This document shows positions 1-64,000 of a stretch of 64,000 nt of DNA, in pieces; the stretch's first letter is position 1; each line of letters opens with the position of its first letter. The DNA lies in NCBI GenBank assembly GCA_964397755.1, contig CAYNJY010000004.1, forward strand, positions 1,117 through 65,116, in the 5' to 3' direction. Position numbers and translations under genes: made by a program. The notes under the pieces were generated by a model. That model was not told the origin of the DNA. It made no database searches and was given only the letters and a program-made list of their open reading frames with translations. Origin of the DNA: an uncultured Gammaproteobacteria bacterium. GTDB taxonomy: Bacteria > Patescibacteriota > Microgenomatia > UBA10105 > UBA927.

Positions 1-265
1 GTTGGCTGGGCCAAGGGAAAGCTGGTGATGAGTTCTTGGCACGAGACCTCCCGTTGGACCAAGACTGTTCGGACAATTTCCAATCTGGTTTTATTTCCTA
101 AAGCTTGAAAAATGTCTTCAAGGTTCTTCGCTATATTCATTGATTTATTGAAATATCTCGATAAATATAATGTATAGCCAGACCTCTGTCAAGAGGCGCA
201 GGAAAAAACGGGCAGAAAAAAATTCAAAAAAGAAGTGGCTCATCCGTTGCCGTAGAGGGTGACAG

Positions 266-1366
266 TTATTCCAGGTAATCCTTGAGCCTTTTGCTTCGGC
301 TGGGGTGACGTAATTTTCTCAAGGCTTTCGCTTCAATTTGGCGTATCCGCTCGCGGGTAACGCCAAACTGCACCCCAACTTCTTCGAGCGTCCTCGGCCG
401 ACCATCCTCAAGACCAAAGCGTAGGATGAGGACTCTCTTTTCGCGGTCAGAGAGGGTCGCAAGGACCTCCTCCATGTGCTCTTTGAGAAGCTGCCGAGAG
501 GTCTGGTCATACGGCGTCGGTCCGGGGTCTGAGATGAAATCTCCAAGGTGACTGTCTTCCTCGTCGCCGACTGGCGTCTCTAGGCTCGTGGGCTCCTGCG
601 ATACCTTCATGATTTCGCGAACCTTCGCAACGTCAATCTCCATCGCTTTTGCGATTTCCTCAGGAAGCGGCTCGCGGCCGAGTTCCTGCATGAGACGGCG
701 CGAAATTCGCGCGAAGCGGTTAATCGTCTCGACCATATGGACCGGAATTCTGATTGTGCGGGCCTGGTCGGCAATGGCGCGGGTGATGGCTTGCCTGATC
801 CACCAGGTGGCGTAGGTAGAAAACTTGTAGCCTTTTCGCCAGTCGTATTTCTCAACAGCTCGGATGAGCCCCTGGTTCCCCTCCTGAATAAGGTCGAGGA
901 GGCTCATGCCTCGACCGATATACTTTTTTGCAATCGAGACAACCAGTCGGAGGTTGCTTTCGGTAAGCTTCTTTTTCGCCTTCTTGTCTCCTTTTTCGTA
1001 GCGTTTCGCAAGGTAAATCTCGTCAGCGAAGATGAGAAGTGGAATCCGACCGATTTCCTTAAGATACATCCGGACAGGATCAGAGACGTTTTCTGCGCTA
1101 GCTCTGGCGAGTGCCTCTATCTCTTTTTCAAGATCAGCAATGCTTTTACTCGCTTCTTTTTCTATGTCCTGCGAGGTGGTCTCAAAGACGTCAATGCCCG
1201 CGCGGATGAGCTTGTCATAGAGCTCGTCAAGCTCGACGATGTGTTCCTCGGGCTTCGGGTAGATGGTGAGGATATCGTCTTGGGTGACGAAACCGTTTTC
1301 TTTTCCTTCTGTGAGAAGATCAGGGACCGTGGTAATGTGGCGGGTTTTCATATGCTTCACCGACAA
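266..1366 (-). CDS. rpoD: RNA polymerase primary sigma factor (sigma-70)
   Basis: 366 aa ORF. It carries the conserved sigma-70 region 2 ([24 protein letters not shown]) and region 4 ([25 protein letters not shown]). It lies directly downstream of dnaG, the classic arrangement. Confidence 0.9.
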
Positions 1367-1413
1367 CCTCTGAAGTATCCAGATGGTTTCGCTTGAAAAG
1401 CAGGCCCATTGTA

Positions 1414-3234
1414 TCAGAGGGAGGCGGTTTTTTCTAGCTTCGCAAGTTTCTCCGTCAGAACCCGAATCGTCTGTTGCAACACCTCCGAAGCGTTCTCGTC
1501 ATCCGCTGTTTGGAGCTTACTCGTCTCCTGTCGTATCTTCGACTTTATTGCAACGCGCTGAAACTCAACAAGCGCGGTGTTCCATTGCCGGACCATGAGC
1601 TCCTCAGCCGAGAGAAACTCGGCAATGTCCCAGAGGAACGCTTCGTCGATCGTCGGGAGAAGCTCTTTGGGTACGGTCCCGGTGAAATCTTTTATGAAAA
1701 ATGTGCTGTTCGTCAAAAGAAACGGTTGGAGCTCCTCAAGGGTTCGACGAACTGCTGGTTGGGATATGAGATCCGCACCTCCCTCCTCTAAAAACTCATC
1801 AAAAAACTCCCGCGTTTTCCCTTGCAAGATAAACGCGAGGAGGTATACTTCGAGCTTTTCCTGGCGGCTGCCGGCAGGCATCTGAAAGGAGACCTCGGCC
1901 GGTTTCACCCCGGGCGCGACCTTTACCCGCGCCACGCCGTCGCTCACAGTATCCTCCGAAACAGCGAGGCTTGTTGCGAGCTTCCGAATGTAGTGGCCCT
2001 GGACGACCGGATTTTCGATTTTAGAAAGGATCGGGAAGAGCTCTTCGCTCACCTTCTTCTTGCCAAAAGCAGTGGTTGCATCAAAACGCTTGGTTGCTGA
2101 CGTTATGAAGTAATCGTAGATAGGCACAGCCGTTTCAATTGCCTTTTTCAGAAGCCCGGGGCCCTCTCGCGCCGCTTCGTCCGGGTCTTTCCCCGCGGAA
2201 AGCTGTACCACTCGCATGTCAAAACCCGCTGCCTCGGCAATCTCGATGCCGCGCCGTGCTGCCGCATCGCCTGCCGGATCAACATCCAAGGCAAACGTCA
2301 GCCGTTCGGCAAAGCGCCGAAGGAGTCGCGCGTGACCTTCGGTGAGCGCCGACCCTTTTATGGCAACCGTGTTGCCGATGCCAGCTTGGAAGGAGGAAAT
2401 CACATCCATCTCGCCTTCCATAACCACCGCCTCACCGCTTTTTTGGATCGCGTCTTTGGTCACATCCAGACCGTAGAGGACGTTGCCTTTCACATAGACC
2501 GGCGTTTCAGAGGTGTTAATATATTTTGCTTCCTGTCGGACTTGTCCTAAGGAGCGAAGCGACGAAGGATCGAGAACTCTTCCGGCAAATCCGACGACGT
2601 TGCCACGGTGATCTTTCAGGGTAAACATGACTCTGCCGCGAAAACGGTCATAAAAAAGGTTCTTCGCTCTTGGTGCTCGGTTCATGGTTCTCATGACTAA
2701 GCCTGCTGTCTCCAAGAGTTCCTCATCATAACCCTTCTTCTTTAAAAATTTTAAGAGTCCGTCCCAGTCCTTTGGACTGTACCCTAGGGTGAATGTTTTT
2801 ATCGATGTATCAGAAATACCCCTACCCTTGAGATACAAACGTGCTTTCTCGCCGACGGCGTGCGTGGTGAGGAGGTAGTGGTAGTATTCGCTGGCCAAGT
2901 GGTTCACCTCGTAGAGCTCTTGTTTGAGCTTTGCCTGCGGGCTGTCTGCTGGCCTTCGTTCGAGCTTGACGCCCGCGCGGGCAGCAAGTGTTTCGAGGGC
3001 CTCCGGAAAATCCACATGCTCAAAGAGCATGACAAAGTCAAAGATCGACCCGCCGCGGCCGCAGCCAAAACAATGGAACGTCTGGCGATCCGGAGACACG
3101 ATAAAAGAAGGGGTTTTCTCCGCGTGGAACGGACACAACGCCTTAAAGTTGTGGCCGGCTTTTTTGAGCGCCACGCGCTCGCTGACAATCTCAACGATGT
3201 TGAGCCTCGCCTTGACGTCGTCAATGTCGCTCAT
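1414..3234 (-). CDS. dnaG: DNA primase
   Basis: 606 aa. N-terminal CHC2 zinc finger ([20 protein letters not shown]) followed by a TOPRIM region. Located upstream of rpoD. Confidence 0.9.
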
Positions 3235-3305
3235 CGTGAGGGGAGAATAGCACGAAAGAGAAAAAACGTCTAATGGACGCGACTCGTTGTCTCAGTGACC
3301 ATACT

Positions 3306-3536
3306 CTATCGCCATGTAGTGTTATACTTTCGGTGTTTCGACAATGGGGAGAGGGAAAGGGGCGCTGCTGTTCCATCACGATCAAGGAACCCGCCGGGGA
3401 GTGCCCACTTACCGGATTCGAGCAGATCGCCGACGCGCTTAATCAAGAGAAGCTTCCCGTGCTTTTCGACGATCGCGTGAGTAACGATATGCCGAAGCGA
3501 CGCTCTGTAGCCCTTTTCAAACGTACAAGTGATCAT
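3306..3536 (-). pseudogene. NUDIX hydrolase N-terminal fragment (probable remnant)
   Basis: 76 aa ORF with LLIKRVGDLLESGKWALPGGFLDRDG. This resembles the start of a NUDIX fold, but the Nudix box (REx2EE) is not completed before the stop. Confidence 0.25.
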
Positions 3537-3658
3537 ACATTTATGATACGCCTTTGTGGCTCCGAACGAGTACGACGGATAATGGTAACACGGTGACGAG
3601 TTTTGTATATTATACGAAAACGTGCTAATTTTTGTTTATTTTGGATCAGTCTTGTATC

Positions 3659-3747
3659 TGGCGGAGGATGTGGGACTCGAACCCACGATACCCTTGCGGG
3701 TAAACGCGCTCTCCAAGCGCGCGCCATAGCCACTAGGCGAATCCTCC
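3659..3747 (-). tRNA. tRNA-Ser (anticodon GGA)
   Basis: Cloverleaf read from the sequence. Acceptor stem GGAGGAT/ATCCTCC, anticodon loop TTGGAGA, long variable arm, T-arm GGGTTCGAGTCCC, encoded CCA. Confidence 0.8.
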
Positions 3748-3897
3748 ATTATCACGAGGCACATTCAGCTTCTCAAAGGCAACCGATAGTTGCCTTTTAA
3801 TATCTCTTTTCCCATCACTCGACTTTAAGTACTTCTCTCTTCGTAGAGCATCGTCCTTATATAAATATCCCTCATAGTGAATCAGTTGCGCTGGAAG

Positions 3898-4017
3898 CTA
3901 ACGTTTGGTTGATTCAACAATTCCTTTATTGTGTTCACCTACCCTTCGTTTCAAATCGTCAGAGTGTCCAATATAGAGATTACGATTTTTCAACAACAAA
4001 ATATACACGTAATGCAT
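3898..4017 (-). CDS. GIY-YIG nuclease family protein, truncated or frameshifted
   Basis: Internal Met begins MHYVYILLLKNRNLYIGHSDDLKRRVGEHNKG, a GIY-YIG motif as in the YhbQ/UPF0213 family. The frame stops after about 39 aa. The next frame continues in GIY-YIG-like sequence (QLIHYEGYLYKDDALRREKYLK...) down to the tRNA-Ser. Confidence 0.4.
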   Translation of the reverse strand: MHYVYILLLKNRNLYIGHSDDLKRRVGEHNKGIVESTKR

Positions 4018-4188
4018 AGAATTCAGTACGGGACGAACCCGTGCCGCCCCGAGTTCATCTCGGGGCGAACTCGCGCGTGCCTTGCGGCACATCTCTTCTC
4101 CAAAGAGACGCAATGGGCCAACTATGCGATCCCACCACTCGTTTGGATTATACCATTCTCGCTCGTCTTTCCGTGCTATACTGTGCTC

Positions 4189-5097
4189 ATGTCTTCCCGT
4201 ACGAAGGCCCTGCTTGCGATGACCCTCGCCACCCTCCTCTGGTCAACTGCAGGGCTTTCCAAAATCCTCGTCCTGGCGCTCGACCCTTTTACTGCCGGCT
4301 TTCTCCGGTTCTTTGTCGCATCGCTCGTTGTTCTTCCGTTTTTCTTACGAGAAAAACGGAAGCGGGGGACATTCGCCGACCTCATCCCGGTCGGGATTTT
4401 TTCTACGGTAAACGTCGCCTTGTACTTTTGGGGACTCTCCCTCTCAACAGCCAACGCCGCAGCGATCATCTACAGTGCCATGCCGCTCGTCGTTGCCATC
4501 CTTGCCAAACGAATAATTAAAGAAAATGTGACGCCCAAAAAACTCCTGGGCATACTCATCGGGTTTACCGGTGCGCTCTTTGTCGTCGTCCTTCCGCTCC
4601 TTGAAAAAGGTGCCGTGGTGTCCGGAAACCCTTTCGGGAATGTGCTTTTTGCCGTCGCGGTGTTGGCGTGGTCTTCGTATACGATCACATCCAGACAAGC
4701 GCTGAACCGGGGGTACTCGCCGCTCTCCGTGAGCGCAGTCTCCATACTCACCTCGTGTGCGGTCTTTTTCTTTCTTGCTCTCCCGCACTATAGCCCTCTC
4801 TATGTTTCAGTAATCCTTCAGCCCGCGATGTTCCTTCTCCTGCTCCACATCTCGATACTCGTTACCGTTGGGACATTCTTCCTCTACCAGTGGGCGCTAC
4901 AACACTCATCGGCCACAACCGTGTCGCTCTATATTTACTTTCTTCCGCCGATCTCGGTCGTCATCAACGTCATCTTTTTAGGGGAAAAAATTACGACGGG
5001 GTTCGTCATCGGTAGTGCCCTCGTTCTCCTTGGTGTGTTTCTGGCAACAGGAAGCAATCTTACCTCCGAAGTAAGGTCGTGGTTTCGGAGACGCTAG
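4189..5097 (+). CDS. DMT/EamA family transporter
   Basis: About 300 aa polytopic membrane protein with two EamA-like halves. Start moved to ATG 4189 (MSSRTKALLAMTLATLLWSTAG); the upstream extension in the ORF track is not membrane-like. Confidence 0.7.
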   Translation: MSSRTKALLAMTLATLLWSTAGLSKILVLALDPFTAGFLRFFVASLVVLPFFLREKRKRGTFADLIPVGIFSTVNVALYFWGLSLSTANAAAIIYSAMPLVVAILAKRIIKENVTPKKLLGILIGFTGALFVVVLPLLEKGAVVSGNPFGNVLFAVAVLAWSSYTITSRQALNRGYSPLSVSAVSILTSCAVFFFLALPHYSPLYVSVILQPAMFLLLLHISILVTVGTFFLYQWALQHSSATTVSLYIYFLPPISVVINVIFLGEKITTGFVIGSALVLLGVFLATGSNLTSEVRSWFRRR

Positions 5098-5102
5098 AGG
5101 CT

Positions 5103-5675
5103 TCACTTTGCAAACTCTTCGTGGAGCGTGTCGCGGATATTCTTCCACCAGTCTTGGGAGTTTGTTTTTACGAGATCTTGCGCAAGCGCAACCGCCTCGG
5201 GAATTCGGAGGCGCTTGATGTTCGCCTCAAGCCACTCGCCGGCATGGGTGTTGCCTTTTTCAATAAGGAGTTTGAGCTCAACGAGAAACGCGATCACGTT
5301 TGCTTCATAGACGATTTTCGCCTCGAGTGTTTCCCTCTTTTCGTAGGTATCAAGTGATGCAAGGAGTGTATCGTCAACGCCCCCAAAAATATCCCGGTTG
5401 GCTTTGCCCTGATCACGCGTCATATAGAACTTTGCGATTTTGTCAAGGTCCCCGGTCCGCGCCTCGTGGAAATCATGAAAGACCGCCATGGTAAGCACCG
5501 TCTCAAGATTAGCGTGAAGCTCGCGGCCCAAGAAGTACGCGATAACCGAGGTCATAAACGTGTGCTCGCCCACGCCTTCCTGGTTGTCCCCCAAAATCTG
5601 CCAGCCGGTCCGCAACATCCGCTTGACGACCGCCGCTTCATAAATGAGGTTGGTTGTGTTTTTTGTATTTTTCAT
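5103..5675 (-). CDS. HD-domain phosphohydrolase (YfbR-like 5'-deoxynucleotidase family)
   Basis: 190 aa with HD motif region (AVFHDFHEARTGDL) and upstream His (GEHTFMTSVIAYFLG). Confidence 0.7.
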   Translation of the reverse strand: MKNTKNTTNLIYEAAVVKRMLRTGWQILGDNQEGVGEHTFMTSVIAYFLGRELHANLETVLTMAVFHDFHEARTGDLDKIAKFYMTRDQGKANRDIFGGVDDTLLASLDTYEKRETLEAKIVYEANVIAFLVELKLLIEKGNTHAGEWLEANIKRLRIPEAVALAQDLVKTNSQDWWKNIRDTLHEEFAK

Positions 5676-5718
5676 ACTAAGGCGTTTACGCAGAAAGTTT
5701 TCGCAGAAAATTATTCTG

Positions 5719-5790
5719 CGCCTCTGACCAGAATCGAACTGGTATCACCGGCTTCGGAGGCCAGTACTCTATCCGTTAAGCTACAGAGGC
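5719..5790 (-). tRNA. tRNA-Arg (anticodon CCG)
   Basis: 72-nt cloverleaf. Acceptor GCCTCTG/CAGAGGC, anticodon loop CTCCGAA, T-arm CCAGTTCGATTCTGG. CCA is not encoded. Confidence 0.75.
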
Positions 5791-5930
5791 CTGATTCGGG
5801 CGAGAGGGCCGCGTTCTATCCATTGTCAGCCAGAGGCTGATCCGCCTTCGGCGGAAACTGCAGGAGCTGGGTAACGTTGTCTTGTATTATAGCTCCTACC
5901 TCCTACTCTCTGCTACACGTTGCCTTATCA

Positions 5931-6347
5931 TTATTGAATCTTCACTAGATCTCCGTCTAAAACAACAGGCTGCATGGCGTGCATTTCCGTCTTGTAGTCC
6001 GTGTCCGGCACCGGGTGGATGAGGAAAATCTTTTTCCCTAGCCAGAACGCGAGCCCCATCTCAAGGAACGTATTGCCGCCGATATAGCCTTCGGTGCCCT
6101 TTTTGTCGTAGTTAAGGACCAGAATTGCGTCTGATTTTTCAATTTTCCGAAAGTGCTCCCGGATGAAGTCGTACTCAATTTTGGCGGTGATGCGCTCTTC
6201 ATCGGTAGTGGGGTGGACGAAGCCTTGTGTGTCTATGAGCTCTAAGCTCTTTGGCACAAGGACTGTGAATCCTCTTGCTTCAAGCACTTTTTGCGCCTCT
6301 CGCATTTTTTCCTGAAACTGCATACTGCCGCAGATGGTGATAGTCAT
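5931..6347 (-). CDS. nucleoside 2-deoxyribosyltransferase-like protein (Rcl/DNPH1-like fold)
   Basis: 138 aa. The pattern ICGSMQF...AILVLNYDKKGTEGYIGGNTFLEMGLAFWLGKKIFLI fits the deoxyribosyltransferase-like Rossmann family. It sits next to an HD nucleotidase, consistent with nucleotide salvage. Confidence 0.5.
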   Translation of the reverse strand: MTITICGSMQFQEKMREAQKVLEARGFTVLVPKSLELIDTQGFVHPTTDEERITAKIEYDFIREHFRKIEKSDAILVLNYDKKGTEGYIGGNTFLEMGLAFWLGKKIFLIHPVPDTDYKTEMHAMQPVVLDGDLVKIQ

Positions 6348-6413
6348 AGGTTAAAAATACAGGTTTCAACCGACTATTTTGTGCTTCTTCAAAAAAGCCT
6401 GCCCTGCACTAGG

Positions 6414-6500
6414 CGGAAGGAGCGAGATTTGAACTCGCGTGGGCCTTGCGACCCCCAAGGTTTTCGAGACCTGGCCGTTTAACCACTCCGGCATCCTTCC
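6414..6500 (-). tRNA. tRNA-Ser (anticodon CGA)
   Basis: 87-nt tRNA with long variable arm. The anticodon loop CTCGAAA is identical to E. coli serU. T-arm GCGAGTTCAAATCTCGC. Confidence 0.75.
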
Positions 6501-6541
6501 TACATCAATCGCCCAAAACGGTGGGTTCTAGCCGGTTTATG

Positions 6542-6614
6542 CGCGCCCGAAAGGAGTCGAACCTTCAATCGCCAGGTCCGCAACCTGGTGCTCTATCCAT
6601 TAAGCTACGGGCGC
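6542..6614 (-). tRNA. tRNA-Arg (anticodon GCG as read)
   Basis: 73-nt cloverleaf. Acceptor GCGCCCG/CGGGCGC, anticodon stem CCAGG/CCTGG with loop TTGCGGA, T-arm GAAGGTTCGACTCCTTT. Confidence 0.75.
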
Positions 6615-7091
6615 ATGTAAATTGTTATCTCTAAAGATATCTGCGCAGGCGTATGCATACTGCATAATCTGCTCTTTGAGATATACGCTATTATACCGCA
6701 CAAAACATATTCCCCCAACATTCTTGCGAGATCTCTTCTCTTTGCTTCTTTTCTTCCTATAAGATTTATTAAACTGATTTTCTGGTATTTTCAGTAATTT
6801 AGACCAGTAACGTTTTGCATCTCTCTCCTTATGATACCAATGCAGATGAAGTGCTATCCTAAATTTTTTCTCATCAAGGTCGAAACTTCTTCTCAAAAGA
6901 GTAACAAATAATAAAGCCAGTTCCGGGTCTGTGTTCGCGAATCTCACCACGCCCCGGGTTTTGGTACCCTCTGCCCAATAGAGCAGAGAGAGTAAAATTC
7001 TCGAAATAGTTCGATTCTTACTGAGATTCAAGAAGCAAAACTTAAGAAGGCTTTTCGAGAGGGATTTTTTGGGTGAGCCAGTGGGCGGCAT
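6600..7091 (-). CDS. hypothetical protein, possibly a degenerate LAGLIDADG-type homing-endonuclease-like protein
   Basis: 163 aa, the same size as single-motif LAGLIDADG enzymes. ILLSLLYWAEGTKTRGVVRF resembles the LLYLAGFVDGDGSI helix-turn-strand with the acidic residue kept. The body is AT-rich (about 38 percent GC). Its last five codons and stop lie inside the 5' part of tRNA-Arg. Confidence 0.3.
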   Translation of the reverse strand: MPPTGSPKKSLSKSLLKFCFLNLSKNRTISRILLSLLYWAEGTKTRGVVRFANTDPELALLFVTLLRRSFDLDEKKFRIALHLHWYHKERDAKRYWSKLLKIPENQFNKSYRKKRSKEKRSRKNVGGICFVRYNSVYLKEQIMQYAYACADIFRDNNLHAPVA

Positions 7092-7560
7092 TGTCTACCC
7101 AATTTTTATCCGGCTCCTCACGGAACGGAACGTGGCGCTCAACAAATTCTCGTACATCATCTTTCTTTAGACTTCCCAGTAAAACAACGACTCGGGAAGA
7201 AAGAAGTGGCCGCAAAATGAGAAGCGACTGACTCCATTGTTCTTCAAACCAAAAATCAGCTATCTCCTCCCAACGATAAAAGTGCCCTGCACTTTCTATA
7301 CCGAGACTCGTAATCCTGTGCTTCACTTCTTCCGGGGGGACGGTTGATAACACGTAGACAAAAAAAACAAGAGATAGCATCGCAATAATGAGAGCGTATT
7401 CCCGGGCAAATACAAAGATCACAGAAAGGAAAAAAACTATAGCGGCGATGTTGGTGAAGTACTCGCGATTCCGTTTTTTAAAAAGGCGGGACGGAGAGAC
7501 CCACGAAAGGTATTCTTCCTCTCGCCTTTCCTCAATCTTTGGTGCAGCCGAAGTTTCCAT
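7042..7560 (-). CDS. hypothetical membrane protein
   Basis: About 172 aa from internal Met (METSAAPKIE...). It has two predicted TM helices then a soluble domain, with no recognisable motif. Confidence 0.4.
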   Translation of the reverse strand: METSAAPKIEERREEEYLSWVSPSRLFKKRNREYFTNIAAIVFFLSVIFVFAREYALIIAMLSLVFFVYVLSTVPPEEVKHRITSLGIESAGHFYRWEEIADFWFEEQWSQSLLILRPLLSSRVVVLLGSLKKDDVREFVERHVPFREEPDKNWVDNAAHWLTQKIPLEKPS

Positions 7561-7895
7561 ATTGAAGTCAGTATACACTAGGTCATTGCAGACGAAAAGA
7601 GGTCGCAGTGTCATGAGTCACGCGCCCGAAGCCGAATCTTTCTTCGTCCCGGCTTAGCCGGGACATTCTGGCGAAGGAGAGGAAATGGGAAATTATACTC
7701 GTACACTAAATTGTGCTTTCCAACCGATCTCTTCCTCTTATCAATTTTGTTTATGATACGCTTACTATGATAAAATTGCAGCCAAGACTTCATATGAGGT
7801 CTCAAACAAAACGGGTGTGGTTATACGATCAAAAGAAAATGAACGAGTATTTGCAGATAGTTACTACATATAACCCACGCTTGTTGAAAAATTTT

Positions 7896-7985
7896 GGAGG
7901 AGTCCGATAGTTGGTCAATTCGGGAGGTTTGCTAAACCTCTGAGCCGTAAGGCTCACGTGGGTTCGAATCCCACCTCCTCCGCCC
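7896..7985 (+). tRNA. tRNA-Ser (anticodon GCU)
   Basis: Acceptor GGAGGAG/CTCCTCC, anticodon loop TTGCTAA, long variable arm, T-arm GTGGGTTCGAATCCCAC, and a 3' CCA. Confidence 0.8.
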
Positions 7986-7986
7986 A

Positions 7987-8073
7987 GGAGGGTTGGCCGA
8001 GCGGTTCAAGGCGCTAGTCTTGAAAACTAGTGGGAGCAATCCCTCACAGGTTCGAATCCTGTACCCTCCGCCA
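7987..8073 (+). tRNA. tRNA-Ser (anticodon UGA)
   Basis: It starts one nucleotide after the preceding tRNA. Anticodon stem CTAGT/ACTAG with loop CTTGAAA, long variable arm, T-arm ACAGGTTCGAATCCTGT, encoded CCA. Confidence 0.8.
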
Positions 8074-8114
8074 GTTGGGAAATGAAAGAGTTGGCTCGCC
8101 AAAATCGAGGATAA

Positions 8115-8198
8115 TGTAGTCTCGTCAAGCCAAGCGTGCAGACGGTTGCCAAGATCGCCAAAGCGTTAAAAGTTTCTATAGCGGAATTATTAAGCTAA
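8115..8198 (+). pseudogene. C-terminal remnant of an XRE-family helix-turn-helix regulator
   Basis: A 27-codon frame, CSLVKPSVQTVAKIAKALKVSIAELLS-stop, matches the recognition-helix region of HTH_XRE proteins (..PSL.TLLKIAKALGVSLDELL). A TAA stop immediately precedes it in frame, so the N-terminal part is missing. Confidence 0.4.
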
Positions 8199-8220
8199 AA
8201 GAGCGTCAAGGGGATAAATT

Positions 8221-8658
8221 ATGAAAAGATTATTTAGAAGAATAGCCCTGCACCATACAATTCCCGAGTATCTTATTTTTGATGGACTTGGTTTTGGCTG
8301 GGCAGGCTACTTTGTTTGGCAACATCAATTAATTTGGGCATTAGCTTCTGTTATAGTTCTCCCGCTTATTGGAACCTTACTTGTGTTAAAGAAAGACGAA
8401 GAGGAATACGCCGAGACTCCTCTTGGAAGATTTGCGTTAAGCCATCTTGCTCCTTGGAGCGTTGTTTTCCATATTCTTGGTTATGCTGTTCTTATTTATA
8501 GCCTTTGGATGCATTCAGGATTTTACATATTTTTAGCTATTTCATTCATTCTTTTGGGACATCTTCGGGATAAAACTACGAAAACTGACCAGTCAATATC
8601 CCCTAAGATGGATAACAAGGGAATTGATACTGTGGTCTCAAGTGAGGAAAAGAATTAA
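8221..8658 (+). CDS. hypothetical membrane protein (AT-rich gene)
   Basis: 145 aa with 4 predicted TM helices. It is clearly more AT-rich than the surrounding genes, and it sits right after the tRNA-Ser pair and the XRE remnant. Confidence 0.5.
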   Translation: MKRLFRRIALHHTIPEYLIFDGLGFGWAGYFVWQHQLIWALASVIVLPLIGTLLVLKKDEEEYAETPLGRFALSHLAPWSVVFHILGYAVLIYSLWMHSGFYIFLAISFILLGHLRDKTTKTDQSISPKMDNKGIDTVVSSEEKN

Positions 8659-8797
8659 GGCAATGGTCGAGATCTAAGATTGATGTAAAGAATTATTGAA
8701 AGAATTTGCCGCCAAAGAGTAAAATCAGTTCGCCCCAGTAGCAGTCCCGCTTGGCGGGACGCTACGGGGTAAAGATATTTTTCAAACAGACACCGCT

Positions 8798-9442
8798 CTA
8801 ATCTCTACTTTTAATGACGAGTGCAATTCCTTTGTGGACGTTAATTGTTGCGCTTTTTCTCTTCAACTCATTGCTGATGCCTCGAGATGTGCCTCGTTTC
8901 AGTTGGATGCCAACTAACGGATAGGTAAATCCAGAAAGAGACACAGTTACAGATTGTGTATGTGGTAAAAGCGAAAGGTATCGATATTGTTGTTTTTTGT
9001 TTACGCGGTACGAATCCTTTACCAGGATTATTTCATTTCTCTCATCGACAATCGCTGCTTTAATTCCTTTACTCAAAAATTTTTCAAGCATGTGTACTGC
9101 AGCGATGGTGTGATCTAGACGAGTTCCGATACCGCCAAAAATAATTACCTCTTTCGGTTTGAGACGAAAGGAATAATCGACAGCGAGTTCAAGGTCGGTA
9201 GCGTCTTTCTGCGCTGAAAACATAAGCACCTTTTTTGCTTTCTTTTTAATAAGCAGTAGTTCTCTCTTTGTCACCGAATCAAAATCTCCGAGTGCAACAT
9301 CGGGAGTAAGTTTATTTTTGATAAGCCACCGCGCGCCTCGATCAACACCGATTATTTTTTGGGCACGTCTGATTTGGCGAATCAGGCTTTTGTCCAACAC
9401 TCCTCCAGCAATTATCGCAACAGTAAGTCCATTTTTTTTCAT
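8798..9442 (-). CDS. thiamine pyrophosphokinase
   Basis: 214 aa. It has the GDFDS motif (VALGDFDSV), the GGIGTRLDH region and a C-terminal thiamin-binding-like domain. Confidence 0.7.
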   Translation of the reverse strand: MKKNGLTVAIIAGGVLDKSLIRQIRRAQKIIGVDRGARWLIKNKLTPDVALGDFDSVTKRELLLIKKKAKKVLMFSAQKDATDLELAVDYSFRLKPKEVIIFGGIGTRLDHTIAAVHMLEKFLSKGIKAAIVDERNEIILVKDSYRVNKKQQYRYLSLLPHTQSVTVSLSGFTYPLVGIQLKRGTSRGISNELKRKSATINVHKGIALVIKSRD

Positions 9443-9445
9443 ATA

Positions 9446-10141
9446 CTACCGAGCCATGGTGACACCCCAGACAAATTGAGTACCACTTCTTTTCAAAACA
9501 TTGGCTGCCGATCGCATAGTTGCACCGGTCGTAAAGACATCATCAAATAAAAATACATTGTTCCATTGTTTCATTGCTACATTGTTAGCTGCAAAAACTT
9601 TTTCCATATTTTTAAGCCTCTCCTCCCTCTTCTTCACTTCGACTTGCGGAGTCGTTTTACGAACTCGATACAGCAAATCCGTTCGCATGGGAATCTGCAA
9701 TTGTTGGGCAATGAGCGCGCCCAATATTTCTGCCTGATTATAGCCTCTTTCTCGAAGACGAGTAGGATGAAGCGGAATGGGAATTAAAAAAGAGCTTAGG
9801 GGCTTAGTGCTTAGCAGCTTAGTAAGATCAACAAAAGAAGAGGAAGGAATAAGGGTAGTAAATTCTTGGGCGAGATCGTAGACGTAGCGGTATTTCAATG
9901 CTTTGACCGCCTTTCGAATACTGCCGTCATAGTGGAAAAAGCTTGTTAAACCATCGAGGCCGTAGCGGGTTCTACACCGCGGGTGCGTTGCGCCGCCAAT
10001 GGCAGGCCGCTCGCAGACCGGACAGATCGCCTCATTTCGTTCGATAACCCGAATAATTGAAGTACATCGTTGACAAAAATATTTCCCACCTTTTCCGCAC
10101 CCCAAACAGCGCTTCGGAAAAACAATATCAAGAATCTTCAC
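9446..10141 (-). CDS. comFC: ComF family protein (double zinc ribbon plus phosphoribosyltransferase domain)
   Basis: CxxC...CxxC pairs (RCLGCGK, CQRC, CPVCERP) and a PRTase motif (VFLFDDVFTTGATM). The start is moved to GTG 10141, which follows a strong AAGGAGG Shine-Dalgarno. The longer ORF in the track (to 10273) overlaps the tmRNA gene. Confidence 0.8.
   Translation of the reverse strand: MKILDIVFPKRCLGCGKGGKYFCQRCTSIIRVIERNEAICPVCERPAIGGATHPRCRTRYGLDGLTSFFHYDGSIRKAVKALKYRYVYDLAQEFTTLIPSSSFVDLTKLLSTKPLSSFLIPIPLHPTRLRERGYNQAEILGALIAQQLQIPMRTDLLYRVRKTTPQVEVKKREERLKNMEKVFAANNVAMKQWNNVFLFDDVFTTGATMRSAANVLKRSGTQFVWGVTMAR
9556..9592. repeat. CAATGNNN-type octamer repeat (reverse orientation) inside comFC
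   Basis: acattgttccattgtttcattgctacattgtt. It encodes NNVAMKQWNNV just before the PRTase motif. Confidence 0.75.
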
Positions 10142-10203
10142 AAAAAGACCTCCTTGTCTATTGTACAAGGAGGTGCTTGCACTGAGACACTCTTGTGTCG
10201 AAG

Positions 10204-10590
10204 TGGAGACGGAGAGGAGTGAGCTCTCGTCCAGAATGACGATCCCAACACATCTACAGGCGTAGTCAATCATTGTTGTCGTCTCTTCCTGATCCGATTG
10301 ACAGGAAAGAAAAGATCAAGACGTATTGTTCTTCGTCTTAATTGGAACGTCGAACCATTAAGACTGCATCCCGGCTTTGTTTACACCTCAAGAATGTCAC
10401 CGAGAAAACGTTCAAGAGATGGCCTTACGCCTCTGCAAAGAGATATGCTCTCGGTGCTCGAGATGCGTAAAAGGCTGCTTCAGCTTGTTCAGCATCAGCA
10501 TTTATTGGTTTGACGGTTGTTTAACGACCACCCATCAAGGTCGGCCTGCAGTGTTAAAGAGCATCACTCTGTCGAATCTTGTACGTCCCC
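10204..10590 (-). ncRNA. ssrA: tmRNA (ssrA)
   Basis: The minus-strand 5' end is GGGGACGTACAAGATTCGACAGAG, nearly identical to the Bacillus subtilis tmRNA 5' end (GGGGACGTTACGGATTCGACAGGG). The 3' end is GGAC-GAGAG-CTCACTC-CTCTC-CGTCTCC-A. This matches the B. subtilis tRNA-like domain architecture (GGAC GTGGG TTCGACT CCCAC CGTCTCC A) and pairs with the 5' GGGGACG. It lies immediately upstream of smpB on the same strand. Confidence 0.7.
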
Positions 10591-10595
10591 GTTGT

Positions 10596-11039
10596 TTATT
10601 TCACCTTCCCCCGAAACTCAACTTCCAGTTCTCTTCGCTGGTCTTCCCGCTTTATGGCCTCCCGCTTCTCGTACTTCTTTTTCCCACGGGCAAGACCAAT
10701 CTCAAGCTTGATCCGGGAGCCTCTAGTATACCAAGCAAGCGGAACCAAGGTCAAACTGGCTCCGTCGATCTTGCCCTTCAAACTCATTATTTCCTTTTTG
10801 TGCAAAAGAAGCTTCCGTGTCCGTTTGGGGTCGTAGCCCTCCGGACGCGCAAAGATGTAGGGAAATATCTGGGCATTGACGAGGTACGCTTCTGAACCGA
10901 TGACCCGCACAAACGATCCCTCTAAACTCGCGTGCCCGCCGCGCAGCGACTTGACCTCCTGACCGGTCAGGTGCACCCCTGCCTCGAGGCGATCAGTAAT
11001 CGTATAGTCATAGGTGGCTTTGCGATGTACGATTCTCAT
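10596..11039 (-). CDS. smpB: SsrA-binding protein
   Basis: Start at internal ATG 11039 (MRIVHRKATYDYTI...). The body and the basic C-terminal tail (KKKYEKREAIKREDQRRELE) are characteristic of SmpB. Confidence 0.9.
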   Translation of the reverse strand: MRIVHRKATYDYTITDRLEAGVHLTGQEVKSLRGGHASLEGSFVRVIGSEAYLVNAQIFPYIFARPEGYDPKRTRKLLLHKKEIMSLKGKIDGASLTLVPLAWYTRGSRIKLEIGLARGKKKYEKREAIKREDQRRELEVEFRGKVK

Positions 11040-11047
11040 GGTCGTTT

Positions 11048-12826
11048 CTACTTCAAGGTGAGTGCGTAGATCTTCCCCTCTGCAAGAAGGAGAATTTTCC
11101 GCTGTGCCTCTGAGACGACCATTTGGGTCGGAATGAGGCTCCCTTCCCACACGTACTGGGCCAGGTACAAGCCGTCTTTGTCAAGAACCACAATCCGCTT
11201 GTTCACGCGATCAAGGACATAGGCGTTCTTTGCGCTATCGCTCGTGTAGACGAACAGATCACCCCCAAACGCCGGCTCAACGCCTTTGGGTAGAAACGTC
11301 ACGTCTCTTCCCTGCACGAATCGCACAATTTTCCCGTCCGGCGTTCCCACCCATACTGATCCGTCAATTGCCATCCCTGTTGCCTTCGACAAATCCGGAA
11401 GCGTATCGGGATTGAGGTACTCGCGACGTTCGGAAAAACCGTTTTCTGTGGCAACGTACTTCCAAATACGACTTTTCTCTCTGTCCAGGAGGTAAAGATT
11501 GCCCCCGTACGAAACAACACTCGATATCGTACCCCACTCTGCGTCTTTCCGAACAATGTCTGCTACCACTTTGTTGTCGCTCGTTCGTATCTCATGAATG
11601 CCGCTCGGGACGAGGATGTAAATCTTGTCTCCGTGGGAGGCAACGGCCGTAGCACCGGACAACCGTTCTCCACTCAACACCACGGCGCCGCTTTTGTTAG
11701 AAACCGACACCGCATAGACTGCATTCACGGCGTAATCCACAATGCCAAGCATGTCTCCAGAAAGAGCAAAACCAGAAACGACGGCGCCTTTGCGCAGTAA
11801 GCTCACGTCATAAAACAGCTCTGGTTCTGTCTGTGTGATGTGCATTGCAGACGTCAGATTTGCCACGGCATCTTCGTAAAGCTCAATCACCTGTCTTCCC
11901 TCTTTGGACCGCTTCGGGACACTCAAAAGGAGTGGCGCGAGGGTCTCTTTTGCCATGGTGAGCCGTTCCCGGCCTTTCACTGGATTGAGATCCAGTATCG
12001 CCATGCCTTCATCGAAGGCGCGCTGCGCTCCGGTGAGCGCCTCGCGTACGAGCGTGTTTCTCTTTACCCCAACCTGTTTCTGAATACCCAAAACCACGCT
12101 CCCGATAAATAGTATTGTCGAGGCAAGTGCGATAAGGGCGTAGAGACTGAAGCGTAGAGGAAAAACGCTTCCAGTGCGCCTCCATAGAGCCCCAAACATA
12201 TCTCTTCTCCTCGCTGACTCCGGCGGTCGTGCTTGCGCAACAACTGTGTGTGCCACTGTCTCCTCTGCCGTTTCAATGGAGGAGACTTGGAATATGAGTG
12301 CCGCTCCGCCTTCGCCACCCTGTTTCCCATGGAGCAAAACGGTAAGCTTTTCCGCGACGTCCGCCGGCGGAAGATGGTCAAAGATGTGCCCTAGCTCATC
12401 CGTTGAAAGCGCCATAAGAAATCCTCGTGTAGCAAGAAGGAGACTGTCCCCTCCGGCTACGTTTCCCGAGATCTCTCCCATACCATCAACGAGGGTGGCT
12501 ATCTTCTCTCCGCGCTTAAGGTACACGCGCCCACTGCCACGAACCACGAGGTACAACACCGCGCCAACAGGAACAAGGAGCAGAAGTGAGCGCACCGAAC
12601 CATCTACCATGGAATCTGCAATAGCCGCAAGCCCTCCAAGACTTTTTGGAGGAAAGACGAGGAGTCGAGACAATTTTGTCAAAAGTCCCACACCGTGCTG
12701 ACGCGCAACAGGATCCTCCGTCTCAACCTCTAATACACCAAATGCTGCCGGTGATTGGAGTACCTGTCCCCAGACGGTCTCTGTCGAGTGTCCGACAACC
12801 GTTGCAATGACTGGCCGAATCTGCAT
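11048..12826 (-). CDS. hypothetical membrane-anchored protein with repeat-rich C-terminal domain
   Basis: Start at ATG 12826 (MQIRPVIATVV...). About 260 aa cytoplasmic region, one TM helix (LYALIALASTILFIGSVVLGI), then about 300 aa of beta-rich repeats (possible propeller). No motif recognised. Confidence 0.55.
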   Translation of the reverse strand: MQIRPVIATVVGHSTETVWGQVLQSPAAFGVLEVETEDPVARQHGVGLLTKLSRLLVFPPKSLGGLAAIADSMVDGSVRSLLLLVPVGAVLYLVVRGSGRVYLKRGEKIATLVDGMGEISGNVAGGDSLLLATRGFLMALSTDELGHIFDHLPPADVAEKLTVLLHGKQGGEGGAALIFQVSSIETAEETVAHTVVAQARPPESARRRDMFGALWRRTGSVFPLRFSLYALIALASTILFIGSVVLGIQKQVGVKRNTLVREALTGAQRAFDEGMAILDLNPVKGRERLTMAKETLAPLLLSVPKRSKEGRQVIELYEDAVANLTSAMHITQTEPELFYDVSLLRKGAVVSGFALSGDMLGIVDYAVNAVYAVSVSNKSGAVVLSGERLSGATAVASHGDKIYILVPSGIHEIRTSDNKVVADIVRKDAEWGTISSVVSYGGNLYLLDREKSRIWKYVATENGFSERREYLNPDTLPDLSKATGMAIDGSVWVGTPDGKIVRFVQGRDVTFLPKGVEPAFGGDLFVYTSDSAKNAYVLDRVNKRIVVLDKDGLYLAQYVWEGSLIPTQMVVSEAQRKILLLAEGKIYALTLK

Positions 12827-12878
12827 AGCAGCTGTAGCGTAGCACACTAGCCGTGAAAGCGCACGAGCATGGAGGAAC

Positions 12879-13091
12879 TTACAGAAGGACCGCTGCCAAG
12901 ACAAGAACGGCGATGGCTGCGATGAAGTGAGCAACGGTGAGCACCTTGAGTACCGGCTCAAAGGCATCTTCGAGTACGTTCTCCATGAGTTGCTCCTGTC
13001 GAATCATTACTGCCGCAAACAGGACATACAGGAGGAGTCCGATGAGGGCCAGCGTTTTTACGAATATCAGGATGGTTGCAGACAGTACCAT
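12879..13091 (-). CDS. small two-TM membrane protein
   Basis: 70 aa, two hydrophobic helices. It is packed tightly between the bPH-domain gene and the large membrane protein on the same strand. Confidence 0.4.
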   Translation of the reverse strand: MVLSATILIFVKTLALIGLLLYVLFAAVMIRQEQLMENVLEDAFEPVLKVLTVAHFIAAIAVLVLAAVLL

Positions 13092-13093
13092 AG

Positions 13094-13750
13094 TTACGGC
13101 GAGTTTTGTCTGCCTGCTTGGGCCGCAAGCTCTCCGATCGCTTGCACAACTTTCTCTGGATTTGGGACTCCAAGGAACTCAAAGTTCGGCAGTCCCCCTG
13201 CGGTCTGAACGTACACGTTGCCGTAGTTAAAAAGGGCCGAGAGAATGCCTCCTGACTTATAGGTGACATCCTGAATCTTTGTGAGTCGGGCTTCTGAAAA
13301 TTCTTTATACAGAAGGTTGATGAAATCGACATCGACAACTCTGTGGTTTGTTACAATGTAGATGTTAAAAAACCACCGGAGGAAACCAGTCAGTACAAGA
13401 CCAAAAGTTGCGACGTACCAGAAGAGCGTCCCTATAACGATGTAACTCGACGGCAGCTTTACAGGGAGAAGGGAGAATTTCAGAAAAAAGGGGAAGAGAA
13501 CTGATGGTGCAAATAAAAGGGTAAGGATAAGAACGGCACGTGGCACAAGGAAGATGACGTGCTGCCGAAGAAACAGAATTACTTCCTCCCCGCGCTCTTG
13601 CGTTTCAAACCGCACCCCCCCAGGGCTTACGGCGAAACAGGTGAGCGGCCCCATGGGGATTCGTGCTCTTTGCACCTCAGCGGTCACACCCTGTTTTTCT
13701 TTCTTTGCAACTGGCTTCTCCCGACGTGATGAGTCAAAGAGTGTCGGCAT
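13094..13750 (-). CDS. membrane protein with bacterial PH-like (bPH_2/YdbS-like) domain
   Basis: Two N-terminal TM helices followed by a domain ending VTNHRVVDVDFINLLYKEFSEARLTKIQDV..YKSGGILSALFNYGNVYVQTAGG, typical of the bPH_2 family. Start at ATG 13750 to avoid overlap with the upstream gene. Confidence 0.55.
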   Translation of the reverse strand: MPTLFDSSRREKPVAKKEKQGVTAEVQRARIPMGPLTCFAVSPGGVRFETQERGEEVILFLRQHVIFLVPRAVLILTLLFAPSVLFPFFLKFSLLPVKLPSSYIVIGTLFWYVATFGLVLTGFLRWFFNIYIVTNHRVVDVDFINLLYKEFSEARLTKIQDVTYKSGGILSALFNYGNVYVQTAGGLPNFEFLGVPNPEKVVQAIGELAAQAGRQNSP

Positions 13751-13763
13751 CGAGCATATTGTA

Positions 13764-15491
13764 CTACTTCCGTTCAATATTAAAAAGGCTGTTGCGGATC
13801 GATATGTAGCCTGGCGCACGAAGATTAAAGACTTGCTTAAAATCAGCTCCTGAGATAGTAGCACCCCCTCGATTGGTCTGCAGAATCACGCTTTCGGTAT
13901 ATCCGCCGCTGTTGTATGTAACTGAAATGGACGAAACAGACGAATATGCGCCACCGAGGCTGCTTGCCGCTTCGCGCATTTCGCTCATGGAATAGGGATT
14001 TCCTGAAGCACCGCCAATTGAGCAACTATTTATCGTTACCGGAAGTACCCTACTCTTGTCACCGCCTTGAGTTAAGACCACCCAGGCATTGAGGATATCC
14101 GCAAATTCCTCTCCTGTAAGCCACGGATGAGACCGACCGCACTTCCCTGAGGAGTTATAGTAGTCGGCGGTGTACCATCCTTTGTAAAACCAAGGGCTGC
14201 CCGCAATCTTTTCGTACGCGCCGTTTGTCCAGCATCCCTGATTCCCACAGGTTGTGTCCCACCCCATGGTCGAAAGGTACCCTCCGGTTGTCGAGGAATA
14301 GTAGCCAACAACGTCCTCAAGAATCTGGCCGCGCGTCTCCTCCACCGCAGACCGCCACTCTGCCGGAGGGCTATCAGCTTTTGATTTTGAAAACACCTGA
14401 CATGCTTGCGTCGTACAAATCGTCAAACCGCCCGTTTTGTAGCGCCAAGCATAGGTGCGAGCAGCCACGGCTTGCGCCTTGAGCGCTTCTTTCGGAAACG
14501 AGGAAGGCATCTCGGCAATCCCCATGAGGTAGAAGCTCTCAAACTCAAGGTTGCCGTAGCCAGAAACACTGATCGTGCCTCCGGTGTCCTTCTCCACCGG
14601 CTCTTTGCCGTAGTACGCGCGCAGAATATCCCGGTACCCCTGCCCACTCTCTGCCCTTCCTTTCGCGCCGTACTGACTCATGCCTTTTTTGTGCGTATAG
14701 GCGCCAAAGGAAAATCCTCCAAAAGCCGGCCGGAAGCCCGGATCGAATTCCGGCGAGGCGTTCGGGTCATCGGCAAGGGGAACATCACCCAAACTTGTGG
14801 TAAACGTGCCTGAGCGAGCATTTAAGATCGCCTGCTGCTGCGCGGTTAAGCTTGCGATGAAGCCAGATATTTTCGTTTGGTAGGCACGAGCCTCGCCAAC
14901 GAGCTTTCGCACACTGACCGCTCGCCGGTCGGTTTCTTCCCTGAGGTACGCGAGCGTCCCTTTTTCTTTCTCAAGCACCCTCTTTTTGCCCTCAAGAGTA
15001 TGCACCAGCACCGCAACCTGACTAATTGCCTTCTTGTCTTCGTTAATCACCGCTCTCTGGTAGGCAAACATCCGAACAACCGATCCGACATTCGTGCCAC
15101 TGAGAAACGGCGTGAGGGAACTAAAAGAGGAGGTTTTCCGGTAGAGCTGTCCGATGCGCCGGCTCGCAAGGAGAAGGAGGTTTCCGAGTTCGCGTTCGCC
15201 TGTATCTATTGCAGCTGACTTCCGTGACACATCAGCCTCAATGATTTTAATGCGATTTTGGAACGCAGTGATGTCGGCCTCCATCTTGCGAAGCGCGTCT
15301 TCGTGTGGCTTTTTTGCAACCTCCATTTGGTTCCACGCTTCCTGACACTTCCCTATTTTCTGCCGACATTCATCAACGCCACTGCAAGTTGGGTCGCACG
15401 TCTGAGCAGATACCACCGGTACCAGCTTGAAACAGAATACCGCGTTGATACAGACACTAAAAATGGCGAGTCCAACTACGTTTTTTCGCAT
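13764..15491 (-). CDS. SpoIID/LytB domain protein (secreted, with N-terminal coiled-coil region)
   Basis: Signal peptide, a long coiled-coil segment, then a SpoIID/LytB core (SGYGNLEFESFYLMGIAEMP...AQAVAARTYA). Confidence 0.75.
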   Translation of the reverse strand: MRKNVVGLAIFSVCINAVFCFKLVPVVSAQTCDPTCSGVDECRQKIGKCQEAWNQMEVAKKPHEDALRKMEADITAFQNRIKIIEADVSRKSAAIDTGERELGNLLLLASRRIGQLYRKTSSFSSLTPFLSGTNVGSVVRMFAYQRAVINEDKKAISQVAVLVHTLEGKKRVLEKEKGTLAYLREETDRRAVSVRKLVGEARAYQTKISGFIASLTAQQQAILNARSGTFTTSLGDVPLADDPNASPEFDPGFRPAFGGFSFGAYTHKKGMSQYGAKGRAESGQGYRDILRAYYGKEPVEKDTGGTISVSGYGNLEFESFYLMGIAEMPSSFPKEALKAQAVAARTYAWRYKTGGLTICTTQACQVFSKSKADSPPAEWRSAVEETRGQILEDVVGYYSSTTGGYLSTMGWDTTCGNQGCWTNGAYEKIAGSPWFYKGWYTADYYNSSGKCGRSHPWLTGEEFADILNAWVVLTQGGDKSRVLPVTINSCSIGGASGNPYSMSEMREAASSLGGAYSSVSSISVTYNSGGYTESVILQTNRGGATISGADFKQVFNLRAPGYISIRNSLFNIERK

Positions 15492-15569
15492 ATCCGGAAT
15501 TACTTCATTGTATCATCGGAGGCTACTCTTGCGCTTCCTTTTCTATACCCCTTTTGCTACACTATTTCT

Positions 15570-16352
15570 GTGAAAGATCTACTCCGCATTCTAGCAATCT
15601 TTATACTCTCTTTTTGGGTGTTCATGCATCCCACAGGAGCAGGGGCGGCGAGTTGTGGTGATATCATCTTGTCTCTAGACCCGCCGGCACCCGCACAGAA
15701 TCAAAACGTAGACGCAATTATCACCATTTCCAATAACGACAAACTGGAGCTCTACGTCGATGCTCGAAGTTCGACGAGCACATTGCGTCGTATAGTCCAA
15801 ACGGTTCTTTCCCGAAAAGTAAAAACGATACAGGGGCCGGTCACCAATCTCCGCGTCCCAATGGGTACACTGAAAAAAAGCGACTACGTGATGTGGCTTG
15901 AACGGTCAACGCTCTTTGGGCCGCTGCGAGCTGACCCGAATGTCTGCTCCCAAACGTTCACAGTGTCTGAAACAGGTGGTCAGGTTAGCTCTGAAATACT
16001 CCGCAATGTCTGTCGGACCGTGTCAGAGAAAGACGGAAAGAAAAAAACATGTGAAGAGTGCTTCTTAAACCGTGGCGGCGCATGGACCGCGCTCGGCTGC
16101 ATCGAGATAACACCGGACAAATTTATTCAAAAATTTCTCTCCTTCGGCGTGAGTGTCGGCGGGGGCATCGCGTTCCTCCTTGTTCTGTTCGGTGGCTTCC
16201 AGGTTCTCACGAGTGCCGGAAACCCGGAACGCTTGATCGCCGGGAAAGAGCTCGTCGGCGCAGCAATCTCCGGCCTTCTCCTTATCATCTTCTCGCTCTT
16301 TCTCCTCCGACTCGTTGGATTGACTATACTTGGGCTCCCCGGATTTGAGTAA
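15570..16352 (+). CDS. pilin-like protein with N-terminal Cys-containing ectodomain fused to a VirB2/TrbC-like two-helix pilin module
   Basis: Start at GTG 15570 gives a signal-peptide-like N-terminus. A roughly 170 aa domain with 6 Cys follows. The C-terminal 70 aa are FLLVLFGGFQVLTSAGNPERLIAGKELVGAAISGLLLIIFSLFLL, which has the same helix-GGxK loop-helix pattern as the pilin paralogs at 25.7-28.0 kb. Confidence 0.55.
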   Translation: MKDLLRILAIFILSFWVFMHPTGAGAASCGDIILSLDPPAPAQNQNVDAIITISNNDKLELYVDARSSTSTLRRIVQTVLSRKVKTIQGPVTNLRVPMGTLKKSDYVMWLERSTLFGPLRADPNVCSQTFTVSETGGQVSSEILRNVCRTVSEKDGKKKTCEECFLNRGGAWTALGCIEITPDKFIQKFLSFGVSVGGGIAFLLVLFGGFQVLTSAGNPERLIAGKELVGAAISGLLLIIFSLFLLRLVGLTILGLPGFE

Positions 16353-16353
16353 C

Positions 16354-16707
16354 ATGGTATCTATGAAAAACCTCCTTGCTCAGGCACTGACTCTTCCGGA
16401 TAACACCAAGCTCGTGTACCCAAACGAGTTTCAAGATTTCCAGACTCGCTTTCCATCTCTTGGGAGTATCCTGACCATGGCACTGCGATTTATCTTTGCC
16501 TTTGCCGGAATTGGGCTCCTCCTTATGATTCTCTCCTCTGGTTTTACACTCCTCACGAGCGGCGGGGACCCAAAAAAACTTGAGATGGGAAGAAACCGAA
16601 TCACCAATGCGATTGTTGGGTTTGTGATTATTTTCGTCGCGTTTTGGCTGACGCAACTTATGGGAATTATCTTTGGTATTGCCGAGATCGGTACAATCTT
16701 CAAGTAG
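16354..16707 (+). CDS. VirB2/TrbC-like T4SS pilin family protein (paralog 2)
   Basis: 117 aa. FAFAGIGLLLMILSSGFTLLTSGGDPKKLEMGRNRITNAIVGFVIIFVAFWLTQLMG, two hydrophobic helices flanking a conserved SGGD-KKL--RNRITN loop. Confidence 0.6.
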   Translation: MVSMKNLLAQALTLPDNTKLVYPNEFQDFQTRFPSLGSILTMALRFIFAFAGIGLLLMILSSGFTLLTSGGDPKKLEMGRNRITNAIVGFVIIFVAFWLTQLMGIIFGIAEIGTIFK

Positions 16708-16709
16708 CG

Positions 16710-17411
16710 CTAAGTCCCGAATCGCCGCTGTCGCCTGAAAAACTCCGCAATTACCTCATCAAGCTTCTCGGGGGTAAACTCCGGCATGTACCACGGAGGA
16801 AAAACAATTTCACTGTACTCGCTTTGCCAAAGAAGAAACCCGCTCAAACGCTGCTCGCCACCGGGACGAACGATGAGATCCGGATCGGGAATGCCTGCGG
16901 TGTCCAAGAGCGAAGAAAAGATTTGTTCGCTCAATTTGAAATTTGAAATTTGAAATTTGAAATTTCCGTGCAATCTTTGGATTGCACGGATGATCTCGTC
17001 TCTTCCGCCGTAGTTCAACGCAAACACTACCGTAATTTTTGTATTGTCCTTCGTTTGTTCAACCACCTTCTCAAGGGCATTTTTTATATCCGGCGCGAAC
17101 TTTGATATATCGCCTATTGCCAACACGCGCACACCTTTCTCATGAAGCCTTTGCCAGCGCTTCTGTATGACGTGTCGAAAGAGGCGCATGACTCCCTCCA
17201 CCTCCCTTTTGTCCCGCTGCCAATTCTCTGTTGACCAGGCCCAGAAGGTCATGAACTTAACGCCCCGCTTGGCGGCATACTCAATGAGGGGTTCTAAAAT
17301 TTTGTCCGTCACCCGCCGATGTCCTTCCAGAACCGGCAATCCCTGCTCCCGCGCCCACCGCCGATTGCCGTCCATGATGACGGCGATATGTTGAGGGATA
17401 TTTTTTCCCAT
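16710..17411 (-). CDS. uppS: undecaprenyl diphosphate synthase (cis-prenyltransferase)
   Basis: Conserved motifs HIAVIMDGNRRWA, FWAWSTENWQR and RPGGEQRLSGFLLWQSEYSE. It carries an in-frame insertion, NFKFQISNFKL, encoded by an (AAATTTC)n tandem repeat. Confidence 0.85.
   Translation of the reverse strand: MGKNIPQHIAVIMDGNRRWAREQGLPVLEGHRRVTDKILEPLIEYAAKRGVKFMTFWAWSTENWQRDKREVEGVMRLFRHVIQKRWQRLHEKGVRVLAIGDISKFAPDIKNALEKVVEQTKDNTKITVVFALNYGGRDEIIRAIQRLHGNFKFQISNFKLSEQIFSSLLDTAGIPDPDLIVRPGGEQRLSGFLLWQSEYSEIVFPPWYMPEFTPEKLDEVIAEFFRRQRRFGT
16932..16966. repeat. heptamer tandem repeat (GAAATTT)x4-5 inside uppS
   Basis: Plus strand reads caatttgaaatttgaaatttgaaatttgaaatttcc. The same unit in the same coding orientation recurs at 49165-49205. 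Confidence 0.85.
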
Positions 17412-17414
17412 ATC

Positions 17415-18398
17415 TTAAAATAGATGCTCTGTCGCAAGCCGTGCTCCTCGCGCTGGTTTGTTCACAATAATCTGCTGTACTCCATTAACTTCGCGTACTC
17501 TTTCTAAAACTTTCGTTTCATCCTTCGCTTCGCAAATAAGATGAACATTAGGGCCTGCGTCGATGGTGAAATATACCGGTATTCCTTCTTTTCTCCAATC
17601 ACCGGCCGCTTTCATAATTTTTTTGGTACCCTCGTTCCAGTACAGAAGAGGTGGATTCTGTGTTTGCATCACCTGATGCATAGAGAGCGCGTCTTCTTCA
17701 ATTGCCGGACCGAGGGTAGACAAATTTTTTCCTTCTAATCCTTGCGTAACTCGTTTAATACGGTCTGGTAATTCCTGTAATCGTTTCTCAAAAAAAGGAC
17801 TCGTGTGTATCCCATTGTGTCCGGCGGAAGACGAAACATCTTTTGCGTTATTTTCCACAATGACCAATATATCTCGCAGATCCCAGTGCGTTGAGGGAAA
17901 AAGCGAATACGCATACGAATCATCTGACGTTTCGCCTGTTTTCCACTCAACAAATCCATCGGGAATCGACCGGCACGCAGAACCGGATCCAACGCGAGCG
18001 AGAATTGTTAATTCTTTTTCAGAAAGTGTCAACCCTAATGCTGTAGTTGCAGCGACTGTGAGGGCGGCAAATCCAGACGCAGAGGATGCTGCACCCGAGG
18101 ATTTCGGAAATGAATTTTTTGTTGCAACCCGGGCAAACAAGTTCTTCTCTAATTTTTCTCGTATCACATCAAGCTGTCGAACTACTCGTGCAACTTCAGA
18201 ATCACTGAATCCCCCCTTTTCAAGAAGATCAACCCTGTCCTTTAATAAATCTTTTGAAAATTCAACAGTTGTTGTCGTCGTCGAAGCACTAAGATTCATC
18301 GAAATGGAAGTATTATGGGGAAGCCGAAGTTTTGCATCTTTTCGACCCCAATATTTGATAAACGCAATGTTTGCCGGAGCGATTGCTGTGGTTCTCAT
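17415..18398 (-). CDS. mvaD: diphosphomevalonate decarboxylase
   Basis: 327 aa, N-terminal APANIAFIKYWGRKD and a GHMP-kinase fold. It is the last gene of the mevalonate operon. Confidence 0.85.
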   Translation of the reverse strand: MRTTAIAPANIAFIKYWGRKDAKLRLPHNTSISMNLSASTTTTTVEFSKDLLKDRVDLLEKGGFSDSEVARVVRQLDVIREKLEKNLFARVATKNSFPKSSGAASSASGFAALTVAATTALGLTLSEKELTILARVGSGSACRSIPDGFVEWKTGETSDDSYAYSLFPSTHWDLRDILVIVENNAKDVSSSAGHNGIHTSPFFEKRLQELPDRIKRVTQGLEGKNLSTLGPAIEEDALSMHQVMQTQNPPLLYWNEGTKKIMKAAGDWRKEGIPVYFTIDAGPNVHLICEAKDETKVLERVREVNGVQQIIVNKPARGARLATEHLF

Positions 18399-19303
18399 AG
18401 TTCTATCCTCACCCCTTCTGCATTCGGACGGACATCTAGTGCCTGTCCGCCTGCTTGTTGTATTGCCTTGCTTATCTCTTCTCTCTTATCGCTTTTTGCA
18501 AGGGCAATCATGCAATCTCCGCCGCCTGCGCCAGAAAGTTTTGCCCCCCAAGCCCCGGCGCGCTTGGCAGCGCTGATTAAGTCCTCAAGCTTCTGTGTGC
18601 TGACACCCAGATCCCGCAAGTACTCCTGATTAAAATCCATAAGCTTCCCGAGCCGTTCCCAGTTTTGAGAAAGAAGCGCTTCTTTTCCGCTAGCCACAAG
18701 TTTTCCGACCCCTTGCATGATTCGATCTACTTTTTCCGGATATGCTTCTCTCTTTCTCCCAACGTCGCGCACAAGCTCAACAGTATCCGCTTTCACTCCT
18801 GTATAGCCAACAACAAGAGGAATGGTGCCTACCGCTAACGGCTCGGCGGTCTTCCTTGAACCCGTATAATATACTGTTCCTCCCCAGACTGCTGCTGCGA
18901 CATCAAATCCAGAACCAACTCCTTGCACGGAAAGCACTGCTCTGTAGGACAACTCAAAAAGCTCTCTTTGGCCAACTACTTTCTCATACAACATACTCAG
19001 AGCCTTGAGCGTTGCAACGGTCACTGCGGAAGAGGATCCAAAACCATAGCCGTTGAGCTGTCCTTGGGTCGTGATTCGAATGCCTCCATCTGTGCCCCAT
19101 GCCTTCTTGGCAACGCCGATCGCCGCGTCGATGAACCGCGTATCATGTACCTGCGGCGAGTTAATGATACTTTTGTATCCTTTACTCTTTTCAACTGTCA
19201 CTGAAAGCCTTTGATCAACCGCCGTCACAATGCACGGCTGTCCATAGACCACCGCGTGTTCCCCCATGAGCAGTAATTTCCCTGGAGCGGAAACCTTAAC
19301 CAT
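18395..19303 (-). CDS. mevalonate kinase (GHMP kinase family)
   Basis: 302 aa with N-terminal SAPGKLLLMGEHAVVYG and a GHMP glycine-rich motif (GYGFGSSSAVTVA). Confidence 0.75.
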   Translation of the reverse strand: MVKVSAPGKLLLMGEHAVVYGQPCIVTAVDQRLSVTVEKSKGYKSIINSPQVHDTRFIDAAIGVAKKAWGTDGGIRITTQGQLNGYGFGSSSAVTVATLKALSMLYEKVVGQRELFELSYRAVLSVQGVGSGFDVAAAVWGGTVYYTGSRKTAEPLAVGTIPLVVGYTGVKADTVELVRDVGRKREAYPEKVDRIMQGVGKLVASGKEALLSQNWERLGKLMDFNQEYLRDLGVSTQKLEDLISAAKRAGAWGAKLSGAGGGDCMIALAKSDKREEISKAIQQAGGQALDVRPNAEGVRIEL

Positions 19304-20306
19304 ACAAATGTCTCAATCCGACCAATAATTTTTTTCGTTTCTGTTCCAGCCGTATCCCCTCTTCTCCTAATTGGATCTCTTGCAAAGTATATCCGTGAGG
19401 CCGACAGACGGCTTCTACAATTTTGCGCTGCCGATGGTAGCAGAGGAGAAACCCTACCGGGCCGCTCCTGCCGCCCCCTCCGAGGATTTTGGCTGCACCT
19501 CCGGCCTTCTCAATTGAACGGATGAGAGGAATAACCCTCCGGCTCACCACGCCCATACCCTCGAGTGTTCGCAGGCCTTTACGGATAGCGCTCTTAAGTT
19601 TTTCTTCGTTCCCTTGTTTGAGCGCTGCTGTTACCCTTCTTACCTGCTCTTCATTTTCATTAAACAATTTCTCCATTTTTGATTTTTGATATTTGACTTT
19701 TGCTTTTACGTACGCCACCATCTCTCCGGTTGTCTCCTTGGGTCTTCCGGTATCAACGAGGAAAAAGTGGTCGAGCTCTGGCGGCAGTTTTATCGGCAGC
19801 TGCCAAAAACTTCGTAAAAATTCAAGTTCTTTCCGATACCAGAGAAACCCGCCGAAGGTTACCGCTGTATTATCTCCGCCGGACGGGTTGCCGTGCATTT
19901 TTTTCTCGACTTCATAGGCAAGCTGGTTGATGGCCACCGGGTTCCAGACTTTTTTTAGAAAATAGATGAGCGCTCCAACTGTCGCGACGGCCACTGCAGC
20001 CGAAGATCCCACGTGATATCCTGCCGGAATTTGAGATGAAACAGTAACTTTAAGCTTCGGCAAGCTCTCCAGCTTAAGGTGCTCGCGCACTTTCTCGACT
20101 GCATGCCGCACATAGTCCATCGACTCACTTGCTTCAATCAATAATGTGTTACTTGTTGATGGGTGCTTGTCCCGAGTCTTTCCGGGGGAGTGGGTAATGG
20201 TTACAAAGAGCCGCAGGTTTACGGCGGCGATGAGGGCCGGCTTGCCGTAGACCACCGCGTGTTCCCCCATTACATGAATTTTACCGGGAACGGAGACTGT
20301 TACCAT
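19296..20306 (-). CDS. second GHMP kinase of the mevalonate operon (probable phosphomevalonate kinase)
   Basis: 336 aa with VPGKIHVMGEHAVVYG and a GHMP motif (GYHVGSSAAVAVA). It is a paralog of the adjacent kinase. An oligo-repeat encodes KAKVKYQKSKM in frame. Confidence 0.65.
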   Translation of the reverse strand: MVTVSVPGKIHVMGEHAVVYGKPALIAAVNLRLFVTITHSPGKTRDKHPSTSNTLLIEASESMDYVRHAVEKVREHLKLESLPKLKVTVSSQIPAGYHVGSSAAVAVATVGALIYFLKKVWNPVAINQLAYEVEKKMHGNPSGGDNTAVTFGGFLWYRKELEFLRSFWQLPIKLPPELDHFFLVDTGRPKETTGEMVAYVKAKVKYQKSKMEKLFNENEEQVRRVTAALKQGNEEKLKSAIRKGLRTLEGMGVVSRRVIPLIRSIEKAGGAAKILGGGGRSGPVGFLLCYHRQRKIVEAVCRPHGYTLQEIQLGEEGIRLEQKRKKLLVGLRHLYG

Positions 20307-20337
20307 ACAACAACTGCAAATTTTAAAGTTTGAATTT

Positions 20338-20643
20338 TTAAGTACCCAATGGTTTCACCTTTATCCCATACGGAATCACCCCGTCAGGGTCAGGGTGCGT
20401 GACGCGGCGGATAACTGTCACCACCTTCATCCCAATACGTGATTTTTCCTCGGTCGGGTCGACCAGTTGTGCCATGATGCGTCCTCCTCCGCTAAGCGCC
20501 ACGATAACCACCGGGTACGGAGCTTGATCGCTAAATTCTGCCGGCGGTACGCGGACAATTGTCCACGAAATAATCTTCCCTTCCTTGCCGAGAAGGGCTG
20601 CTACTTTTTTCTGATTCCGCCAAATTTTGACCGGACTAAGCAT
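20338..20643 (-). CDS. DUF35-type OB-fold protein (thiolase/HMG-CoA synthase scaffold family)
   Basis: 101 aa OB-fold-like protein located between thiolase and the kinases. This is the position of the DUF35 scaffold in archaeal-type mevalonate operons. No zinc-ribbon part is present. Confidence 0.55.
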   Translation of the reverse strand: MLSPVKIWRNQKKVAALLGKEGKIISWTIVRVPPAEFSDQAPYPVVIVALSGGGRIMAQLVDPTEEKSRIGMKVVTVIRRVTHPDPDGVIPYGIKVKPLGT

Positions 20644-20650
20644 AGGGTAA

Positions 20651-21832
20651 TTACCTTTGTACTATGTGTACCACCGCTGTCGCGCCGCTGCCGCCGACAT
20701 TGTGCGCGAGGCCCACCCGCGCTCCTTTGACTTGACGGTTGCCCGCACGTCCTCGCAGCTGTTCAAACAGCTCAACGACTTGTTTGACTCCGGTTGCCCC
20801 CACCGGGTGTCCACACCCTTTGAGTCCTCCTGATGGATTCACAACCCGCTTCTTTGCTCTGCCGAGGGTCACTTCGCCTCGTGCGACCCCAGAAGCTGCT
20901 TCACCTTTTTTGTAAAAGCCAAGGTCCTCAAGAGCCAAGATTTCAGCAATGGTGAAACAGTCATGGAGCTCAACGACGTCGACGTCTTTTGTCCCGAGTC
21001 CAGCTTGTTCATATGCCCGCTTGGCTGCCTCCCGCGTTGCCTTAAGCTCTGTCAGGCTTTCTCTCTGCGCCAGCCCGAGAGTATCCGTCGCCACAGCAGA
21101 AGCAATAATTTTAACGGCTTTTTTGGTCATTGAAATTTGCTTGCCCTGAGTCTTACCGAAGGGGGATCTGTGATTTGCCGTCAGAATGACGGCTGCCGCT
21201 CCATCCGATATCGGCGAACAGTCCAGAAGCTTGAGGGGGTCGGCGACGCAGCTACTTTTCATAACGTGTTCCACGGTTAAGACCGTGCAAAACTGCGCGT
21301 TGGGGTTCAGCGAGGCATGAAAGTGGTTTTTGACCGCTACGGCCGCAAGCTCCTCTTCGCTCGTCCCGAATTCTCTCATGTGTACGTGAGCCAAAAGGGC
21401 GTAAAGCCCCGGAAATGTGGCGCCGGCGAGCCGCTCCTCGTCGCTTCCTGCGCCCATGAGGGCGGTGGCGACATCCTCGGGCTTGTGGTCCGTCATTTTC
21501 TCTACCCCCAAAACCGCCACCGTTTTGTACTGACCTGAAAGAATACTATTGATGGCTGTGTGAAGCGCCAGTCCGCCGGAAGCACACGCGCCTTCTACTT
21601 TAAATGCGGGAACAAGAAGTCCCAGTTCTTCGGCAAAAAACGCGCCCAAATGCTCCTGTCCGCCGAGCATGCCCGAGAGCATGTTGCCCACGAAAAGTGC
21701 TTCGATATCAGAAACTGATATCTCAGCATCGCCAAGCGCGTCGCTGACCGCTTGCCGCGCGAGCGTTCGGGGAGACACTCCCCAGAGCTCACCGAACTTC
21801 GTGGTTGCTGCACCGATTATTGAAACGTCCAT
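20651..21832 (-). CDS. acetyl-CoA acetyltransferase (thiolase)
   Basis: 393 aa. Active-site Cys regions (VEGACASGGLALH, GHPVGATG) and thiolase N- and C-terminal domains. Confidence 0.85.
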   Translation of the reverse strand: MDVSIIGAATTKFGELWGVSPRTLARQAVSDALGDAEISVSDIEALFVGNMLSGMLGGQEHLGAFFAEELGLLVPAFKVEGACASGGLALHTAINSILSGQYKTVAVLGVEKMTDHKPEDVATALMGAGSDEERLAGATFPGLYALLAHVHMREFGTSEEELAAVAVKNHFHASLNPNAQFCTVLTVEHVMKSSCVADPLKLLDCSPISDGAAAVILTANHRSPFGKTQGKQISMTKKAVKIIASAVATDTLGLAQRESLTELKATREAAKRAYEQAGLGTKDVDVVELHDCFTIAEILALEDLGFYKKGEAASGVARGEVTLGRAKKRVVNPSGGLKGCGHPVGATGVKQVVELFEQLRGRAGNRQVKGARVGLAHNVGGSGATAVVHIVQR

Positions 21833-21908
21833 AATCTATACATCTGCACATGGCAAATCTGCGTCAGTCATGTATTTGCTTATTTGTAGATTTGTTTATT
21901 TGTAGATT

Positions 21909-22952
21909 TTAAATCGTATGTGTCTGCTTCAAATACTGCACGTAATCAATGTACGTCTTGTCCTTCATCTGATCTCTCACCGTCATCTTTCTCGTCGTTC
22001 GTTGTTTGTTGTATGGTGTAAGTCCGCGGGTTGTTTCAAAAAGCAGCGCGTCGCTTCCGGCCCCCGACCCGTACGACACCATGAAAATTCTCTCGCCTGG
22101 TTTGGCAATATCGAGAACCGCGGCTAAACCGACCATTGACGATGCCGAGTAGGGGTTCCCAATCTGATCAACAACAAGTGATGGCGCGAGCTGTTCCATA
22201 GCAAATCCGAGTCGATCAGCAACAATCCGCGGAAATTTCCCATTCGGCATGTGGAACACGCAGTAGTCGATGTCTTGCGGTTTGATGTGGATCTTTTCAA
22301 AAAGGCGAAGCGCCGCCCCTGTAACGTGCGCAAAGTATGCCGGCTCTCCGGTAAAACGGCCCGCATGCGACGGGTAGCGGATCCCGTCGCGTCGCCAAAA
22401 ATCAGGCGTATCTGAGGAGTAGGATGTGTAAGCAAGAAGTTTTGCAACTACCTTTTCTTTTCCAAGGAGAAATGCTGCTCCTCCCGCTGCCGACGTGTAT
22501 TCAAGAACATCGTGGGGTTTGCTCTGCGCCGTATCGGATCCGATTGCAAGTCCGTACCGTGCCTGCCCGCTTGTGATGAACACTGCGATTGCCTGCATGC
22601 CAGCGGTACCAGCTTTGCAGGCAAATTCAAGATCCGCCGCCAGATAATTGTTTCCAATGCCTAAAAGCTCACCGACTATTGTCGACGTCGGGTTGACGGC
22701 ATAGGGATGGCTCTCTGACCCAACAAGTAAGGCTTCAATATCCGAGGGTTTACCCTTCCATGCCTGAAGACACCTCAAGGAAGCCTCAACGGCGATGGTG
22801 ACCGCGTCCTCGTCGTAGGCAGGAACAGCCTTCTCTGTGAGTCCTAAAGATCTGGTGACCTCGCCCGGATCCTTTCTCCACGCCGAGGCAATATCGGCGA
22901 CCTTGAGCCGATACTCTGGAATATAGATGCCGTAGGAAACAATGCCAACCAT
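21909..22952 (-). CDS. hydroxymethylglutaryl-CoA synthase
   Basis: Start at ATG 22952 (MVGIVSYGIYIP...). The HMGS-type condensing-enzyme fold carries the catalytic Cys region (AGSDALLFE..). The upstream extension in the ORF track is made of repeat sequence. Confidence 0.85.
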   Translation of the reverse strand: MVGIVSYGIYIPEYRLKVADIASAWRKDPGEVTRSLGLTEKAVPAYDEDAVTIAVEASLRCLQAWKGKPSDIEALLVGSESHPYAVNPTSTIVGELLGIGNNYLAADLEFACKAGTAGMQAIAVFITSGQARYGLAIGSDTAQSKPHDVLEYTSAAGGAAFLLGKEKVVAKLLAYTSYSSDTPDFWRRDGIRYPSHAGRFTGEPAYFAHVTGAALRLFEKIHIKPQDIDYCVFHMPNGKFPRIVADRLGFAMEQLAPSLVVDQIGNPYSASSMVGLAAVLDIAKPGERIFMVSYGSGAGSDALLFETTRGLTPYNKQRTTRKMTVRDQMKDKTYIDYVQYLKQTHTI

Positions 22953-22954
22953 AT

Positions 22955-22985
22955 GTTTCAAATCCCAAATCTCAAATCCCAATGT
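22955..22985. repeat. oligomer tandem repeat (CAAATCC-type x4) at the HMGR/HMGS junction
   Basis: caaatcccaaatctcaaatcccaatg. It spans the HMGR stop and the 20-nt gap before the HMGS start. Confidence 0.8.
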
Positions 22986-24153
22986 CCAAGCCTCGCGCCA
23001 AGCGCTGGTGTGCCGCTGCAAGCGTCCCTTCAGATAGCGAGGCCAGAAGCGATAGCTCACCGGCAAGCACTGCTCCTGCTACTATCTCTGCAAACCTCTC
23101 TGCGTTCTCTCCCTTGTTTCCTCCTGCAACACCCAGTATCTCAAGCGCTTCCTTCTGTGTCGCCAGCCCCGTCCCCCCGCCCACCGTCCCGACCATGAGA
23201 TTAGGAAGGTACACGCTCACATATACATCTTCATTTCTTCCGTTTTCCTTTCTTACGACTTCCATCGTCGTTATGCCAAGCGCTCCCTCGGCGACGTGCC
23301 CGGGATCCTGTCCAGTCGCAAGAAACAGCGCCGCGACAACGTTGGCGTATTGGGCGTTGAATCCCACCGACCCGCTCATGGCTGAACCGATCATACATTT
23401 AGCTAACCACACGTCAAAGATTTTCTGTGCAGAGGTTTTAAGAGTATGGCGAAGCACTGACGAAGGAAGTGTTACCTCAGCCCATACTTTGAACCCTCGC
23501 CCCTCAATCACATTGAGCCAGGATGGTTTTTTATCAACGTCAAAGTTTCCGGCTAAACTAACACAGCGCGCTCGGGTCTTTCGTTCAATTGTTCGAACAA
23601 TTGAACTCGTGGCGATGGTTGCCATATTCATCCCCATGGCATCCTGGGTATCAAAGACGAAGCGGACAAAGCAGTACCTTCCTACTCCCCGGGCGAGAAA
23701 TTTTTTGAGGGTTACGTGCGCTGAGGTCTTTTGGGCAATCTTTTGAAGCAGTTCGAAATGCTCCTCAAGAAAGTTGTTCAGTCGATCGTTTTGGGCTAGG
23801 TTGGCCAGCTTAAATACCACACCCCGGGTGGCTCCCACCCGGTAGCTGTCCACCACCGCCCCACCACTCTCGGTTATTGCTTTACACCCGCGGTTAACCG
23901 ACGCCACCAGCGCCCCTTCGGTGGTAGCCAAAGGAATAAAATAACTTTTAACTTTTACCTTTAAACTTTTGACTTGTAATGGGCCGGCGACTCCCATGGG
24001 AATCTGCGCCACGCCGATCATGTTCTCGCAGTTACGGGAGGCGGCAACCGACTCGTCAAGGGTGAAGGAGCCGGTGTTTTTTAAATCGACTTGTAACTCC
24101 TTTTCCAAAGCCTCTCTTCTTTCCTTAACGGTCTTCATGTCGCGTAGCTTCAT
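22972..24153 (-). CDS. hydroxymethylglutaryl-CoA reductase
   Basis: HMGR signature regions (EGRGFKV, DAMGMNM, GTVGG). Start assigned to MKLRDMK; the upstream MFHCQKLNVTMEQ stretch is encoded by repeat DNA. The last residues (LDIGI) are encoded by a CAAATCC-type repeat. Confidence 0.8.
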   Translation of the reverse strand: MKLRDMKTVKERREALEKELQVDLKNTGSFTLDESVAASRNCENMIGVAQIPMGVAGPLQVKSLKVKVKSYFIPLATTEGALVASVNRGCKAITESGGAVVDSYRVGATRGVVFKLANLAQNDRLNNFLEEHFELLQKIAQKTSAHVTLKKFLARGVGRYCFVRFVFDTQDAMGMNMATIATSSIVRTIERKTRARCVSLAGNFDVDKKPSWLNVIEGRGFKVWAEVTLPSSVLRHTLKTSAQKIFDVWLAKCMIGSAMSGSVGFNAQYANVVAALFLATGQDPGHVAEGALGITTMEVVRKENGRNEDVYVSVYLPNLMVGTVGGGTGLATQKEALEILGVAGGNKGENAERFAEIVAGAVLAGELSLLASLSEGTLAAAHQRLARGLDIGI

Positions 24154-24235
24154 GGTTTCATGGCTACATTGCTCCATGGTTACATTGAGTTTTTGACAAT
24201 GAAACAATGTGGCAATGGAACAATGTTGTACTAAA
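24150..24235. repeat. CAATGNNN-type octamer repeats at the HMGR start
   Basis: catggtttcatggctacattgctccatggttacattgagtttttgacaatgaaacaatgtggcaatggaacaatgttg. This is near-identical to the copies at 9556-9592 and 46850-46878. Confidence 0.75.
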
Positions 24236-24848
24236 GGAACGGCACTTTAAAGATCCCCCACCGGTACATGAGCCAGCTGTAGGCAGCAAGGACCGGCGCG
24301 GTGAGCCCCCACACGGCGACAATCCGCGGGAGATCGAGCTTCATACCGAAACGGAGCGTAAGGTACCCAAGGATAACTTTCCAATAAAACAGGGTCGCAG
24401 AAAACACAAGATAGAGCGTGCTAAACGCCACCCCAAGGGCACGCTCTGTCCGGGGCGGAGGCAGGACCACGTAGAGGAGCGATGTTGCCAGAAACCACGC
24501 AGTCGTCGGAACGAGCGTATACGCCCACGTAAGCGCGAGAGAAGTCGCTCCCCCTCTTCCGCCAAATAGCCGCGAAATCAAAGAGAGCATAGCGACAGCA
24601 ATAAGATAGCCAAGAGCTGCACCGGCGGACAAAAGAACAAACTGCTTCGTCAGAAGGAACGGCCGGAATGCCGCAGTTTTGACGATTGAGGCGAGCGCAA
24701 AGTAGGCTGCCAACATAGCACCAATGTAGACAAGCTCCCAGAGACTCCCTCGATCAACAATCCTGCGGTACGTTTCGTACGGCCGTACCACAAGGCCGAT
24801 TATATTTCGGCAAAAAGAAACCCCGGCGATGAGAAGGTGGTCAACCAT
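24231..24848 (-). CDS. hypothetical polytopic membrane protein (Yip1-like?)
   Basis: 205 aa with 5 predicted TM helices. No catalytic motif recognised. Confidence 0.45.
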   Translation of the reverse strand: MVDHLLIAGVSFCRNIIGLVVRPYETYRRIVDRGSLWELVYIGAMLAAYFALASIVKTAAFRPFLLTKQFVLLSAGAALGYLIAVAMLSLISRLFGGRGGATSLALTWAYTLVPTTAWFLATSLLYVVLPPPRTERALGVAFSTLYLVFSATLFYWKVILGYLTLRFGMKLDLPRIVAVWGLTAPVLAAYSWLMYRWGIFKVPFL

Positions 24849-24886
24849 ACAGTAGCGCGTGGTAAGATATTAGTCGGAGCTGAAGG

Positions 24887-25114
24887 CTAAAACCCGCGCT
24901 GGAGGATGGTCACAAGCAGGGTGATTGCCGACCCAACGAGGAGGTACAACCCGACGACGGTAACCAGGCTTACCAGAACCAGAAGCGGCCACGGCATGAC
25001 CTTGAGCCGGCGGGCTAGCTCCTTATAAAACGGCGTCAGCGGCCCGAGTGTCTGGGGCGGAAGGTCGGTGACCTCCTCCCAGCGTTTTACGAACTTTTGA
25101 TATGTTGTTGTCAT
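24887..25114 (-). CDS. small single-TM membrane protein co-transcribed with the ECF sigma factor (anti-sigma candidate)
   Basis: 75 aa. Its start overlaps the stop of the sigma gene (ATGA). One TM helix (LLVLVSLVTVVGLYLLVGSAI). Confidence 0.4.
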   Translation of the reverse strand: MTTTYQKFVKRWEEVTDLPPQTLGPLTPFYKELARRLKVMPWPLLVLVSLVTVVGLYLLVGSAITLLVTILQRGF

Positions 25115-25650
25115 GTTGATAAAAAAAGCTCCACGAAGGCCTTCCGTGCGCGGAAGAGCCGAGATTCGGCGCTTTTGAACGTGATGGACAGTTTTTTCGC
25201 AATATCCTCGACCGAGAAGTCTTCCAGGTACTTAAGTGTCAGAACGTTGCGGTAGATGGGGAGGAGGCGAGCTAAAACATGGCGAATTTTTTCTTTGAGT
25301 ATCATCACGTCAAACTCCTCTTCCGGGCTCACGATCGGCGAAACCAGTGATTCAAGCTGGGGGAACTGAGAAAACACCACGTGCTTGATCTTCTTCTTGC
25401 GGTAGAAATCGACAATCTTGTGCTGGCAGATGGAAAACAGAAACGTCTTGATGCTCGCGTTCCCGTGGAAATCGCGGATTGCCTCAAGAAACCCAAACAG
25501 CGTGTCTTGAAGAATTTCTTCGACGTCGTTGGGATTCTGTACCTTCGCGAGGAGAAGTCGCCGGAGAAGCGGCGTATATGTTCTGTAAAAAGCCGCTAGT
25601 GCCTGCCGGTCGCGCCGGAGTATGTTTCGAACGAGCTCGTCATCCTTCAT
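25111..25650 (-). CDS. ECF-type sigma-70 family RNA polymerase sigma factor
   Basis: Start at ATG 25650 (MKDDELV...). Region 2 (VEEILQDTLFGFLEAIRDFHGNASIKTFLFSICQHKIVDFYRKKK) and region 4 (FSVEDIAKKLSITFKSAESRLFRARKAF). It is divergent from the pilin array. Confidence 0.75.
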   Translation of the reverse strand: MKDDELVRNILRRDRQALAAFYRTYTPLLRRLLLAKVQNPNDVEEILQDTLFGFLEAIRDFHGNASIKTFLFSICQHKIVDFYRKKKIKHVVFSQFPQLESLVSPIVSPEEEFDVMILKEKIRHVLARLLPIYRNVLTLKYLEDFSVEDIAKKLSITFKSAESRLFRARKAFVELFLST

Positions 25651-25687
25651 GGAGGAGGTAGTGGAGACTATACCACGGGGAGGGCTC

Positions 25688-25722
25688 GTTGACAACCGCC
25701 CTGCCCCTCACATACACTGATC
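25688..25722 (+). promoter_or_regulatory. sigma-70-like promoter for pilin paralog 3 (leaderless candidate)
   Basis: TTGACA, an 18-nt spacer, TACACT, then ATG about 3 nt after the -10. The TTG used as start in the ORF track is the first triplet of the -35 TTGACA. Confidence 0.35.
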
Positions 25723-25724
25723 GT

Positions 25725-26027
25725 ATGGATGGCGTCAATCTCGGCGATCCGTTGGTCTTTTCTCCTGCTACATCTTTCCCCACATTTGGGGATTTTGTTG
25801 GAATCGTCATAAAGAACGCGTTTGTCGTCGCGGGACTGTTAAGCTTTATCATATTGATTTTGGGCGGTTTCCGACTTATAGTAGCTGGTGGAGACACGAA
25901 GAAGCTTGATCAGGCAAGGGGAGCAGTCAGCGGTGCTGTTACTGGTTTGATTCTTGTGGTCTCATCGTACTGGATTGTACAGATAGTTGAAGCGATTACC
26001 GGTCTCCCACTATTATCACCCAAGTAG
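25725..26027 (+). CDS. VirB2/TrbC-like T4SS pilin family protein (paralog 3)
   Basis: VVAGLLSFIILILGGFRLIVAGGDTKKLDQARGAVSGAVTGLILVVSSYWIVQIV. Start assigned to ATG 25725. Confidence 0.6.
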   Translation: MDGVNLGDPLVFSPATSFPTFGDFVGIVIKNAFVVAGLLSFIILILGGFRLIVAGGDTKKLDQARGAVSGAVTGLILVVSSYWIVQIVEAITGLPLLSPK

Positions 26028-26031
26028 CTAT

Positions 26032-26382
26032 ATGGACAAGAATGTTTCGGACTTATTTGGTACGATCACAAATCCGCTGAATCGCTACGGCGGCCTTGAC
26101 GAAGACGGGCTTATCTTATTCCTCACAAACATACTTCGCTTGGTGTTCGTCGCTGCGGGCGTGTACGCTTTCCTCAACATCATCGTTGCCGGCTTCCAGT
26201 TCATGAACGCAGACGGTGATAGCAAGGCCATTGCTACTGCCTGGAAACGCATCTGGCAATCGCTCGTGGGGCTCGTTCTCATTACTGGGTCGTTTGCTCT
26301 CGCTGCTGTTTTTGGCTATCTCATATTTGGCGACGCGGGCTTTATCCTCCGACCGCGCGTCTTTGGCCCGGGAGGAGAGTAA
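26032..26382 (+). CDS. VirB2/TrbC-like T4SS pilin family protein (paralog 4, divergent loop)
   Basis: FVAAGVYAFLNIIVAGFQFMNADGDSKAIATAWKRIWQSLVGLVLITGSFALAAVFG. Same two-helix topology. The loop is diverged. Confidence 0.55.
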   Translation: MDKNVSDLFGTITNPLNRYGGLDEDGLILFLTNILRLVFVAAGVYAFLNIIVAGFQFMNADGDSKAIATAWKRIWQSLVGLVLITGSFALAAVFGYLIFGDAGFILRPRVFGPGGE

Positions 26383-26387
26383 AGCAT

Positions 26388-26792
26388 ATGGCAACACCAA
26401 CTGGAACACCGATCGGAGAAATTTCAGGACCAGGGCTCGGACCGTTTGGGACAATTACGAAAGAACTCGCCTCTGGTGAAGCCGGCGGTGTTACCGGCCT
26501 CCAAAAAGTCTCAAACATCATCTCGGGCATTATCGGCATCTTAACAGTCGCCGCAGGTATTTGGTTCATGATCCAGTTTCTCATCGGGTCCTTCTACTGG
26601 ATCACCTCTGGTGGAGATAAAGGGAAGCTTCAAGAAGCGAAAAACAGAATCACGCACGCGTTTATCGGCCTCATTATCGTCATTGCCGGCTGGTCGATTA
26701 TCGCCCTCATGGGTAAATTCTTCAATTTTGATATCCTCCTTTCTGAGCCAAGAACGATTATCCGAGGTCTCTACCCTGGAGGAGGTCAGTAA
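26388..26792 (+). CDS. VirB2/TrbC-like T4SS pilin family protein (paralog 5)
   Basis: IIGILTVAAGIWFMIQFLIGSFYWITSGGDKGKLQEAKNRITHAFIGLIIVIAGWSIIALMG. ATG start. A 1-nt gap separates it from the next paralog. Confidence 0.65.
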   Translation: MATPTGTPIGEISGPGLGPFGTITKELASGEAGGVTGLQKVSNIISGIIGILTVAAGIWFMIQFLIGSFYWITSGGDKGKLQEAKNRITHAFIGLIIVIAGWSIIALMGKFFNFDILLSEPRTIIRGLYPGGGQ

Positions 26793-26793
26793 C

Positions 26794-27144
26794 ATGGAAC
26801 GAGCGCTCGCGGTGATTCGAAACCCCATTCTTCCACCCTCCCTTGGCGGCGGCACCGCGCCATCGGTTGAATCGGGTGGCAAGGGGGTGGGGCTTCTTAT
26901 CGGGAACATCATTGGTGGGCTTTTTATCTTTGGGTTTATCATTGCTTTTTTCTACCTTCTCACGGGCGCGTTCTTCTGGATTACGAGTGGCGGCGATAAG
27001 AACGGGTTGGAAAGTGCAAGAAACCGCATCATTCACTCCCTTGTTGGGCTTTTAATCCTCGCATCTGCCTGGGCGATGTTCTCACTGGTTGGGAAGTTTT
27101 TCGGTATAGATCTGCGGAACCTGCCGATCCCATCAATTAAATAA
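26794..27144 (+). CDS. VirB2/TrbC-like T4SS pilin family protein (paralog 6)
   Basis: Start at ATG 26794 (MERALAV...). FIFGFIIAFFYLLTGAFFWITSGGDKNGLESARNRIIHSLVGLLILASAWAMFSLVG. Confidence 0.65.
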   Translation: MERALAVIRNPILPPSLGGGTAPSVESGGKGVGLLIGNIIGGLFIFGFIIAFFYLLTGAFFWITSGGDKNGLESARNRIIHSLVGLLILASAWAMFSLVGKFFGIDLRNLPIPSIK

Positions 27145-27168
27145 ACCCCTATTGACAAGGCTCCTCTT

Positions 27169-27198
27169 GTTGCACAACAATGAATGGTAGCGTATAAT
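27169..27198 (+). promoter_or_regulatory. sigma-70 promoter upstream of pilin paralog 7
   Basis: TTGCAC, an 18-nt spacer, TATAAT, then GAGGAGG Shine-Dalgarno 7 nt before ATG 27224. Confidence 0.5.
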
Positions 27199-27223
27199 CA
27201 TTTTGTTTCACGAGGAGGACTCT

Positions 27224-27556
27224 ATGCATAAAGTGCTCGCACAGGCGAAAATTGAAATCAAGCAACCGTCTTCCATCAGAATCACTGAAATCGGACAACT
27301 CATTAGCGCGGTTGTCGGCACTCTTCTCATCGTTGCAGCCCTGTTGGCGTTCCTCTACCTCATTCTCGGAGGCATCAAGTGGATTACAAGCGGCGGAGAC
27401 AAAGCCGGCATGGAAGAAGCGCGCAATAAAATCACCCACGCAATCGTCGGACTTATTATCGTCGGCGCTGCCTGGGCCATCATGACGCTCATTCAAAACT
27501 TCCTCGGCGTCACGATCATTGGCGGAACCATTGAGTTTCCAAAGCCTTTTTTATAG
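27224..27556 (+). CDS. VirB2/TrbC-like T4SS pilin family protein (paralog 7)
   Basis: LLIVAALLAFLYLILGGIKWITSGGDKAGMEEARNKITHAIVGLIIVGAAWAIMTLI. Start at the SD-preceded ATG 27224. Confidence 0.65.
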   Translation: MHKVLAQAKIEIKQPSSIRITEIGQLISAVVGTLLIVAALLAFLYLILGGIKWITSGGDKAGMEEARNKITHAIVGLIIVGAAWAIMTLIQNFLGVTIIGGTIEFPKPFL

Positions 27557-27639
27557 GCAAAAACACTAAGGGACGTAAAAATCCTCGACGACAGCCGGGG
27601 ATTTTTGTTTTTCAGGAAATACCGTATACTCTACGTACC

Positions 27640-27969
27640 ATGATTCTCCCGCTTCTTTCCGTCATCCGGGCCGCGCCCCTCACGGATACGATCGAGGACG
27701 TTCCAACAATTCTCTCGTTCGAGTCGCTCTTCCGCAATATTGTTGGTGCCGTCGTTGCACTCTCTGGGATTGCGATTTTCATCATGCTCCTCGTCGGGGG
27801 CTTTACGTACCTCTTCTCCGGGGGTGACCAAAAAAAGCTCGAGCAAGCCCGTGGCACTATCACCAATGCTGTCGGCGGGCTTGTCATTATCGTCGCAGCC
27901 TACCTCATCCTTCAGACCATCAAGGCGTTCACCGGCGTTGACGTCACAATCTTTCGCATTCCTCGGTAA
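27640..27969 (+). CDS. VirB2/TrbC-like T4SS pilin family protein (paralog 8)
   Basis: VVALSGIAIFIMLLVGGFTYLFSGGDQKKLEQARGTITNAVGGLVIIVAAYLILQTI. Confidence 0.65.
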   Translation: MILPLLSVIRAAPLTDTIEDVPTILSFESLFRNIVGAVVALSGIAIFIMLLVGGFTYLFSGGDQKKLEQARGTITNAVGGLVIIVAAYLILQTIKAFTGVDVTIFRIPR

Positions 27970-27983
27970 CCCTACGGCGTGAT

Positions 27984-28012
27984 TGACGCAGGTGCGATTC
28001 GTAGCGCATAAT
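27984..28012 (+). promoter_or_regulatory. sigma-70 promoter upstream of the VirB6-like gene
   Basis: TTGACG, a 17-nt spacer, CATAAT, 14 nt before ATG 28026. Confidence 0.45.
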
Positions 28013-28025
28013 ACAAAGCGATACC

Positions 28026-29570
28026 ATGAAAAAACACTTTGTTCGTCTTAGTGCGTTCCTCCTCACGCTTCTTGTTGCGATCGGTCTCCTTTCTCGTCCG
28101 ACAATTGTTCGTGCCCAAGGCGCTCCTCCTAATTCTATTCAGAGCTGGTTTTCTCACACGGCGGCTAGCTTTATTCAAGATCTAGAAGCTGCACGCGCCG
28201 GCGGCATTGTGAAAGAAGCTGCAGACAGTTCAAGCATCATTAATCCGCAGCTTGTCCTTGCGTGCGAAATTCTCGGGTGCACCAATGATCTCACGCACCC
28301 GTTTGGGTACCAGCGGAGTCTCCTTGCGTTCGTCGACCGAACGGTTATTGCGATGTACGCAACACCGGTTGCGAGCACCCAGCTTTTCCTCGTTGACCTT
28401 GGAAAAAGCATCGGTCTCCTCCACCCGGCATACGCGCAGGGCGTCGGGTTCTCCGGACTTGAGCCGCTCCTTCCTATATGGAAGGCGTTTCGCAATATCG
28501 CTTACATCCTCCTTGCCATCATCCTCATCGCAGTCGGCTTCATGGTGATGCTGCGGAAGAAGATCGATCCGAAAACGGTGGTCACGGTACAAAATTCCCT
28601 TCCGCGCATCGTCGTTGCCCTTATTCTCATCACCTTCTCCTACGCAATCGTCGGACTCATGATTGACCTCATGTACCTCTCCATGCTGTTTCTCATCACG
28701 ATACTGGTCAACGCAAGCGGCGGGCTTCTCGGGAGTGATACTGCGGCAAAATACCTCGGCGGAGGATTCTGGAGTGCAGTTGGCGCGCTCTTTTCCGGAG
28801 GTATCCGCGCATTTGATGACTTTATCGCGCTTATTCCGAAGGGTGTGAGCGCAACAATTACGATTGTCCCTGGACTTCTCGCTGGCCTCTTTAGCGGAGG
28901 AAAACTGAGCGGCTTCATCACTGGCCTTGCTGCAGCACCCGCACTTTTTTTGCTTCTCATCGCCCTCGTCGTTCTCTTTGGCATAGTGCGGCTCCTGTTC
29001 ATGCTCATCGACGCCTACATCCATATCATTATCGCGCTTTTGACTGCGCCTATTCAACTTCTGTTTGATGCGATCCCGGGGGTCAACGCCTTTGGCGCGT
29101 GGTTCCGAAACCTCCTCTCCCGTCTCATCGTATTCCCGGTGACTGCCGCCATGCTCCTCATCGGCACGATTCTCACGCGCTATGAAAAAAATCCTGTCGG
29201 TATCCCTGGATTCGGGTCACAAAGCCCGGCGCTCTGGGGTCCGCCGTTTCTGACGAGCGATTCCGGCGTCCACGGCATGGCCGGGTTCATCGGCCTTGGC
29301 ATCCTCCTTTCGATCCCGATGATTGTCGCTGGGATTCAAAAAACACTCAAGGGCGAATCGATTATTCCCGGAGGCCCCGGCGCCATCTTCGGCCCAGCCG
29401 GTGCAGCATTCGGACAGCTTCTTCAGGTCGGCTACTATGGAACATTTATTACAAGCGCCTTCCGTCACAAGCAAGCAGAGAAGTCAGCCTACCAGCAGGT
29501 GCGCGAGGGAGCATCAAAAGGCATTGGGGTGCTCACAGGCGGCGGTGGAACGGGCGGTGGCGGACACTAA
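28026..29570 (+). CDS. VirB6/TrbL-like polytopic T4SS membrane protein
   Basis: 514 aa. Signal peptide, a roughly 130 aa N-terminal extracytoplasmic segment, then 7 or more TM helices with Gly-rich loops and a Gly-rich C-terminus. It is immediately downstream of the pilin array. Confidence 0.5.
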   Translation: MKKHFVRLSAFLLTLLVAIGLLSRPTIVRAQGAPPNSIQSWFSHTAASFIQDLEAARAGGIVKEAADSSSIINPQLVLACEILGCTNDLTHPFGYQRSLLAFVDRTVIAMYATPVASTQLFLVDLGKSIGLLHPAYAQGVGFSGLEPLLPIWKAFRNIAYILLAIILIAVGFMVMLRKKIDPKTVVTVQNSLPRIVVALILITFSYAIVGLMIDLMYLSMLFLITILVNASGGLLGSDTAAKYLGGGFWSAVGALFSGGIRAFDDFIALIPKGVSATITIVPGLLAGLFSGGKLSGFITGLAAAPALFLLLIALVVLFGIVRLLFMLIDAYIHIIIALLTAPIQLLFDAIPGVNAFGAWFRNLLSRLIVFPVTAAMLLIGTILTRYEKNPVGIPGFGSQSPALWGPPFLTSDSGVHGMAGFIGLGILLSIPMIVAGIQKTLKGESIIPGGPGAIFGPAGAAFGQLLQVGYYGTFITSAFRHKQAEKSAYQQVREGASKGIGVLTGGGGTGGGGH

Positions 29571-29583
29571 CACCATATTGACG

Positions 29584-32500
29584 TTAATGGCCGCCCTTTT
29601 TCTCTTCTTCTGCAATCGCTTTTTCCGCAGCCACCGCAATCGTCGCAGCCACAAGGACCCACCAATATTTGCGTGCCATTGCAAGCATTCGCCAGTTGAG
29701 CGTGGTTTTGAATTCCTTCCGCAGGTCATGGGCAAGCTCAGGTTTATCCGTGAACAACCCCATGTCCTCCATGGTATTGATGACCTCTTGAATCTTAAAC
29801 TCGTCCCACGCATTACCTTCAGAACCGGTGTAGCGGACTGAATACGAAATCGCCTGAGCGATCGAGTGCGGCCAGTGAGAGACCCGTTTTTCGGCGATGT
29901 TGTGCCACCTGCCATTGGTTAGTTTATTGAGAAGTTTATTGTCCTTCCAGTCCCGAGCATCAATTTCGTGGGCGTGCTTCATAAGCGTAGAAAGCCCGGG
30001 GACCCAACCAACGCTCCGCAGTGACCGGTGGCGGTTGAACTCGATGAACACCCGCGCGAGCTCCTTCATGACCGGTTCAGAAACTGGCGTGCCTACGTAG
30101 TTATTGATCGCGGCGCGAATTTTATAGAAGTGCTTAATCGTCTCTACCGGATCATTCGGCGACATAAGACTCGCTTCTGACATAAAGGCGAGGATCCCAT
30201 CCCTCGTCTCCATTTGATTGCCGATATCGCGAATCCTGCGGTGCATCGCAATCGAACCAAGTTGGAAAAAGTTTACGTCTTTCCAGTTAAAATCTGTTAG
30301 AGACAATGTGAGGGGCAATGCTTCGTTCGCGATCGCTTCGAGTATTGATTTATACTGGATGCCTTCGATCTTCGTATCTCTTCTTTTTGTAAGCTCTTCC
30401 TGCATGTCAACGAGTACGCCGCGGAGTGCCTCAAACCTTCCTTCAGGAACGCCTCTTGTTCGTAAAAATGGCACGATAACTGCGTCGAAATCTTCCTTTT
30501 TTGCAAGATCCATCTTCGCGAGGCTAAACCTCTTATCATCGTACAGCTTCACCTCGGCAAGTGAAAGAGCGCCTTGAAACGACCCCCATTCTTCCTTTGT
30601 AATTCCTCGTTTTTCAAGAATCCTACCCGTATCGTCGCGAAGAAGAGAGAGGAACTTCGATGGATTCCGGCGCATCATGCGCTCGAGAATACCCATCCTT
30701 CTGCCAGGACTTTTTTCTACTAGAAACTGAATGCTAAGCGCCTGATTTTCAAGCTGGGCTCCGTCGGGAAGTTTCTGCATCTCGAGGACTTTATTCCGAA
30801 CTTGCTCTGCCGCGCCTTTGTCTATCCTCCAGGCGCTCCCGTCCATTTGGCCGCCGCCTGAGAGGAATCCCGGTCCCAGAAGTTCGGTGAAGGAGATGCC
30901 GGTATTTTGCTCGGCAAACTCCATAACCTCCATGGCATAGCGCACCTCGGGATGCTTCTCTGTTTTGAATCGCTCCTTCCACTCTTTGGTCTGGGTGACT
31001 TTAAAGCCTCTCGGCGCTTCCTGTTTCTTCGTCATTCTGAGGTTTCTCCGGAGTATTCCGCGGGCGGTTTTGCCCATCTCGCCACCGATATTAAACCTAT
31101 GCGCGAATGCTTCTGGGTTAAAGATCCGAACCAAATCCTCAAACGCCGGCGCGCGCATGACGTCTTTTCCAGACGGCGCCGCAAACTCCGGGTACTCGTA
31201 GCGGGCTGGAGTAGACATGAAGGCGCTGATTGCCGCCATGCGACCGCTTCCGATCATGGCAGTTCGTGCCGCCCAGATAGCCATCCGAACCTTCCATTCT
31301 GGAGGATCCCCGTTTTCTCCCATTACCTCCCCCTTCATTTTACCCTCTGTTTTGAGATACTCGAGCAACCGCTCTCGAACTTCGATATCAATAGGCGACA
31401 GTCCGCGGGTTGCAATGAGTTCCTTGGTGTAACTCTCGTCCAGAGTCGCCTTCCGACGGCTGTAGAGTGTGTAGAGCTTGTTTGCACGCTCGAGCTCCTC
31501 CTGCTCAATCTCAGTAAGCGTCCCTCCTTTGTTGAGTTTTTCCACAAGTGCATCTCTGTATGCTCGTGTTTTTTCAAGAACAAGATACACCTCTGTGTAG
31601 CTGAGGACATCATCGTCCCAGAGGGAAACTCCTTCTGCCGCAAGATCCCGCTTTGCCTCAATCTCAAGCATCATTCTCTGCTCTTCGGTTGTCAGGGTGC
31701 CGTACGTGGTTTCTCCCGGCGTGGCGCCGGGAACTTCCTCTGCGTGTTTCTCTCGTAGAATCTTGAGTAAGTCCTCGCGGCTTATACGCCTCTTTTCATA
31801 GAGGGCTTTATTGGGGTTTTCTATAGCCTTTTTCCCGACTTTTTTCTCCGGTGGAGCTTTGCCGAAGAGCGGATTGTCTACCTCCTCCTTCAAAAATCGT
31901 ATAGCCTCTTGGTACTTGCCTTGCCTTTCGGCAAGCGTTTCGGCAACCACGTGTTCGTAGAGGCTCGCCGCGTAGTTTGAAAATTCGTAGTTTTTATAGA
32001 GGTGGTCAAGATCAGCTCCCGTGAGGAGCGCCATTGCTTTGAGCCGGTCCTTGACGTCGCCGGGGTTGTAGAGAAGCCCTTTGACTGCGTATTCGTAGGT
32101 ACCGCGACCATCCCAGTGCTTCTGGTAGAGCTCGTTGACTAGGTTGTACTCTGCGCCGTACTTCCACCGCAGGTACCGCTTAAACTCTTCAAACTTCTGC
32201 ATCTGTGGCAGGTCCGGGTGCGATTGCTCCTTTCCCAACCGGTAAATTTCGTCAATGAAGTTAAAGTACCAATCTGCCTCTCCGTCCGACCCGTTTCGTA
32301 TGTTTCTCACCTCATCCTCACCGAAATAATCTGAAAAAATATAATCTTCTTTTCCGATTCTCTCTGCCCGTTCGCGTTCAGCCTTCGGCGCTTGGCTGGC
32401 AATGTCGTCCCATCGGACGACGCGCTCCCCGAAGCGCTGTTTCCGACTACTTTCAAGCTGTGTCACGGAAGCATGCGCAGAAATTTCTTGGAGTATCTTG

Positions 32501-33237
32501 AGGCGCTTTCCTATTTCTTCCCGTACTATTGGGTCCTCGAACTGCTTCGCGCCGAGCTCCCGGATGCTTTGGATGTAGTGTTCAAGCTCTTTGGGATTCT
32601 GCGCTGCCTGCGCATCAAGGGTAAGCTCGCGTTTAATCTGCTGTATGCGGCCTCCGACCTCTGTGTCTTTCAATGGATCGATCTTATCGGCATACAGATT
32701 GTCAATCAGACCATCAAGACGGACTATGGGGGTGTCTAAAATTTCGTGGAATTCTGCTCTCAGCGTCGGCTGGTGTTCTGTGATTCTACGCAGGTACCGC
32801 GCAGCTTCCCTCCCTGCGGGGCTATGAATTTTTTCGTCTTCAATAATTGCCTTGAGTTTCTCCCCGACGCGGCGTAGGTACGCGGGGTCTACAAGGCGTG
32901 CCTCGTCAGCAGAAGCCATCTCTTCAACTGCCTCAAAAACGCGGAGGTTCCTTGGCTTCTCGCCGCCTAAAATTTTTCTCGCTGCTTCTGACGAACTTTC
33001 TGCAAGTTTCTTTGTAAGTTCCTCAAGTCTATCCGCAGGGATGTCGTGTTTCTCGGTTTTTCTCTTTGGCTTCTTGGCTTCCTCTTCTCCCCCCGGAGGT
33101 TTCTCGGGCTCTTTGGGTACTTCTGCCCCGGGCACCGCGGCATCTGCCGGCGGCTTCTCCGACGGAGGACCTCCAGCTCCGCCCCCAGCTTTTCCTCCCA
33201 GTGCACCCGGTCCTTTGAGTACTTCTTCACCAGCCAT
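29584..33237 (-). CDS. very large hypothetical protein (about 1217 aa) with disordered Gly/Pro/Glu/Lys-rich N-terminus and C-terminal TM anchor
   Basis: Start assigned to MAGEEVLKGPGALGGKAGGG. The body is predicted largely alpha-helical with no recognisable catalytic motif. The C-terminus is ...RKYWWVLVAATIAVAAEKAIAEEEKKGGH. It is convergent with the VirB6-like gene. Confidence 0.55.
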   Translation of the reverse strand: MAGEEVLKGPGALGGKAGGGAGGPPSEKPPADAAVPGAEVPKEPEKPPGGEEEAKKPKRKTEKHDIPADRLEELTKKLAESSSEAARKILGGEKPRNLRVFEAVEEMASADEARLVDPAYLRRVGEKLKAIIEDEKIHSPAGREAARYLRRITEHQPTLRAEFHEILDTPIVRLDGLIDNLYADKIDPLKDTEVGGRIQQIKRELTLDAQAAQNPKELEHYIQSIRELGAKQFEDPIVREEIGKRLKILQEISAHASVTQLESSRKQRFGERVVRWDDIASQAPKAERERAERIGKEDYIFSDYFGEDEVRNIRNGSDGEADWYFNFIDEIYRLGKEQSHPDLPQMQKFEEFKRYLRWKYGAEYNLVNELYQKHWDGRGTYEYAVKGLLYNPGDVKDRLKAMALLTGADLDHLYKNYEFSNYAASLYEHVVAETLAERQGKYQEAIRFLKEEVDNPLFGKAPPEKKVGKKAIENPNKALYEKRRISREDLLKILREKHAEEVPGATPGETTYGTLTTEEQRMMLEIEAKRDLAAEGVSLWDDDVLSYTEVYLVLEKTRAYRDALVEKLNKGGTLTEIEQEELERANKLYTLYSRRKATLDESYTKELIATRGLSPIDIEVRERLLEYLKTEGKMKGEVMGENGDPPEWKVRMAIWAARTAMIGSGRMAAISAFMSTPARYEYPEFAAPSGKDVMRAPAFEDLVRIFNPEAFAHRFNIGGEMGKTARGILRRNLRMTKKQEAPRGFKVTQTKEWKERFKTEKHPEVRYAMEVMEFAEQNTGISFTELLGPGFLSGGGQMDGSAWRIDKGAAEQVRNKVLEMQKLPDGAQLENQALSIQFLVEKSPGRRMGILERMMRRNPSKFLSLLRDDTGRILEKRGITKEEWGSFQGALSLAEVKLYDDKRFSLAKMDLAKKEDFDAVIVPFLRTRGVPEGRFEALRGVLVDMQEELTKRRDTKIEGIQYKSILEAIANEALPLTLSLTDFNWKDVNFFQLGSIAMHRRIRDIGNQMETRDGILAFMSEASLMSPNDPVETIKHFYKIRAAINNYVGTPVSEPVMKELARVFIEFNRHRSLRSVGWVPGLSTLMKHAHEIDARDWKDNKLLNKLTNGRWHNIAEKRVSHWPHSIAQAISYSVRYTGSEGNAWDEFKIQEVINTMEDMGLFTDKPELAHDLRKEFKTTLNWRMLAMARKYWWVLVAATIAVAAEKAIAEEEKKGGH

Positions 33238-33353
33238 AGAAAAATCGCGCCACTGTGACGCTCTCCTGACTATTCTACTGCCACGAAATGCCGGGCGCAA
33301 GCACAGAATACTAGTTGTCGTCAGCCTGTATTACATCACTTTAGAATCCCCGC

Positions 33354-34130
33354 CTAGGGGAGAAATGGGAGATGGTGTTTGAAGCTGTTCTTTTTTACCC
33401 ACGCTTTAACTTTCTCAACTACCCCATATGGGATTCTCTTCATGACAATCTCCTTCGTGGACTTTCTCTTATCGTAAAGAAGAAAAAGGATTTCATCGGC
33501 TTGCGCGTAGCTAAAGCCAAAGTCGCCTTCATCGGTCTGGCCCTCCCAGAGCCCGGCTGTGGGAGTCTTCTCTACAATTACTTCCGGAACACCTAGATAC
33601 CGTGCCAGTTGGTACACCTGGGTTTTGTAGAGCCCTCTCAGCGGTTCTACGTCGCTTGCCTCATCGCCAAAGCGGGTGTAATAACCGAGCATATGCTCAC
33701 TTTTATTCTCTGTACCGATAACCAGCGCGTGGCGCTTCTTTGCCTGATCAAAAAGGAGGGTCATCCGCACCCGGGCCATGATGTTTCCCCGCCGAACTCG
33801 ATCCATCGCAGGATCGCGACTCACCATCGGGTCAACGAAAGGCGCAATGTTAACCATAACAGCGTTTTCTACTGGAATCTCTAAAGACGTGATCACCGCC
33901 TGCGCGTCCTCCAAACCCTGTGGATTGAGGCCTTTATACGGAAGAAGCACGGGGCAGACGTTTCCCTTTCCGAGCGCACGAACGGCAAGCGCACAGGCCG
34001 TTGCCGAGTCGACGCCACCAGAGAGCGCAATCACCGCGCGAGAAAAACCCTCTTTCTCAAAAGAAGACGATAAAAAAGAAACGAGTTCGAGCATCGTTTT
34101 TTTGGTATCAACCTCCAGTAATTTCTTCAT
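33354..34130 (-). CDS. nadE: NH3-dependent NAD+ synthetase
   Basis: 258 aa with PP-loop SGGVDS (IALSGGVDSATACALAV) and the NadE fold. Confidence 0.85.
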   Translation of the reverse strand: MKKLLEVDTKKTMLELVSFLSSSFEKEGFSRAVIALSGGVDSATACALAVRALGKGNVCPVLLPYKGLNPQGLEDAQAVITSLEIPVENAVMVNIAPFVDPMVSRDPAMDRVRRGNIMARVRMTLLFDQAKKRHALVIGTENKSEHMLGYYTRFGDEASDVEPLRGLYKTQVYQLARYLGVPEVIVEKTPTAGLWEGQTDEGDFGFSYAQADEILFLLYDKRKSTKEIVMKRIPYGVVEKVKAWVKKNSFKHHLPFLP

Positions 34131-34148
34131 AGCTTTTCAATCTGGAAT

Positions 34149-34706
34149 TTACGTGTAGAGTCCGTGTTTCTCGATATACGCCGCTACGTCTTTCGGCACG
34201 AACTGGTCGACGGAAAATCCCCTAGCAACGCGCTCGCGGATCTTTGTGGAGGAGATGTCGGTTGTCATAAGAAGCTCGTGGGTGAGAAGCGTCATGTTGG
34301 GGTACAGGGGCTTATTGGGATAGCCCTGCCGCGGAAACACAACGAAGGGAAGCTTCTTAACAAGCTCCTCCCAGTGGCCCCACTCATGAAATCGCGGCAG
34401 CCAGTCGCTCCCGATGACGAATCGGTATTCGTGTTCTTTCGGCAGATACGGAAGAAGGCTGATGGTACTCCCGTCAAGTTTGTGATCTATCTCGATCGTC
34501 GAGACGCGCGCGCGCGGAAGCGAAAGGAGCCTGACCATTGCTCGGCGATGGGAAGTCTCCGCGACTCCTGGTTTCGGCGGGTTCTGGCCGTAGCTTGGGA
34601 GAAACCACAGTTCGTCAGCGTCAGAGAAATCGAGAACTTGCCGTGCGATGAGGACGTGGCCCAGGTGCGGTGGGTTAAAGACCCCCCCAAAAAGAGCTAG
34701 TTTCAT
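34149..34706 (-). CDS. nadD: nicotinate-nucleotide adenylyltransferase
   Basis: 185 aa with GGVFNPPHLGHVLIA (the HxGH motif) and a C-terminal ISSTKIR motif. Confidence 0.85.
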   Translation of the reverse strand: MKLALFGGVFNPPHLGHVLIARQVLDFSDADELWFLPSYGQNPPKPGVAETSHRRAMVRLLSLPRARVSTIEIDHKLDGSTISLLPYLPKEHEYRFVIGSDWLPRFHEWGHWEELVKKLPFVVFPRQGYPNKPLYPNMTLLTHELLMTTDISSTKIRERVARGFSVDQFVPKDVAAYIEKHGLYT

Positions 34707-34775
34707 ACGTTGCCTATTATAATTCGTGAAAAGAAAAATTGGTAGTTTTCACGATTCTGATGCGCTTTTTTATAC

Positions 34776-34804
34776 TTGATGCCAGCGGTATAACCTTCTA
34801 CAAT
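34776..34804 (+). promoter_or_regulatory. sigma-70 promoter upstream of the T4SS-like operon
   Basis: TTGATG, a 17-nt spacer, TACAAT, about 40 nt upstream of ATG 34844. Confidence 0.4.
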
Positions 34805-34843
34805 ACTTTCTGCGGCTCTCAGTGTATACTTTGCTATCAACGA

Positions 34844-35950
34844 ATGATGAACACGCGACCTATGGAGCAACACCCAGTACCACAAAATGTCACAACGTTC
34901 CAGTTTCGCCTTGTTGGCGACATGACCATCAAGCAGTTTGGGTATCTTGCCGCCGGGGCGATCCTCGCATTCGTAAGTTACAAGTTGCCGCTTCCTTTAT
35001 TCTTTACGTGGCCGCTGACGAGCTTCTTTACCTTTTTAGGCATTGGATTTGCCTTTGTCCCGATCGAAGAGCGACCGATGGACGTCTGGGTTTTTTCATT
35101 TCTCCGAAGTGTCTACAGTCCCACGCAGTACGTGTGGCAACCGCGGCCGGTAGCCCACGTACAGGAACCTCCGAAACCTCCGAACGGTAACGGCCGTAAA
35201 CAGGCCTATCCTTCCCCTGTGTCAAAAGAAGCCTCACTGATGTCAAAGCTTTTTGATGCCTTTGGCATGCCCGCGCGTAAGCCCGAAACTTCCCCACGCG
35301 TTCTGCCGACCCAACAAAAACAGGAGGTCCCCTCGCCTGCCGAGCTTGCGGCTCTTGCCGGTCGCATATCCCAGCTTCAGCATGAGGTTGAAACAAAACA
35401 TAAAACAGAAGATCGGCTCCTTGAGCTTCAATCGCAGCTCACCGCTCTGCTTGCCGACAAGAAGCGGCTTGAGGACAGACTCATGTCTCTCGGGCACGCG
35501 CAAAGCGCACAAACATCACCGTTATCAAAACCAGCCCCTACCTTACCGGTAAACACTCCGGGTGCGACAGTCAAGGTTATTGGTCCGGCACAAGCGCCGC
35601 GTATTGGCATACCAAAACTTACAACTGTGCCAAACGTGCCTTCTGGCATCATCAAAGACAATCAGGGGAACTTTCTCCCCGGAGTCATTGTGACAATTCG
35701 GGATGCGGAGGGGATTCCTCTTCGGGCGCTCAAGACGAATAAACTCGGACAGTTTGCAGCATCCACTCCACTCACCAACGGAACCTACACTGTAGAGGTT
35801 GAGGATCCGCGCGCTCGCTATGTCTTTGACCGCGCGCAGATACCGCTCTCTGGCGCGGTCGTGCCCGCGCTTGAAATAACAGCAATAAGCCAGAAAGAAA
35901 TTTCCCGGCAAAAACTTGCACAGCAAATATTCGGCGACCAAAACATATAG
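34844..35950 (+). CDS. T4SS-associated membrane protein (two-TM N-domain, Pro-rich linker, coiled coil, C-terminal beta-rich domain)
   Basis: Start at ATG 34844. FQFRLVGDMTIKQFGYLAAGAILAFV plus a second TM helix, then a coiled coil (LQHEVETKHKTEDRLLELQSQLTALLADKKRLEDRL), then about 130 aa C-terminal. It is directly upstream of VirB4, the position of VirB3/VirB8-like components. Confidence 0.45.
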   Translation: MMNTRPMEQHPVPQNVTTFQFRLVGDMTIKQFGYLAAGAILAFVSYKLPLPLFFTWPLTSFFTFLGIGFAFVPIEERPMDVWVFSFLRSVYSPTQYVWQPRPVAHVQEPPKPPNGNGRKQAYPSPVSKEASLMSKLFDAFGMPARKPETSPRVLPTQQKQEVPSPAELAALAGRISQLQHEVETKHKTEDRLLELQSQLTALLADKKRLEDRLMSLGHAQSAQTSPLSKPAPTLPVNTPGATVKVIGPAQAPRIGIPKLTTVPNVPSGIIKDNQGNFLPGVIVTIRDAEGIPLRALKTNKLGQFAASTPLTNGTYTVEVEDPRARYVFDRAQIPLSGAVVPALEITAISQKEISRQKLAQQIFGDQNI

Positions 35951-35953
35951 CCC

Positions 35954-36643
35954 ATGACAGACCCAGTCGCTCCCATAAAAGATTCTACGCAAATGTTTAC
36001 AGAAATTGAGGACGTGAAAGACGGCGTCATCCTTTTCATAGATGGTTCAGCTGCAATGATTGTGTCTGTCTCTGCGGTAAACTTTGGCCTGCTCTCAGAG
36101 AGAGAGCAGGACGCGATTATCTATGCATACGCCGGGTTTCTAAATTCCCTCTCGTTCCCAATCCAGATCCTTGTTCGCACCCAGCAGAAAGACGTCACGG
36201 CATACCTTCGCTCCCTTGAGGAGCAACAAGAACGGCAGAAAAATCCGAAGCTTGTGGGGAGTATCAAGGCGTACCGCGCTTTCATCGCAACAACCGTGAA
36301 GGAAAAAGACGTGCTTGATAAAAAATTCTACATCGTGATTCCTTTTTCTAACCTTGAACTCGGCGCTGCGCCGTCACTTCTCTTTGGCACGACGAAGAAA
36401 CGCGGCCTTCCCTACCCGAAACCGTATATCTGGGAAAAGGCAAAAACGGCTCTCTCTCCCAAGAGAGACCACGTCATTCGGATTCTCGCGCGCGTCGGGC
36501 TTCGCTCGACGGCTATGACGGACGAGCTCATCGTCCGACTCTTTTTTGGCATATACAACCCAGGGAGCCCAGCACCCGTCCTTCCTTTAGATACCATCCA
36601 GCCGCACAAGCTCGTGTCGGGCGCACCGACTATGCTGCCGTAG
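35954..36643 (+). CDS. VirB4-like ATPase, N-terminal segment separated by an in-frame TAG
   Basis: 229 aa. It is in the same frame as the downstream ATPase ORF, interrupted only by TAG 36641-36643 followed by 5 sense codons. Confidence 0.5.
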   Translation: MTDPVAPIKDSTQMFTEIEDVKDGVILFIDGSAAMIVSVSAVNFGLLSEREQDAIIYAYAGFLNSLSFPIQILVRTQQKDVTAYLRSLEEQQERQKNPKLVGSIKAYRAFIATTVKEKDVLDKKFYIVIPFSNLELGAAPSLLFGTTKKRGLPYPKPYIWEKAKTALSPKRDHVIRILARVGLRSTAMTDELIVRLFFGIYNPGSPAPVLPLDTIQPHKLVSGAPTMLP

Positions 36644-36658
36644 AAGAACGCCCTGCCT

Positions 36659-38557
36659 ATGAACCTTTCGTCAATGATTCAACAATTTCTCCGGCCCCCT
36701 GCCGCCGATCCTACGATACAAACGCCGCCCGGGCGACTCATGACACCGACTGATATTGTTGCACCGCCAGCAATTGAGGTGGACTTCGATCACCTTAAAA
36801 TCGGCGAGTGGCACTATCGAACCCTCTTTGTGGCGGGGTATCCTCGATTTGTCAGCTCAAATTGGCTTGAACCACTCATCTCCTTTGGTCATACGCTCGA
36901 TATTTCAATGTTTATCTACCCTGCTCGCTCAGGGGAAATCCTCGACAACCTCAAGCGGAAAGTCGGCGAGATGGAAGCGACAATTCAGTCTGATCTCAAA
37001 CGCGGCAAAACCATAGAACCGTCGGTTCAAATTGCACTCGAGGACGCCCTCACACTGCAACAGGACCTCGCCAAAGGAGCGCAGCGCTTCTTTCAATTCG
37101 GCCTCTACATTACCATCCCAGCAAAAACAAAAGAAGATCTCGACAAGACAACGAAGCAGATAGAGGCTACTCTCGGATCCCTCCTTGTCGTAAGCAAGAA
37201 AGCGACGCTACAAATGGAAGAAGGCTTCAAAACGACGCTTCCGATTGGAAAAGACCGGCTCCTCGTGACGCGGAATATGGATACGACCTCCCTTGCGGCC
37301 ACCTTCCCTTTCACGACCTCAGAGCTCTCCGCCAACGAGGGCATCCTTTACGGCATTAACACCGGCAACGACAGCCTCATTGTGTTTGACCGCTTCTCTT
37401 TGGAAAACGCCAACGCGGTCGTCTTCGGCAAATCGGGCTCGGGAAAATCGTACCTGATCAAGCTGGAAATTATGCGCAGCCTCATGTTTGATACCGACGT
37501 CATTGTGATCGACCCTGAAAATGAGTATGAAGCGCTGACCTACGCCCTTGGCGGCGAGTATGTTCGCTTTCATTTCGGGGCGGCCACAAAAATCAACCCG
37601 TTTGATCTCGCCATTCTGACAGGAAAAACGCGAGACGACGAAAACGAGCTCAACCAAAAAATACTCTCTCTCCACGGCTTCTTTCGCGTTGTCATGGGCG
37701 CGCTTACCCCGACAGAGGACGCTCTCCTCGATCGCGCACTCGTGCTTTCATATAAACAGAAAGGGATGACCCCTGATCCTACGACGCAAAAGGCTGAGCC
37801 GCCCCTCATGGAAGATCTCTACAAGGTGCTCGTCGGCATGGAAGATCCCGTCGCACGATCTCTCGCAGACCGGATCGAAAAGTTTGTCAAAGGAAGCTTG
37901 GTTGGCATTTTTGACGAGCAGACAAACATAGAGATACGAAATCAGCTCACTGTTTTCTCTATTCGGGATCTTGAAAATGAGCTCCGCCCCATTGCGATGC
38001 ACCTAATACTCGATTTTATATCGAACAAAATTCGGCGTGACACCAAAACGCGGCTCCTTGTCGTTGACGAGGCGTGGTACCTCATGAAATTTCCAGACTC
38101 TGCACAGTTTCTGAACTCAATCGCAAAGCGAGCGAGAAAATATTTCCTGGGCCTGACAACCATTACACAGGATGTCGAGGATTTTCTCGCGGTCGATCTT
38201 GGAAAAACGATTATTCAAAACAGCAGTCTTCAAATTCTCCTCAAACAGTCGCCTGCGGCAATCGACACGGTCGCAAATCTTTTCTACCTGTCAGAGGGAG
38301 AGAAAAGGCTCCTCTTGTCTGCGGGCGTCGGCCAGGGCCTCTTTTTTGCCGGTCCAGCCCACGCATCGATGCGCGTCGTTGCAAGCCCGGAGGAACACGC
38401 GCTGGCTACCACCCATCCGAAAGACATCTATGAGAATGCGGGGCCGGGAGGAAGGGATATCCCCCATCTCCCAGAGCAACGCCCAGGCGTATCTACCAAT
38501 CGGCCGGTATTCACTGTTGAGCCAGTGCAGAAAGAGACCCCCTCGTCCGATGTGTAA
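36659..38557 (+). CDS. VirB4/TrbE-like T4SS ATPase (C-terminal segment with Walker motifs)
   Basis: Walker A VVFGKSGSGKSY, Walker B RLLVVDEAWYLM. Together with the upstream segment the length is about 860 aa, typical for VirB4. Confidence 0.75.
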   Translation: MNLSSMIQQFLRPPAADPTIQTPPGRLMTPTDIVAPPAIEVDFDHLKIGEWHYRTLFVAGYPRFVSSNWLEPLISFGHTLDISMFIYPARSGEILDNLKRKVGEMEATIQSDLKRGKTIEPSVQIALEDALTLQQDLAKGAQRFFQFGLYITIPAKTKEDLDKTTKQIEATLGSLLVVSKKATLQMEEGFKTTLPIGKDRLLVTRNMDTTSLAATFPFTTSELSANEGILYGINTGNDSLIVFDRFSLENANAVVFGKSGSGKSYLIKLEIMRSLMFDTDVIVIDPENEYEALTYALGGEYVRFHFGAATKINPFDLAILTGKTRDDENELNQKILSLHGFFRVVMGALTPTEDALLDRALVLSYKQKGMTPDPTTQKAEPPLMEDLYKVLVGMEDPVARSLADRIEKFVKGSLVGIFDEQTNIEIRNQLTVFSIRDLENELRPIAMHLILDFISNKIRRDTKTRLLVVDEAWYLMKFPDSAQFLNSIAKRARKYFLGLTTITQDVEDFLAVDLGKTIIQNSSLQILLKQSPAAIDTVANLFYLSEGEKRLLLSAGVGQGLFFAGPAHASMRVVASPEEHALATTHPKDIYENAGPGGRDIPHLPEQRPGVSTNRPVFTVEPVQKETPSSDV

Positions 38558-38576
38558 TTTGTCACGCTAAACACGT

Positions 38577-40805
38577 ATGGAAGCGGAATCACTGCTCCTT
38601 CTTGATTTTCTTGAACGCATAGTCCAAGAGCTAGCGAAGGAGAAGGGCGTCCCGGTAAGCGCAGCCCGGGCATATATCGAGAGCCAACAGTACCCGTTTC
38701 TCCGTCAGTTTCTGTCCGCGAGAAAGGAGGGGCTGATCCAGTCATTTCTCGCGGGGGACCGCGCGTTTACCAATGCGCTTCTTCGGCTTCTCCGCGAGGC
38801 GCGCATGAGCGTCCGTGAGCAACTAACGGCATTCCAAAAAGAAAAACCAGATACGCCACTTTCACCCCAAGAGGTCGTCCAGAGGGCCCTCTACTGGCAG
38901 GAGGCTCAGAAAACTATCGCCCACGCGCAAGAAAACTACCTTCTCGCTGCGCGCGGAAAGCGTAGGCAGCGCGTTCACGATCTTATAGCCCGATGGGTGT
39001 CCGAACAAAAAAACGAAACCCTCTCATCTTCCCTCCCCGACCTTATTCGTCAAGCAGACAGCGCGCTCGGGAAGCAGAATCAATACGGCGATGTTCTCTA
39101 CACGGTAAGCTCGCTCCTTCGCGCGCGTAAAGAAACGCAACCGTTCTTTGAGAAAAATCCAGATCTTTTAAGAGATATCGCCCTCCGGGTTCCTCCGCCT
39201 CGTGAAGAAACCCAGCTTGCCAAATCAGCCTCTATGCTTCAGCTGTCTCTTGGTGCGGCTCTTGTTTCCTCTCCGCTCCTCACCAGGGCGGATTACCTTG
39301 CCGGGCTTCTAGTCCAAGGCGTCGACGTCAGTCGGACTCTCTCCATTGTGAGAGTTCTCGAAGCGCTCGACTCTCCGTTACCGCTTGATGAGCTCCTCTC
39401 CTGCGGCCGCGTGTTTCGGTCTCTCTCAAAAAGCCCAATCCAGAAAACCTTTGCGCCACTTGCTGATTCTGTTTTCCTCCGACTGCCGAGAGGGACCAGG
39501 CGCGCTATCCTCGAGAAGGTGGTTGGTCGGTCGCTTGAACACGCGCTCGATTACCTTCAGCGATCGCTCGGCGCTGCCATTATCAACACCCCGGCATACC
39601 AGTCGCTTCTTGTCACACAAAACACTCTCTTGGGCGGCCCTCCTCTCTCGCTTGCCCTGTCCGGATTCTCCAAGTTTACGGGTGACATTTTTACGACAAT
39701 CTTTCGTGGACCAAACGAGGCTGCCATTCTGTATTTTGAGGCGTCTCGAAGATCTATCGGTCAAGGAAGTCCGCTGGGCCTCTCGCCTCTTCTCTCCGGC
39801 TCCCTTGCACTCTCTTTCCCAACCCTCTATAAAACGTACTTCGATCCTGTATCTGGTCGGTGGGCAGTCGGAACGCAATCGTCTCTTCGGAGGATCGCTG
39901 CTTTTGGCTCGGGCGCAGCTTCGCGCGCAGGGCGTGGCTTGTTCGGTTTCGCATCCCGCATCCTCGGCACAGGGCTCCTTGCGATCGGCGCACTCCTCCA
40001 AGCTGGGTTTGGCGGTCTCATTAGCGCTCTCTCCGGGGGCAAAGTCTCACTCTCTCTTCGTCAAGCCATTCACGGAATTTTTCCTCCAACAAAGCTTACA
40101 GATGACCTTCCGAAGCTTATCTCGGTATCAACGACGATCGCCATAGTCCTTCTTTTTGTCCTCCCGACATTTTTTAACCCCTCGTTTACTTCCTGGCTCA
40201 GCAAAACGAGCGCACTCCTGGTGAGTCTTGCGAGCCCAGAGGCACAGGGGGGGCCAGTCCCAAAATACCCCCAGGCACCCTGTGTTCCAACGAGCCAGGG
40301 ATTGTGCAGGTGGCCAACCGCTGGATGCATCTCTCAGGGACCATACAGCCCGTGGCCAGGATCCCATAGAGGAGGAGCTGCCAACGCGATCGACATCTCG
40401 GCCTCAAGCGGAACGACGGTCACCTCAACAATACAAGGGCGCGTCGAGGCGGTCTATGCTCGGTGTTTTGATAACTCAGGATACCGAGGGAACACCTGTG
40501 GCGGCGGCTACGGCAACTATGTTGTCGTCATATCGAGCGATGGAACTATCCGACTCCTCTACGGTCACCTCTCGCGCCGAGGACTCCCGAGGCCCGGTGC
40601 GCTCGTCTCTCTCGGAGCCCCCCTTGGAAACGTTGATCAAACTGGCAATTCGAGCGGGCCACACCTTCACTACCAACTCGACAGCGCACAACACATAAAC
40701 AGCAGGCTCCCGTTCCCGGTTCCCTCTTGTATCGGAAAGGCCCTTTGTGATGCAGCCATCCGTCTCCAATCGAAAGGAAAATACACATGCAACGTAAAAC
40801 CATAG
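38577..40805 (+). CDS. transmembrane M23-family peptidoglycan endopeptidase with large N-terminal cytoplasmic domain
   Basis: 742 aa. About 480 aa N-terminal domain of unknown function, two TM helices, then an M23 domain (GSHRGGAANAIDIS ... GNSSGPHLHYQLD). Confidence 0.7.
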   Translation: MEAESLLLLDFLERIVQELAKEKGVPVSAARAYIESQQYPFLRQFLSARKEGLIQSFLAGDRAFTNALLRLLREARMSVREQLTAFQKEKPDTPLSPQEVVQRALYWQEAQKTIAHAQENYLLAARGKRRQRVHDLIARWVSEQKNETLSSSLPDLIRQADSALGKQNQYGDVLYTVSSLLRARKETQPFFEKNPDLLRDIALRVPPPREETQLAKSASMLQLSLGAALVSSPLLTRADYLAGLLVQGVDVSRTLSIVRVLEALDSPLPLDELLSCGRVFRSLSKSPIQKTFAPLADSVFLRLPRGTRRAILEKVVGRSLEHALDYLQRSLGAAIINTPAYQSLLVTQNTLLGGPPLSLALSGFSKFTGDIFTTIFRGPNEAAILYFEASRRSIGQGSPLGLSPLLSGSLALSFPTLYKTYFDPVSGRWAVGTQSSLRRIAAFGSGAASRAGRGLFGFASRILGTGLLAIGALLQAGFGGLISALSGGKVSLSLRQAIHGIFPPTKLTDDLPKLISVSTTIAIVLLFVLPTFFNPSFTSWLSKTSALLVSLASPEAQGGPVPKYPQAPCVPTSQGLCRWPTAGCISQGPYSPWPGSHRGGAANAIDISASSGTTVTSTIQGRVEAVYARCFDNSGYRGNTCGGGYGNYVVVISSDGTIRLLYGHLSRRGLPRPGALVSLGAPLGNVDQTGNSSGPHLHYQLDSAQHINSRLPFPVPSCIGKALCDAAIRLQSKGKYTCNVKP

Positions 40806-41737
40806 TACTATTTCTCTTTCTCATCGTCCTCGTCTCGGCGATTGTCGGTGAGTACCTTTCTCGAAAAACAGTAGGCACGAAGCCGCCATCTCAGGAGGAA
40901 CAACGCTCTCTTCCTCGGCCTGTATCGACGGAAGATTTCGTGCCGACAGCGCCTCGCGACGTTACCTTCTCTCCCCTTCCTCAACCACAACAGCCCCCAC
41001 GGGAATACACGACCTTTCACGCCTCCTTCTCTTATAGTCCTGTCGCGCTTACGGAAAGGCTCGCGTCGGACATGGGCCTTGCGCTAACCCAAGCTCAAGA
41101 CGAGGGGGGCCTCAGATTCAGGCAGTGGGAGTCAACTCCCACCTCTCTCTCGCTCATGATCGATGGTGGAATCGCTTCTCTTTCGCTGCAGAACGAGGCA
41201 ACGGGTGCAGGGGCCACGTCAGTAAGCGTCGAGCAGGCGTTCCAATACTTCCTCGTTCGATTTCTCCCTCCAGTTGCTCACGTGCCCAAGGCACTCATAA
41301 AAAGGGAGGAAACCCCGGAGGGCTTTCTTTTCCTTGCCTACCAGTTTCTTATCCGGGACGCGCCGATGCTTCTTGCCAACTATGATCCCGTGTCGCTCGC
41401 GGTCCAGCTAGACGGGAGCGGAGCCGTGCGATCGCTCTCTCTTGTTTTTCCTCCGGACCAAACGGTAGCACAGGAGCAAAGGCTGTCTCTGACGCCCCAA
41501 GAGATCGAAGGTGGCCTCAACGACAATCGCGGGCTCCTCATCTACTCGCTTGATTCGGAAGATAACCCGTACGGATCAACGCCCGTCTTCAACCATGTCT
41601 CGGTGCGGGGAACGACACTCGCCTACCTCCTTAATCCCGACGCAAAGCTCCTTCTTCCTGTTTACCTCATCGATGGTGTTGGCGAATCTGAAGAAAAATT
41701 ACAAGTCGTCCGCTACCTTATCCGGGCAACACACTAG
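40787..41737 (+). CDS. hypothetical membrane-anchored protein (last gene of the T4SS-like operon)
   Basis: 316 aa. N-terminal TM helix (IVLFLFLIVLVSAIVG), then an extracytoplasmic domain. It overlaps the upstream gene by 19 nt. Confidence 0.45.
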   Translation: MQRKTIVLFLFLIVLVSAIVGEYLSRKTVGTKPPSQEEQRSLPRPVSTEDFVPTAPRDVTFSPLPQPQQPPREYTTFHASFSYSPVALTERLASDMGLALTQAQDEGGLRFRQWESTPTSLSLMIDGGIASLSLQNEATGAGATSVSVEQAFQYFLVRFLPPVAHVPKALIKREETPEGFLFLAYQFLIRDAPMLLANYDPVSLAVQLDGSGAVRSLSLVFPPDQTVAQEQRLSLTPQEIEGGLNDNRGLLIYSLDSEDNPYGSTPVFNHVSVRGTTLAYLLNPDAKLLLPVYLIDGVGESEEKLQVVRYLIRATH

Positions 41738-41851
41738 GGCCTTTTAAAAACTTCCTCCACAAGGCCAAAAGCTTTGCGGGTGAGGTGGGTAGGGGCAAAG
41801 CCCAAAGCCCCTAGGGGAAGGGCCGCGAGAGCAAGGGGGCTACGGTGATTT

Positions 41852-42958
41852 CTATGTTTGGACGCGAACAGGCATGATTATGTGGAGAAAAGAGGCGTCT
41901 TTCACTGGTTTAAAAACACCCGGGTTCAGCGACCCAGTCATCTCAAAAAGAAATTCCTCGTCTGAAAAATTCGCAAGAAAATCAAGAAGAAACCTGCTGT
42001 TAAATGCAATCTCCCCTCCTTCTCCATCAATCTTTGCAGACATCGTCGCGCTCCCCCCTCCAACGAGGGGCGCGTTTGCGCTGACCGTAAGCTTCTGTCC
42101 CTCAAGCGCGAGGCGGACAATGTTTGCGTTGTCGCGGGCAAACACCGAAGCAGACCTGGTTGCCCTTGTAAACGACTCCCTGTCCAAAAGGGCGCGCGTC
42201 GTAAAGCTCTTTGGAATAATTTTTTCGTACTTTGGAAACTCGCCGTCGAGAAGCCTCGTGGTAAGACGTGTGTCCCCTATCGTAAATTCAAGCTGGTTGT
42301 CTTTTGCAAATACGGCGTGGGCTTCTTTTTCTTCTTTCTCTTCCTGAGCAACGCGGATGAGCTCTTGAAGAGCGCGGGCTGGAATCACCATGTCGGGAAT
42401 GGTTTTCGTGGAAACTTCAACCCGTCCGACAGAGAGCCTGTACCCGTCAGTTGCAGCAAGAATAAGGGCGTCTTTTTCCCCGTGCAGCTTGGCACCGGTT
42501 AGTATTGGTCTCCCCTCGTCTGTTGCCGCAGCGAACGCCACTCGTGAAAGCGCTCCCACAAAGACGTCTTTATCGAGCGTGATTTCTGTTCCTCTGCCTG
42601 CCGGGGGAACTGGTGGGAACTCTGTTGCTGGAAGTGTTGGGAAAGCAGCAGTAAACCCTTCGCATTCAAGCCGAAACTCCTCTTTTATCAACGACACGTG
42701 CACGGTTCCGGCTGGAAGAGACGACACAAATTCACTGAGCGTCTTTGCCGGAACACACACGTCCCCTTCTTTTTCTACTTTCGCCCCTATCCACGTAGAT
42801 TCTGTCGTTTCTAGGTTTGTTGCGGTTATGTAAACACCGTCTTTCGTTGCCTGAAGGAGAAAGTTTTGAACGACCGGAAGCTGGGGGCGGGAGGGGATTG
42901 TCCTCCCTGTTCTTGTTATTGCCCGAAGGAAATTTTCTTGTAAGAGAGAGGCTTTCAT
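41852..42958 (-). CDS. dnaN: DNA polymerase III beta sliding clamp
   Basis: 368 aa with three-domain clamp architecture. It is immediately downstream of dnaA. Confidence 0.9.
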   Translation of the reverse strand: MKASLLQENFLRAITRTGRTIPSRPQLPVVQNFLLQATKDGVYITATNLETTESTWIGAKVEKEGDVCVPAKTLSEFVSSLPAGTVHVSLIKEEFRLECEGFTAAFPTLPATEFPPVPPAGRGTEITLDKDVFVGALSRVAFAAATDEGRPILTGAKLHGEKDALILAATDGYRLSVGRVEVSTKTIPDMVIPARALQELIRVAQEEKEEKEAHAVFAKDNQLEFTIGDTRLTTRLLDGEFPKYEKIIPKSFTTRALLDRESFTRATRSASVFARDNANIVRLALEGQKLTVSANAPLVGGGSATMSAKIDGEGGEIAFNSRFLLDFLANFSDEEFLFEMTGSLNPGVFKPVKDASFLHIIMPVRVQT

Positions 42959-43135
42959 GTGTATATACCTAGTTGTAGTAGAAGAGGCCAGCGTGGAGAA
43001 GTGTATTGCTTTTTGTTCCGGGTGTCAACGGCGGAGGTTTTGAGGTTTTTAGAGAGGGGAAAAAGGTGGGTTTTTATGTGGAAAAGGATGTGGATAAAAA
43101 GGAAAAAATTGTGGAAAAGTGGATAACCCCAGTTT
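42959..43135. promoter_or_regulatory. DnaA-box cluster in the dnaA-dnaN intergenic region (origin element)
   Basis: Perfect box TGTGGATAA at 43089-43097, near-perfect GTGGATAAC at 43119-43127, TTATGTCCACA at about 43133-43143. AT-rich flanks. Confidence 0.55.
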
Positions 43136-44503
43136 TTATGTCCACAGCTGTTGTTTTATCCCCTCAACGGCGTTCCTGAGGTTTTCGTTTGTTGCTAATT
43201 CTGCAGTAATTGTTTCAACGCCGTGCATAATGGTCGTGTGGTCTCTCCCCCCGAGAAGCCCCCCGATATCATCGAGGGTCATCCCGAGCTCGGTTTTACA
43301 AAGATACATAAACACCTGTCGCGGCCGGGCAATGGGCCGGTCTCTCTTTGGTCCCTTCATGGTTGTTGTTTTAAGACCAAAAACACTTGCAACGGCGGTT
43401 AAAACCTCGTGGGCATCAACGCGGCGCGCCCTGTTGGCTGGATCACGTACCGCCACCCCTTTTGTGTTGAGCAGGATGGACACAAGGTGCTCGTCAATGT
43501 TTTGGCCTCGCGCCGCTGATTCGGTGCTGAGTCGGCGCAGAAAGCCCTCAATCGCGCGCGTGTCAGTAATGTTTGCTGCGATGAGCCGTGCGGCGCCTGG
43601 GGGGACAGAGAGGCCGAGTGCTTTTGATTTGATGTTAATAATTGCAGCGCGTAGCTCAAAATCCGGGGGGGAAATGTCGGCGGCTAAGCCTCCTTCAAAG
43701 CGAGAGCGCAGGCGATCTTCAAGCTTGCTTATTTCTGACGGCGAGCGATCAGATGTGAGAATAATTTGGCCTCCTTCACGGAGAACAGCGTTAAACGTGT
43801 GAAAAAACTCTTCCTGGGCGGTTTGCTTACCGGCGATGAATTGAACGTCGTCAACCATGAGCAGCCGCGCGCTTCGATATTTCTGTTTAAACAGGCGTGC
43901 AGATTTTGTTTGAATTGCCTCAATAATCTCGTTTAAAAATTCCTCTCCCATACAGTAGACGATCCGGGTAGACTGCCGTTTTTCGAGAAGCGCATTTGCA
44001 ACCGCCTGCATGAGGTGTGTTTTTCCCACACCAACGCCCCCGTAGAGAAACAGCGGGTTGTAAGCGGTACCCGGGCTTTTTGCTACGGCTGTAGCAGCAG
44101 CGTACGCGAGTTGGTTGGTTGTGGAGACGGCAAAATTGTCAAACGTGAGGTTTTCCTGTAAGTGGAGCCGGCGAGCGGCCGAGGATATCTCCTCTTGAGG
44201 AGAGCGGATGGCCGTTTCAAAAAGGGGACCAGGAGGTTTTTGGGAAGCGTCGTCTTTTTTTGGAGAGACGATAAAAAGCAAGCTTGTATTTTGTTTCGTT
44301 CGGGCATCAAGAAGGGTCTTAACGAGGCCGTAGTAGCGAGTTTCAACAAGCGTTCGCATGAGAGGGCTTGTACAACCAATGGTCGCCACACGAGACGCAA
44401 GCGAGATAAGTCTTGTGTGGGCAAAGTGGGTTTGATAGGTGGGTTTGGTTACCGACAGCTCAATTTCTGCCAAAACCGCTTTCCATAATTGGTGCAGGTC
44501 CAT
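43136..44503 (-). CDS. dnaA: chromosomal replication initiator protein
   Basis: Start at ATG 44503 (MDLHQLWKAVL...). AAA+ Walker A GGVGVGKTHL, a C-terminal DNA-binding domain and the DnaA signature. Confidence 0.9.
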   Translation of the reverse strand: MDLHQLWKAVLAEIELSVTKPTYQTHFAHTRLISLASRVATIGCTSPLMRTLVETRYYGLVKTLLDARTKQNTSLLFIVSPKKDDASQKPPGPLFETAIRSPQEEISSAARRLHLQENLTFDNFAVSTTNQLAYAAATAVAKSPGTAYNPLFLYGGVGVGKTHLMQAVANALLEKRQSTRIVYCMGEEFLNEIIEAIQTKSARLFKQKYRSARLLMVDDVQFIAGKQTAQEEFFHTFNAVLREGGQIILTSDRSPSEISKLEDRLRSRFEGGLAADISPPDFELRAAIINIKSKALGLSVPPGAARLIAANITDTRAIEGFLRRLSTESAARGQNIDEHLVSILLNTKGVAVRDPANRARRVDAHEVLTAVASVFGLKTTTMKGPKRDRPIARPRQVFMYLCKTELGMTLDDIGGLLGGRDHTTIMHGVETITAELATNENLRNAVEGIKQQLWT

Positions 44504-44738
44504 AGGTAAACTAGTAAGGCAGGGAGTTGGGGTGGGGATAAACCGTCCACATAGTAGATAAGATATCCACACCTGTCAAGGGGCGACCGACCAGCAGGAG
44601 ATACTTCATCACCCCCATATACATCTTTTTCATATGGCTTCTTTTTGGCGTGTTTGCTGTTGTCCATAATTGTATTGGCCTATTTTATCCTTGTCAGTTT
44701 TGATACGGCTTGAGAAGGGAGTATAGTCCCCCCGCTCT
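44504..44738. promoter_or_regulatory. candidate oriC segment upstream of dnaA (DnaA boxes plus AT-rich stretch)
   Basis: ATATCCACA at about 44563-44571, the reverse complement of GGGGATAAA, TTGTCCATA, and an AT-rich segment ttttcatatggcttctttttgg. Confidence 0.5.
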
Positions 44739-45374
44739 ATGGTAAAAGCGATTATTTTTGACCTTGACGGCGTCATTGTTTTATCTGATCAGGGGCAATT
44801 TACGGTGCTCCAACGGGTATTTCGTCAGAAAGGATTACCTCTTCCAAAAAGCAAGTTCCCCCAGCTCATCGGCCGCACAACACACAAATTTTTGGAGAAA
44901 CTCAAGCCGCGACCCACAAAGCCGCTCGTTGAGGAAATTTATGAATCATACACCAAGGAATTTAAGGGACATCTTTTGAAATACATTAAACCCGTACCTC
45001 CTACAATTAAATTCATAGCTGGTTACAAAGGAGCACCGAAGGTAGCACCTGCCTCCATGAGTTTGATGAAAACGATTGCGGAAGTAACTCGCCATCTCAA
45101 AATTTTTAAAAAATTCGACCGTATTGTTTCTCGTGATGAGATCACCAAGCACAAACCAGATCCGGAAATTTATCTTCGTACGGCGAAAAAATTGGGGGTG
45201 AAACCGAGCGAACGTGCGGTGGTTGAGGATTCAGTGGTTGGGGTCCAAGCTGCTCGCCGAGCTAGCATGCAGTGCTACGTATTCTTAAATGGCATAAATA
45301 AGCGTTCACAATTTTCCCGGTTGAAGGTGAGCGGGTTTATTCGAACGCTCTCCGATTACAAACGAATTCTATAA
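44739..45374 (+). CDS. HAD-superfamily hydrolase (beta-phosphoglucomutase-like)
   Basis: FDLDGV motif I at the N-terminus, and motif IV EDSVVGVQAA. Confidence 0.7.
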   Translation: MVKAIIFDLDGVIVLSDQGQFTVLQRVFRQKGLPLPKSKFPQLIGRTTHKFLEKLKPRPTKPLVEEIYESYTKEFKGHLLKYIKPVPPTIKFIAGYKGAPKVAPASMSLMKTIAEVTRHLKIFKKFDRIVSRDEITKHKPDPEIYLRTAKKLGVKPSERAVVEDSVVGVQAARRASMQCYVFLNGINKRSQFSRLKVSGFIRTLSDYKRIL

Positions 45375-45497
45375 CTTTTTCCGTCTTGGCCTGACGGGCT
45401 GTGGTTTATTGAGTTTCTTAAGCGGCTTGCTGAAAAGTTTGGTATTTTTCAACCCCTGCTTTGCTGCCGAGCGCGACAGGCGCCCGCTCGTCATCTT

Positions 45498-46301
45498 TCA
45501 CCGCCCTATAAAATATTTCGCCACTTTCCGGGTGTGCTTGAGGACATGAGGAAGGACTTTTGGTGCGCAGGCAATATGGCCGGATTCGGTAAAGAGCGGA
45601 TAGTCGCGACCAAGGAAGTCCGTCACGACTCCACCCGCCTCTCTTATGATATGGATTCCTGCGGCAAAATCCCAAACTGAGGGATAGATCGCAAGCATCC
45701 CTTGAAAATTCCCTTTTGCAACCTGGCCGAGCATGTACGCTTCACCGGCGGACATATGAAGGAATCTCACTTCGAGCGAGAGAGGCGGCGCGAGCTTAAA
45801 CATGGCAAGTTTGCGCTTGCGGATGCTCTGATCAAAGCCGATGATGCTCTTTTCCCACGGCAAATCTTTAACACGGATTGGTTTTTTGCCGGCAAACGCG
45901 CCTTTGCCCTTTTCCGCCCAGAGGATTTCTTTTGTGTCAGCCATGTATAAAGCACCGGAAACTACCTCGCCGTCTACAGCGTACGCGACCGAGACGGTAT
46001 AAAACGGCAGGCCGGCAGCAAAGGAGATCGTGCCATCAATCGGATCGACGATCCAGAGGCGCGCATGTTTCTTGGGGTCGATTGTGGGGCTGGTTTCTTC
46101 CGAGAGGATAGCGTCGGCGGGGAAGGAGCGGTGGATGATCTGGATAATGAGTTTTTCTGATCGGATGTCTACTTCGGTAACGATGTCAGGGTGGACACCC
46201 TCCTCCTTCACCGTTTCCCTGTGGGGTCGGCGGATTGCCGAAGCGAGGTATTTCCCTGTCTGACTGGCTGCTTCAGTCGCCACCTGCGTTGGTTTGAGCA
46301 T
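45498..46301 (-). CDS. inositol monophosphatase family protein
   Basis: Start at ATG 46301. It has the WIVDPIDGT metal-binding motif and an IMPase-family C-terminal region. Confidence 0.75.
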
Positions 46302-46373
46302 AAGGGATTCCTCAATACTACCAAAATTCCCTCTGTCTTGTTGCACTCGTCCTTTTTTGTGTATACTAAGGCC

Positions 46374-46511
46374 ATGCCCAAACGCACGTATCAGCCCCAA
46401 AAGTTAAAGCGCCAAAGGAAACACGGTTTTCGTGCCCGCATGAGTACCAGAAACGGCCGCAAGGTGCTTAAGCGCCGAAGATTTAGCGGTCGTCAGCGGC
46501 TGACTGTTTAG
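46374..46511 (+). CDS. rpmH: 50S ribosomal protein L34
   Basis: [45 protein letters not shown]. The start is inside a longer ORF in the track. Confidence 0.9.
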
Positions 46512-46514
46512 TTC

Positions 46515-46871
46515 ATGCTCCCCAAGCCCTACCGACTTCCGGCTCCTGGTATAAGAAATGTTTTACTTAGCACGCTTCGTGTCGCGGATAGAACCACGCA
46601 GTTGATTTATGTGCGCAACAGCCGTGCCGTTTCCCGCTTTGCGATCATTGCTTCAGCGAAAGCAGACAAACGAGCCGCTGGCCGCAACCGCATCAAGCGT
46701 CTTGTTCGCGAATCCATACGGCTGCTTCTCCCTCGCCTAACGCCCGGGTGGGATACGGTCATTGTGGCGAGACAGCCGTTCGGCGATGTGAGTCAACCGC
46801 ACGTGCAAAGAAACCTCGAAGAACTCCTTCGCCGTGCGCACCTTTTTCACAATGGAACAAGGGAACAATGA
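46515..46871 (+). CDS. rnpA: ribonuclease P protein component
   Basis: 118 aa basic protein in the rpmH-rnpA position. Its C-terminal residues are encoded by a CAATG-type repeat. Confidence 0.85.
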   Translation: MLPKPYRLPAPGIRNVLLSTLRVADRTTQLIYVRNSRAVSRFAIIASAKADKRAAGRNRIKRLVRESIRLLLPRLTPGWDTVIVARQPFGDVSQPHVQRNLEELLRRAHLFHNGTREQ

Positions 46872-47110
46872 AACACTTCATCCTTGCCGCTATCCGCTTC
46901 TACCAGCGCCACCTCTCGTTTGAAAGCGGGATCCTGAAGTTCCTATTCCTCACGGACCGCGCGTGCCGGTATTCGCCAACATGCAGCGAGTATATGTATC
47001 AGGCGGTCAGCCGCTATGGTATAATGACCGGATTGTGGCTGGGGACCAAGCGTGTTCTCCGCTGTCACCCATGGGCGGCTGGCGGCCATGACCCCGTGCC
47101 AGCGAGGTAA
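46868..47110 (+). CDS. yidD: membrane protein insertion efficiency factor
   Basis: Start at ATG 46868 (MKHFILAAIRFYQRHLS). Conserved CRYSPTCSEY and RCHPW motifs. Confidence 0.85.
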   Translation: MKHFILAAIRFYQRHLSFESGILKFLFLTDRACRYSPTCSEYMYQAVSRYGIMTGLWLGTKRVLRCHPWAAGGHDPVPAR

Positions 47111-47113
47111 ACC

Positions 47114-47866
47114 ATGCAGCAACTCTTTTTCCAATTTATCCTCATGATCTACCACACGGTCGCGTTCCAAAACCTGGGCACTACCATTATTGTCCTTGCG
47201 GCGCTTTCGCGGATACTTCTCTACCCGGTCATCAAGCAGCAACTGGCCTTGAGTAAAAAGATGGCCGACATTAAACCCCACCTCGACGCAGTGAAAGAGA
47301 GACACAAAGGAGACAAAGCGAAGCTCCAACGGGCGCAGATGGAGCTTTTTAAACAGCACGGCGTCAACCCGGCCGCGGGGTGTCTGCCGAGCATCGTTCA
47401 GATTGTGGTGCTCTTTGGTCTTCTTGGCGCGATCAATCAGATTCTTACGAAAGGGGTAAACATCAACACGGTTTTCTGGGTGTGGGACATGGCGAAACCC
47501 GATGCGATACGGATTGCCGGCTCTCCGATACTGCTTCCGGGGGTTCTCGTTATGCTAGCGGCCGCGACGCAGTATATCCAGATGAAAATGATGATGCCTA
47601 CCGCCCCGAAAGTTCGAAAAGAAGACAAGCCGGCCGAGAGAAAAGAAAAAAAAGACTTCCAGGAAAGTTTTGCCGACGCGCAAAGTTCAACGATGTGGAT
47701 GTTTCCGCTCATGTTTCTGCTCTTTGGTACGCAGTGGCCGTCGGGGCTTGCGCTCTACTGGTCGGTCAGCAGTGTCCTTGCCATAGTTCAGCAGTACCAG
47801 GTTTCTGGACCCGGCGGGCTGGAGCCCGTAGTGCACTTCTTGAAAAACAAGAAGGCGGACGTATAA
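47114..47866 (+). CDS. yidC: membrane protein insertase YidC (short form)
   Basis: 250 aa. It has the conserved GCLP motif and a 5-TM core. Confidence 0.85.
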   Translation: MQQLFFQFILMIYHTVAFQNLGTTIIVLAALSRILLYPVIKQQLALSKKMADIKPHLDAVKERHKGDKAKLQRAQMELFKQHGVNPAAGCLPSIVQIVVLFGLLGAINQILTKGVNINTVFWVWDMAKPDAIRIAGSPILLPGVLVMLAAATQYIQMKMMMPTAPKVRKEDKPAERKEKKDFQESFADAQSSTMWMFPLMFLLFGTQWPSGLALYWSVSSVLAIVQQYQVSGPGGLEPVVHFLKNKKADV

Positions 47867-48336
47867 TGTGGACTAATTCTATGGAAGCGGCGGAGACAGC
47901 AAAGAGTTTAACCCAGGACCTTCTCGCCCGACTGGCTATCGACGCGAGCGTCGATAGCACGATGGACGAAACCGGCGCACTGCGTGTCCACATTGAGACA
48001 GAAGAAACAGGTCTTCTTATCGGCACCCACGGCAGGACCCTTGAGAGTTTTCAGATTCTCCTCGCCATCATGGTGTCGAAAGAGATCGGGAGTTGGGTGA
48101 AGGTCTATGTCAACGTCGGTGATTACCGCGAGAAGCGAGAAGAGGCGCTCATGCACGTGGCCCAGCGAGCTGCCGAGCGCGCGCTTGCGCTCGGCAGACC
48201 CGTTGAGCTGACCCGCCTCTCCCCGTCCGAGCGGCGCGTCATCCACCTCACGCTTTCCGGCGATGACCGGGTAGCGACAGAGTCAGTTGGTGAAGGCGAC
48301 GGACGCGTCCTCATCGTCAAGCCGAAGGCGCTATAA
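47866..48336 (+). CDS. Jag/KhpB-like RNA-binding protein (KH and R3H domains)
   Basis: Start ATG 47866 overlaps the yidC stop (TAATG). LLIGTHGRTLESFQ KH-like segment and a C-terminal R3H segment (RLSPSERRVIHLTL). Confidence 0.75.
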   Translation: MWTNSMEAAETAKSLTQDLLARLAIDASVDSTMDETGALRVHIETEETGLLIGTHGRTLESFQILLAIMVSKEIGSWVKVYVNVGDYREKREEALMHVAQRAAERALALGRPVELTRLSPSERRVIHLTLSGDDRVATESVGEGDGRVLIVKPKAL

Positions 48337-48344
48337 TAGCGCTA

Positions 48345-49691
48345 GTGATGTACCACCGTTTCTTTTTTGCGTTACTCCTAATTTTTCTGCCGACCCAACT
48401 GGGTCTTCACTTCTGGCCCGACTGGGCGATGGTATTGGGGAGAAGAGTGGACTACCTCGCGCCCACAATATTTTTGACTGACCTTCTTGTTTTTTTGACC
48501 GTCGGATGTTGGTTGGCATCGAGGGTTGTCCAGTGGGTGCGAGGAAATCCCAAATCCCAAATCCCAATTTCCAAACAAATCCTAAAGATCAAAAGTCAAA
48601 TGTTTCAAACAAAACGCCTGTGGTTGGTGGGAGTGACAGCATCGGTAGTTATGAATGTGTTTATTGCAACAAATCCGCCGGTTGCGATGTATACATTGGT
48701 GAAAGTTTCGGAGCTTCTGATGGTTGGGTGGTATATTGTGAAGACGAAGCCGAACTTTTCGCTTGTCGCTTTTTGCTTATCGCTCGGGGTTTTGTATTCA
48801 TCGCTTCTTGCCATTGCGCAGTTTGCGCTGCAGCATTCCGTCGGCGGGGCATTCTGGTTTTTGGGTGAGCGGACGTTTTCGGCGGATACTCCGGGCATTG
48901 CGCACATTCCCCTTTCTTGGTCATTGAGGCCCTACGCCACCTTCCCTCACCCGAATGTGCTCGGCGGATATCTCGCGGCAACACTGCCGCTCATAACCGC
49001 TCAATTGTTGCACTGTCACATTGCCACAGTGTCAAAAAATAGGAAAGAAAAAAATCCTAGGTGGCAGAAAATCTACTACGGCTTAGTTGTGCTTTTCGGA
49101 ATGGCAGCGCTCATGTTGTCTTTTAGTCGGAGTGCGATCGTGGTTGGAGCACTCGCAACCGTGGCAACGGTTGCGAATTTCAAATTTCAAATTTCAAATT
49201 TCAAATTGTTGCCAACTATTTTTCTTGTGGGTTTTTTTGCCGCCCTCCTTATCACCTATCACCTATCACGTATCACTCCCAACGAAGAATCTGTTGTGGT
49301 TCGTCAACAGCTCAACGCAGCTGCCATAAAACTTTGGTCTAGCTCCCCCCTTTTTGGCGTCGGGCTAGGAAACTTCTTGGTGCGGTTGCCGGACGTTCTC
49401 CCATCTCGCGAGGTGTACTTTCTTCAGCCCGTGCACAATATCTACCTCCTGGTTCTATCGGAAACAGGGAGTGTGGGTTTAGCGCTTTTTTTTCTGTTAG
49501 TCTGGCGTAGCACGAGGAAATCTGTTCATTCTCCTTGTATCACTTTTCTTCTCCTCGGTCTCGTCGACCACTACCCGCTCACCCTCCAGCAGGGACAGCT
49601 GCTGTTCACCGTTCTCCTTGCCCTCTCGTATACCCCTCGTTCTTCTCTGCCCCCTAGTCTCAAACTCTCTCATGCTACAATGACGCCATGA
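48345..49691 (+). CDS. O-antigen ligase-like (Wzy_C/WaaL family) membrane protein
   Basis: 448 aa polytopic protein with the ligase-domain pattern (LSFSRSAIVVG ... FGVGLGNF). It carries two in-frame oligo-repeat insertions (PKSQIPISKQILKIKSQ and ANFKFQISNFKLL). Confidence 0.65.
   Translation: MMYHRFFFALLLIFLPTQLGLHFWPDWAMVLGRRVDYLAPTIFLTDLLVFLTVGCWLASRVVQWVRGNPKSQIPISKQILKIKSQMFQTKRLWLVGVTASVVMNVFIATNPPVAMYTLVKVSELLMVGWYIVKTKPNFSLVAFCLSLGVLYSSLLAIAQFALQHSVGGAFWFLGERTFSADTPGIAHIPLSWSLRPYATFPHPNVLGGYLAATLPLITAQLLHCHIATVSKNRKEKNPRWQKIYYGLVVLFGMAALMLSFSRSAIVVGALATVATVANFKFQISNFKLLPTIFLVGFFAALLITYHLSRITPNEESVVVRQQLNAAAIKLWSSSPLFGVGLGNFLVRLPDVLPSREVYFLQPVHNIYLLVLSETGSVGLALFFLLVWRSTRKSVHSPCITFLLLGLVDHYPLTLQQGQLLFTVLLALSYTPRSSLPPSLKLSHATMTP
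48537..48600. repeat. composite oligomer tandem repeat (CCCAAAT units then TCAAAAG/TCAAATG units) inside the ligase-like gene
   Basis: cccaaatcccaaatcccaatttccaaacaaatcctaaagatcaaaagtcaaatg. Confidence 0.8.
49165..49205. repeat. heptamer tandem repeat (AATTTCA)x4-5 inside the ligase-like gene
   Basis: gcgaatttcaaatttcaaatttcaaatttcaaattg. The unit and coding orientation are identical to the uppS repeat and encode NFKFQISNFKL in both proteins. Confidence 0.85.
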
Positions 49692-50944
49692 TGGTAGAAA
49701 CGATCCTTGGAAGCCCCATTCGCCGTCTCATCGTACGCAACACAATTGCCCAGCTTGGCACAAAACTCGTCAGCGCCGGGGCAGTATTTTTTATCAGCAT
49801 ACTTGTTGCCAGCCGCGCCGGCGCCTCGGGCTACGGAGATTTCACAAAAATTACGACCTACGCGTCGTTCTTTTTTTTGGCAGCAGATTTTGGTCTCAAT
49901 GCGGTGATGCTTCAGAAAAAAGATACTCGGGCGTGGTGGCAGACTCTTTTTACGGTCCGCACAGCGGGCAGCGTGTTTCTTGTTGGCGGTGCCATTCTCC
50001 TTCTCGGACTTTTTCCCAGAGGGACAACCGATGGCTATACTCCCCTTGTTCGGACAGGTATTGCCCTTTTCGCCCCGACGATTTTTTTCCAGTCCCTTCT
50101 CACTACCGCAAACGCGGCGTTTCAACGAGAGCTTCGCTACGACTACGCAACAGCCGCCGTGAGTGTCGGCGCTGTTGTCTCGATACTTCTTGCGTTCTTT
50201 CTCATGAGACAGACAGCCGTACCGGCCGCTTTTGCCGGAAGCCTCTCGATCCTCGCGGGAAGTTTTGTTATGGCAACTGTCAGTATCGCCATCGCGCGGA
50301 GGCTTGTCGGAACACTGCGGTTTTCTTGGAACTGGCGGCAGATGCGCGAGCTCATTGCCTCTTCGACGCCTCTTGGAATCACGCTCCTTTTTACGATTGT
50401 TCTCTCTCATGCAGATAGCGTCATTCTGACCTTGTTTCGCGCGACAAACGAGGTCGGCATCTACGGGCTTGCGTACAAAGTATTTGAGGTGCCGCTCGTG
50501 ATCCCGACGTTTGTCATGAACGCCACGTATCCGCTCCTTCTCAAAGCGCGGAGCGACCGTCGCCGGATGCTAAGAATTTTGCGTCAAACGGCTCTTTTTT
50601 TGGGCGCAGGGTCCGTTCTTGCCGCCGTCGCTACGTGGTTTGGTGCTCCCCTTTTGCCGCTCATCCGCGGAGATTTTTCTGCGAGTATTCGTCCCCTTCG
50701 GATTCTCTCGCTGTCTTTTCCTCTCTTTTTTATCTCGGCTGTCGCGATGTGGGGGGTTATTGCTCTTCAAAAGCAGGCAGCACTCCTCTGGATTTACGGC
50801 GCGGCGATGGCGGCGAACGTCGTTCTCAATCTTCTCTTCGTTTCGAAGTTTGGATACCTCGCTTCAGCGTGGATTACTCTTGTAACAGAGGCCATTGTGC
50901 TGGTTGCGCTGCTGGGGCGTCTTTTAAAAACAAAACAAACATGA
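49688..50944 (+). CDS. polysaccharide biosynthesis flippase-like transporter (MOP/Wzx family)
   Basis: 418 aa with 12-14 TM helices. It overlaps its neighbours by 4 nt on both sides. Confidence 0.7.
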   Translation: MMVETILGSPIRRLIVRNTIAQLGTKLVSAGAVFFISILVASRAGASGYGDFTKITTYASFFFLAADFGLNAVMLQKKDTRAWWQTLFTVRTAGSVFLVGGAILLLGLFPRGTTDGYTPLVRTGIALFAPTIFFQSLLTTANAAFQRELRYDYATAAVSVGAVVSILLAFFLMRQTAVPAAFAGSLSILAGSFVMATVSIAIARRLVGTLRFSWNWRQMRELIASSTPLGITLLFTIVLSHADSVILTLFRATNEVGIYGLAYKVFEVPLVIPTFVMNATYPLLLKARSDRRRMLRILRQTALFLGAGSVLAAVATWFGAPLLPLIRGDFSASIRPLRILSLSFPLFFISAVAMWGVIALQKQAALLWIYGAAMAANVVLNLLFVSKFGYLASAWITLVTEAIVLVALLGRLLKTKQT

Positions 50945-51369
50945 ACATTGTGGTTCATACCGATGGTGGCGCTCGGGGAAACCCCGGCCCTGCCGCAGTC
51001 GGCGTGGTCATAGAACTATCACATACGGTCATTGAATTTGGGAAAAGGATCGGGGAGGCGACGAACAATGTCGCCGAGTATACCGCGGTGATTGAGGCCT
51101 TACGACACATCAAAGATGAAAGACCACGTAGTGATTTAAACCCGAAAGAAAAAATCGAGATTGATTTTTATGTAGACTCCAACCTCGTGGTGCAACAACT
51201 CAATGGGCGATTTAAGGTAAAGGACCCAACACTGCGGGAGCTTTTAGTAAAGGTTCGTTTGCTTGAGGCGGAGATAGGGGGAGAGGTGCGATACGCTGTC
51301 GTCTCCCGAGAGGAAAATAGCCGCGCGGACTTCCTCGTTAACCAAGCCCTCGACGACAAAAGTTACTAG
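50941..51369 (+). CDS. rnhA: ribonuclease HI
   Basis: Start at ATG 50941 (MNIVVHTDGGARGNPGPAAVG). It carries the RNase H active-site pattern. Confidence 0.85.
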   Translation: MNIVVHTDGGARGNPGPAAVGVVIELSHTVIEFGKRIGEATNNVAEYTAVIEALRHIKDERPRSDLNPKEKIEIDFYVDSNLVVQQLNGRFKVKDPTLRELLVKVRLLEAEIGGEVRYAVVSREENSRADFLVNQALDDKSY

Positions 51370-51512
51370 TTTTTTGGTTACATAGTTACGTACCAGGCGG
51401 TCATTCACCGGCTCACGAGGCGTGTTAGGGGAAGCGCGAGGTGTAATAATCAAAAATCCGTTGTTTTCGGCCAGCCTTTCTGCCATAATACAATCACGCA
51501 AACGCCGCGTTT

Positions 51513-54011
51513 GTGCGACGAGACATCCTCTGTATGTCGCCTGCTGAACACCAACTTGTCCGCGACACATCTGAAGACTTTCCGGTGGTACTTCTTGAGG
51601 CAGAGGACGAAACGGAGACGCATATCCTTCGGGAATTTCTTTCGGCTCACGGGTGTGAGGTGGTTACGCGCGCCGTCGACAAAAAACCAGTCAGGTATCA
51701 TATCGTCTGCGGTACGTATCACTTCGTGAATAAAATTTTTTCTGCCACCTCCGCCTCTTCAGAAAAAGAATTTGCAATTATCTACGGGGGGGCGCCGGAA
51801 GACGGGTATCTCTTTCCTGACCGCAAAACAAAAATAGTATTGATTGATCCACAACCACTTACGCCGGGTCTCGCCAGAGATATTTTTGAGTTTTTCTTTA
51901 CCGGAAAAGGAAAAATTCATAACTCCCGAAAACATCACACGTTTGACATGAAGCAGTTTAGACAGCCAGAACAGGCAAAACGTGAGGAGGAGACCCCCGA
52001 TGAAACTCGCGTCGAACTCCTCCTCAACGAACTATACAACAAGAAAAAAAAACAGGCACCTCTCCCCTTTTTAAAACCGAACCTCCGCGTCCTTGCGGTT
52101 GGACTTGCGATTTTTCTTCCGCTCTTGTACCTCGGTCTCTTGGGTATCGGGATTGGCTCGTACGCCGCGAGCGCTCGCCTTCTTGTGTCTGGGAAAGTGC
52201 GGCTGGGAGCGACCTTTCTCGCAATGGGTAACGGGGGAGTTGCCGGAGCGCGGTGGCTTCTTGGCGCAGCATCCTTCGTATCCCCCCCGAGCTTCTTCGA
52301 CGGGTTTGTGAAGAATCAAGAGAGGGTGCTTGTTTTTCTTCGCCGTATCGGCGAGACAGAGAACCGCGCGATTGCGCTCTTTTCACTGTCGCAAGAGGGG
52401 CTTGCGGGCTTCGTCTCTCCGAAGCAAACGACGACCAACCCCGTACCGACGGTTGCCCGGATGAACGCTCTCCGGTCGGAAGTTGACGCGATGTATACAG
52501 AGCTTTCTCTCCTCCAGGGAGACCTTGACGGCCTACTTAGAGATCGACCATTTCCGATTTCCATAGGCCCACTAGGCAAGGCGCTTGTTGATTTCAAACG
52601 CCAGGCCTCAATTGTGCGCCAGGGAGTAGAGACCGCGAATCACCTCCTTGGGTTGTATCCGCATGTTGCTGGGGTGCGTGAGGGTCAGGAGTACCTTGTA
52701 CTTTTTCAAAACAGCATGGAGCTCCGGCCCACCGGTGGATTTATCGGCAGCCTCATGGCGGTGCGTTTGGTGGATGGGGTTATCGGTGAAATGAAGATAG
52801 AGGATGTCTACGTCGTTGACGGACAGCTTCGGGGGCACGTTGACCCGCCGCAAGCGATCCGAGAACTCTTGGGTCAAGAACATTGGTATCTCAGGGATAG
52901 CAACTGGGACCCAGACTTTTCGGAAAGCGGGAGAATGGCTGCATGGTTTTACAAAAAAGAGACAGATCGCGACACGAGCGGCGTCATCGGTATAAGCCTG
53001 CCGCTCATCCTGCGCCTTCTTCGGTTTACCGGACCGATCGAACTCGTTGACTACGGTGATCGAATTTCAGCAGACAATTTTTTTGCAAAGTCAGTCGTGT
53101 ATACCAACAAGGATTTTTTTCCTGGGTCGACGCAAAAGAAAGATTTTTTAGGAAGTTTAGCAACCGCGCTCCTCGATCGCATCACTCATTTGAAGGAAGA
53201 CGAGTCAATTCAGCTCTTACGGGAGCTCATGAGTGGACTTGCGTCTCGGGATATCCAGTTGTATTTCCAAGACCAAAATCTCCAAGCGCTCGTTACTCGC
53301 TACGGGTGGTCGGGGAGTCTGCCGACTGCTGAGACGGTATGTCAGGGTGACGGTGCGCGGTGCTATCCAGATTTCGTTTCTGTCGTTGAGGCGAATCTGG
53401 GCGTCAATAAAGCAAACTATTTTGTATCGAGAAACGTTCTCGATACGGTTTCTATCTCTGCCGCCGGCGATGTTTCACGTCAGCTCGTCCTGTCATACAA
53501 GAATGATGCGGCCGTAGACGCAGGCATTACCGGAGGTTTGTACAAAGTATACACACGAGTCTATTTGCCGAACGACGCGAGAAGGATTCAGGTACAGGTC
53601 GATAACTTCACTCTTCCCTTTCGAGACACGCGAAAAAAGGAACCATCACCCTTGCCATACGCTGAGCTTTCGGCTGTCAGCGGAGAGTCTGTTGCTGTCG
53701 GCGTTGCATTCGAGGTCCAGCCGCAGGCGGAGCGCGCCATTGACGTCACGTACGAACGGGGCCGCCCCTTGTTCTCCGAGGAGCGCGATTCGACGTACCG
53801 CCTTTTTATAAGGAGACAAGCCGGATTTATGAACACATCATGGAGAACGGTCCTTCGCTACCCGATATTTTGGAAGGTGGAGTCGTTGGGAGGAAGCGCA
53901 GGAGGGGCCATACACGAACAGAACGCGTTCCTTGCAAAAGACGCGCAACGCACGTACAATACAACTCTTGAGCGCGACGCAACAATCGCGCTTACATTTG
54001 TTAAGCCATGA
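51513..54011 (+). CDS. DUF4012-like large membrane-anchored protein
   Basis: 832 aa. A TM helix at about residue 190, then the characteristic LVLFQNSMELRPTGGFIGS motif of the DUF4012 family. The start codon is uncertain. Confidence 0.5.
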   Translation: MRRDILCMSPAEHQLVRDTSEDFPVVLLEAEDETETHILREFLSAHGCEVVTRAVDKKPVRYHIVCGTYHFVNKIFSATSASSEKEFAIIYGGAPEDGYLFPDRKTKIVLIDPQPLTPGLARDIFEFFFTGKGKIHNSRKHHTFDMKQFRQPEQAKREEETPDETRVELLLNELYNKKKKQAPLPFLKPNLRVLAVGLAIFLPLLYLGLLGIGIGSYAASARLLVSGKVRLGATFLAMGNGGVAGARWLLGAASFVSPPSFFDGFVKNQERVLVFLRRIGETENRAIALFSLSQEGLAGFVSPKQTTTNPVPTVARMNALRSEVDAMYTELSLLQGDLDGLLRDRPFPISIGPLGKALVDFKRQASIVRQGVETANHLLGLYPHVAGVREGQEYLVLFQNSMELRPTGGFIGSLMAVRLVDGVIGEMKIEDVYVVDGQLRGHVDPPQAIRELLGQEHWYLRDSNWDPDFSESGRMAAWFYKKETDRDTSGVIGISLPLILRLLRFTGPIELVDYGDRISADNFFAKSVVYTNKDFFPGSTQKKDFLGSLATALLDRITHLKEDESIQLLRELMSGLASRDIQLYFQDQNLQALVTRYGWSGSLPTAETVCQGDGARCYPDFVSVVEANLGVNKANYFVSRNVLDTVSISAAGDVSRQLVLSYKNDAAVDAGITGGLYKVYTRVYLPNDARRIQVQVDNFTLPFRDTRKKEPSPLPYAELSAVSGESVAVGVAFEVQPQAERAIDVTYERGRPLFSEERDSTYRLFIRRQAGFMNTSWRTVLRYPIFWKVESLGGSAGGAIHEQNAFLAKDAQRTYNTTLERDATIALTFVKP

Positions 54012-54730
54012 AAAAACACACGCTCAAAGCAGAGAAACGCTCTGTCGTTGGTCGAAAAGTGAAACAGCTGCGCGCTGGTGGTCAGGTGCCGGCAACCGTT
54101 TACGGGAAGAAAGTATCCAGCACGTCAGTGTCGGTACAAGCCTCTGATTTTGCAAAAGTTTACGGCGAGGCAGGAGAAACTGGTTTGGTAGAGCTTTCCG
54201 TTGCCGGCGATGTCCGCCCGGTCCTTATCCACAGCGTGCAGAAACACCCAGTCCATGGGAACATCCTCCATGTAGAATTTTTTCAGGTTGACCTCAAAGA
54301 AAAGGTGCGCGCTAAAGTGCCGATAGAATTCATTGGTGAGTCTCCGGCTGTGGTTAATAAGCAGGGCGTCCTCTTGACCCTCCTCACAGAACTTGAGGTA
54401 GAAGCCTTCCCGACTGACCTCCCAGAAAAATTTTTTCTTGACGTATCAACACTTGCCGCCGTTAACCAAGAGTTCAAGGTGGCTGACGCGAAGGTACCAT
54501 CAGGAGTAACACTCGTGACCGACGTGAGCCTTCCCGTTGTGAAAGTTGGAGCGCTGGTCAGCAAAGAGGCGGAAGAACAGGCAGCGGTAGAAGCTGCTGC
54601 GGCGGCAGCAGCCACCCCGGCCGAGGGGGAGGTAGCTCCCGCAGGAGGAGAAGCGCCAGCAGAAGGAGCGAAGAATGAAGGAAAAGCAGAGGAAGCAAAG
54701 AAAGAAGAGCAGGAACAAAAACAAGGTTAA
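54008..54730 (+). CDS. rplY: 50S ribosomal protein L25 (general stress protein Ctc form)
   Basis: N-terminal L25 domain (VGRKVKQLRAGGQVPATVYG) and a C-terminal Ala/Glu-rich extension. Confidence 0.85.
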   Translation: MKKHTLKAEKRSVVGRKVKQLRAGGQVPATVYGKKVSSTSVSVQASDFAKVYGEAGETGLVELSVAGDVRPVLIHSVQKHPVHGNILHVEFFQVDLKEKVRAKVPIEFIGESPAVVNKQGVLLTLLTELEVEAFPTDLPEKFFLDVSTLAAVNQEFKVADAKVPSGVTLVTDVSLPVVKVGALVSKEAEEQAAVEAAAAAAATPAEGEVAPAGGEAPAEGAKNEGKAEEAKKEEQEQKQG

Positions 54731-55299
54731 AGAGAAAGCTCCTTAAGAAGCGACAGTGCGAGCGCATCATCCGACCCGAGTTGTACGGCTTGAGTAAGGT
54801 ACTGTCTTGCTTCGGATAGCTTCCCTAGCTGGTAGGCGGCAGCTCCTGCCCGAACGTAGCCAGGTACGTACGTTGGTTTCTCCCGAACGACAGACTCCCA
54901 GTATTCATACGCCTTGGCGATTTGGAGCGGCTCACGCTCCCATTGAGTAAGCAACTCAAATGGAGGAGCTGACGCGCCAAGGACAGGCTGATCAGTCAAT
55001 GACTCCACGCGCGACAAGCCCTCCTCTGCGAGGAGAAGTTCTCGCCTGGCAAGATAGAGAAGTCCTTTCTGAAAGAGGGTAGCGGCGTATTCGACGTGGG
55101 GCTCCCTCGCGTACGGTTCGCGAAGCACACCCATCCGTTTGGCCATGAACGGATCAACGGAGGAAGAGCGTACGCGGACGTTGATCGCGATGAGGAGCGC
55201 GAGGCAGAGCCAGAGGATAAGTCTTCCAAGGTTGGATACGCGCTTGTTTGAAAGGAGTGCGGAGAAAATTCGGGGATACTGCGGGAATTCTAGCTTCAT
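54727..55299 (-). CDS. TPR-repeat protein with N-terminal membrane anchor
   Basis: 190 aa. One TM helix then TPR-like helical repeats (AKAYEYWESVVREKP ... AAAYQLGKLSEARQYLTQAV). Confidence 0.5.
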   Translation of the reverse strand: MKLEFPQYPRIFSALLSNKRVSNLGRLILWLCLALLIAINVRVRSSSVDPFMAKRMGVLREPYAREPHVEYAATLFQKGLLYLARRELLLAEEGLSRVESLTDQPVLGASAPPFELLTQWEREPLQIAKAYEYWESVVREKPTYVPGYVRAGAAAYQLGKLSEARQYLTQAVQLGSDDALALSLLKELSL

Positions 55300-55322
55300 C
55301 CTATGATATAGTGTAGGAAGCT

Positions 55323-56060
55323 ATGACAGGAAGCGCAAGAGGTGAATCTGTTGAGGCGCGAAAAGCAAGGACACGGAAGGTAATTGAATGTCTCAAGAGG
55401 GAATACCCACGAGCGAGAATCATACTCCGCTACGGCAATCCCTGGGAGCTTCTGGTGGCAGTCGTCCTTTCCGCCCAGTGCACCGATAGCGTGGTTAACC
55501 GCGTTACGGAGAAGCTGTTTGCCACATACAAAACCCTTGAAGACTACGTGAATGCGCAACCACACGAATTTGAGCAAGACATTAAGTCCACAGGCTTCTT
55601 TCGCAGTAAAGCCAAGAACATTCTCGCCGCGGCAAAGCTTGTCAAAGGAAAATTCGGCGGCAAAGTGCCTCAAACAATGCTTGAGCTCGTCACTCTTCCT
55701 GGCGTGGCGCGTAAAACCGCCAACATCATCCTCGGCAACGCCTTTGGCGTGGTCGAGGGGATTGCGGTTGACACCCACGTCCTGCGCCTCAGTCAGCGCC
55801 TGCGATTGGTCGATCTTGGTACGATTGGGGGGAAGAAACTCATTGTTTTTAAAAGGGGCCCCCTGCAAAAGAATCCTGATTTCACCAAAGACGCCGATCC
55901 GGTCAAAATAGAACAGCAGCTTATGGATGTCGTTCCCCGAATTGACTGGTTTAAGCTCACCTACCTCCTTATCGACCACGGCCGGGCAGTGTGTCGCGCC
56001 CAAAATCCCAACTGCGCCTCATGTGTCCTCAACAGGCTCTGTCCCGCTTCGCGGGTGTAG
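55323..56060 (+). CDS. nth: endonuclease III
   Basis: HhH-GPD motif (LPGVARKTANIIL), catalytic Asp region, and a C-terminal 4Fe-4S cluster ligand pattern (CRAQNPNCASCVLNRLC). Confidence 0.9.
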   Translation: MTGSARGESVEARKARTRKVIECLKREYPRARIILRYGNPWELLVAVVLSAQCTDSVVNRVTEKLFATYKTLEDYVNAQPHEFEQDIKSTGFFRSKAKNILAAAKLVKGKFGGKVPQTMLELVTLPGVARKTANIILGNAFGVVEGIAVDTHVLRLSQRLRLVDLGTIGGKKLIVFKRGPLQKNPDFTKDADPVKIEQQLMDVVPRIDWFKLTYLLIDHGRAVCRAQNPNCASCVLNRLCPASRV

Positions 56061-56063
56061 CAT

Positions 56064-56926
56064 ATGTGGATACCTCTTGCTTTGACGACCGCGGTAGTCA
56101 CCTCGATCAATTGGGTGATCTTTAAGCACCTGACGCGCCGGACGCACTATACCATCGTTGCCCTGGGGCAGATGATCGCAGCCTTGCCGTTTCAGGCGCT
56201 TATTGTTTTTTTTTGGTATCGACCGATGGCGCTTGAGCCGATGTTCTGGGTAGGAATGCTCGGGAGTGGACTCCTCAATATTGTGACAACAATTCTTTCT
56301 TTTAAGACCTTAATTATGGAAGATATCTCGTTCCTCGCGCCGATTGCGGCGTTCAATCCGCTCCTTGTCACCTTCGTTTCCAGCCTCACCCTCAAGGAGT
56401 ATCCGAGTGTTACCGGGATAGTGGGGATAGTACTTATTGGGCTTGGGGCGTCTCTGCTTGGTCGAGAAGGGAAAGAGCGGCCCCATGTTTCTCTTCTTCG
56501 GCTGTTTGGCAGAAAGAGCGTCCGGTATATGCTTGTCGTCTACGCATCTGGGCGCTGACGCCTACATTGGAAAAGCTCGCGCTCGCCAACTCAGTTCCGC
56601 CAAACCCACCTCTTCTCTCCTTGGGAAGCGGGAGCATCATCCTTTTCGGGCTGCTTCCGGTGGTTGCAAGGAGAACCAGGAGCCAAGTTTCCAAGCTTTG
56701 GAGTATTGCGCCGGTTGTGCTTGTTACTGGCCTTCTTGCGACACTCTCCCAAATTGCCGCCTTCACCGCGTTCACCTTGACCAACGTCGGCTACGCGACC
56801 GCGGTGTTTAAGCTGAATATGCTCTTTACCATTCTCCTTGCGCACGCGTTCCTCAAGGAGAGAGTTACGGCCCGACTTCCCGCTACGATTTTCATGTTCA
56901 CTGGCGTTCTCCTTCTTGCCGCGTGA
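56064..56926 (+). pseudogene. DMT/EamA transporter split into two frames (frameshift or authentic split)
   Basis: ORFs 56064-56558 (5 TM, EamA half 1) and 56567-56926 (EamA half 2) sum to about 283 aa, the size of one DMT protein. They lie in different frames separated by about 10 nt. Confidence 0.4.
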
Positions 56927-56952
56927 GCCTCTACCATGTCAGATGTGGGGTC

Positions 56953-57537
56953 TCACCTGGCCGTAGCAACGACGTTTCTTCGAAGAAGGAGCATTGCGAC
57001 GAAAGCCCAGTTCGCACAGACAAGGTACACAGGATAGAGAGCTGTGACGAGTGATACTTTCTCCAAAGCAAAAAAGGCGATAAGAAACTTGAGACCGCTT
57101 ATTGCATAGGTGATGAGTGTCTCCTCGTGGGGTTTGACGTACGATTTGCGGAAGGTTGGAAAAAACCCAAGCGCATCAACAAGGGTAATGAGGATGACGG
57201 AGAGAAGCGGACCTTTGGTGAGAAACCAGAGCGCAAGGGCACTACCGGCACCAATCAAGCTCCACCAGTCGGAGCGAGTAATCGTTCGTTCACCCCGGGA
57301 AGTCCCAAGGAAAAATATTGCGGTGCAGGCAATAGCGGTGAACCCGGTCACCCATGCGCCGGAACCAGCACCCCCAGACAGCTGACCGAAGAATCCTATG
57401 GTTGTGATGGCAGCCCACACGAGCCAGGAGAACGCGTGGGGTTTCGTGCGGCCGGCAAAAACGTCGCGGAAGTAGGGGATGTAGGAAAAGAGGGCAATCA
57501 CTGTTGCGAGCGAGCCGAAGAACACCTTAAGGTTCAT
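56953..57537 (-). CDS. hypothetical polytopic membrane protein
   Basis: Start at ATG 57537 (MNLKVFFGSL...). 6 predicted TM helices. Confidence 0.45.
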   Translation of the reverse strand: MNLKVFFGSLATVIALFSYIPYFRDVFAGRTKPHAFSWLVWAAITTIGFFGQLSGGAGSGAWVTGFTAIACTAIFFLGTSRGERTITRSDWWSLIGAGSALALWFLTKGPLLSVILITLVDALGFFPTFRKSYVKPHEETLITYAISGLKFLIAFFALEKVSLVTALYPVYLVCANWAFVAMLLLRRNVVATAR

Positions 57538-57553
57538 ACGCGTACGCTCTATC

Positions 57554-57967
57554 TTACCACCCGCGCTCGGAGAAGAATACTCCTTTTTGGTACGCCTCAA
57601 TTGCGGCGCGAATATAGAGGACAGTGTCTCGTGGGAGTTGGCTCAATGGGAACCATCGCAAGTCGTCGCACTTTTCCGGCTCGCAGATAGAAGGCGTTCC
57701 GTTCCACGACGATACATGGAAGAAAAAATCCATGCGGATGTCAAACTCTTTTCGGTGCATGACGTGGACAAGGGTTAGGCTCGAGGGCTTGAGAGAAAGG
57801 CCTACCTCCTCCCGCACCTCGCGGCATAAAGAGTCGGTCAGCGACTCATCCTCCTCAACGTGTCCTGCCGGCAGGCTGTACATGCCGTCCGCGTAGCCGG
57901 TGTTTCTGCGCCGGGCGAGAAGAATCTTCTTGTTCTTGATGAAGAAAGGGTAGCAGGAGGCAATCAT
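57554..57967 (-). CDS. NUDIX hydrolase
   Basis: Nudix box GHVEEDESLTDSLCREVREEVGL. Start assigned to MIASCYPFF. Confidence 0.75.
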   Translation of the reverse strand: MIASCYPFFIKNKKILLARRRNTGYADGMYSLPAGHVEEDESLTDSLCREVREEVGLSLKPSSLTLVHVMHRKEFDIRMDFFFHVSSWNGTPSICEPEKCDDLRWFPLSQLPRDTVLYIRAAIEAYQKGVFFSERGW

Positions 57968-58072
57968 TTTGAATCGAGCTCGAGGGTTTCTCATGTGTCT
58001 GTTTATACCACAAAGAGAGTTTTGGAGGCGAGGCGTTTGCACAAATGCCTAAAATGGTGGAAAATAGGCATT

Positions 58073-58837
58073 ATGGAGGACGTGTTCCTGCGGCTGCCGT
58101 TTGCCGGCGATTACCCAATAAGCCTGGGTTTCGGAAGTAGCCCGAGCGACTCAACCCTTGGCCAGAAGTTCCAGGAATGGGGCATCGCCGGCCACCACGG
58201 GATTGACTTCGCCCTGCCGGTGGGCACACCGATTCTCGCTTCTGATTTTGGTACAGTGTTGCAAGTTGGTGACGATGGAGACTGGGGGATCTCAATCAGG
58301 CTTTCCCACTCGTGGGGGGAGAGTATCTTCGGCCACCTGTCACAAGCTCTGGTTGCTACAGGGCAGGCGGTTGCCAAAGGAGAGCTTCTCGGATACTCCG
58401 GGCAGACTGGCGCCGCGGTCGGTCCGCACCTCCACTTTGGCATCCGGCCGGAGAGCTATGACCTAAACAACGGCTACCTCGGCTATGTAGATCCGACGCC
58501 ATTTTTTAGTCAATCACAAGAGGCGATAGGCTCGCCAGTTACCCAAGCGGCCGAGGAGGGAGGAGTAGCGCCGGTGGGCCTCGGCGAGGGATCAGGCGAC
58601 AGACTTAGACGCCTCCGAAATCGAGCGCTTGAAGTGCGTAGAGAGAAGCGGGAGGAGATTCTTTCCGAAATAGTCGAGCTTGCGCGTGAGAATCCGGTCA
58701 CAAGCGGAATGCTTCAGAAGACGTTTCGTATCTCGCGACAAACCGCGACCAACTACCTTGCCGCGCTTGTGGGAGAAGGACGCCTTGTCCGAAGTGGGAA
58801 AAATCGAGGGGCGCGCTACAACGCCCCGAAATCGTAG
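58073..58837 (+). CDS. M23-family peptidase with C-terminal winged-helix-like domain
   Basis: The M23 core has HHGIDFA, the GDDGDW region and GPHLHFGI. The C-terminal 70 aa (ILSEIVELARENPVTSGMLQKTFRISRQTATNYLAALVGEGRLVRSG) look like a wHTH. Start assigned to ATG 58073. Confidence 0.65.
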   Translation: MEDVFLRLPFAGDYPISLGFGSSPSDSTLGQKFQEWGIAGHHGIDFALPVGTPILASDFGTVLQVGDDGDWGISIRLSHSWGESIFGHLSQALVATGQAVAKGELLGYSGQTGAAVGPHLHFGIRPESYDLNNGYLGYVDPTPFFSQSQEAIGSPVTQAAEEGGVAPVGLGEGSGDRLRRLRNRALEVRREKREEILSEIVELARENPVTSGMLQKTFRISRQTATNYLAALVGEGRLVRSGKNRGARYNAPKS

Positions 58838-58887
58838 ACAAAGAGCACCAATTGCCCACAGGCGTGAAGTGTGGTATCCTTCGGCCT

Positions 58888-59553
58888 ATGCCGAAAACAA
58901 AACGGTCAAAGAAGTCAAAAGCGCTCCGCGTCAAACTTCCACCAACTGCTCCTGAGGGCGTGATGCCAAGCTTTCAGAATGCCCCCAAAACAAAGTCCTG
59001 GAAAGTCCCAGTCTTCCTCGTGGTGCTTCTCGTTCTCCTTGTTGCGGCGCGAAAAGGGTGGATCGTTTCCGCAGTTGTCAACGGCCGGCCGATCTTTAGC
59101 TGGCAGCTCAATAACGTCCTCGTGTCGCGCTTTGGCAAACAGACGCTTGAGGGCATGGTTGGCGAAACACTCATCGTTCAGGAAGCGCGAAAAGCCGGTG
59201 TCCGCGTCATTCAGGCGGATATTGACGCGAAAGCGAGCGAGTTTACCCAGAGCCTCGGCTCGGGAGTCAACCTCGACGACCTCCTGCGGCTCCAGGGGAT
59301 GACGAAAGAAGACTTTGAAAATCAAATCCTCGTGCAGCTCACCATTGAAAAGCTCCTCAGCCGTGATCTCGTTATTACCGAGAGCGACATAGACACCTTC
59401 ATCGCCACCAACCGTGCGCGTTTAACGGCAACGACAGAAGCCGCACTTCGCGACGAAGCGCGCCAGACAATCACCGCAGACTTCGTCGGCGAAAAGATCC
59501 AGACGTGGTTCACCGAGCTCAAAGCCAAAGCCAAAATCCTCAGATTGCTGTGA
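58888..59553 (+). CDS. SurA N-terminal domain-like periplasmic chaperone-like protein (no PPIase domain)
   Basis: N-terminal TM or signal anchor, then a SurA_N-like helical domain (QADIDAKASEFTQ ... DFENQILVQLTIEKLL). Confidence 0.45.
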   Translation: MPKTKRSKKSKALRVKLPPTAPEGVMPSFQNAPKTKSWKVPVFLVVLLVLLVAARKGWIVSAVVNGRPIFSWQLNNVLVSRFGKQTLEGMVGETLIVQEARKAGVRVIQADIDAKASEFTQSLGSGVNLDDLLRLQGMTKEDFENQILVQLTIEKLLSRDLVITESDIDTFIATNRARLTATTEAALRDEARQTITADFVGEKIQTWFTELKAKAKILRLL

Positions 59554-59628
59554 AGACCTGTCCTTCGGAAAGACTCAGGACTTCGGAATGCTTACGCATT
59601 CCTCCGGCACTGACGTACAATGTACACC

Positions 59629-60687
59629 ATGTCTGCATGGCGTAGACTGCTCGATAAGCCTGAGCTTTGGGAGCGCTACTTTATCCGGGAAAAGGTTGTT
59701 AAGGCGATCCGCTCCTTTTTTGACGAGGGCGGTTTCCGTGAAGTAGAGACGCCGCTTCTTATTTCTCACCCGCCGGCAGAAAGCTACCTTGATGTGTTTG
59801 AAACAACGCTGTTTGACCGGAATCGCAAACCGACGAAGGCCTACCTCTCAACCTCTCCGGAAGTTTCACTCAAGAAACTCATGGTTGCAGGGCTCGGCAA
59901 CTGCTACAGTCTCACCAAAAGCTTTCGCAACATGGAGATCTACGGGAAGCTCCATAACCCGGAATTCACCATCCTCGAATGGTACCGCGTTGGTGTCGAC
60001 TATAAAAAAATCATGTCCGACTGCGAGAAGCTGCTCAATCGGATCGCCCGCTCTCTTTCTCAACCTGGGTTTGTCCTTGAATACCAAGGGCGGCGGGTGG
60101 ACCTTACCCCTCCATGGGAACGGTTGACGGTGGCCGAGGCATGTGCCACATGGGCGCACGTAGACCTTGAAGAATTTTTTGACATAGACGCTGCCCGACG
60201 AATTGCCAAGGGGAAAGGCTATAACGTCGAGGCGAAGACCACGTGGGGAGAACTCTTTCATCAAATATTTCTCAACGAAGTCGAGCCAAAGTTGGGGAGG
60301 GGACGGCCTACCATTCTGTACGAGTTTCCGGGATCCATGGCGGCTCTGGCGCGAAAGAAACCTTCTGACCCGCGTTTCGCCGAGCGCTTCGAGTTTTACA
60401 TCGAGGGCTTGGAGCTGGGCGACTGCTACAGCGAGCTCACCGACGCGAGAGAACAAGAGGAGCGGTTCAAAAAAGAGCTTGCCGAAGTAAAAAGACTAGG
60501 CAAGACAGCCTACGATTTTGATCACGACTTTATCGAAGCGCTCAAAGTCGGGTTGCCAGAGTGTAGCGGGATAGCTGTGGGCGTTGACCGGCTGGTGATG
60601 CTCTTTGCCGATGTTACCGACATTGCCGATACCCTGTTTTTTCCGGCAAAGGAGTTGTTTAGCAACAAGAAGAACGATGGTACGTAA
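59629..60687 (+). CDS. epmA: EF-P lysine aminoacylase (class II lysyl-tRNA synthetase paralog)
   Basis: Class II aaRS catalytic core lacking an anticodon-binding domain (FREVETPLL motif 1, motif 2 region, GIAVGVDRLVML motif 3). It is immediately upstream of efp. Confidence 0.8.
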   Translation: MSAWRRLLDKPELWERYFIREKVVKAIRSFFDEGGFREVETPLLISHPPAESYLDVFETTLFDRNRKPTKAYLSTSPEVSLKKLMVAGLGNCYSLTKSFRNMEIYGKLHNPEFTILEWYRVGVDYKKIMSDCEKLLNRIARSLSQPGFVLEYQGRRVDLTPPWERLTVAEACATWAHVDLEEFFDIDAARRIAKGKGYNVEAKTTWGELFHQIFLNEVEPKLGRGRPTILYEFPGSMAALARKKPSDPRFAERFEFYIEGLELGDCYSELTDAREQEERFKKELAEVKRLGKTAYDFDHDFIEALKVGLPECSGIAVGVDRLVMLFADVTDIADTLFFPAKELFSNKKNDGT

Positions 60688-60868
60688 GGAATGCTTTGTA
60701 GGCCAAGAGGAACGCGACAAAAAGAAGCGCTGATCCGAGAATCACTGCGGCAAAATATCCGGCAGAAAGGTTTACCAGCACATCAGCAACCGTCTGAAAA
60801 AAAGGAGTGGATCTATACGAACCATTATGCGATAATACAGGTGTCCCGTGCGGGATATTTTTATTGTT

Positions 60869-61432
60869 ATGGCAACGATTACTACAGCAAATTTCAGAAA
60901 AGGCATATGTATTGAGTTTAAAGATGAGCCGCACCAGATACTGGAGATGCAATTTGTGAATCCCGGGAAGGGCTCTGCCTTTATCCGCACTCGCCTCAAG
61001 TCTCTCAAAACCGGCCGGGTGCAGGAGTTTACCTTCAAGTCCGGCGAGTCAGTCGAGGAGGTGCCGGTTGTGACCCGCGAGATGCAGTACCTCTACCAAG
61101 AAGGGGACACGTACGTGTTTATGGACAACCGGACCTATGAGCAGTATGGACTTGTGGAAGGCCTACTCGAGGATTACGCACAGTACCTCAAACCGAACGA
61201 CACGTATCAAATTCTGCTTCACGGTGAAGAAGCTGTCGGCATCCGCTTCCCCAAAAAAGTCCGCCTGGCGGTCACCGAGGCCGAGGAGGGCAGCCGCGGC
61301 GATACGGTTTCTGGAGCCACCAAGATCGTGACCATTGAAACAGGCCTCAAGGTAACCGTGCCCTTGTTTATCAAAAAGGGAGAGGTGATAGCAATCGACA
61401 CCGAAACCGGCGAGTACCTAGAGAGAGCGTAG
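60869..61432 (+). CDS. efp: elongation factor P
   Basis: Start at ATG 60869 (MATITTANFRKG). It has the conserved modification-loop lysine in NPGKGSAF. Three-domain EF-P length (187 aa). Confidence 0.9.
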   Translation: MATITTANFRKGICIEFKDEPHQILEMQFVNPGKGSAFIRTRLKSLKTGRVQEFTFKSGESVEEVPVVTREMQYLYQEGDTYVFMDNRTYEQYGLVEGLLEDYAQYLKPNDTYQILLHGEEAVGIRFPKKVRLAVTEAEEGSRGDTVSGATKIVTIETGLKVTVPLFIKKGEVIAIDTETGEYLERA

Positions 61433-61522
61433 AACCCCCAAGCGACAAAGACACGCCATAGCGTGGATTTGTCGCTTTCGTGGATGCGGTGGTTGTGGGC
61501 ACGAGATTGTATAATTGGCTGG

Positions 61523-62305
61523 ATGCGCAAGCTCCTTACTTTTTTGGCAATCTTTCTTGTTGGTTTTGGGACAAGTCAACTCATTTCTTTCTTCCGTACC
61601 CCCGGAATCAGGCTGTTAAACAAATCGGTGGAGGTTACCAAAGAAGCAACCGCAACCAGCGTGCTCACCGATAAAGCACGTGAAGAAGCTCGTGTAAGCC
61701 GCGTCATTGATGGGGATACGATCGAGCTTGAGGGTGGACGCAAGGTTCGCTACATCGGCATTGATACGCCCGAGGTGGTGGATCCGCGAAAACCTGTTGA
61801 GTGCTTTGGGAAAGAGGCGAAAGAAGAGAATAGACGACTGGTAGACGGGAGGACAGTAAAACTTGAAAAGGACGTATCCGAGATTGATCGCTACGGACGG
61901 TTACTTCGATATATCTACATTGGCGATGTGATGATCAATGAAGCACTAGTTCGAAATGGTTTTGCCCACGCGTCGAGCTACCCGCCGGACGTGAAGAACC
62001 AAGAGCGACTCTTTGCTGCCGAGCGAGAAGCGCGGGAGAATAATCGCGGGTTGTGGGGAGGATGTACTTCTTCAACAATACAACAATTTAACAATGTAAC
62101 AATTTCACCAACAGTAGTAGGCGGTAGTTCATCAGATTGTAGTATCAAGGGTAATATTAGCTCAAAGGGAGAAAAGATCTACCACCTTCCCGGCTGCGGA
62201 TCGTATAACAAGACGGCAATCGATGAATCCAAAGGCGAACGCTGGTTTTGCATAGAGGGCGAAGCCCTCTCCGCCGGCTGGCGCAAAGCCAAAAACTGCC
62301 CGTAG
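61523..62305 (+). CDS. thermonuclease (SNase-like) with C-terminal Cys-containing domain
   Basis: Signal anchor, then an SNase core ([24 protein letters not shown] ... [11 protein letters not shown] ... [18 protein letters not shown]), then a C-terminal domain with 4 Cys ([20 protein letters not shown]...[19 protein letters not shown]). Confidence 0.8.
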
Positions 62306-62356
62306 TGACACTAATGAGAGTTGACAGTTATGAGGTGCGGGTGAAAGAATAAAAAC

Positions 62357-63238
62357 ATGGACGACCCACTGCACACAGAAAAGAACGTTACGCAGGGACA
62401 ATTGCAGCCAAGCCCACAAGAGCAAACGCCAGAGGGCATAGCGATTGAGGAAACGCCGATCGTCGAAGACGCTCCGCCAGCCCCGATTGAATCGGGGCCA
62501 GGACGCCCGCGCAAAGGATCGTTCATAGCATTCATCGAGACACTTCTCATTCTCGGTATTCTTTTTACGTTCGGCGTGTGGATTGGCATGGTATTGCCGG
62601 ATTACCTCTCGCGTTTTACGACAGAAGAAGCAGTTCCTCCACCACCACGCGCGAGCGTGACAGTAGCCCCGACACCGACGCCAGAGCCGCCCCAATGGAA
62701 AATTTACCGGGTCATAAGCGGTACAACGAAACTCCCGGTTGAGGGAATTTCCTACCAGTTGCCATCGAGCATGCTCGAGCCTGTCTGTGATGGAGCAAGT
62801 TGCGCGTCGCAGGGCACGTACCTTCCCGGCGGCAGCCGCCTTACCGTTGCGGCGCGTGGGAGCGGCCAGCTTCTCCCTGACTATCGCGGTCGGGTTGTAA
62901 GCGACCTTCGCGGTCAGGCCTTCACCGTAGGCCAGAGGCTCGTTTCCGGCAGGCCGGCTGTTGAGTTCTCAGGCGATTTTAGCGGCGCGACGGTGAGCGG
63001 GTACAGCTTCTCAAAGATGCGGGGCGTCATGGTAGAACTGAACGAGAACGCGTCGGTGGAGATCAATCATTTTACGCCGCTTGGCGTCACGGCGAACTTC
63101 GTTGCGGATGAGGTGCTCTTTGATGAAATTCTCGCTAAAGTCGTTGTCACAACCGTGGGTCCCGTGATTCCAGCAGGCACGAGCGAAAAAGGGATCGAGC
63201 CATCAACGCCCTCCGGCTCATCGGAGTCACTTCGCTAA
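62357..63238 (+). CDS. hypothetical membrane-anchored protein
   Basis: Pro/Glu-rich N-terminus, one TM helix, a Pro-rich linker, then a beta-rich domain. No motif recognised. Confidence 0.45.
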   Translation: MDDPLHTEKNVTQGQLQPSPQEQTPEGIAIEETPIVEDAPPAPIESGPGRPRKGSFIAFIETLLILGILFTFGVWIGMVLPDYLSRFTTEEAVPPPPRASVTVAPTPTPEPPQWKIYRVISGTTKLPVEGISYQLPSSMLEPVCDGASCASQGTYLPGGSRLTVAARGSGQLLPDYRGRVVSDLRGQAFTVGQRLVSGRPAVEFSGDFSGATVSGYSFSKMRGVMVELNENASVEINHFTPLGVTANFVADEVLFDEILAKVVVTTVGPVIPAGTSEKGIEPSTPSGSSESLR

Positions 63239-64000
63239 TGAAGTCGTCGCCGGCCACGAGGAGACGATGAGGGGGTCAGTGTGTTGGCGCGGCAAGCTGC
63301 TCCAGAGTTCTTCCGTTAGAAAGGGCATAAACGGGTGGAGGAGTTTGAGGATTGTTAAGAATACGTGCCGAAGAACCGCCAGAGCTTGCACGTCTCCCTC
63401 TTTAAATCTATCTTTGTTTTTTTCCAGATGGACGTCGGCGAGGGTATGCCAGGTAAAGTCGTAGATTTTTTGCGCCGCGTCAGAGAAGTGGTAACTCTCC
63501 ATGTCCTTCGTCACTCCACTAGCGAGCATGTTGAGCTCTGAAATTATTCTTTTATCGTTTGGATTTTTTAGCGTTTTATGCATCTTTTCATCATACATTT
63601 GAGTTTTGACATTTGAGTTTTGAGCTCGCAGATTCATCTCGATGAATCTGCCAATGTTCCAGAGTTTATTGGCAAAATTCCTCATCCCTCGGATTTTATC
63701 TTCCGATAGCGACTGGTCGTTGCCCGCGGCAGTGCCGTAGACGAGCGCAATCCGGAGCGCATCGGCGCCGTATTTATCGATCATCTCCAGGGGATTGACC
63801 ACATTGCCTTTGCTTTTGCTCATTTTCTGTCCCTTGGCATCGCGGACAAGTCCATGAAGATAAACCGTTCGGAATGGCACATCGCCAGTCATGTAGAGGC
63901 CGAGCATGATCATCCGGCACACCCACCAGGGGAGGATATCGTACCCTGTCTCCATGACGGAGGTGGGATAGAAGTAATCAAAATCCGTCCCCGTGGTTTT
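63227..64000 (-). CDS. valS: valyl-tRNA synthetase (3' part; the gene continues beyond the window end)
   Basis: KMSKS motif (GQKMSKSKGNVVNP), then a ValRS-type anticodon-binding region and C-terminal helices. An oligo-repeat encodes in-frame residues near 63590-63625. Confidence 0.8.
   Translation of the reverse strand, partial: KTTGTDFDYFYPTSVMETGYDILPWWVCRMIMLGLYMTGDVPFRTVYLHGLVRDAKGQKMSKSKGNVVNPLEMIDKYGADALRIALVYGTAAGNDQSLSEDKIRGMRNFANKLWNIGRFIEMNLRAQNSNVKTQMYDEKMHKTLKNPNDKRIISELNMLASGVTKDMESYHFSDAAQKIYDFTWHTLADVHLEKNKDRFKEGDVQALAVLRHVFLTILKLLHPFMPFLTEELWSSLPRQHTDPLIVSSWPATTSLAK

What the first reader, a model, noticed from the sequence alone, without database searches (positions are those of the whole stretch)
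5676..8700. tRNA cluster with AT-rich islet: LAGLIDADG-like ORF terminating inside tRNA-Arg, XRE remnant and low-GC membrane gene
Five tRNAs (Arg-CCG, Ser-CGA, Arg-GCG, Ser-GCU, Ser-UGA) lie within 2.4 kb. Between them the GC content drops to about 38-40 percent (6615-7100 and 7620-7890), and again in the 8221-8658 gene. The ORF at 6600-7091 has a degenerate LAGLIDADG-like helix-turn-strand (LLYWAEGTKTRGVV), is AT-rich, and runs into the D-arm of tRNA-Arg where its stop codon lies. Directly after the tRNA-Ser pair there is a 26-codon fragment matching the recognition helix of XRE regulators, preceded by an in-frame stop. Together these look like decayed remains of one or more elements that used the tRNA genes as integration sites.
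Basis: partly seen in the sequence, partly recalled or inferred. Interest (0 to 1): 0.6.

Follow-up and report, generated by a model that had tools for sequence, protein, structure and literature searches.

The report
Selfish gene docked before tRNA genes
The AT-rich ORF that runs into tRNA-Arg is a truncated copy of a large, unnamed Patescibacteria gene family whose members always sit directly in front of one particular tRNA gene, are present or absent between close relatives, and so look like a new kind of homing-type selfish gene living in tRNA leaders.

Summary
In detail: tRNA positions and anticodons, the low-GC stretches, the ORF whose stop lies in tRNA-Arg(GCG), and the XRE remnant are all real.

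ORF 6600-7091 gave no LAGLIDADG match by any sequence or fold test. It is a 5'-truncated copy of an unnamed family ("X", about 230 aa) made of an N-terminal HTH, a long helix and an orphan alpha/beta domain. The family has 3259 clusters at 50% identity.

- In 85 of 87 distinct copies examined, X lies 40 nt or less upstream of a same-strand tRNA gene. The other two are cut by contig ends. In 52 of the 85, the stop codon lies inside the tRNA.
- Subfamilies track tRNA identity: Arg-GCG, Trp-CCA, Thr-GGU and others.
- Filled and empty sites alternate among close relatives. Intact copies are under purifying selection, and X is AT-richer than its host in 64 of 68 cases. Some copies are decayed.
- A GIY-YIG pseudogene docks the same way into tRNA-Ser(GGA).
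- There are no att repeats and no integrase. mem190 and TPK are native genes. The XRE fragment plus mem145 is variable cargo.

Best reading: a homing-endonuclease-like selfish gene carried in tRNA 5' leaders. Nuclease activity is inferred, not shown.

The parts
6600..7091 (-). Truncated copy of family X. Only 6600-7034 is homologous to the family; 7035-7091 is an out-of-family start that overlaps the upstream gene. The HTH and linker (about 88 codons) are missing. The last 15 nt are tRNA-Arg(GCG) nt 1-15.
   Evidence: 122 homologs, nearly all about 231 aa. Homology to P0002 starts at its residue 89, which is window 7034. The closest relatives L102 and L103 are full length, with mem190 upstream in both and, in L102, tRNA-Arg(GCG) downstream; L103's contig ends before the tRNA position. 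GC is 38.1%.
6541..6614 (-). tRNA-Arg(GCG), the docking partner of the X-Arg subfamily.
   Evidence: All 17 genome loci with an X-Arg homolog have this tRNA immediately downstream on the same strand.
7042..7614 (-). mem190, a native two-helix membrane protein. It is the upstream flank of the X slot and is intact.
   Evidence: 534 homologs, mostly Gottesmanbacteria. The synteny mem190 -> X -> tRNA-Arg, or mem190 -> tRNA-Arg, is seen in relatives.
6412..6500 (-). tRNA-Ser(CGA), part of the conserved backbone downstream of tRNA-Arg(GCG).
5718..5790 (-). tRNA-Arg(CCG), part of the conserved backbone.
3733..4017 (-). GIY-YIG nuclease pseudogene with an in-frame TAG at 3898-3900. It reads into tRNA-Ser(GGA), and its final stop is tRNA nt 13-15. 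GC is 34.5% over 3898-4016, the part upstream of the internal stop.
   Evidence: Pfam GIY-YIG E = 1.2e-15 across the internal stop, profile positions 1-73 of 78. Frames are shown.
3659..3747 (-). tRNA-Ser(GGA), the docking partner of the GIY-YIG pseudogene.
7895..8073 (+). tRNA-Ser(GCU) at 7895-7986 and tRNA-Ser(UGA) at 7987-8073. This pair is conserved next to mem190 in relatives.
   Evidence: The same pair lies beside mem190 in L108 and L116.
8082..8198 (+). Remnant of an XRE-type HTH gene: 38 codons with an in-frame TAA at 8112-8114. Only the last ~21 positions of the HTH_3 domain survive.
8221..8658 (+). mem145, a small membrane protein at 38.1% GC. It is variable cargo in the slot between TPK and the 3' end of tRNA-Ser(UGA).
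   Evidence: 26 homologs of about 123 aa at 59-98% identity, found in unrelated contexts in genomes of 35-42% GC. In L100 it follows an ArsR-type HTH gene. It is absent from the same slot in relatives.

Best explanation
ORF 6600-7091 is a 5'-truncated relic of a selfish, site-specific gene family, here called X. X has an N-terminal transposase/resolvase-like HTH, a long helix, and a conserved orphan alpha/beta domain. The family is native to Patescibacteria.

Each X subfamily occupies one niche: the 5' leader of one particular tRNA gene, ending at or inside the tRNA.

**Shown**
- The docking rule.
- The specificity of subfamilies for tRNA identity.
- Presence/absence polymorphism at exactly the same site between close relatives.
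- Purifying selection on intact copies.
- AT-rich composition relative to the host.
- Occasional decayed copies, of which the window copy is one. It is a clean deletion of about 320 nt running from just after the mem190 stop to X codon ~89.

**Inferred**
- X is a DNA endonuclease of the homing type. The HTH would read the conserved 5' part of the tRNA gene in an empty allele, and the C-terminal domain would cut there. The domain carries the invariant E-G-x-K and N-x-D-P motifs and a basic loop.
- Repair from a filled allele, for example DNA taken up by these competence-gene-bearing bacteria, would copy X in.
- Sitting in the leader makes X harmless, because RNase P removes the leader from the tRNA. 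That is the same logic as a homing gene hiding in an intron or intein.
- Where the stop codon lies inside the tRNA, RNase P cleavage would leave a non-stop X message. That would keep X protein levels low.

The GIY-YIG pseudogene at tRNA-Ser(GGA) uses the same niche. The XRE fragment plus mem145 is separate accessory cargo on the 3' side of tRNA-Ser(UGA).
For: **Family and architecture**
- 122 homologs of about 231 aa.
- A C-terminal-only profile finds 3259 clusters at E <= 1e-3 and 1343 at E <= 1e-10, nearly all 215-240 aa with the domain at residues ~90-220.
- Only the N-terminal HTH matches known families.

**Docking**
- 17 of 17 X-Arg loci have tRNA-Arg(GCG) directly downstream.
- 78 of 80 X-Trp loci have tRNA-Trp(CCA) directly downstream. 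The other two are cut by contig ends.
- An HMM scan of all loci finds further paralogs in front of tRNA-Thr(GGU), Met, Tyr, Val and Ser.
- Non-redundant totals: 85 of 87 copies lie 40 nt or less upstream of a same-strand tRNA, and 52 have the stop inside the tRNA.
- For every type with two or more copies, the nearest homolog in another locus always precedes the same tRNA type: 54/54, 18/18 and 4/4.

**Presence/absence**
- L029 and L036 are 87.5% and 80.6% identical in DNA on the two flanks. L029 has 7 nt between tRNA-Tyr and tRNA-Thr(GGU), where L036 has 607 nt that are essentially one X ORF.
- Unbiased occupancy is 5/30 for Thr(GGU), 1/22 for Tyr and 1/5 for Ser(GGA).
- Five groups of loci anchored on mem190 were sampled. 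Four have tRNA-Arg(GCG) 26-38 nt after mem190 with no X. The fifth has a Phd/YefM toxin-antitoxin module in the slot.
- Filled and empty states interleave among mem190 sequences that are 70-80% identical.
- L082 has tRNA-Arg(GCG) without X.

**Selection and composition**
- X-Trp in L029 versus L036 gives omega 0.19, with dN 2-3.5 times that of neighbouring genes.
- The window copy versus L102 gives omega 0.09.
- X has lower GC than the rest of its locus in 64 of 68 cases, by 5.2 points on average.

**Decay series**
- Full-length copies in L102, L103 and L008. A truncated copy in the window. Frameshifted copies in L005, L046/L047 and L062. Empty sites in L104, L107, L108 and L113.

**Same niche used by a known nuclease family**
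- The GIY-YIG pseudogene.

**Precedent**
- T4 SegB is a free-standing homing endonuclease in a tRNA cluster that recognises a tRNA motif (PMC2330249).
Against: - No nuclease fold or motif could be confirmed. Foldseek against the PDB gave nothing below E = 6e-3 for two high-confidence models; the top hits were OmpA-like YfiB at TM 0.24-0.45. The only hint is a set of weak BFVD hits to a homing endonuclease and to intein-containing proteins, best E = 0.036.
- The H-x-H-x-Y-H block, conserved in most members, is absent in the X-Thr paralog, so the catalytic residues are unknown.
- X-Thr and X-Trp have diverged in step between the same genome pairs. The data therefore fit old residence with repeated precise loss as well as they fit recent homing. 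No case of clear recent horizontal transfer was found.
- No copy was found in viral contigs.
- Co-transcription with the tRNA is inferred only. The consensus scanner called no promoter in the relevant spacers. The -10-like hexamers in the four empty spacers were seen by eye.
- The X-Arg and X-Trp samples were chosen by the presence of X. Their near-100% linkage therefore says nothing about how common X is.
Confidence: 0.55

Rival explanations
1. X is a host DNA-binding factor of the tRNA operon, such as a dedicated regulator or a factor acting on the precursor RNA. It would be inherited vertically and simply lost in many lineages. It would not be mobile and would have no nuclease activity.
For: - The HTH domain and the long, probably dimerising helix.
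- Purifying selection, with omega 0.09-0.19.
- Divergence of X-Thr that tracks X-Trp between the same genomes.
- No recognisable nuclease fold.
- Weak Foldseek hits to L7Ae-like and RNase P subunit chains, at probability about 0.25.
Against: - X is dispensable. tRNA-Arg(GCG), tRNA-Thr(GGU) and tRNA-Trp all function without it in close relatives.
- It is hard to see why single housekeeping tRNAs would each need a private paralogous regulator.
- X is systematically AT-rich compared with its host, evolves faster than its neighbours, and shows frameshifted or truncated copies.
- The same slot is used by a toxin-antitoxin module in L116 and by a GIY-YIG gene in the window.
Confidence: 0.2
2. X is a new minimal site-specific transposase or recombinase. 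It would move as a one-gene element by cut-and-paste or copy-out into the 5' edge of tRNA genes, not by break-induced homologous repair.
For: - The N-terminal HTH is most similar to transposase and resolvase HTHs: HTH_23, HTH_7, HTH_Tnp_1, the Sleeping Beauty PAI domain, and the N-termini of IS3, IS21 and IS630 transposases.
- Conserved Y, S, H and K residues are possible nucleophiles.
- Target choice is precise.
Against: - The inserted segment is essentially the ORF alone. In L036 the 607 nt between two tRNAs leave no room for terminal repeats or hairpins.
- No target duplication or repeat was found.
- Each tRNA type has its own diverged subfamily, and usually only one copy per site. This is unlike a transposing insertion sequence.
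- The candidate S and H residues are not conserved in the X-Thr paralog.
Confidence: 0.12
3. One reading: 6615-8700 is the decayed remainder of one or more integrase-type elements that integrated into tRNA genes. It would include a degenerate LAGLIDADG endonuclease, an XRE regulator and a foreign membrane gene.
For: - Low GC.
- The XRE remnant starts 9 nt after the 3' end of tRNA-Ser(UGA).
- mem145 is variable cargo whose relatives sit in lower-GC genomes.
- The low-GC stretch ends near the 3' end of a tmRNA gene, which is another classic integration site.
Against: - No repeat of any tRNA end, and no integrase domain in the nine ORFs from 3.9 to 10.3 kb that were scanned.
- mem190 and TPK, which lie inside or beside the supposed islet, are native syntenic genes.
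- X sits at the tRNA 5' end in its family-typical position.
- The LAGLIDADG tests failed.
Confidence: 0.1

Closest known systems
Phage T4 SegB, a free-standing GIY-YIG homing endonuclease in the T4 tRNA gene cluster (PMC2330249)
   Same: Both are stand-alone genes lying between tRNA genes and present or absent between relatives. SegB's recognition site includes a conserved tRNA motif, so the gene spreads together with the flanking tRNA genes. The modular design is also shared: a DNA-binding module plus a separate catalytic-looking domain.
   Different: SegB is a GIY-YIG enzyme in a phage and recognises the T-psi-C stem-loop. X is chromosomal in Patescibacteria and has an orphan C-terminal domain. 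It is glued to the tRNA 5' end, often with its stop codon inside the tRNA. It forms many subfamilies, each tied to one tRNA identity. Activity has not been tested.
LAGLIDADG homing endonucleases, for example I-CreI and those in CPR rRNA introns (PMC11270868)
   Same: X has a helix ending in an invariant acidic residue followed by Gly (YWAEG), then a short hairpin. Its domain size is about 130 aa. Its behaviour is selfish and it targets conserved RNA genes. CPR genomes are known to be rich in such enzymes.
   Different: No sequence, profile or fold match was found. The predicted order of elements is alpha-beta-alpha-beta-alpha-beta-beta-alpha, against alpha-beta-beta-alpha-beta-beta-alpha for LAGLIDADG. 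X is not intron- or intein-borne.
WhiA, a domesticated LAGLIDADG scaffold plus HTH (from my own knowledge, not tested here)
   Same: WhiA combines an HTH with a degenerate endonuclease-like domain. It shows that such fusions can become host regulators.
   Different: WhiA has its HTH at the C-terminus and two LAGLIDADG-like domains. It is conserved as a single-copy core gene and is not tRNA-linked or variably present.
Genomic islands and prophages that integrate at tRNA or tmRNA 3' ends
   Same: They use tRNA genes as landmarks, and their cargo is AT-rich.
   Different: They need an integrase and leave a direct repeat of the tRNA 3' end. Here the docking is at the 5' end, and there is neither a repeat nor a recombinase.

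Membership tests
LAGLIDADG homing endonucleases | Significant match to a LAGLIDADG sequence family (Pfam LAGLIDADG_1, _2, _3 or Hom_end) or to solved members. | tested here: not met
   There was no Pfam hit for the window ORF, for 25 homologs or for 7 paralogs. NCBIfam and PHROGs gave none. PDB profile searches hit only the HTH or nothing.
LAGLIDADG homing endonucleases | An alpha-beta-beta-alpha-beta-beta-alpha core fold. | tested here: not met
LAGLIDADG homing endonucleases | A motif helix ending in a conserved catalytic Asp or Glu followed by Gly. | tested here: inconclusive
   E41-G42 of the window ORF is invariant across 113 sequences, and the equivalent E111-G112 (P0060 numbering) is invariant in a 40-sequence superfamily set. 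It lies at the end of a helix. This is a short motif resemblance only.
Homing endonuclease genes (functional class) | The gene sits at a fixed site that is empty in related genomes, with clean boundaries. | tested here: met
   L029 versus L036. mem190-anchored loci with 26-38 nt spacers against inserts of about 745-760 nt. Filled and empty states are interleaved.
Homing endonuclease genes (functional class) | Site-specific cleavage of the empty allele, followed by gene conversion. | not testable with these tools
   This needs protein expression and cleavage or cross experiments.
Homing endonuclease genes (functional class) | A cycle of invasion, decay and loss, seen as degenerate copies alongside intact, selected ones. 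| tested here: met
   Truncated or frameshifted copies occur in the window, L005, L046/L047 and L062. Intact copies show omega 0.09-0.19.
tRNA-targeting integrative elements | An integrase or recombinase gene inside the element. | tested here: not met
   Nine ORFs between 3.9 and 10.3 kb were scanned against Pfam. They resolve to EamA, HD, deoxyribosyltransferase-like, TPK, ComF-like and GIY-YIG, or give no hit (X, mem190, mem145).
tRNA-targeting integrative elements | A direct repeat of the tRNA 3' end marking the far junction. | tested here: not met
   The repeat finder on 3000-12000 found none. Searches with up to 3 mismatches for the tRNA-Ser(UGA) 3' end and the tRNA-Arg(GCG) 5' end each found only the tRNA itself.
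XRE / Cro-C1 HTH regulators (for 8082-8198) | A complete HTH_3 domain of five helices, about 55 positions. | tested here: not met
   Only profile positions 35-55 are present, at E = 3.6e-4 and 20.9 bits. An in-frame stop lies at 8112-8114. It is a remnant, not a gene.
GIY-YIG nucleases (for 3733-4017) | A match to the GIY-YIG catalytic domain. | tested here: met
   E = 1.2e-15, profile positions 1-73 of 78, when read across the internal TAG. The internal stop makes it a pseudogene.

The most novel reading that the evidence does not exclude
X is a previously unrecognised class of site-specific nuclease with a new catalytic fold. It homes into the 5' leaders of specific tRNA genes in Patescibacteria. 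It would use the tRNA promoter for transcription and RNase P processing to stay harmless. Where its stop codon lies inside the tRNA, it would also use RNase P cleavage and tmRNA rescue to throttle its own expression. That would make tRNA 5' leaders a third 'safe haven' for homing genes, beside introns and inteins. It would also supply a set of natural enzymes with ready-made specificities for different tRNA genes.
Probability: 0.35. Interest if true: 0.85.

Novelty: new variant of a known kind. Interest (0 to 1): 0.66.

Why it matters
If X is a nuclease, it adds a new enzyme family and a new genomic niche, the tRNA 5' leader, to the biology of homing elements. It would explain a recurrent and so far unannotated ~230-aa gene in thousands of Patescibacteria genomes. 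It would also offer compact DNA-targeting proteins whose natural targets are universally conserved tRNA genes.

The conserved placement of the stop codon inside the tRNA makes a specific idea testable: a coupling between tRNA processing, non-stop mRNA rescue and control of a selfish gene.

Even if X proves to be non-catalytic, the strict link between subfamily and tRNA identity is a rule that annotation pipelines and studies of tRNA operon evolution in reduced genomes should know about.

For this window specifically, most of the 'islet' is native backbone with three small slots of decayed or accessory genes. It is not a genomic island.

Tried and rejected
1. **LAGLIDADG membership.** Tested with Pfam, NCBIfam, PHROGs, PDB profile searches, hhalign against I-CreI, and two Foldseek PDB searches. 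All were negative. Only weak BFVD hits to a homing endonuclease and to intein-containing proteins remain.
2. **HUH-type nuclease.** I considered this because of the LHLHxYH block on a beta strand. I dropped it because the His residues are replaced in the X-Thr paralog (ALNVFDD) and no Rep or TnpA fold hit appeared.
3. **Other catalytic folds.** Serine recombinase, Toprim, PD-(D/E)xK and tRNA-splicing-endonuclease readings were considered from motif and topology. Nothing supports any of them.
4. **att sites.** None found.
5. **Phage origin.** Two IMG/VR scans found no relative.
6. **Promoters.** The consensus scanner found no more sites than in shuffled sequence in the window, and nothing in the key spacers of L008 or L104. 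Co-transcription therefore stays an inference.
7. **Paralogs elsewhere in the window.** A tblastn hit near 17622 is a chance LLYWNEGTK in a mevalonate-pathway-like gene.
8. **GIY-YIG docking as a general rule.** Not supported. In other loci GIY-YIG genes sit just after tRNA-Trp rather than before a tRNA.
10. **Correction to the notebook.** An early note said that 11 of 17 X-Arg loci overlap the tRNA by exactly 15 nt. The correct counts are: 8 at exactly 15 nt, 1 at 16 nt, 14 of 17 overlapping by 10-51 nt, and 3 ending 30-32 nt upstream.

Full report
**1. What is in the window**

ARAGORN and Rfam agree on six tRNA genes:
- tRNA-Ser(GGA) 3659-3747(-)
- tRNA-Arg(CCG) 5718-5790(-)
- tRNA-Ser(CGA) 6412-6500(-)
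- tRNA-Arg(GCG) 6541-6614(-)
- tRNA-Ser(GCU) 7895-7986(+)
- tRNA-Ser(UGA) 7987-8073(+)

Composition:
- The window averages 51.7% GC. The four 1-kb bins from 6001 to 10000 are the lowest in the 64 kb, at 41-46%.
- By feature, the X remnant is 38.1% and mem190 (7042-7614) is 45.5%.
- The 7615-7894 spacer is 40.7%, the XRE fragment 43.6%, mem145 38.1% and TPK 40.8%.
- The GIY-YIG remnant is 34.5%.

ORF 6600-7091(-) ends with GCG CCC GTA GCT TAA. Those 15 nt are nt 1-15 of tRNA-Arg(GCG).

**2. The ORF belongs to a large unnamed family and is truncated**

- A homolog search returned 122 proteins, nearly all about 231 aa, from Patescibacteria, chiefly Microgenomates and Gottesmanbacteria.
- They share three parts: an N-terminal three-helix HTH, a long helix, and a C-terminal domain. 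The domain has the conserved blocks LYWAEGxK, FANTDP, LHLHxYH, FWS and GGICF.
- Only the HTH matches known families: HTH_23, HTH_7, HTH_Tnp_1 and HTH_SB in Pfam, and transposase HTHs in the PDB.
- The C-terminal domain matches nothing in Pfam, NCBIfam, PHROGs or PDB sequences.
- A profile built from C-terminal-only sequences finds 3259 clusters (50% identity) at E <= 1e-3 and 1343 at E <= 1e-10, almost all with the same length and layout.

In the window, homology starts at residue 89 of the closest relative P0002. That is window 7034, 7 nt after the stop of the upstream gene mem190. No trace of the first 88 codons exists in any frame.

The two closest relatives are L102 and L103, at about 80% amino-acid identity. 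Both have the mem190 3' end, a spacer of about 70 nt and a full-length gene. L102 also has tRNA-Arg(GCG) downstream; L103's contig ends before that position. The window copy has therefore lost about 320 nt, covering the spacer, the HTH and the linker.

An independent Logan assembly shows the same junction. The remaining frame is intact. Its divergence from L102 is overwhelmingly synonymous (omega 0.09, with dS saturated). This shows past constraint but cannot date the deletion.

**3. The junction with the tRNA is the family's rule**

- All 17 genome loci with an X-Arg homolog have tRNA-Arg(GCG) directly downstream on the same strand. This holds even where the rest of the neighbourhood differs, for example where tRNA-Trp follows instead of tRNA-Ser.
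- In 14 of the 17 the ORF overlaps the tRNA by 10-51 nt. Eight overlap by exactly 15 nt, as in the window. Three end 30-32 nt upstream.
- The C-terminal '(V/A)PVA' seen in many homologs is simply the translated tRNA 5' end. It is not conserved where there is no overlap.

A second subfamily (alignment A5) was traced in metagenomes. In 78 of 80 loci it is followed at once by tRNA-Trp(CCA). The other two loci end before that position. There it sits between rpmG and tRNA-Trp.

An HMM scan of every ORF in the loci found more paralogs. They lie in front of tRNA-Thr(GGU), tRNA-Met, tRNA-Tyr, tRNA-Val(GAC), tRNA-Ser(GGA) and a predicted tRNA-Ser(ACU). L113 also has one before tRNA-Ser(UGA).

Non-redundant totals:
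- 85 of 87 copies lie within 40 nt upstream of a same-strand tRNA.
- 52 of those have the stop inside the tRNA.

Sequence clades follow tRNA identity without exception, wherever a type has two or more members.

**4. X is dispensable and variably present**

- L029 and L036 are 87.5% identical up to the last base of tRNA-Tyr, and 80.6% identical from the first base of tRNA-Thr(GGU) onward.
- Between those points L029 has 7 nt, while L036 has 607 nt consisting of an X paralog with a ~50-nt leader.
- Among tRNAs sampled without regard to X, occupancy is 5/30 for Thr(GGU), 1/22 for Tyr and 1/5 for Ser(GGA).

Six mem190 proteins of 65-69% identity to the window's were looked up, to sample the X-Arg slot without bias. 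They fall into five groups of loci:
- Four groups have tRNA-Arg(GCG) 26-38 nt after mem190, with no X.
- The fifth has a Phd/YefM toxin-antitoxin pair in the slot.

Judged by mem190 identity, filled, empty and otherwise-occupied sites interleave. For example, filled L008 is 79-80% identical to empty L108 and to L116, which carries the toxin-antitoxin pair. L082 also has tRNA-Arg(GCG) without X.

Other properties of X:
- Intact X evolves under purifying selection but faster than its neighbours. Omega is 0.19 and dN 0.188, against dN 0.05-0.09 for neighbouring genes.
- X is AT-richer than the rest of its locus in 64 of 68 cases.
- Decayed copies exist: the window, L005, L046/L047 and L062.
- X-Thr and X-Trp have diverged to a similar degree between the same genome pairs. 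Long residence with repeated precise loss therefore fits as well as recent spread.

**5. What the protein is**

Two AlphaFold models are confident: pLDDT 89.8 for the window ORF and 93.4 for full-length P0060.

Layout of the full-length model:
- HTH at residues 7-42.
- One long helix at 53-91.
- A compact domain ordered alpha, (bridge), beta, alpha, beta, alpha, beta, beta, alpha, with a basic loop (YRKKRSKEK...).

Fold comparison:
- Foldseek against the PDB found nothing better than E = 6e-3. The top hits were YfiB/OmpA-like domains at TM 0.24-0.45.
- BFVD gave a 'homing endonuclease' at E = 0.036, plus many intein-bearing proteins at low probability.

I treat the domain as an orphan.

Residues invariant across the superfamily alignment (E-G-x-K, the Asn of N-x-D-P, a Trp, a Lys, a Gly) are compatible with a metal-dependent active site, and they persist in the divergent X-Thr paralog. 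This is inference.

**6. How it most likely works**

- In the four empty sites, the 26-38-nt spacer before tRNA-Arg carries a -10-like hexamer 8-20 nt before tRNA +1. The hexamers are TATAAT, TACAAT and TAAAAT. This was seen by eye.
- In filled sites, a similar hexamer lies about 25-30 nt before the X start codon.
- The consensus scanner did not call these as promoters.

If they are the promoters, X lies inside the 5' leader of the tRNA precursor. That location costs the host nothing, because RNase P removes the leader. It also provides transcription and a highly conserved neighbouring sequence as a target.

This is the logic of homing genes in introns and inteins, and of T4 segB in a tRNA cluster (PMC2330249).

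I therefore favour a homing-type selfish nuclease gene with tRNA-specific subfamilies. Where the stop codon is inside the tRNA, RNase P cleavage would produce a non-stop message. A tmRNA/SmpB pair lies 3.6 kb away in this window. This step is speculative.

**7.

- **mem190** is native.
- **TPK** is also native. It neighbours the tRNA-Ser pair and mem190 in relatives, and it is AT-rich there too.
- **The XRE fragment and mem145.** The XRE fragment (8082-8198) keeps only the last third of an HTH_3 domain.
  - mem145 has 26 homologs at 59-98% identity in unrelated contexts, in genomes of 35-42% GC. In one locus it is preceded by a small HTH gene with a 4-nt overlap.
  - Neither is found in the equivalent slot of relatives.
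  - This pair is best read as accessory cargo, probably acquired, whose regulator has decayed. No integrase or att repeat accompanies it.
It is 34.5% GC over its upstream part and has an in-frame TAG. It reads into tRNA-Ser(GGA), with its final stop at tRNA nt 13-15. That is the same docking by a recognised nuclease family.

**8. Novelty**

Seven full-text searches found nothing on a tRNA-leader gene family in CPR bacteria. Work on CPR homing endonucleases concerns rRNA introns and does not mention tRNA. Source annotations call these proteins hypothetical, 'transposase' or 'XRE regulator'.

The behaviour is that of a known kind of element, the free-standing homing gene. The protein domain, the niche and the strict pairing with tRNA identity appear to be new.

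Noticed in passing
window 10201-10590 (-), with SmpB at 10596-11150 (-): Rfam finds a full-length tmRNA (134 bits) that ARAGORN did not report. The long ORF 9446-10273 (ComF-like) overlaps it, so that ORF's true start must lie further downstream. The 3' end of the tmRNA faces the low-GC stretch.
   Followed up: partly
window 3733-4017 (-): A GIY-YIG nuclease pseudogene with an in-frame TAG at 3898-3900 runs into tRNA-Ser(GGA). Its final stop is at tRNA nt 13-15, the same geometry as X at tRNA-Arg(GCG).
   Followed up: yes
window 6541-6614 and all X-Arg loci: These genomes carry tRNA-Arg with anticodon GCG. From my own knowledge, bacteria normally encode ACG, which TadA edits to ICG, and GCG is the archaeal habit. 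I did not check whether tadA or tRNA-Arg(ACG) exists elsewhere in these genomes.
   Followed up: no
L013 1178-1260, L113 829-913, L114 129-213: ARAGORN predicts a tRNA-Ser with anticodon ACU, which is unusual. In L013 an X paralog sits 16 nt upstream of it. In L113 a GIY-YIG gene follows it.
   Followed up: no
L116-L121, about 2560-3245: A Phd/YefM antitoxin gene plus a 91-aa partner occupy exactly the slot between mem190 and tRNA-Arg(GCG) that X fills elsewhere. The slot looks like a general landing place for selfish modules.
   Followed up: partly
L082 3177-4304 (-): A 375-aa ORF on the opposite strand abuts and overlaps the 3' end of tRNA-Trp. By eye it looks like the C-terminal part of a large serine recombinase, which would mean a conventional integrative element on the 3' side of a tRNA whose 5' side carries X. 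It was not scanned against any domain library.
   Followed up: no
window 4067-4086 versus 6431-6450: A 20-nt stretch, 90% identical to part of tRNA-Ser(CGA) (variable arm and T stem), lies in the spacer between the GIY-YIG remnant and the EamA gene. It is either a tRNA fragment or chance.
   Followed up: no
window 3659-8073 and L003, L009, L013, L017, L104, L116: All four Ser isoacceptors and two Arg tRNAs form a cluster that is conserved, with rearrangements, across Microgenomates. No other amino acids are represented in it.
   Followed up: partly
L065, L067, L069, L070 (about 70 nt after tRNA-Trp); L071 1379-1588: GIY-YIG genes lie just downstream of tRNA-Trp. Some match in two separate pieces, which suggests a frameshift or gap. 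These tRNA neighbourhoods collect more than one kind of small nuclease gene.
   Followed up: partly

Follow-up and report, generated by a model that had tools for sequence, protein, structure and literature searches.

In the rescue of stalled ribosomes, tmRNA acts together with a protein partner, SmpB. The standard tmRNA represented by the Rfam family RF00023 (SsrA of E. coli and B. subtilis) has a 7-bp acceptor stem with a G3·U70 pair, a discriminator A, a T-stem of 5 bp with G53-C61 as its closing pair and a long helix 2. Pseudoknot 1 (PK1) stands ahead of a GCN resume codon, the in-frame stop codon lies in helix 5, there are further pseudoknots, and smpB is located alongside. All of these features recur in the locus considered here, which is part of a window of 64,000 nucleotides (the whole stretch of DNA that was analysed). 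The locus departs from the standard in several ways: with CUCACUC in place of UUCRANY the T-loop lacks the U54·A58 pair, there is one G in the D-loop and not GG, the gene carries no CCA, the tag of 24 aa is long and has AEA at its end, and ssrA begins 5 nt past the smpB stop codon.

The canonical T-loop contains a reverse-Hoogsteen pair, U54·A58; its U55 and C56 are the docking sites of the D-loop residues G18 and G19, with G18 stacked beside A58; a genuine T-loop is normal for tmRNA (PMC7912444). Comparative work has found the tmRNA T-loop to be highly conserved, with rare exceptions (PMC1168896). Patescibacteria tmRNAs have already been catalogued, with 5,275 instances for 6,765 genomes (supplement of PMC11915505).

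The ssrA gene and its neighbours

A preliminary description of this DNA had placed a tmRNA gene in the gap between comFC and smpB. A search of the window with RF00023 (Rfam release 15) bears this out: a minus-strand match running from 10590 to 10201 scores 134.1 bits (gathering score 47, E-value 2.8e-52) and covers the model end to end (positions 1-374 of 374), the 5' and 3' ends being folded into a tRNA-like domain. The sequence details given in that description are all found at the places stated. The extent proposed earlier, 10142-10595, has to be narrowed; the tmRNA lies inside it but occupies 10204-10590 on the minus strand. The features of the gene and its neighbour are as follows.

10596..11039, minus strand: smpB, 147 aa plus stop codon (Pfam SmpB, 158 bits; NCBIfam NF003843)
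10204..10590, minus strand: ssrA, one-piece tmRNA, 387 nt to the discriminator A (Rfam RF00023)
10584..10590, minus strand: 5' strand of the acceptor stem, GGGGACG, G3 pairing with U70 (G·U)
10571..10583, minus strand: D-loop analogue UACAAGAUUCGAC, with one G where most tmRNAs have GG
AGAGUGAUG/CGUCAUUCU, minus strand: helix 2a (Rfam alignment)
10503..10545, minus strand: PK1, stems CGACC/GGUCG and UGAUGG/CCGUCA (Rfam alignment)
10425..10499, minus strand: tag reading frame ADAEQAEAAFYASRAPRAYLFAEA plus stop, tmRNA positions 92-166 (ARAGORN on a C54U variant)
10212..10228, minus strand: T-arm GAGAG-CUCACUC-CUCUC, with the T-loop at 10223-10217 (Rfam alignment)
10204..10211, minus strand: 3' strand of the acceptor stem, CGUCUCC, and discriminator A (Rfam alignment and alignment of the relatives)

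The smpB gene is intact and adjoins ssrA, its stop codon (10598-10596) standing 5 nt before the tmRNA 5' end, and its product scores 162.7 bits with the NCBIfam equivalog NF003843 (cutoff 130). The tmRNA begins with GGGGACGTACAAGATTCGACAGAG (10590-10567); the earlier statement that this is almost identical to the 5' end of B. subtilis tmRNA was probably overstated. The 3' end was read at 10232-10204 just as described before, GGAC GAGAG CTCACTC CTCTC CGTCTCC A, followed by CTT and not by CCA, and the proposed pairing of its last stretch with the 5' GGGGACG holds at all seven positions, the G3·U70 wobble included. The T-arm has a 5-bp stem closed by G-C and a 7-nt loop. The tag frame opens with the resume codon GCU (10499-10497) and runs for 24 codons to a UAA stop (10427-10425), which in the computed fold is located inside a helix-5-like stem, and a further pseudoknot region was aligned by the RF00023 model. 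Within the 64-kb window, which was the scope of the Rfam scan, there is no second tmRNA match. Likewise, no second copy of the tmRNA 3' end, the mark of an integrated island, was found in the window with three mismatches allowed; the only occurrence is ssrA itself.

The fold is also supported by comparison. We collected relatives by a scan with SmpB, taking one genome per GTDB species, and aligned 24 distinct acceptor-plus-T-arm sequences. All 288 pair cells of the two stems are occupied by standard pairs, and seven of the 12 pairs (all five of the T-stem and two of the acceptor stem) show compensatory changes. The covariation score was not attained in any of 500 shuffles, and with the partners shifted by 1-3 columns pairing falls to 41-62%. 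Neither G3·U70 nor the discriminator A changes in any of the 24 sequences. In a full-length alignment of eight sequences both PK1 stems are present and covary, as judged by eye; one relative (L015) has the compensatory versions CGACU/AGUCG and UUGACU/AGUCAA. Conservation in this alignment ends just past the discriminator and the next C.

The closest SmpB relatives come from Candidatus Gottesmanbacteria and other Patescibacteria MAGs, with identity of up to 81%. By protein similarity they place the organism in Candidatus Gottesmanbacteria, and since identity is at most 81%, the window organism is a different species from those MAGs. The tmRNA adjoins smpB in all 20 closest SmpB relatives (Rfam); in 19 of them it follows smpB directly on the same strand, as a rule 1-5 nt past the stop codon, and in L019 it is on the opposite strand. 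Among more distant Patescibacteria loci the tmRNA adjoins smpB in 17 of 20. Downstream of the tmRNA, on the same strand, comFC is found in most close Gottesmanbacteria-like relatives. Six Gottesmanbacteria tmRNAs (L004, L009, L011, L014, L015, and L017) share with the window the 5' end GGGGACGUACAAGAUUCGACAG, the T-stem GAGAG/CUCUC, C54, a pyrimidine at position 58 and the smpB-ssrA order, which continues with comFC in L009, L014, L015, and L017; they differ at position 60 of the T-loop, where they have A and the window has C.

Every defining tmRNA feature that was tested is present in the window, with the sole exception of the typical T-loop sequence, and this deviation is common to the whole clade. 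The points that count against ssrA are the negative ARAGORN result, a T-loop without U54 and A58, and the tag end AEA. Weighing these, we conclude with high confidence that the locus is the ssrA of this genome, encoding a standard one-piece tmRNA of Candidatus Gottesmanbacteria (Patescibacteria/CPR), that its T-loop is normal for the clade, and that the 275-aa comFC ORF extending into it is an artefact. It is an ordinary gene; the correction of the annotation is valid, and the clade-wide change of the elbow is a modest curiosity.

Several observations concern the surroundings of the locus. Directly upstream of smpB is an ORF of 639 aa (11048-12967, minus strand) with no Pfam match, called as 592 aa in the Logan gene call, also with no Pfam hit recorded; genes for DUF5657 and SpoIID proteins are located farther upstream of it. 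Among the relatives, MAGs named “uncultured Gammaproteobacteria” (binchicken, SRP co-assemblies; L002, L006-L008, L010, L014, L016, and L018) code for SmpB 64-81% identical to that of the window and carry Gottesmanbacteria-type tmRNAs, and a contig of a “Lysobacteraceae” MAG (L036) has a Patescibacteria-like tmRNA. The titles of these MAG records look mislabelled, or the contigs misbinned. L014 also contains a borderline Rfam match to tRNA-Sec (4775-4862, minus strand; 48.2 bits at a gathering score of 47), which is probably a long-arm tRNA-Ser and not a selenocysteine tRNA.

The T-loop, the D-loop and the CCA end

The T-loop of the window tmRNA reads C54-U55-C56-A57-C58 and not the canonical U54-U55-C56-R57-A58. 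To see how widespread this is, we took as Gottesmanbacteria-like the 17 tmRNAs with SmpB identity of at least 68%. Position 54 is C in 15 of them and U in two, and position 58 is U in ten, C in four and A in three, while positions 55-57 are U-C-A in all 17. The six tRNA genes of the window all keep the UUCRA T-loop, and outgroup tmRNAs obtained by the same SmpB-anchored procedure have UUCGAUU in ten cases out of 11. Going by these alignments, CUCACUC is the normal tmRNA state of the clade and not damage. Apparent 6-nt T-loops were also noticed, in five tmRNAs (L026, L027, L039, L054, and L069).

The state of the T-loop goes together with that of the D-loop. Among 49 SmpB-anchored tmRNAs, those with GG in the D-loop have a canonical T-loop in 17 cases and a non-canonical one in two; where GG is absent, the T-loop is canonical in one case and non-canonical in 29. 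Loss of GG together with change of the T-loop suggests, in counts that ignore shared ancestry, that Gottesmanbacteria and the Patescibacteria next to them have remodelled the elbow in a concerted way.

The preliminary description had noted, correctly, that CCA is not encoded and that the T-loop is non-canonical, and both turned out to be normal for the lineage. In the window ssrA the discriminator is followed by CUU, and most of the relatives' tmRNAs lack an encoded CCA as well. A clear encoded CCA is present in only two of the six window tRNA genes (two tRNA-Ser, ending in GCCA), and at least three are clearly without it. As CCA is encoded in so few of them, it must be added post-transcriptionally in this organism; to judge from these gene ends, such addition would be the norm, with the tmRNA included.

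Two minor observations relate to gene ends. The two tRNA-Ser genes (anticodons GCU and UGA) abut one another at 7895-8073 on the plus strand, CCCA alone separating the first discriminator from the second G1. In three relatives (L002, L005, and L006) a trailer CYYCGCCCYGA...ATCGGGGCTTCGCGTGGTAARCCACA, with two hairpins, is found about 5-50 nt past the tmRNA 3' end; it is conserved though their tmRNAs differ, and is absent from the window.

Loss of the CCA and mutation of the T-loop might be taken for signs of a decaying tmRNA pseudogene, with a working ssrA elsewhere in the genome, and the failure of ARAGORN to find the gene would fit such a reading. We consider it very unlikely. Since the same loop type is typical of the lineage, present in 15 of 17 Gottesmanbacteria-like relatives at the same place adjoining smpB, CUCACUC is not a sign of decay, and absence of CCA is shared with at least three of six window tRNA genes and most relatives' tmRNAs. 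All the stems are intact, with compensatory changes, the tag frame is open and conserved, and the 64 kb hold no other candidate that could be the working copy.

If the locus is thus read as an intact ssrA, its elbow raises a broader possibility. Gottesmanbacteria and several neighbouring Patescibacteria lineages may carry out trans-translation with a rebuilt tmRNA elbow, in which U54·A58 and one docking G of the D-loop are lost and the tRNAs remain canonical, as a functional variant not yet described; we put this forward tentatively, being somewhat inclined to doubt it. No description of this variant of the tmRNA elbow and T-loop turned up in the literature searched. If the proposal is true, the T54·A58/G18 layer would be dispensable for tmRNA, also where RNase P, the CCA-adding enzyme, EF-Tu and the ribosome recognize it, and the rebuilt elbow would also explain the under-calling of tmRNA by motif-based finders in Patescibacteria. 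Docking of the T-loop and D-loop relies on a motif conserved universally; its relaxation in tmRNA alone, in one CPR clade, is a modest point biologically and offers a natural test of the elbow contacts needed for trans-translation.

The start of comFC and the intergenic hairpin

Downstream of ssrA the following features are located.

9446..10141, minus strand: comFC-like gene of the ComF family, 231 aa, start codon GTG at 10141 (Pfam DZR_2 and Pribosyltran)
10142..10273, minus strand: spurious lengthening of the comFC ORF by 44 codons at its N-terminus, overlapping 70 nt of the tmRNA 3' end
10142..10174, minus strand: terminator-like hairpin ACCUCCUUG-UACAAUAGA-CAAGGAGGU followed by CUUUUU (terminator scan; fold)

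The mechanical ORF 9446..10273 codes for 275 aa, starts with ATG and enters the 3' part of the tmRNA. The public (Logan) gene call uses the same ATG at 10273 (position 3767 of L001). The extension could thus be real, an N-terminal part of ComFC encoded over the RNA-like sequence, but we regard this as even less probable than the pseudogene. Residues 1-44 have no domain or homology. The Pfam DZR_2 domain occupies residues 47-100 of the 275-aa ORF, i.e., residues 3-56 counted from GTG 10141, and in the relatives tblastn picks up homology from the first residue of the GTG-10141 protein onward. Of 16 relatives, 14 have a start codon at the corresponding place; in 11 of the 16 an in-frame stop codon intervenes between this place and the tmRNA. 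The GTG (10141-10139) is preceded by AAGGAGGT, ending 6 nt upstream, and the bases overlapped by the extension are conserved as RNA stems. Judging by domain position and homology, the true comFC CDS is 9446..10141 and the 275-aa ORF is an artefact, in agreement with the earlier proposal that the ORF was over-extended through the RNA and that the GTG gives a ComF of normal length.

The protein has a double zinc ribbon near the N-terminus and a C-terminal phosphoribosyltransferase-like domain, as do members of the ComF family (ComFC/GntX, TIGR00201). The NCBIfam comF profile TIGR00201 is its best match, with positions 1-190 of 190 covered by residues 26-231. The score of 86.7 bits is below the curated cutoff of 233.55, as for a divergent member, so the comFC-like protein is named at the family level only.

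The hairpin in front of comFC (10174-10148) has 10 bp. Its U-run stops right at the GTG, and the Shine-Dalgarno sequence for comFC is formed by its 3' arm. The fold of the 68-nt trailer has an energy of -25.2 kcal/mol (z -3.8), and equivalent CCUCCU.../...AGGAGG hairpins are located ahead of comFC in three relatives (L017, L016, and L013). By its sequence the hairpin seems to combine a terminator with an occluder of translation: it would end the smpB-ssrA transcript and, in read-through RNA, mask the ribosome-binding site of comFC.

The promoter scan of 9400-11300 gave two sites, with 1.5 expected by chance. One candidate, TTGACC-18-TATACT, located 135 nt upstream of the tmRNA, is inside smpB and coincides with a conserved SmpB peptide; we do not claim it as a promoter.

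Detection by ARAGORN, the proposed pathway and the tag peptide

In the window ARAGORN reported six tRNAs and did not call any tmRNA. When C54 alone was changed to U in silico, the program called a tmRNA with the tag ADAEQAEAAFYASRAPRAYLFAEA and stop at 10499-10425; after changing C58 alone to A, or adding CCA alone, it was still negative. As C54U alone rescues the call, the miss is due to a motif filter and not to a defect of the overall fold. More widely, of the 38 tmRNAs that the Rfam search gave for Patescibacteria ARAGORN detects nine, and of 11 in the outgroup (non-Patescibacteria from the same scan) it detects eight. In the tmRNA database a Patescibacteria genome has on average only about 0.78 tmRNAs (supplement of PMC11915505), and the database paper merely mentions taxa with a low ARAGORN yield (PMC11915505). 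For annotation the lesson is that ARAGORN misses most tmRNA genes in this lineage, and gene callers then stretch a neighbouring ORF over the RNA.

The SmpB sequence of the window is found unchanged on one Logan contig (ERR3478686), which matches the window without a difference for 4,482 nt and is perhaps from the same sample. Of the alternatives, the least credible, to be given hardly any weight, is that an error of sequencing or assembly put the odd T-loop into a tmRNA that is canonical otherwise: one change would indeed satisfy ARAGORN, but besides the identical Logan assembly, CUCACUA or CUCAUUA occurs within the same T-stem setting in independent MAGs from other studies.

For the intact ssrA, a course of events can be proposed by analogy with the established trans-translation pathway. 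Most likely smpB and ssrA share a transcript, given the 5-nt spacing between the smpB stop codon and the start of the tmRNA. Maturation would consist of RNase P cleavage at G1, removal of the 3' trailer past the discriminator A and addition of CCA by the CCA-adding enzyme, after which AlaRS would charge the tmRNA via G3·U70. SmpB and EF-Tu would then bring it to stalled ribosomes, where translation would resume at GCU (10499), and the nascent chain would gain A-DAEQAEAAFYASRAPRAYLFAEA and be marked for proteolysis. We infer all of these steps, from co-transcription and processing to charging and tagging, from that pathway.

The tag frame ending in GCA GAG GCG TAA that had been suggested before is the one called by ARAGORN on the C54U variant, and its N-terminal half is common to the relatives' tags. 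ADAEQA(E/Q)AA is found in the window, L010, L009, and L011 (the L010 tag starts with ADAEQAEAAFYA..., those of L009 and L011 with ADAEQAQAA...), and several Gottesmanbacteria tags start with A(D/E)AEQA. The window tag differs from those of its Gottesmanbacteria relatives by a 15-nt insertion and by its end, ...LFAEA, where the relatives have LSA, FAFA, LYA, AYA or LNA; ending in AEA, it is unlike the hydrophobic LAA/YA type. Set beside the relatives' tags, such an end is unusual by E. coli standards and is inside the range of the clade.

What the first reader, a model, noticed from the sequence alone, without database searches (positions are those of the whole stretch)
15570..16352. Pilin module fused to a Cys-containing extracellular domain (candidate tip or adhesin pilin)
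The C-terminal 70 aa of this protein are a bona fide member of the two-helix pilin family seen in the main array. About 170 residues precede it, containing a signal-peptide-like start and six cysteines (ASCGD, CSQTF, CRTV, CEEC, GC). A large ectodomain on a pilin scaffold is how minor or tip pilins with binding functions are usually built. A second plain paralog follows 2 nt later. The ORF track places its start inside the convergent SpoIID gene, so the GTG at 15570 is the plausible start.
Basis: partly seen in the sequence, partly recalled or inferred. Interest (0 to 1): 0.55.

Follow-up and report, generated by a model that had tools for sequence, protein, structure and literature searches.

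The report
Secretion-system pilin carrying a swappable surface head
A tiny uncultivated (Patescibacteria) bacterium encodes a type IV secretion-system pilin that carries an antibody-like surface domain on its outer end; in related species that domain is swapped or missing at the same gene position, so it is a candidate for how these bacteria recognise their hosts.

Summary
Window 15570-16352 (+) is one uninterrupted 260-aa gene. It has a Sec signal peptide (1-26), a confidently predicted seven-strand Ig/FN3-like beta-sandwich (27-135; Cys29, Cys126), a conserved four-Cys "neck" (136-181) and a two-helix VirB2-type T4SS pilin hairpin (182-253, Pfam PF18895).

A plain pilin gene follows directly. 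The window also holds six more plain pilins and a Gram-positive-type T4SS (PrgI, TrsD-like, VirB4, M23 hydrolase) next to dnaN/dnaA.

The gene belongs to an orthogroup found in at least 223 Microgenomatia species genomes, usually at the same site: SpoIID | headed pilin + plain pilin | UPP synthase.
- Neck plus hairpin are 52-68% identical, like the housekeeping neighbours.
- The head is a cassette. It is absent in about half of members, and the rest fall into at least 27 unrelated, mostly Cys-rich types with no Pfam match.

GTG 15570 is the right start; the public annotation starts at Met19 and loses the signal peptide.

Best reading (inferred, not shown): a minor or cap pilin that displays a lineage-specific binding domain for the Patescibacteria T4SS, for which no adhesin has been reported. 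It is a new variant of a known kind. Tip location and binding are untested.

The parts
15570..15647 (+). Sec-type signal peptide, aa 1-26. It has an n-region (M-K-D-L-L-R), a 12-residue hydrophobic core (ILAIFILSFWVF) and a c-region (MHPTGAGA), with A-G-A at positions -3 to -1.
   Evidence: AF2 predicts a helix at residues 2-18. Homologs align with canonical signal peptides. No other in-frame start between the SpoIID start (15491) and 15570 is available, and ATG 15624 would remove the signal peptide.
15648..15974 (+). Variable 'head', aa 27-135: a seven-strand Ig/FN3-like beta-sandwich. Cys29 sits before the first strand and Cys126 at the start of the last; a disulfide between them is inferred.
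   Evidence: AF2 strands at 32-37, 46-53, 58-66, 82-88, 91-100, 104-112 and 126-133, with block pLDDT mostly 77-96 and two weaker loops at 61-66. Foldseek matches FN3, monobody, VHH and CEACAM domains at E about 1e-3 and TM up to 0.6. Homologous heads occur in only 5 other proteins among the 63 long-headed hits clustered. No Pfam match.
15975..16112 (+). Conserved four-Cys 'neck', aa 136-181: two short helices plus a beta-hairpin, with motifs VCxxV...CxxC...(G)AWTA(L/I)GCI. Cys148, Cys161, Cys164 and Cys177 are present.
   Evidence: C164 and C177 are invariant, and C148 and C161 are at least 90% conserved, across 57 sequences. Head-less members also carry 4 Cys here. AF2 predicts H139-150, H157-168, E170-173 and E176-179.
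16113..16328 (+). VirB2-type T4SS pilin hairpin, aa 182-253: helix 182-214, loop TSAGNPERL, helix 219-253.
   Evidence: Pfam PF18895 matches residues 185-248. hhalign against plain pilins gives 98.2% probability. Hydropathy shows two transmembrane-length segments. AF2 supports the two helices.
16329..16352 (+). Conserved C-terminal tail (ILGLPGFE) and the TAA stop. The family ends one residue after 'PGF' in most members; the commonest distance from the GC cysteine to the C-terminus is 84 aa, with a range of about 82-98.
16354..16707 (+). Partner plain pilin, 114-117 aa, probably co-transcribed and translationally coupled. The likely start is ATG 16363 (MKNLLAQALTLP...). It has no signal peptide and no Cys.
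   Evidence: PF18895 at 35.9 bits, above the cut-off. It is 45-60% identical to the gene that follows the headed pilin in 8 syntenic loci. A plain pilin follows the headed pilin on the same strand in 63 of 72 surveyed species loci.
25689..27969 (+). Main array of six plain VirB2-like pilin paralogs (context; same family as the hairpin).
   Evidence: phmmer and Pfam hits. Alignment. The two array members compared (arr1, arr2) have 1:1 orthologs in other genomes at 53-66% identity, while paralogs are 25-38% identical.
34739..40805 (+). Core of the T4SS (context): a PrgI/VirB3-like protein with a C-terminal beta-sandwich (34739-35950), a TrsD-like protein (35954-36643), a VirB4 ATPase (36659-38557) and a membrane protein with an M23 peptidase domain (38577-40805). 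dnaN and dnaA follow at 41852-44572 on the minus strand.
   Evidence: NCBIfam VirB4 CD1110 family at E 7e-117 and TrsD at 7.6e-5. Pfam PrgI, Peptidase_M23, DnaN and DnaA.

Best explanation
The gene encodes a Sec-exported, VirB2/TrbC-type (PF18895) pilin paralog of the chromosomal, dnaA-proximal, Gram-positive-type T4SS of a Microgenomatia (Gottesmanbacteria-like) bacterium.

Inferred steps:
1. After signal-peptide cleavage near Ala26/Ala27, the N-terminal Ig-like head and the disulfide-stapled neck lie outside the membrane.
2. The first pilin helix crosses inward, the short charged loop (TSAGNPERL) faces the cytoplasm, and the second helix crosses back out. This is the orientation of known VirB2 pilins.
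3. In solved conjugative pili the loop lines the lumen and both termini lie on the outer surface. If this subunit is extracted into a VirB2-type filament or conduit, its head would therefore project from the outside.

Shown by comparison:
- The scaffold (neck plus hairpin) and a dedicated downstream plain pilin are conserved about as well as housekeeping genes at a fixed locus across Microgenomatia.
- The head is a replaceable cassette: none, one or two Ig-like domains, or small Cys-knot domains.

Proposed function: it is most likely a minor pilin, either a cap (first-in, therefore at the tip) or a sparsely incorporated subunit, working together with its partner pilin. It would present a lineage-specific binding domain for recognising or attaching to the host cell.

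Shown versus inferred: gene structure, fold, family membership, synteny and head variability are shown here. Topology, disulfides, incorporation into a filament, tip location and binding are inferred.
For: Gene and start codon:
- A continuous ORF.
- Homologs with signal peptides aligned to the GTG-initiated N-terminus.
- An identical protein in a second, independent assembly.

Pilin identity:
- PF18895 hit for the protein and for 56 of 57 family members.
- hhalign 98.2% probability, E 5e-14, against plain pilins.
- One paralog also hits TrbC/VirB2 PF04956.

T4SS context: VirB4 at 7e-117, PrgI, TrsD-like and M23, next to dnaN/dnaA. This matches the Patescibacteria T4SS described in PMC12102498.

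Fold:
- AF2 mean pLDDT 83.5, giving beta-sandwich, neck and helical hairpin.
- Ig/FN3 matches.
- The homolog P0004 has two tandem sandwiches.

Extracellular character:
- Signal peptides throughout the family.
- Cys counts in heads are mostly even: 0, 2, 4, 6 and higher, with several odd exceptions.
- No Cys in the hairpin.

Conserved scaffold with a swapped head:
- Identity to the window protein: C-module 52-68%, partner 45-60%, UPPS 55-71%, MVD 53-58%.
- The N-region gives no hit, or 21-28% identity in 3 of 8 loci.
- The closest relative by SpoIID (69%) has no head at all.
- 63 of 118 proteins carry heads, falling into at least 27 unrelated clusters.
- In 10 pairs with homologous heads, the head is always less conserved than the module, for example 39% against 88%.

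Pairing with a plain pilin: 63 of 72 species loci, including 6 that lack the SpoIID/UPPS synteny.

Geometry in known pili: the loop faces the lumen and the termini lie together away from it (PMC12037004).

[quoted passage not shown] The pilins are essential in Southlakia (PMC10633639).
Against: - No pilus has been observed for any Patescibacteria T4SS; reviews speak only of a 'potential to elaborate conjugative pili' (PMC12857230).
- The head matches only generic Ig/FN3 folds at weak E-values (about 1e-3) and no known binding family.
- About half of the orthologs have no head, so a head is not required for the protein's core role.
- The gene lies about 9 kb from the pilin array and about 19 kb from virB4, separated by the mevalonate operon. 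The link to the T4SS therefore rests on homology, not adjacency.
- Faster head evolution was not shown to be positive selection: omega is 0.18 against 0.07, with saturated dS.
- The protein's own PF18895 score is below Pfam's cut-off.
Confidence: 0.5

Rival explanations
1. Membrane-anchored surface protein. The pilin-derived two-helix hairpin serves only as a membrane anchor, or as a stationary part of the T4SS channel in the membrane or cell wall. The head is displayed on the cell surface and is never polymerised into a filament.
For: - No filament is known for monoderm-type T4SSs, and their classical forms lack VirB2 (PMC12102498; PMC12857230).
- The gene sits apart from the array.
- All eight pilin paralogs look like individually conserved orthogroups rather than one major subunit plus variants, which would fit a fixed hetero-oligomeric channel.
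Against: - The hairpin and its loop are far more conserved than a generic anchor needs: invariant Q211, S215, G217, N218, P219 and E220.
- It keeps the family hallmark shared with plain pilins.
- The strict pairing with a dedicated plain pilin suggests assembly with other pilins.
Confidence: 0.25
2. Pro-pilin with a removable pro-domain. The head, with or without the neck, would be cleaved off during maturation, as with the long leaders and terminal trimming of VirB2, TraA and TrbC. It would act as an export or folding aid, or be released as a secreted factor.
For: - Known VirB2-type pilins are processed at their termini, and some are cyclised after C-terminal trimming (PMC12037004).
- The family has a fixed C-terminal 'PGF-x' end that could be a processing motif.
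- Head-less orthologs show that the scaffold works without a head.
Against: - Folded, disulfide-bearing Ig-like or tandem Ig-like domains of up to about 340 aa are unlike leader peptides.
- No conserved cleavage motif is evident between head and neck.
- The neck is conserved and contiguous with helix 1.
Confidence: 0.12
3. Lipoprotein variant. The signal peptide would be cleaved by signal peptidase II at Cys29 (G-A-A-S-C fits the relaxed PROSITE lipobox rule as I recall it). The mature protein would then be lipid-anchored at its N-terminus as well as held by the hairpin, keeping the head against the membrane.
For: - Cys29 follows small residues (A-A-S) at a suitable distance from K2 and R6.
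- Many headed homologs have '...A-A-C' straight after the hydrophobic core.
Against: - Head-less family members have plain AxA sites with no Cys nearby, for example P0008 '...PALAATPTP'.
- Position -3 is Ala, not Leu/Val/Ile.
- Cys29 pairs naturally with Cys126 in the sandwich, and two-Cys heads recur in P0002 and P0006.
- No lgt or lspA gene was looked for outside this window.
Confidence: 0.08
4. The public annotation is right. Translation would start at Met19 (ATG 15624), there would be no signal peptide, and the N-terminal domain would be cytoplasmic.
For: The database protein P0001/P0122 is 242 aa and starts MHPTGAG. ATG is a commoner start codon than GTG.
Against: - Every full-length homolog has an N-terminal signal peptide aligned with residues 1-26.
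- A cytoplasmic domain with paired Cys followed by an out-to-in helix would invert the family topology.
- The 18 upstream codons encode a textbook n-region and h-region.
Confidence: 0.03

Closest known systems
VirB2-like pilins of the Patescibacteria T4SS (Pfam PF18895 T4SS_pilin; arrays described by Quinonero-Coronel et al. 2025, PMC12102498; essential pilins of Southlakia epibionticum, Wang et al. 2023, PMC10633639)
   Same: Same helical-hairpin family. Same kind of genome and the same T4SS make-up near dnaA. It coexists with an array of six plain paralogs.
   Different: - It carries a Sec signal peptide, a conserved four-Cys neck and a 109-aa Ig-like head. The window's array pilins have none of these.
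- It is encoded outside the array, in a conserved two-gene unit with its own partner pilin.
- The papers I could search do not mention pilins with ectodomains.
Conjugative pilins of Gram-negative bacteria (TraA of F, VirB2 of the T-pilus, TrbC of RP4, TrhA of R27)
   Same: A small two- or three-helix hairpin with a lumen-facing loop and both termini together on the far side. It is made as a precursor with a cleaved leader and works with VirB4/VirB6-type machinery (PMC12037004; one window paralog hits TrbC PF04956).
   Different: - Those pilins are about 70 aa when mature, with no folded ectodomain, and some are cyclised head-to-tail. A large N-terminal domain would block cyclisation.
- No sequence match to any solved pilin was found.
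- The host here is a monoderm.
Two-domain tip adhesins of chaperone-usher pili (for example FimH: an N-terminal receptor-binding domain on a C-terminal pilin domain)
   Same: The same design logic: a variable N-terminal binding domain mounted on a conserved polymerisation module, one gene per system, working with adaptor subunits.
   Different: There is no homology. The pilin domain there is an Ig fold completed by donor-strand exchange, and assembly uses a different pathway. Binding by the head here is unproven.
VirB5 (tip protein of VirB/D4 pili) and the amplified TrwL/TrwJ variants of Bartonella
   Same: A proposed role as the host-contact element of a T4SS filament. Diversification of surface-exposed T4SS parts is linked to host range (discussed in PMC12102498; PMC12857230).
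   Different: No VirB5 homology was found. Diversity here comes from swapping a head domain on a single-copy gene between lineages, not from tandem gene copies within one genome.

Membership tests
VirB2-like T4SS pilin (Pfam PF18895 T4SS_pilin) | Match to the family HMM at or above the curated cut-off (26.6 bits) | tested here: not met
   The protein itself scores 20.2 bits, E 6.5e-4, over residues 185-248. The shortfall appears to come from subfamily divergence. 56 of 57 aligned relatives hit PF18895 at E<=0.01, with a best E-value of 9.5e-10, and most database homologs carry the precomputed PF18895 label.
VirB2-like T4SS pilin (Pfam PF18895 T4SS_pilin) | Profile-level homology to accepted members | tested here: met
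   hhalign of the headed family (A3) against the plain pilins (A4) gives 98.2% probability and E 5e-14 over 70 aligned columns covering both helices and the loop. A4 includes window members that pass the Pfam cut-off at 35.9-41.9 bits.
VirB2-like T4SS pilin (Pfam PF18895 T4SS_pilin) | Two hydrophobic helices joined by a short polar or charged loop, about 70 aa | tested here: met
   AF2 helices at 182-214 and 219-253. Hydropathy windows above 1.6 start at residues 188-199 and 222-241, and the loop is TSAGNPERL.
VirB2-like T4SS pilin (Pfam PF18895 T4SS_pilin) | Encoded in a genome, ideally near, a T4SS with VirB4 and VirB3/VirB6-type parts | tested here: met
   VirB4 (7e-117), PrgI and TrsD-like lie in the same window 19-21 kb away, and the pilin array is 9 kb away. 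The gene is not adjacent to them: the mevalonate operon lies between.
VirB2-like T4SS pilin (Pfam PF18895 T4SS_pilin) | Polymerises into an extracellular filament with bound phospholipid | not testable with these tools
   This needs microscopy or biochemistry. No such filament has yet been reported for Patescibacteria (PMC12857230).
Sec-secreted protein (signal peptidase I substrate) | N-terminal positive n-region, hydrophobic h-region, small residues at -3 and -1 | tested here: met
   K2 and R6; the core ILAIFILSFWVF; A24-G25-A26. Equivalent signal peptides occur in nearly all relatives. The test was rule-based only; no SignalP run was available.
Ig/FN3-like beta-sandwich domain | Seven-strand two-sheet sandwich with structural matches to Ig/FN3 domains | tested here: met
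   AF2 predicts seven strands with high pLDDT. Foldseek PDB hits to FN3 monobodies, VHH, CEACAM N-domains and CDO FN3 have TM (target) of 0.4-0.6 but weak E-values of about 1e-3. The tandem version in P0004 hits tandem Ig/FN3 receptors and adhesins at E 1e-5 to 1e-4. No Pfam Ig-type family was matched.
Pilus tip adhesin (FimH-like or VirB5-like) | Homology to a known tip adhesin or receptor-binding domain | tested here: not met
   No Pfam, NCBIfam or PDB-sequence match for the head. None either for 20 other long-headed relatives.
Pilus tip adhesin (FimH-like or VirB5-like) | Located at the filament tip and binds a receptor on the target cell | not testable with these tools
   Only indirect support is available: a variable head on a conserved scaffold at one locus.
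Type IV pilus (T4P) pilin | Class III signal peptide cleaved by a prepilin peptidase (as I recall: short basic leader, Gly at -1, Glu at +5) and a single N-terminal hydrophobic helix | tested here: not met
   The N-terminus is a classical Sec signal peptide, and the hydrophobic pilin part is a C-terminal two-helix hairpin. There are no T4P family hits.
Bacterial lipoprotein | Lipobox ending in Cys at the signal-peptide cleavage site | tested here: inconclusive
   G-A-A-S-C29 fits the relaxed PROSITE-type pattern as I recall it, but not the classical L-[AS]-[GA]-C. Head-less orthologs have no Cys there.

The most novel reading that the evidence does not exclude
Microgenomatia may build a heteropolymeric VirB2-type filament or conduit on a Gram-positive-type T4SS from eight anciently distinct pilin paralogs. 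The single signal-peptide-bearing, Cys-necked paralog, with its partner, would form the cap. Its swap-in head domain would be the host-specificity determinant. That would make it the missing adhesin of the Patescibacteria T4SS and a readable genomic marker of which host a given CPR lineage attaches to.
Probability: 0.25. Interest if true: 0.8.

Novelty: new variant of a known kind. Interest (0 to 1): 0.6.

Why it matters
The T4SS is one of the few machines shown to be essential for the epibiotic life of a cultivated Patescibacterium. Its function is described as completely unknown, and a phylum-wide survey found no associated adhesin (PMC10633639, PMC11665869, PMC12102498).

This protein is one pilin paralog with a conserved scaffold and an exchangeable extracellular head, at a fixed locus in at least 223 species genomes. 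It gives a concrete, testable candidate for the host-contact element of that machine.

It also offers a sequence handle, the head type, that could be correlated with host range in metagenomes.

If it does enter a filament, it would be a VirB2-type pilin carrying a folded domain, which known conjugative pilins do not have.

On the practical side, the public annotation of this gene starts too late and hides the signal peptide.

Tried and rejected
- **Head alone, single sequence (aa 27-150), against 1.8 billion cluster representatives.** Only itself and a 1141-aa eukaryote-like Ig-repeat protein (P0121, 7 repeats) were found. I treat that hit as repeat-boosted chance similarity between beta strands, not homology.
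- **Profile of six homologous heads (A2) against the 5.8-billion-protein set.** Nothing at E<=0.01, not even the members themselves. The search was uninformative and cost one of the capped searches.
- **PDB sequence search with the family profile.** No hit at E<=10.
- **BFVD viral fold search.** Only generic FN3, Big and tail-fibre Ig-like domains.
- **Model coordinates.** They are not exposed to scripts, so Cys-Cys distances could not be measured.
- **Promoter and terminator scan of 15300-16900.** Counts were within chance.
- **dN/dS of head against module.** Species-level pairs are too diverged. The best pair has dS of 0.86-1.8, so positive selection can be neither shown nor excluded.
- **Mobile-element or plasmid origin.** Rejected: the flanks are housekeeping genes (rpoD-like sigma factor, dnaG, thiamin pyrophosphokinase, smpB-region synteny, mevalonate operon, UPPS) and are syntenic across species.
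- **Functional link to the divergent SpoIID gene.** Considered but not adopted, because the adjacency may be only lineage synteny. The pilin pair persists in 6 loci without it.
Full report
**1. What is at 15570-16352**

The longest ORF in this frame runs from 15258 to 16352. Its first 78 codons overlap the 5' end of a SpoIID/LytB-domain gene on the opposite strand (13764-15491). Between the SpoIID start and 15570 there is no in-frame ATG, GTG or TTG. GTG 15570 is therefore the first usable start.

From that start the protein is 260 aa. It begins with a textbook Sec signal peptide: K2 and R6, the hydrophobic core ILAIFILSFWVF, and A-G-A at positions -3 to -1. The public copy of this protein (P0001, 242 aa; an identical P0122 comes from an independent Logan assembly) starts at Met19 and so lacks the signal peptide.

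The full-length homologs P0002 and P0006 (about 40% identity over 92-100% of the query) begin with clear signal peptides. So do P0004 and P0029. Those peptides align with residues 1-26 and are followed by a Cys in the same position as Cys29. The gene is not split: the ORF is continuous, two assemblies agree, and homologs share the architecture.

**2. Domain anatomy**

An AlphaFold2 model built on a 57-sequence alignment has mean pLDDT 83.5. It shows:
- a signal-peptide helix (2-18);
- a seven-strand beta-sandwich (32-133);
- two short helices (139-150, 157-168) and a beta-hairpin (170-179);
- two long helices (182-214, 219-253) joined by the loop TSAGNPERL.

The six Cys are at 29, 126, 148, 161, 164 and 177. 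Across the family, C164 and C177 are invariant and C148 and C161 are at least 90% conserved. Head-less members have exactly these four Cys and no others. The protein therefore has three layers:
- a variable head (27-135) with two Cys bracketing the sandwich;
- a conserved four-Cys neck (136-181);
- the pilin hairpin.

Cys numbers in the heads of relatives are mostly even (0, 2, 4, 6 and higher, with several odd counts). The hairpin has none. This is what disulfide-bonded extracellular domains would look like. The pairings themselves are inferred, because I could not read the model coordinates.

**3. Is the C-terminus a real pilin, and of what kind**

- Residues 185-248 hit Pfam PF18895 (T4SS_pilin) at 20.2 bits, under the 26.6-bit cut-off.
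- 56 of 57 relatives hit the same family.
- The window's plain pilins score 30-42 bits, and one also hits TrbC/VirB2 PF04956.
- A profile-profile comparison of the headed family with the plain pilins gives 98.2% probability and E 5e-14 over the whole hairpin.

This is a VirB2/TrbC-type T4SS pilin, not a type IV pilus pilin. The window carries the rest of the system:
- six plain pilins (25689-27969);
- a 514-aa polytopic membrane protein in the VirB6 position, with no family hit;
- a PrgI/VirB3-like protein;
- a TrsD-like protein;
- VirB4 (CD1110 family, E 7e-117);
- an M23 peptidase protein;
- then dnaN and dnaA.

That is the dnaA-proximal, Gram-positive-type T4SS with VirB2-like arrays described for Patescibacteria, especially Microgenomatia (PMC12102498).

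**4. The head**

Foldseek against the PDB returns only generic Ig/FN3-type sandwiches: FN3 monobodies, nanobodies, CEACAM N-domains and CDO FN3. E-values are about 1e-3 and target TM-scores reach 0.6. The viral library gives FN3, Big and tail-fibre domains. No Pfam or NCBIfam family matches it.

As a sequence family it is tiny. Among the 63 long-headed hits clustered, only five other proteins share it. The head alone found nothing credible in 1.8 billion representatives.

Three of the five relatives (P0003, P0004, P0029) have two such domains. The AF2 model of P0004 (pLDDT 80) shows two tandem sandwiches, then the neck and hairpin. It matches tandem Ig/FN3 receptors and adhesins such as OSCAR, tenascin, PECAM and SiiE at E 1e-5 to 1e-4.

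**5. The finding that changes the picture: one locus, one scaffold, many heads**

In nine loci recovered through individual homologs the order is the same:
smpB - ~610-aa gene - DUF5657 - ~200-aa gene - SpoIID (minus) | headed pilin, plain pilin (plus) | UPP synthase - mevalonate operon - Yip1 - sigma factor | pilin array.

The window has this order too.

| Gene, compared with the window | Identity |
|---|---|
| Neck plus hairpin | 52-68% |
| Partner pilin | 45-60% |
| UPPS | 55-71% |
| MVD | 53-58% |
| SpoIID | 38-69% |
| N-region | no hit, or 21-28% in three loci |

The genome closest by SpoIID (69%) has a 150-aa protein with no head.

Further points on head diversity:
- Protein lengths at this one position are 150, 160, 165, 256, 260, 270, 301, 341 and 370 aa.
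- Among 118 family proteins, 63 carry an insert of at least 40 aa. The inserts fall into at least 27 BLAST-unrelated clusters, most of them 50-60-aa six-Cys modules.
- Twenty long heads gave no Pfam domain.
- A scan of one genome per GTDB species found relatives in 223 genomes. Informative record titles are Gottesman-, Roizman-, Woese-, Blackburn- and Shapirobacteria and 'Microgenomates'. Many MAGs carry placeholder 'Gammaproteobacteria' titles.
- Of 72 loci with a recognisable headed ORF (115-477 aa), 63 are followed on the same strand by a plain pilin, 50 have the divergent SpoIID and 53 have UPPS. Six keep the pilin pair without either neighbour.
- Where two species share a homologous head, the head is always less conserved than the module (31-81% against 65-91%). 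In the closest pair, head dN is five times module dN, but dS is saturated, so positive selection is not shown.

**6. The other pilins**

The first two array pilins have 1:1 orthologs in other genomes at 53-66% identity, while paralogs within a genome are 25-38% identical. If that holds for the rest, the eight pilin genes (2 + 6) are old, individually conserved orthogroups. That fits a heteromeric structure with fixed roles better than rapid antigenic variation among copies.

Only the headed one has a signal peptide and Cys. Its head is the part that varies between lineages.

**7. Mechanism**

Shown:
- a secreted, VirB2-type pilin paralog with an Ig-like head;
- a conserved scaffold and a dedicated partner;
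- head exchange at a fixed locus;
- a T4SS in the same genome region.

Inferred from family knowledge:
- The topology is N-out, loop-in, C-out. The signal peptide forces the head outward, and the loop carries R and K.
- In solved conjugative pili the helix-loop-helix loop lines the lumen and the two termini lie together on the other side (PMC12037004). An N-terminal domain would therefore project from the outer surface.

Proposed: the headed pilin, with its partner, is a minor subunit of the T4SS filament or conduit. It would be either a cap, incorporated first and so carried at the tip, or a sparse decoration. It would present a lineage-specific binding domain toward the host cell.

This would fill the gap noted in the survey of 3,035 genomes ('No adhesins ... 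were detected', PMC12102498). It concerns a machine whose pilins are essential in Southlakia (PMC10633639) and whose role is 'completely unknown' (PMC11665869).

I put about 0.5 on this reading. The rivals are:
- a non-filament surface anchor or channel part (0.25);
- a cleaved pro-domain (0.12);
- a lipoprotein form (0.08, not exclusive with the others);
- the annotated Met19 start (0.03).

**8. Comparison with known systems and novelty**

Membership in the PF18895/VirB2-like family is supported at profile level, though not by the protein's own Pfam score. It is not a member of any known adhesin family.

It resembles FimH-type two-domain tip adhesins in design only, and VirB5 in proposed role only. 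Known conjugative pilins are about 70 aa when mature and carry no folded domain.

Patescibacteria pilin arrays are published, and some relatives are already labelled 'pilin' by NCBI. The kind is therefore known. The following were not found described in the literature I could search:
- the signal-peptide-bearing, Cys-necked subfamily;
- its fixed locus and partner gene;
- its exchangeable heads.

That library omits most subscription journals, so the absence is provisional. I rate this a new variant of a known kind, with interest 0.6. The functional claim, however, is still inference, and the organisms are uncultivated.

Noticed in passing
window 15570-15626: The public protein for this gene (P0001/P0122, 242 aa) starts at Met19 (ATG 15624) and so omits the signal peptide. 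Homologs show that GTG 15570 is the real start. The same mis-start may affect other family members; several database entries begin inside the head (for example P0012, P0017, P0025).
   Followed up: yes
window 16363-16400 and 25689-27700; L001-L009 partner genes: Plain pilins lack a signal peptide but share a short conserved N-terminal motif: M-x-K-(L/V)-(L/F)-A-Q-x-L-x-L-P in the partner orthologs, and related 'KVLAQAKIEIKQP' or 'RALAVIRNPILPP' in array members. It sits about 30-45 residues before the first helix. Its role (processing, recognition, or a strand that packs on the filament) is unknown.
   Followed up: partly
window 25689-27969 versus L004 17887-18541 and L006 19892-20585: The two array pilins compared have 1:1 orthologs between genomes at 53-66% identity, although paralogs are only 25-38% identical. 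The array therefore looks like a set of old, fixed paralogs rather than fast-varying copies. This nuances the 'antigenic variation' idea in the literature.
   Followed up: partly
window 34739-35950: The PrgI/VirB3-like T4SS protein (PF12666 at residues 46-132) has a long C-terminal extension. It ends in a CarboxypepD_reg/SdrD-B-like beta-sandwich (residues ~302-359) after a coiled-coil-like, Pro-rich stretch. This is a second T4SS part in the locus that carries an Ig-like extracellular module.
   Followed up: no
window 29584-33300 (minus strand): A 1238-aa ORF sits inside the T4SS region, between the VirB6-position membrane protein and nadE/nadD. It has no Pfam or NCBIfam match. It has a Gly/Pro/Lys-rich N-terminus and one C-terminal hydrophobic segment.
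   Followed up: no
window 28026-29570: A 514-aa polytopic membrane protein lies directly after the pilin array, in the position expected for VirB6, but it matches no Pfam or NCBIfam model. This fits the reported 'scarce' VirB6 detection in Microgenomatia (PMC12102498).
   Followed up: partly
window 36659-44572: The T4SS core (VirB4 and others) lies within about 4 kb of dnaN and dnaA, that is, next to the likely replication origin. This is as reported for many Patescibacteria.
   Followed up: partly
window 16710-24207 (minus strand): A complete-looking mevalonate-pathway operon plus UPP synthase separates the pilin pair from the pilin array, and it is syntenic in all related loci. The genes are HMG-CoA reductase, HMG-CoA synthase-like, thiolase, an OB-fold protein, three GHMP kinases or a decarboxylase, and UPPS.
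   Followed up: partly
L061, L071, L068, L052, L062 (Woese-/Blackburnbacteria-type loci): A more distant clade of the family has a two-Cys neck variant ('C...TA(V/L)GCIP...N(E/Q)F') and large heads of 200-265 aa that look like tandem beta-sandwich repeats. The longest heads seen are in L059 (477 aa) and L074 (452 aa).
   Followed up: partly
P0121 (hit): The head's only outside 'hit' was a 1141-aa eukaryote-like protein made of CD2-like Ig repeats (7 matched stretches, E 1e-7). This is probably chance similarity of beta strands multiplied by repeats, and a reminder that repeat proteins inflate phmmer scores.
   Followed up: partly
locus titles: Many genomes carrying this Microgenomatia-specific gene are titled 'uncultured Gammaproteobacteria bacterium' (binchicken and SRP co-assembly MAGs), and one is titled 'Bathyarchaeia archaeon'. 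These record titles look like placeholders or mis-binned contigs and should not be read as taxonomy.
   Followed up: no
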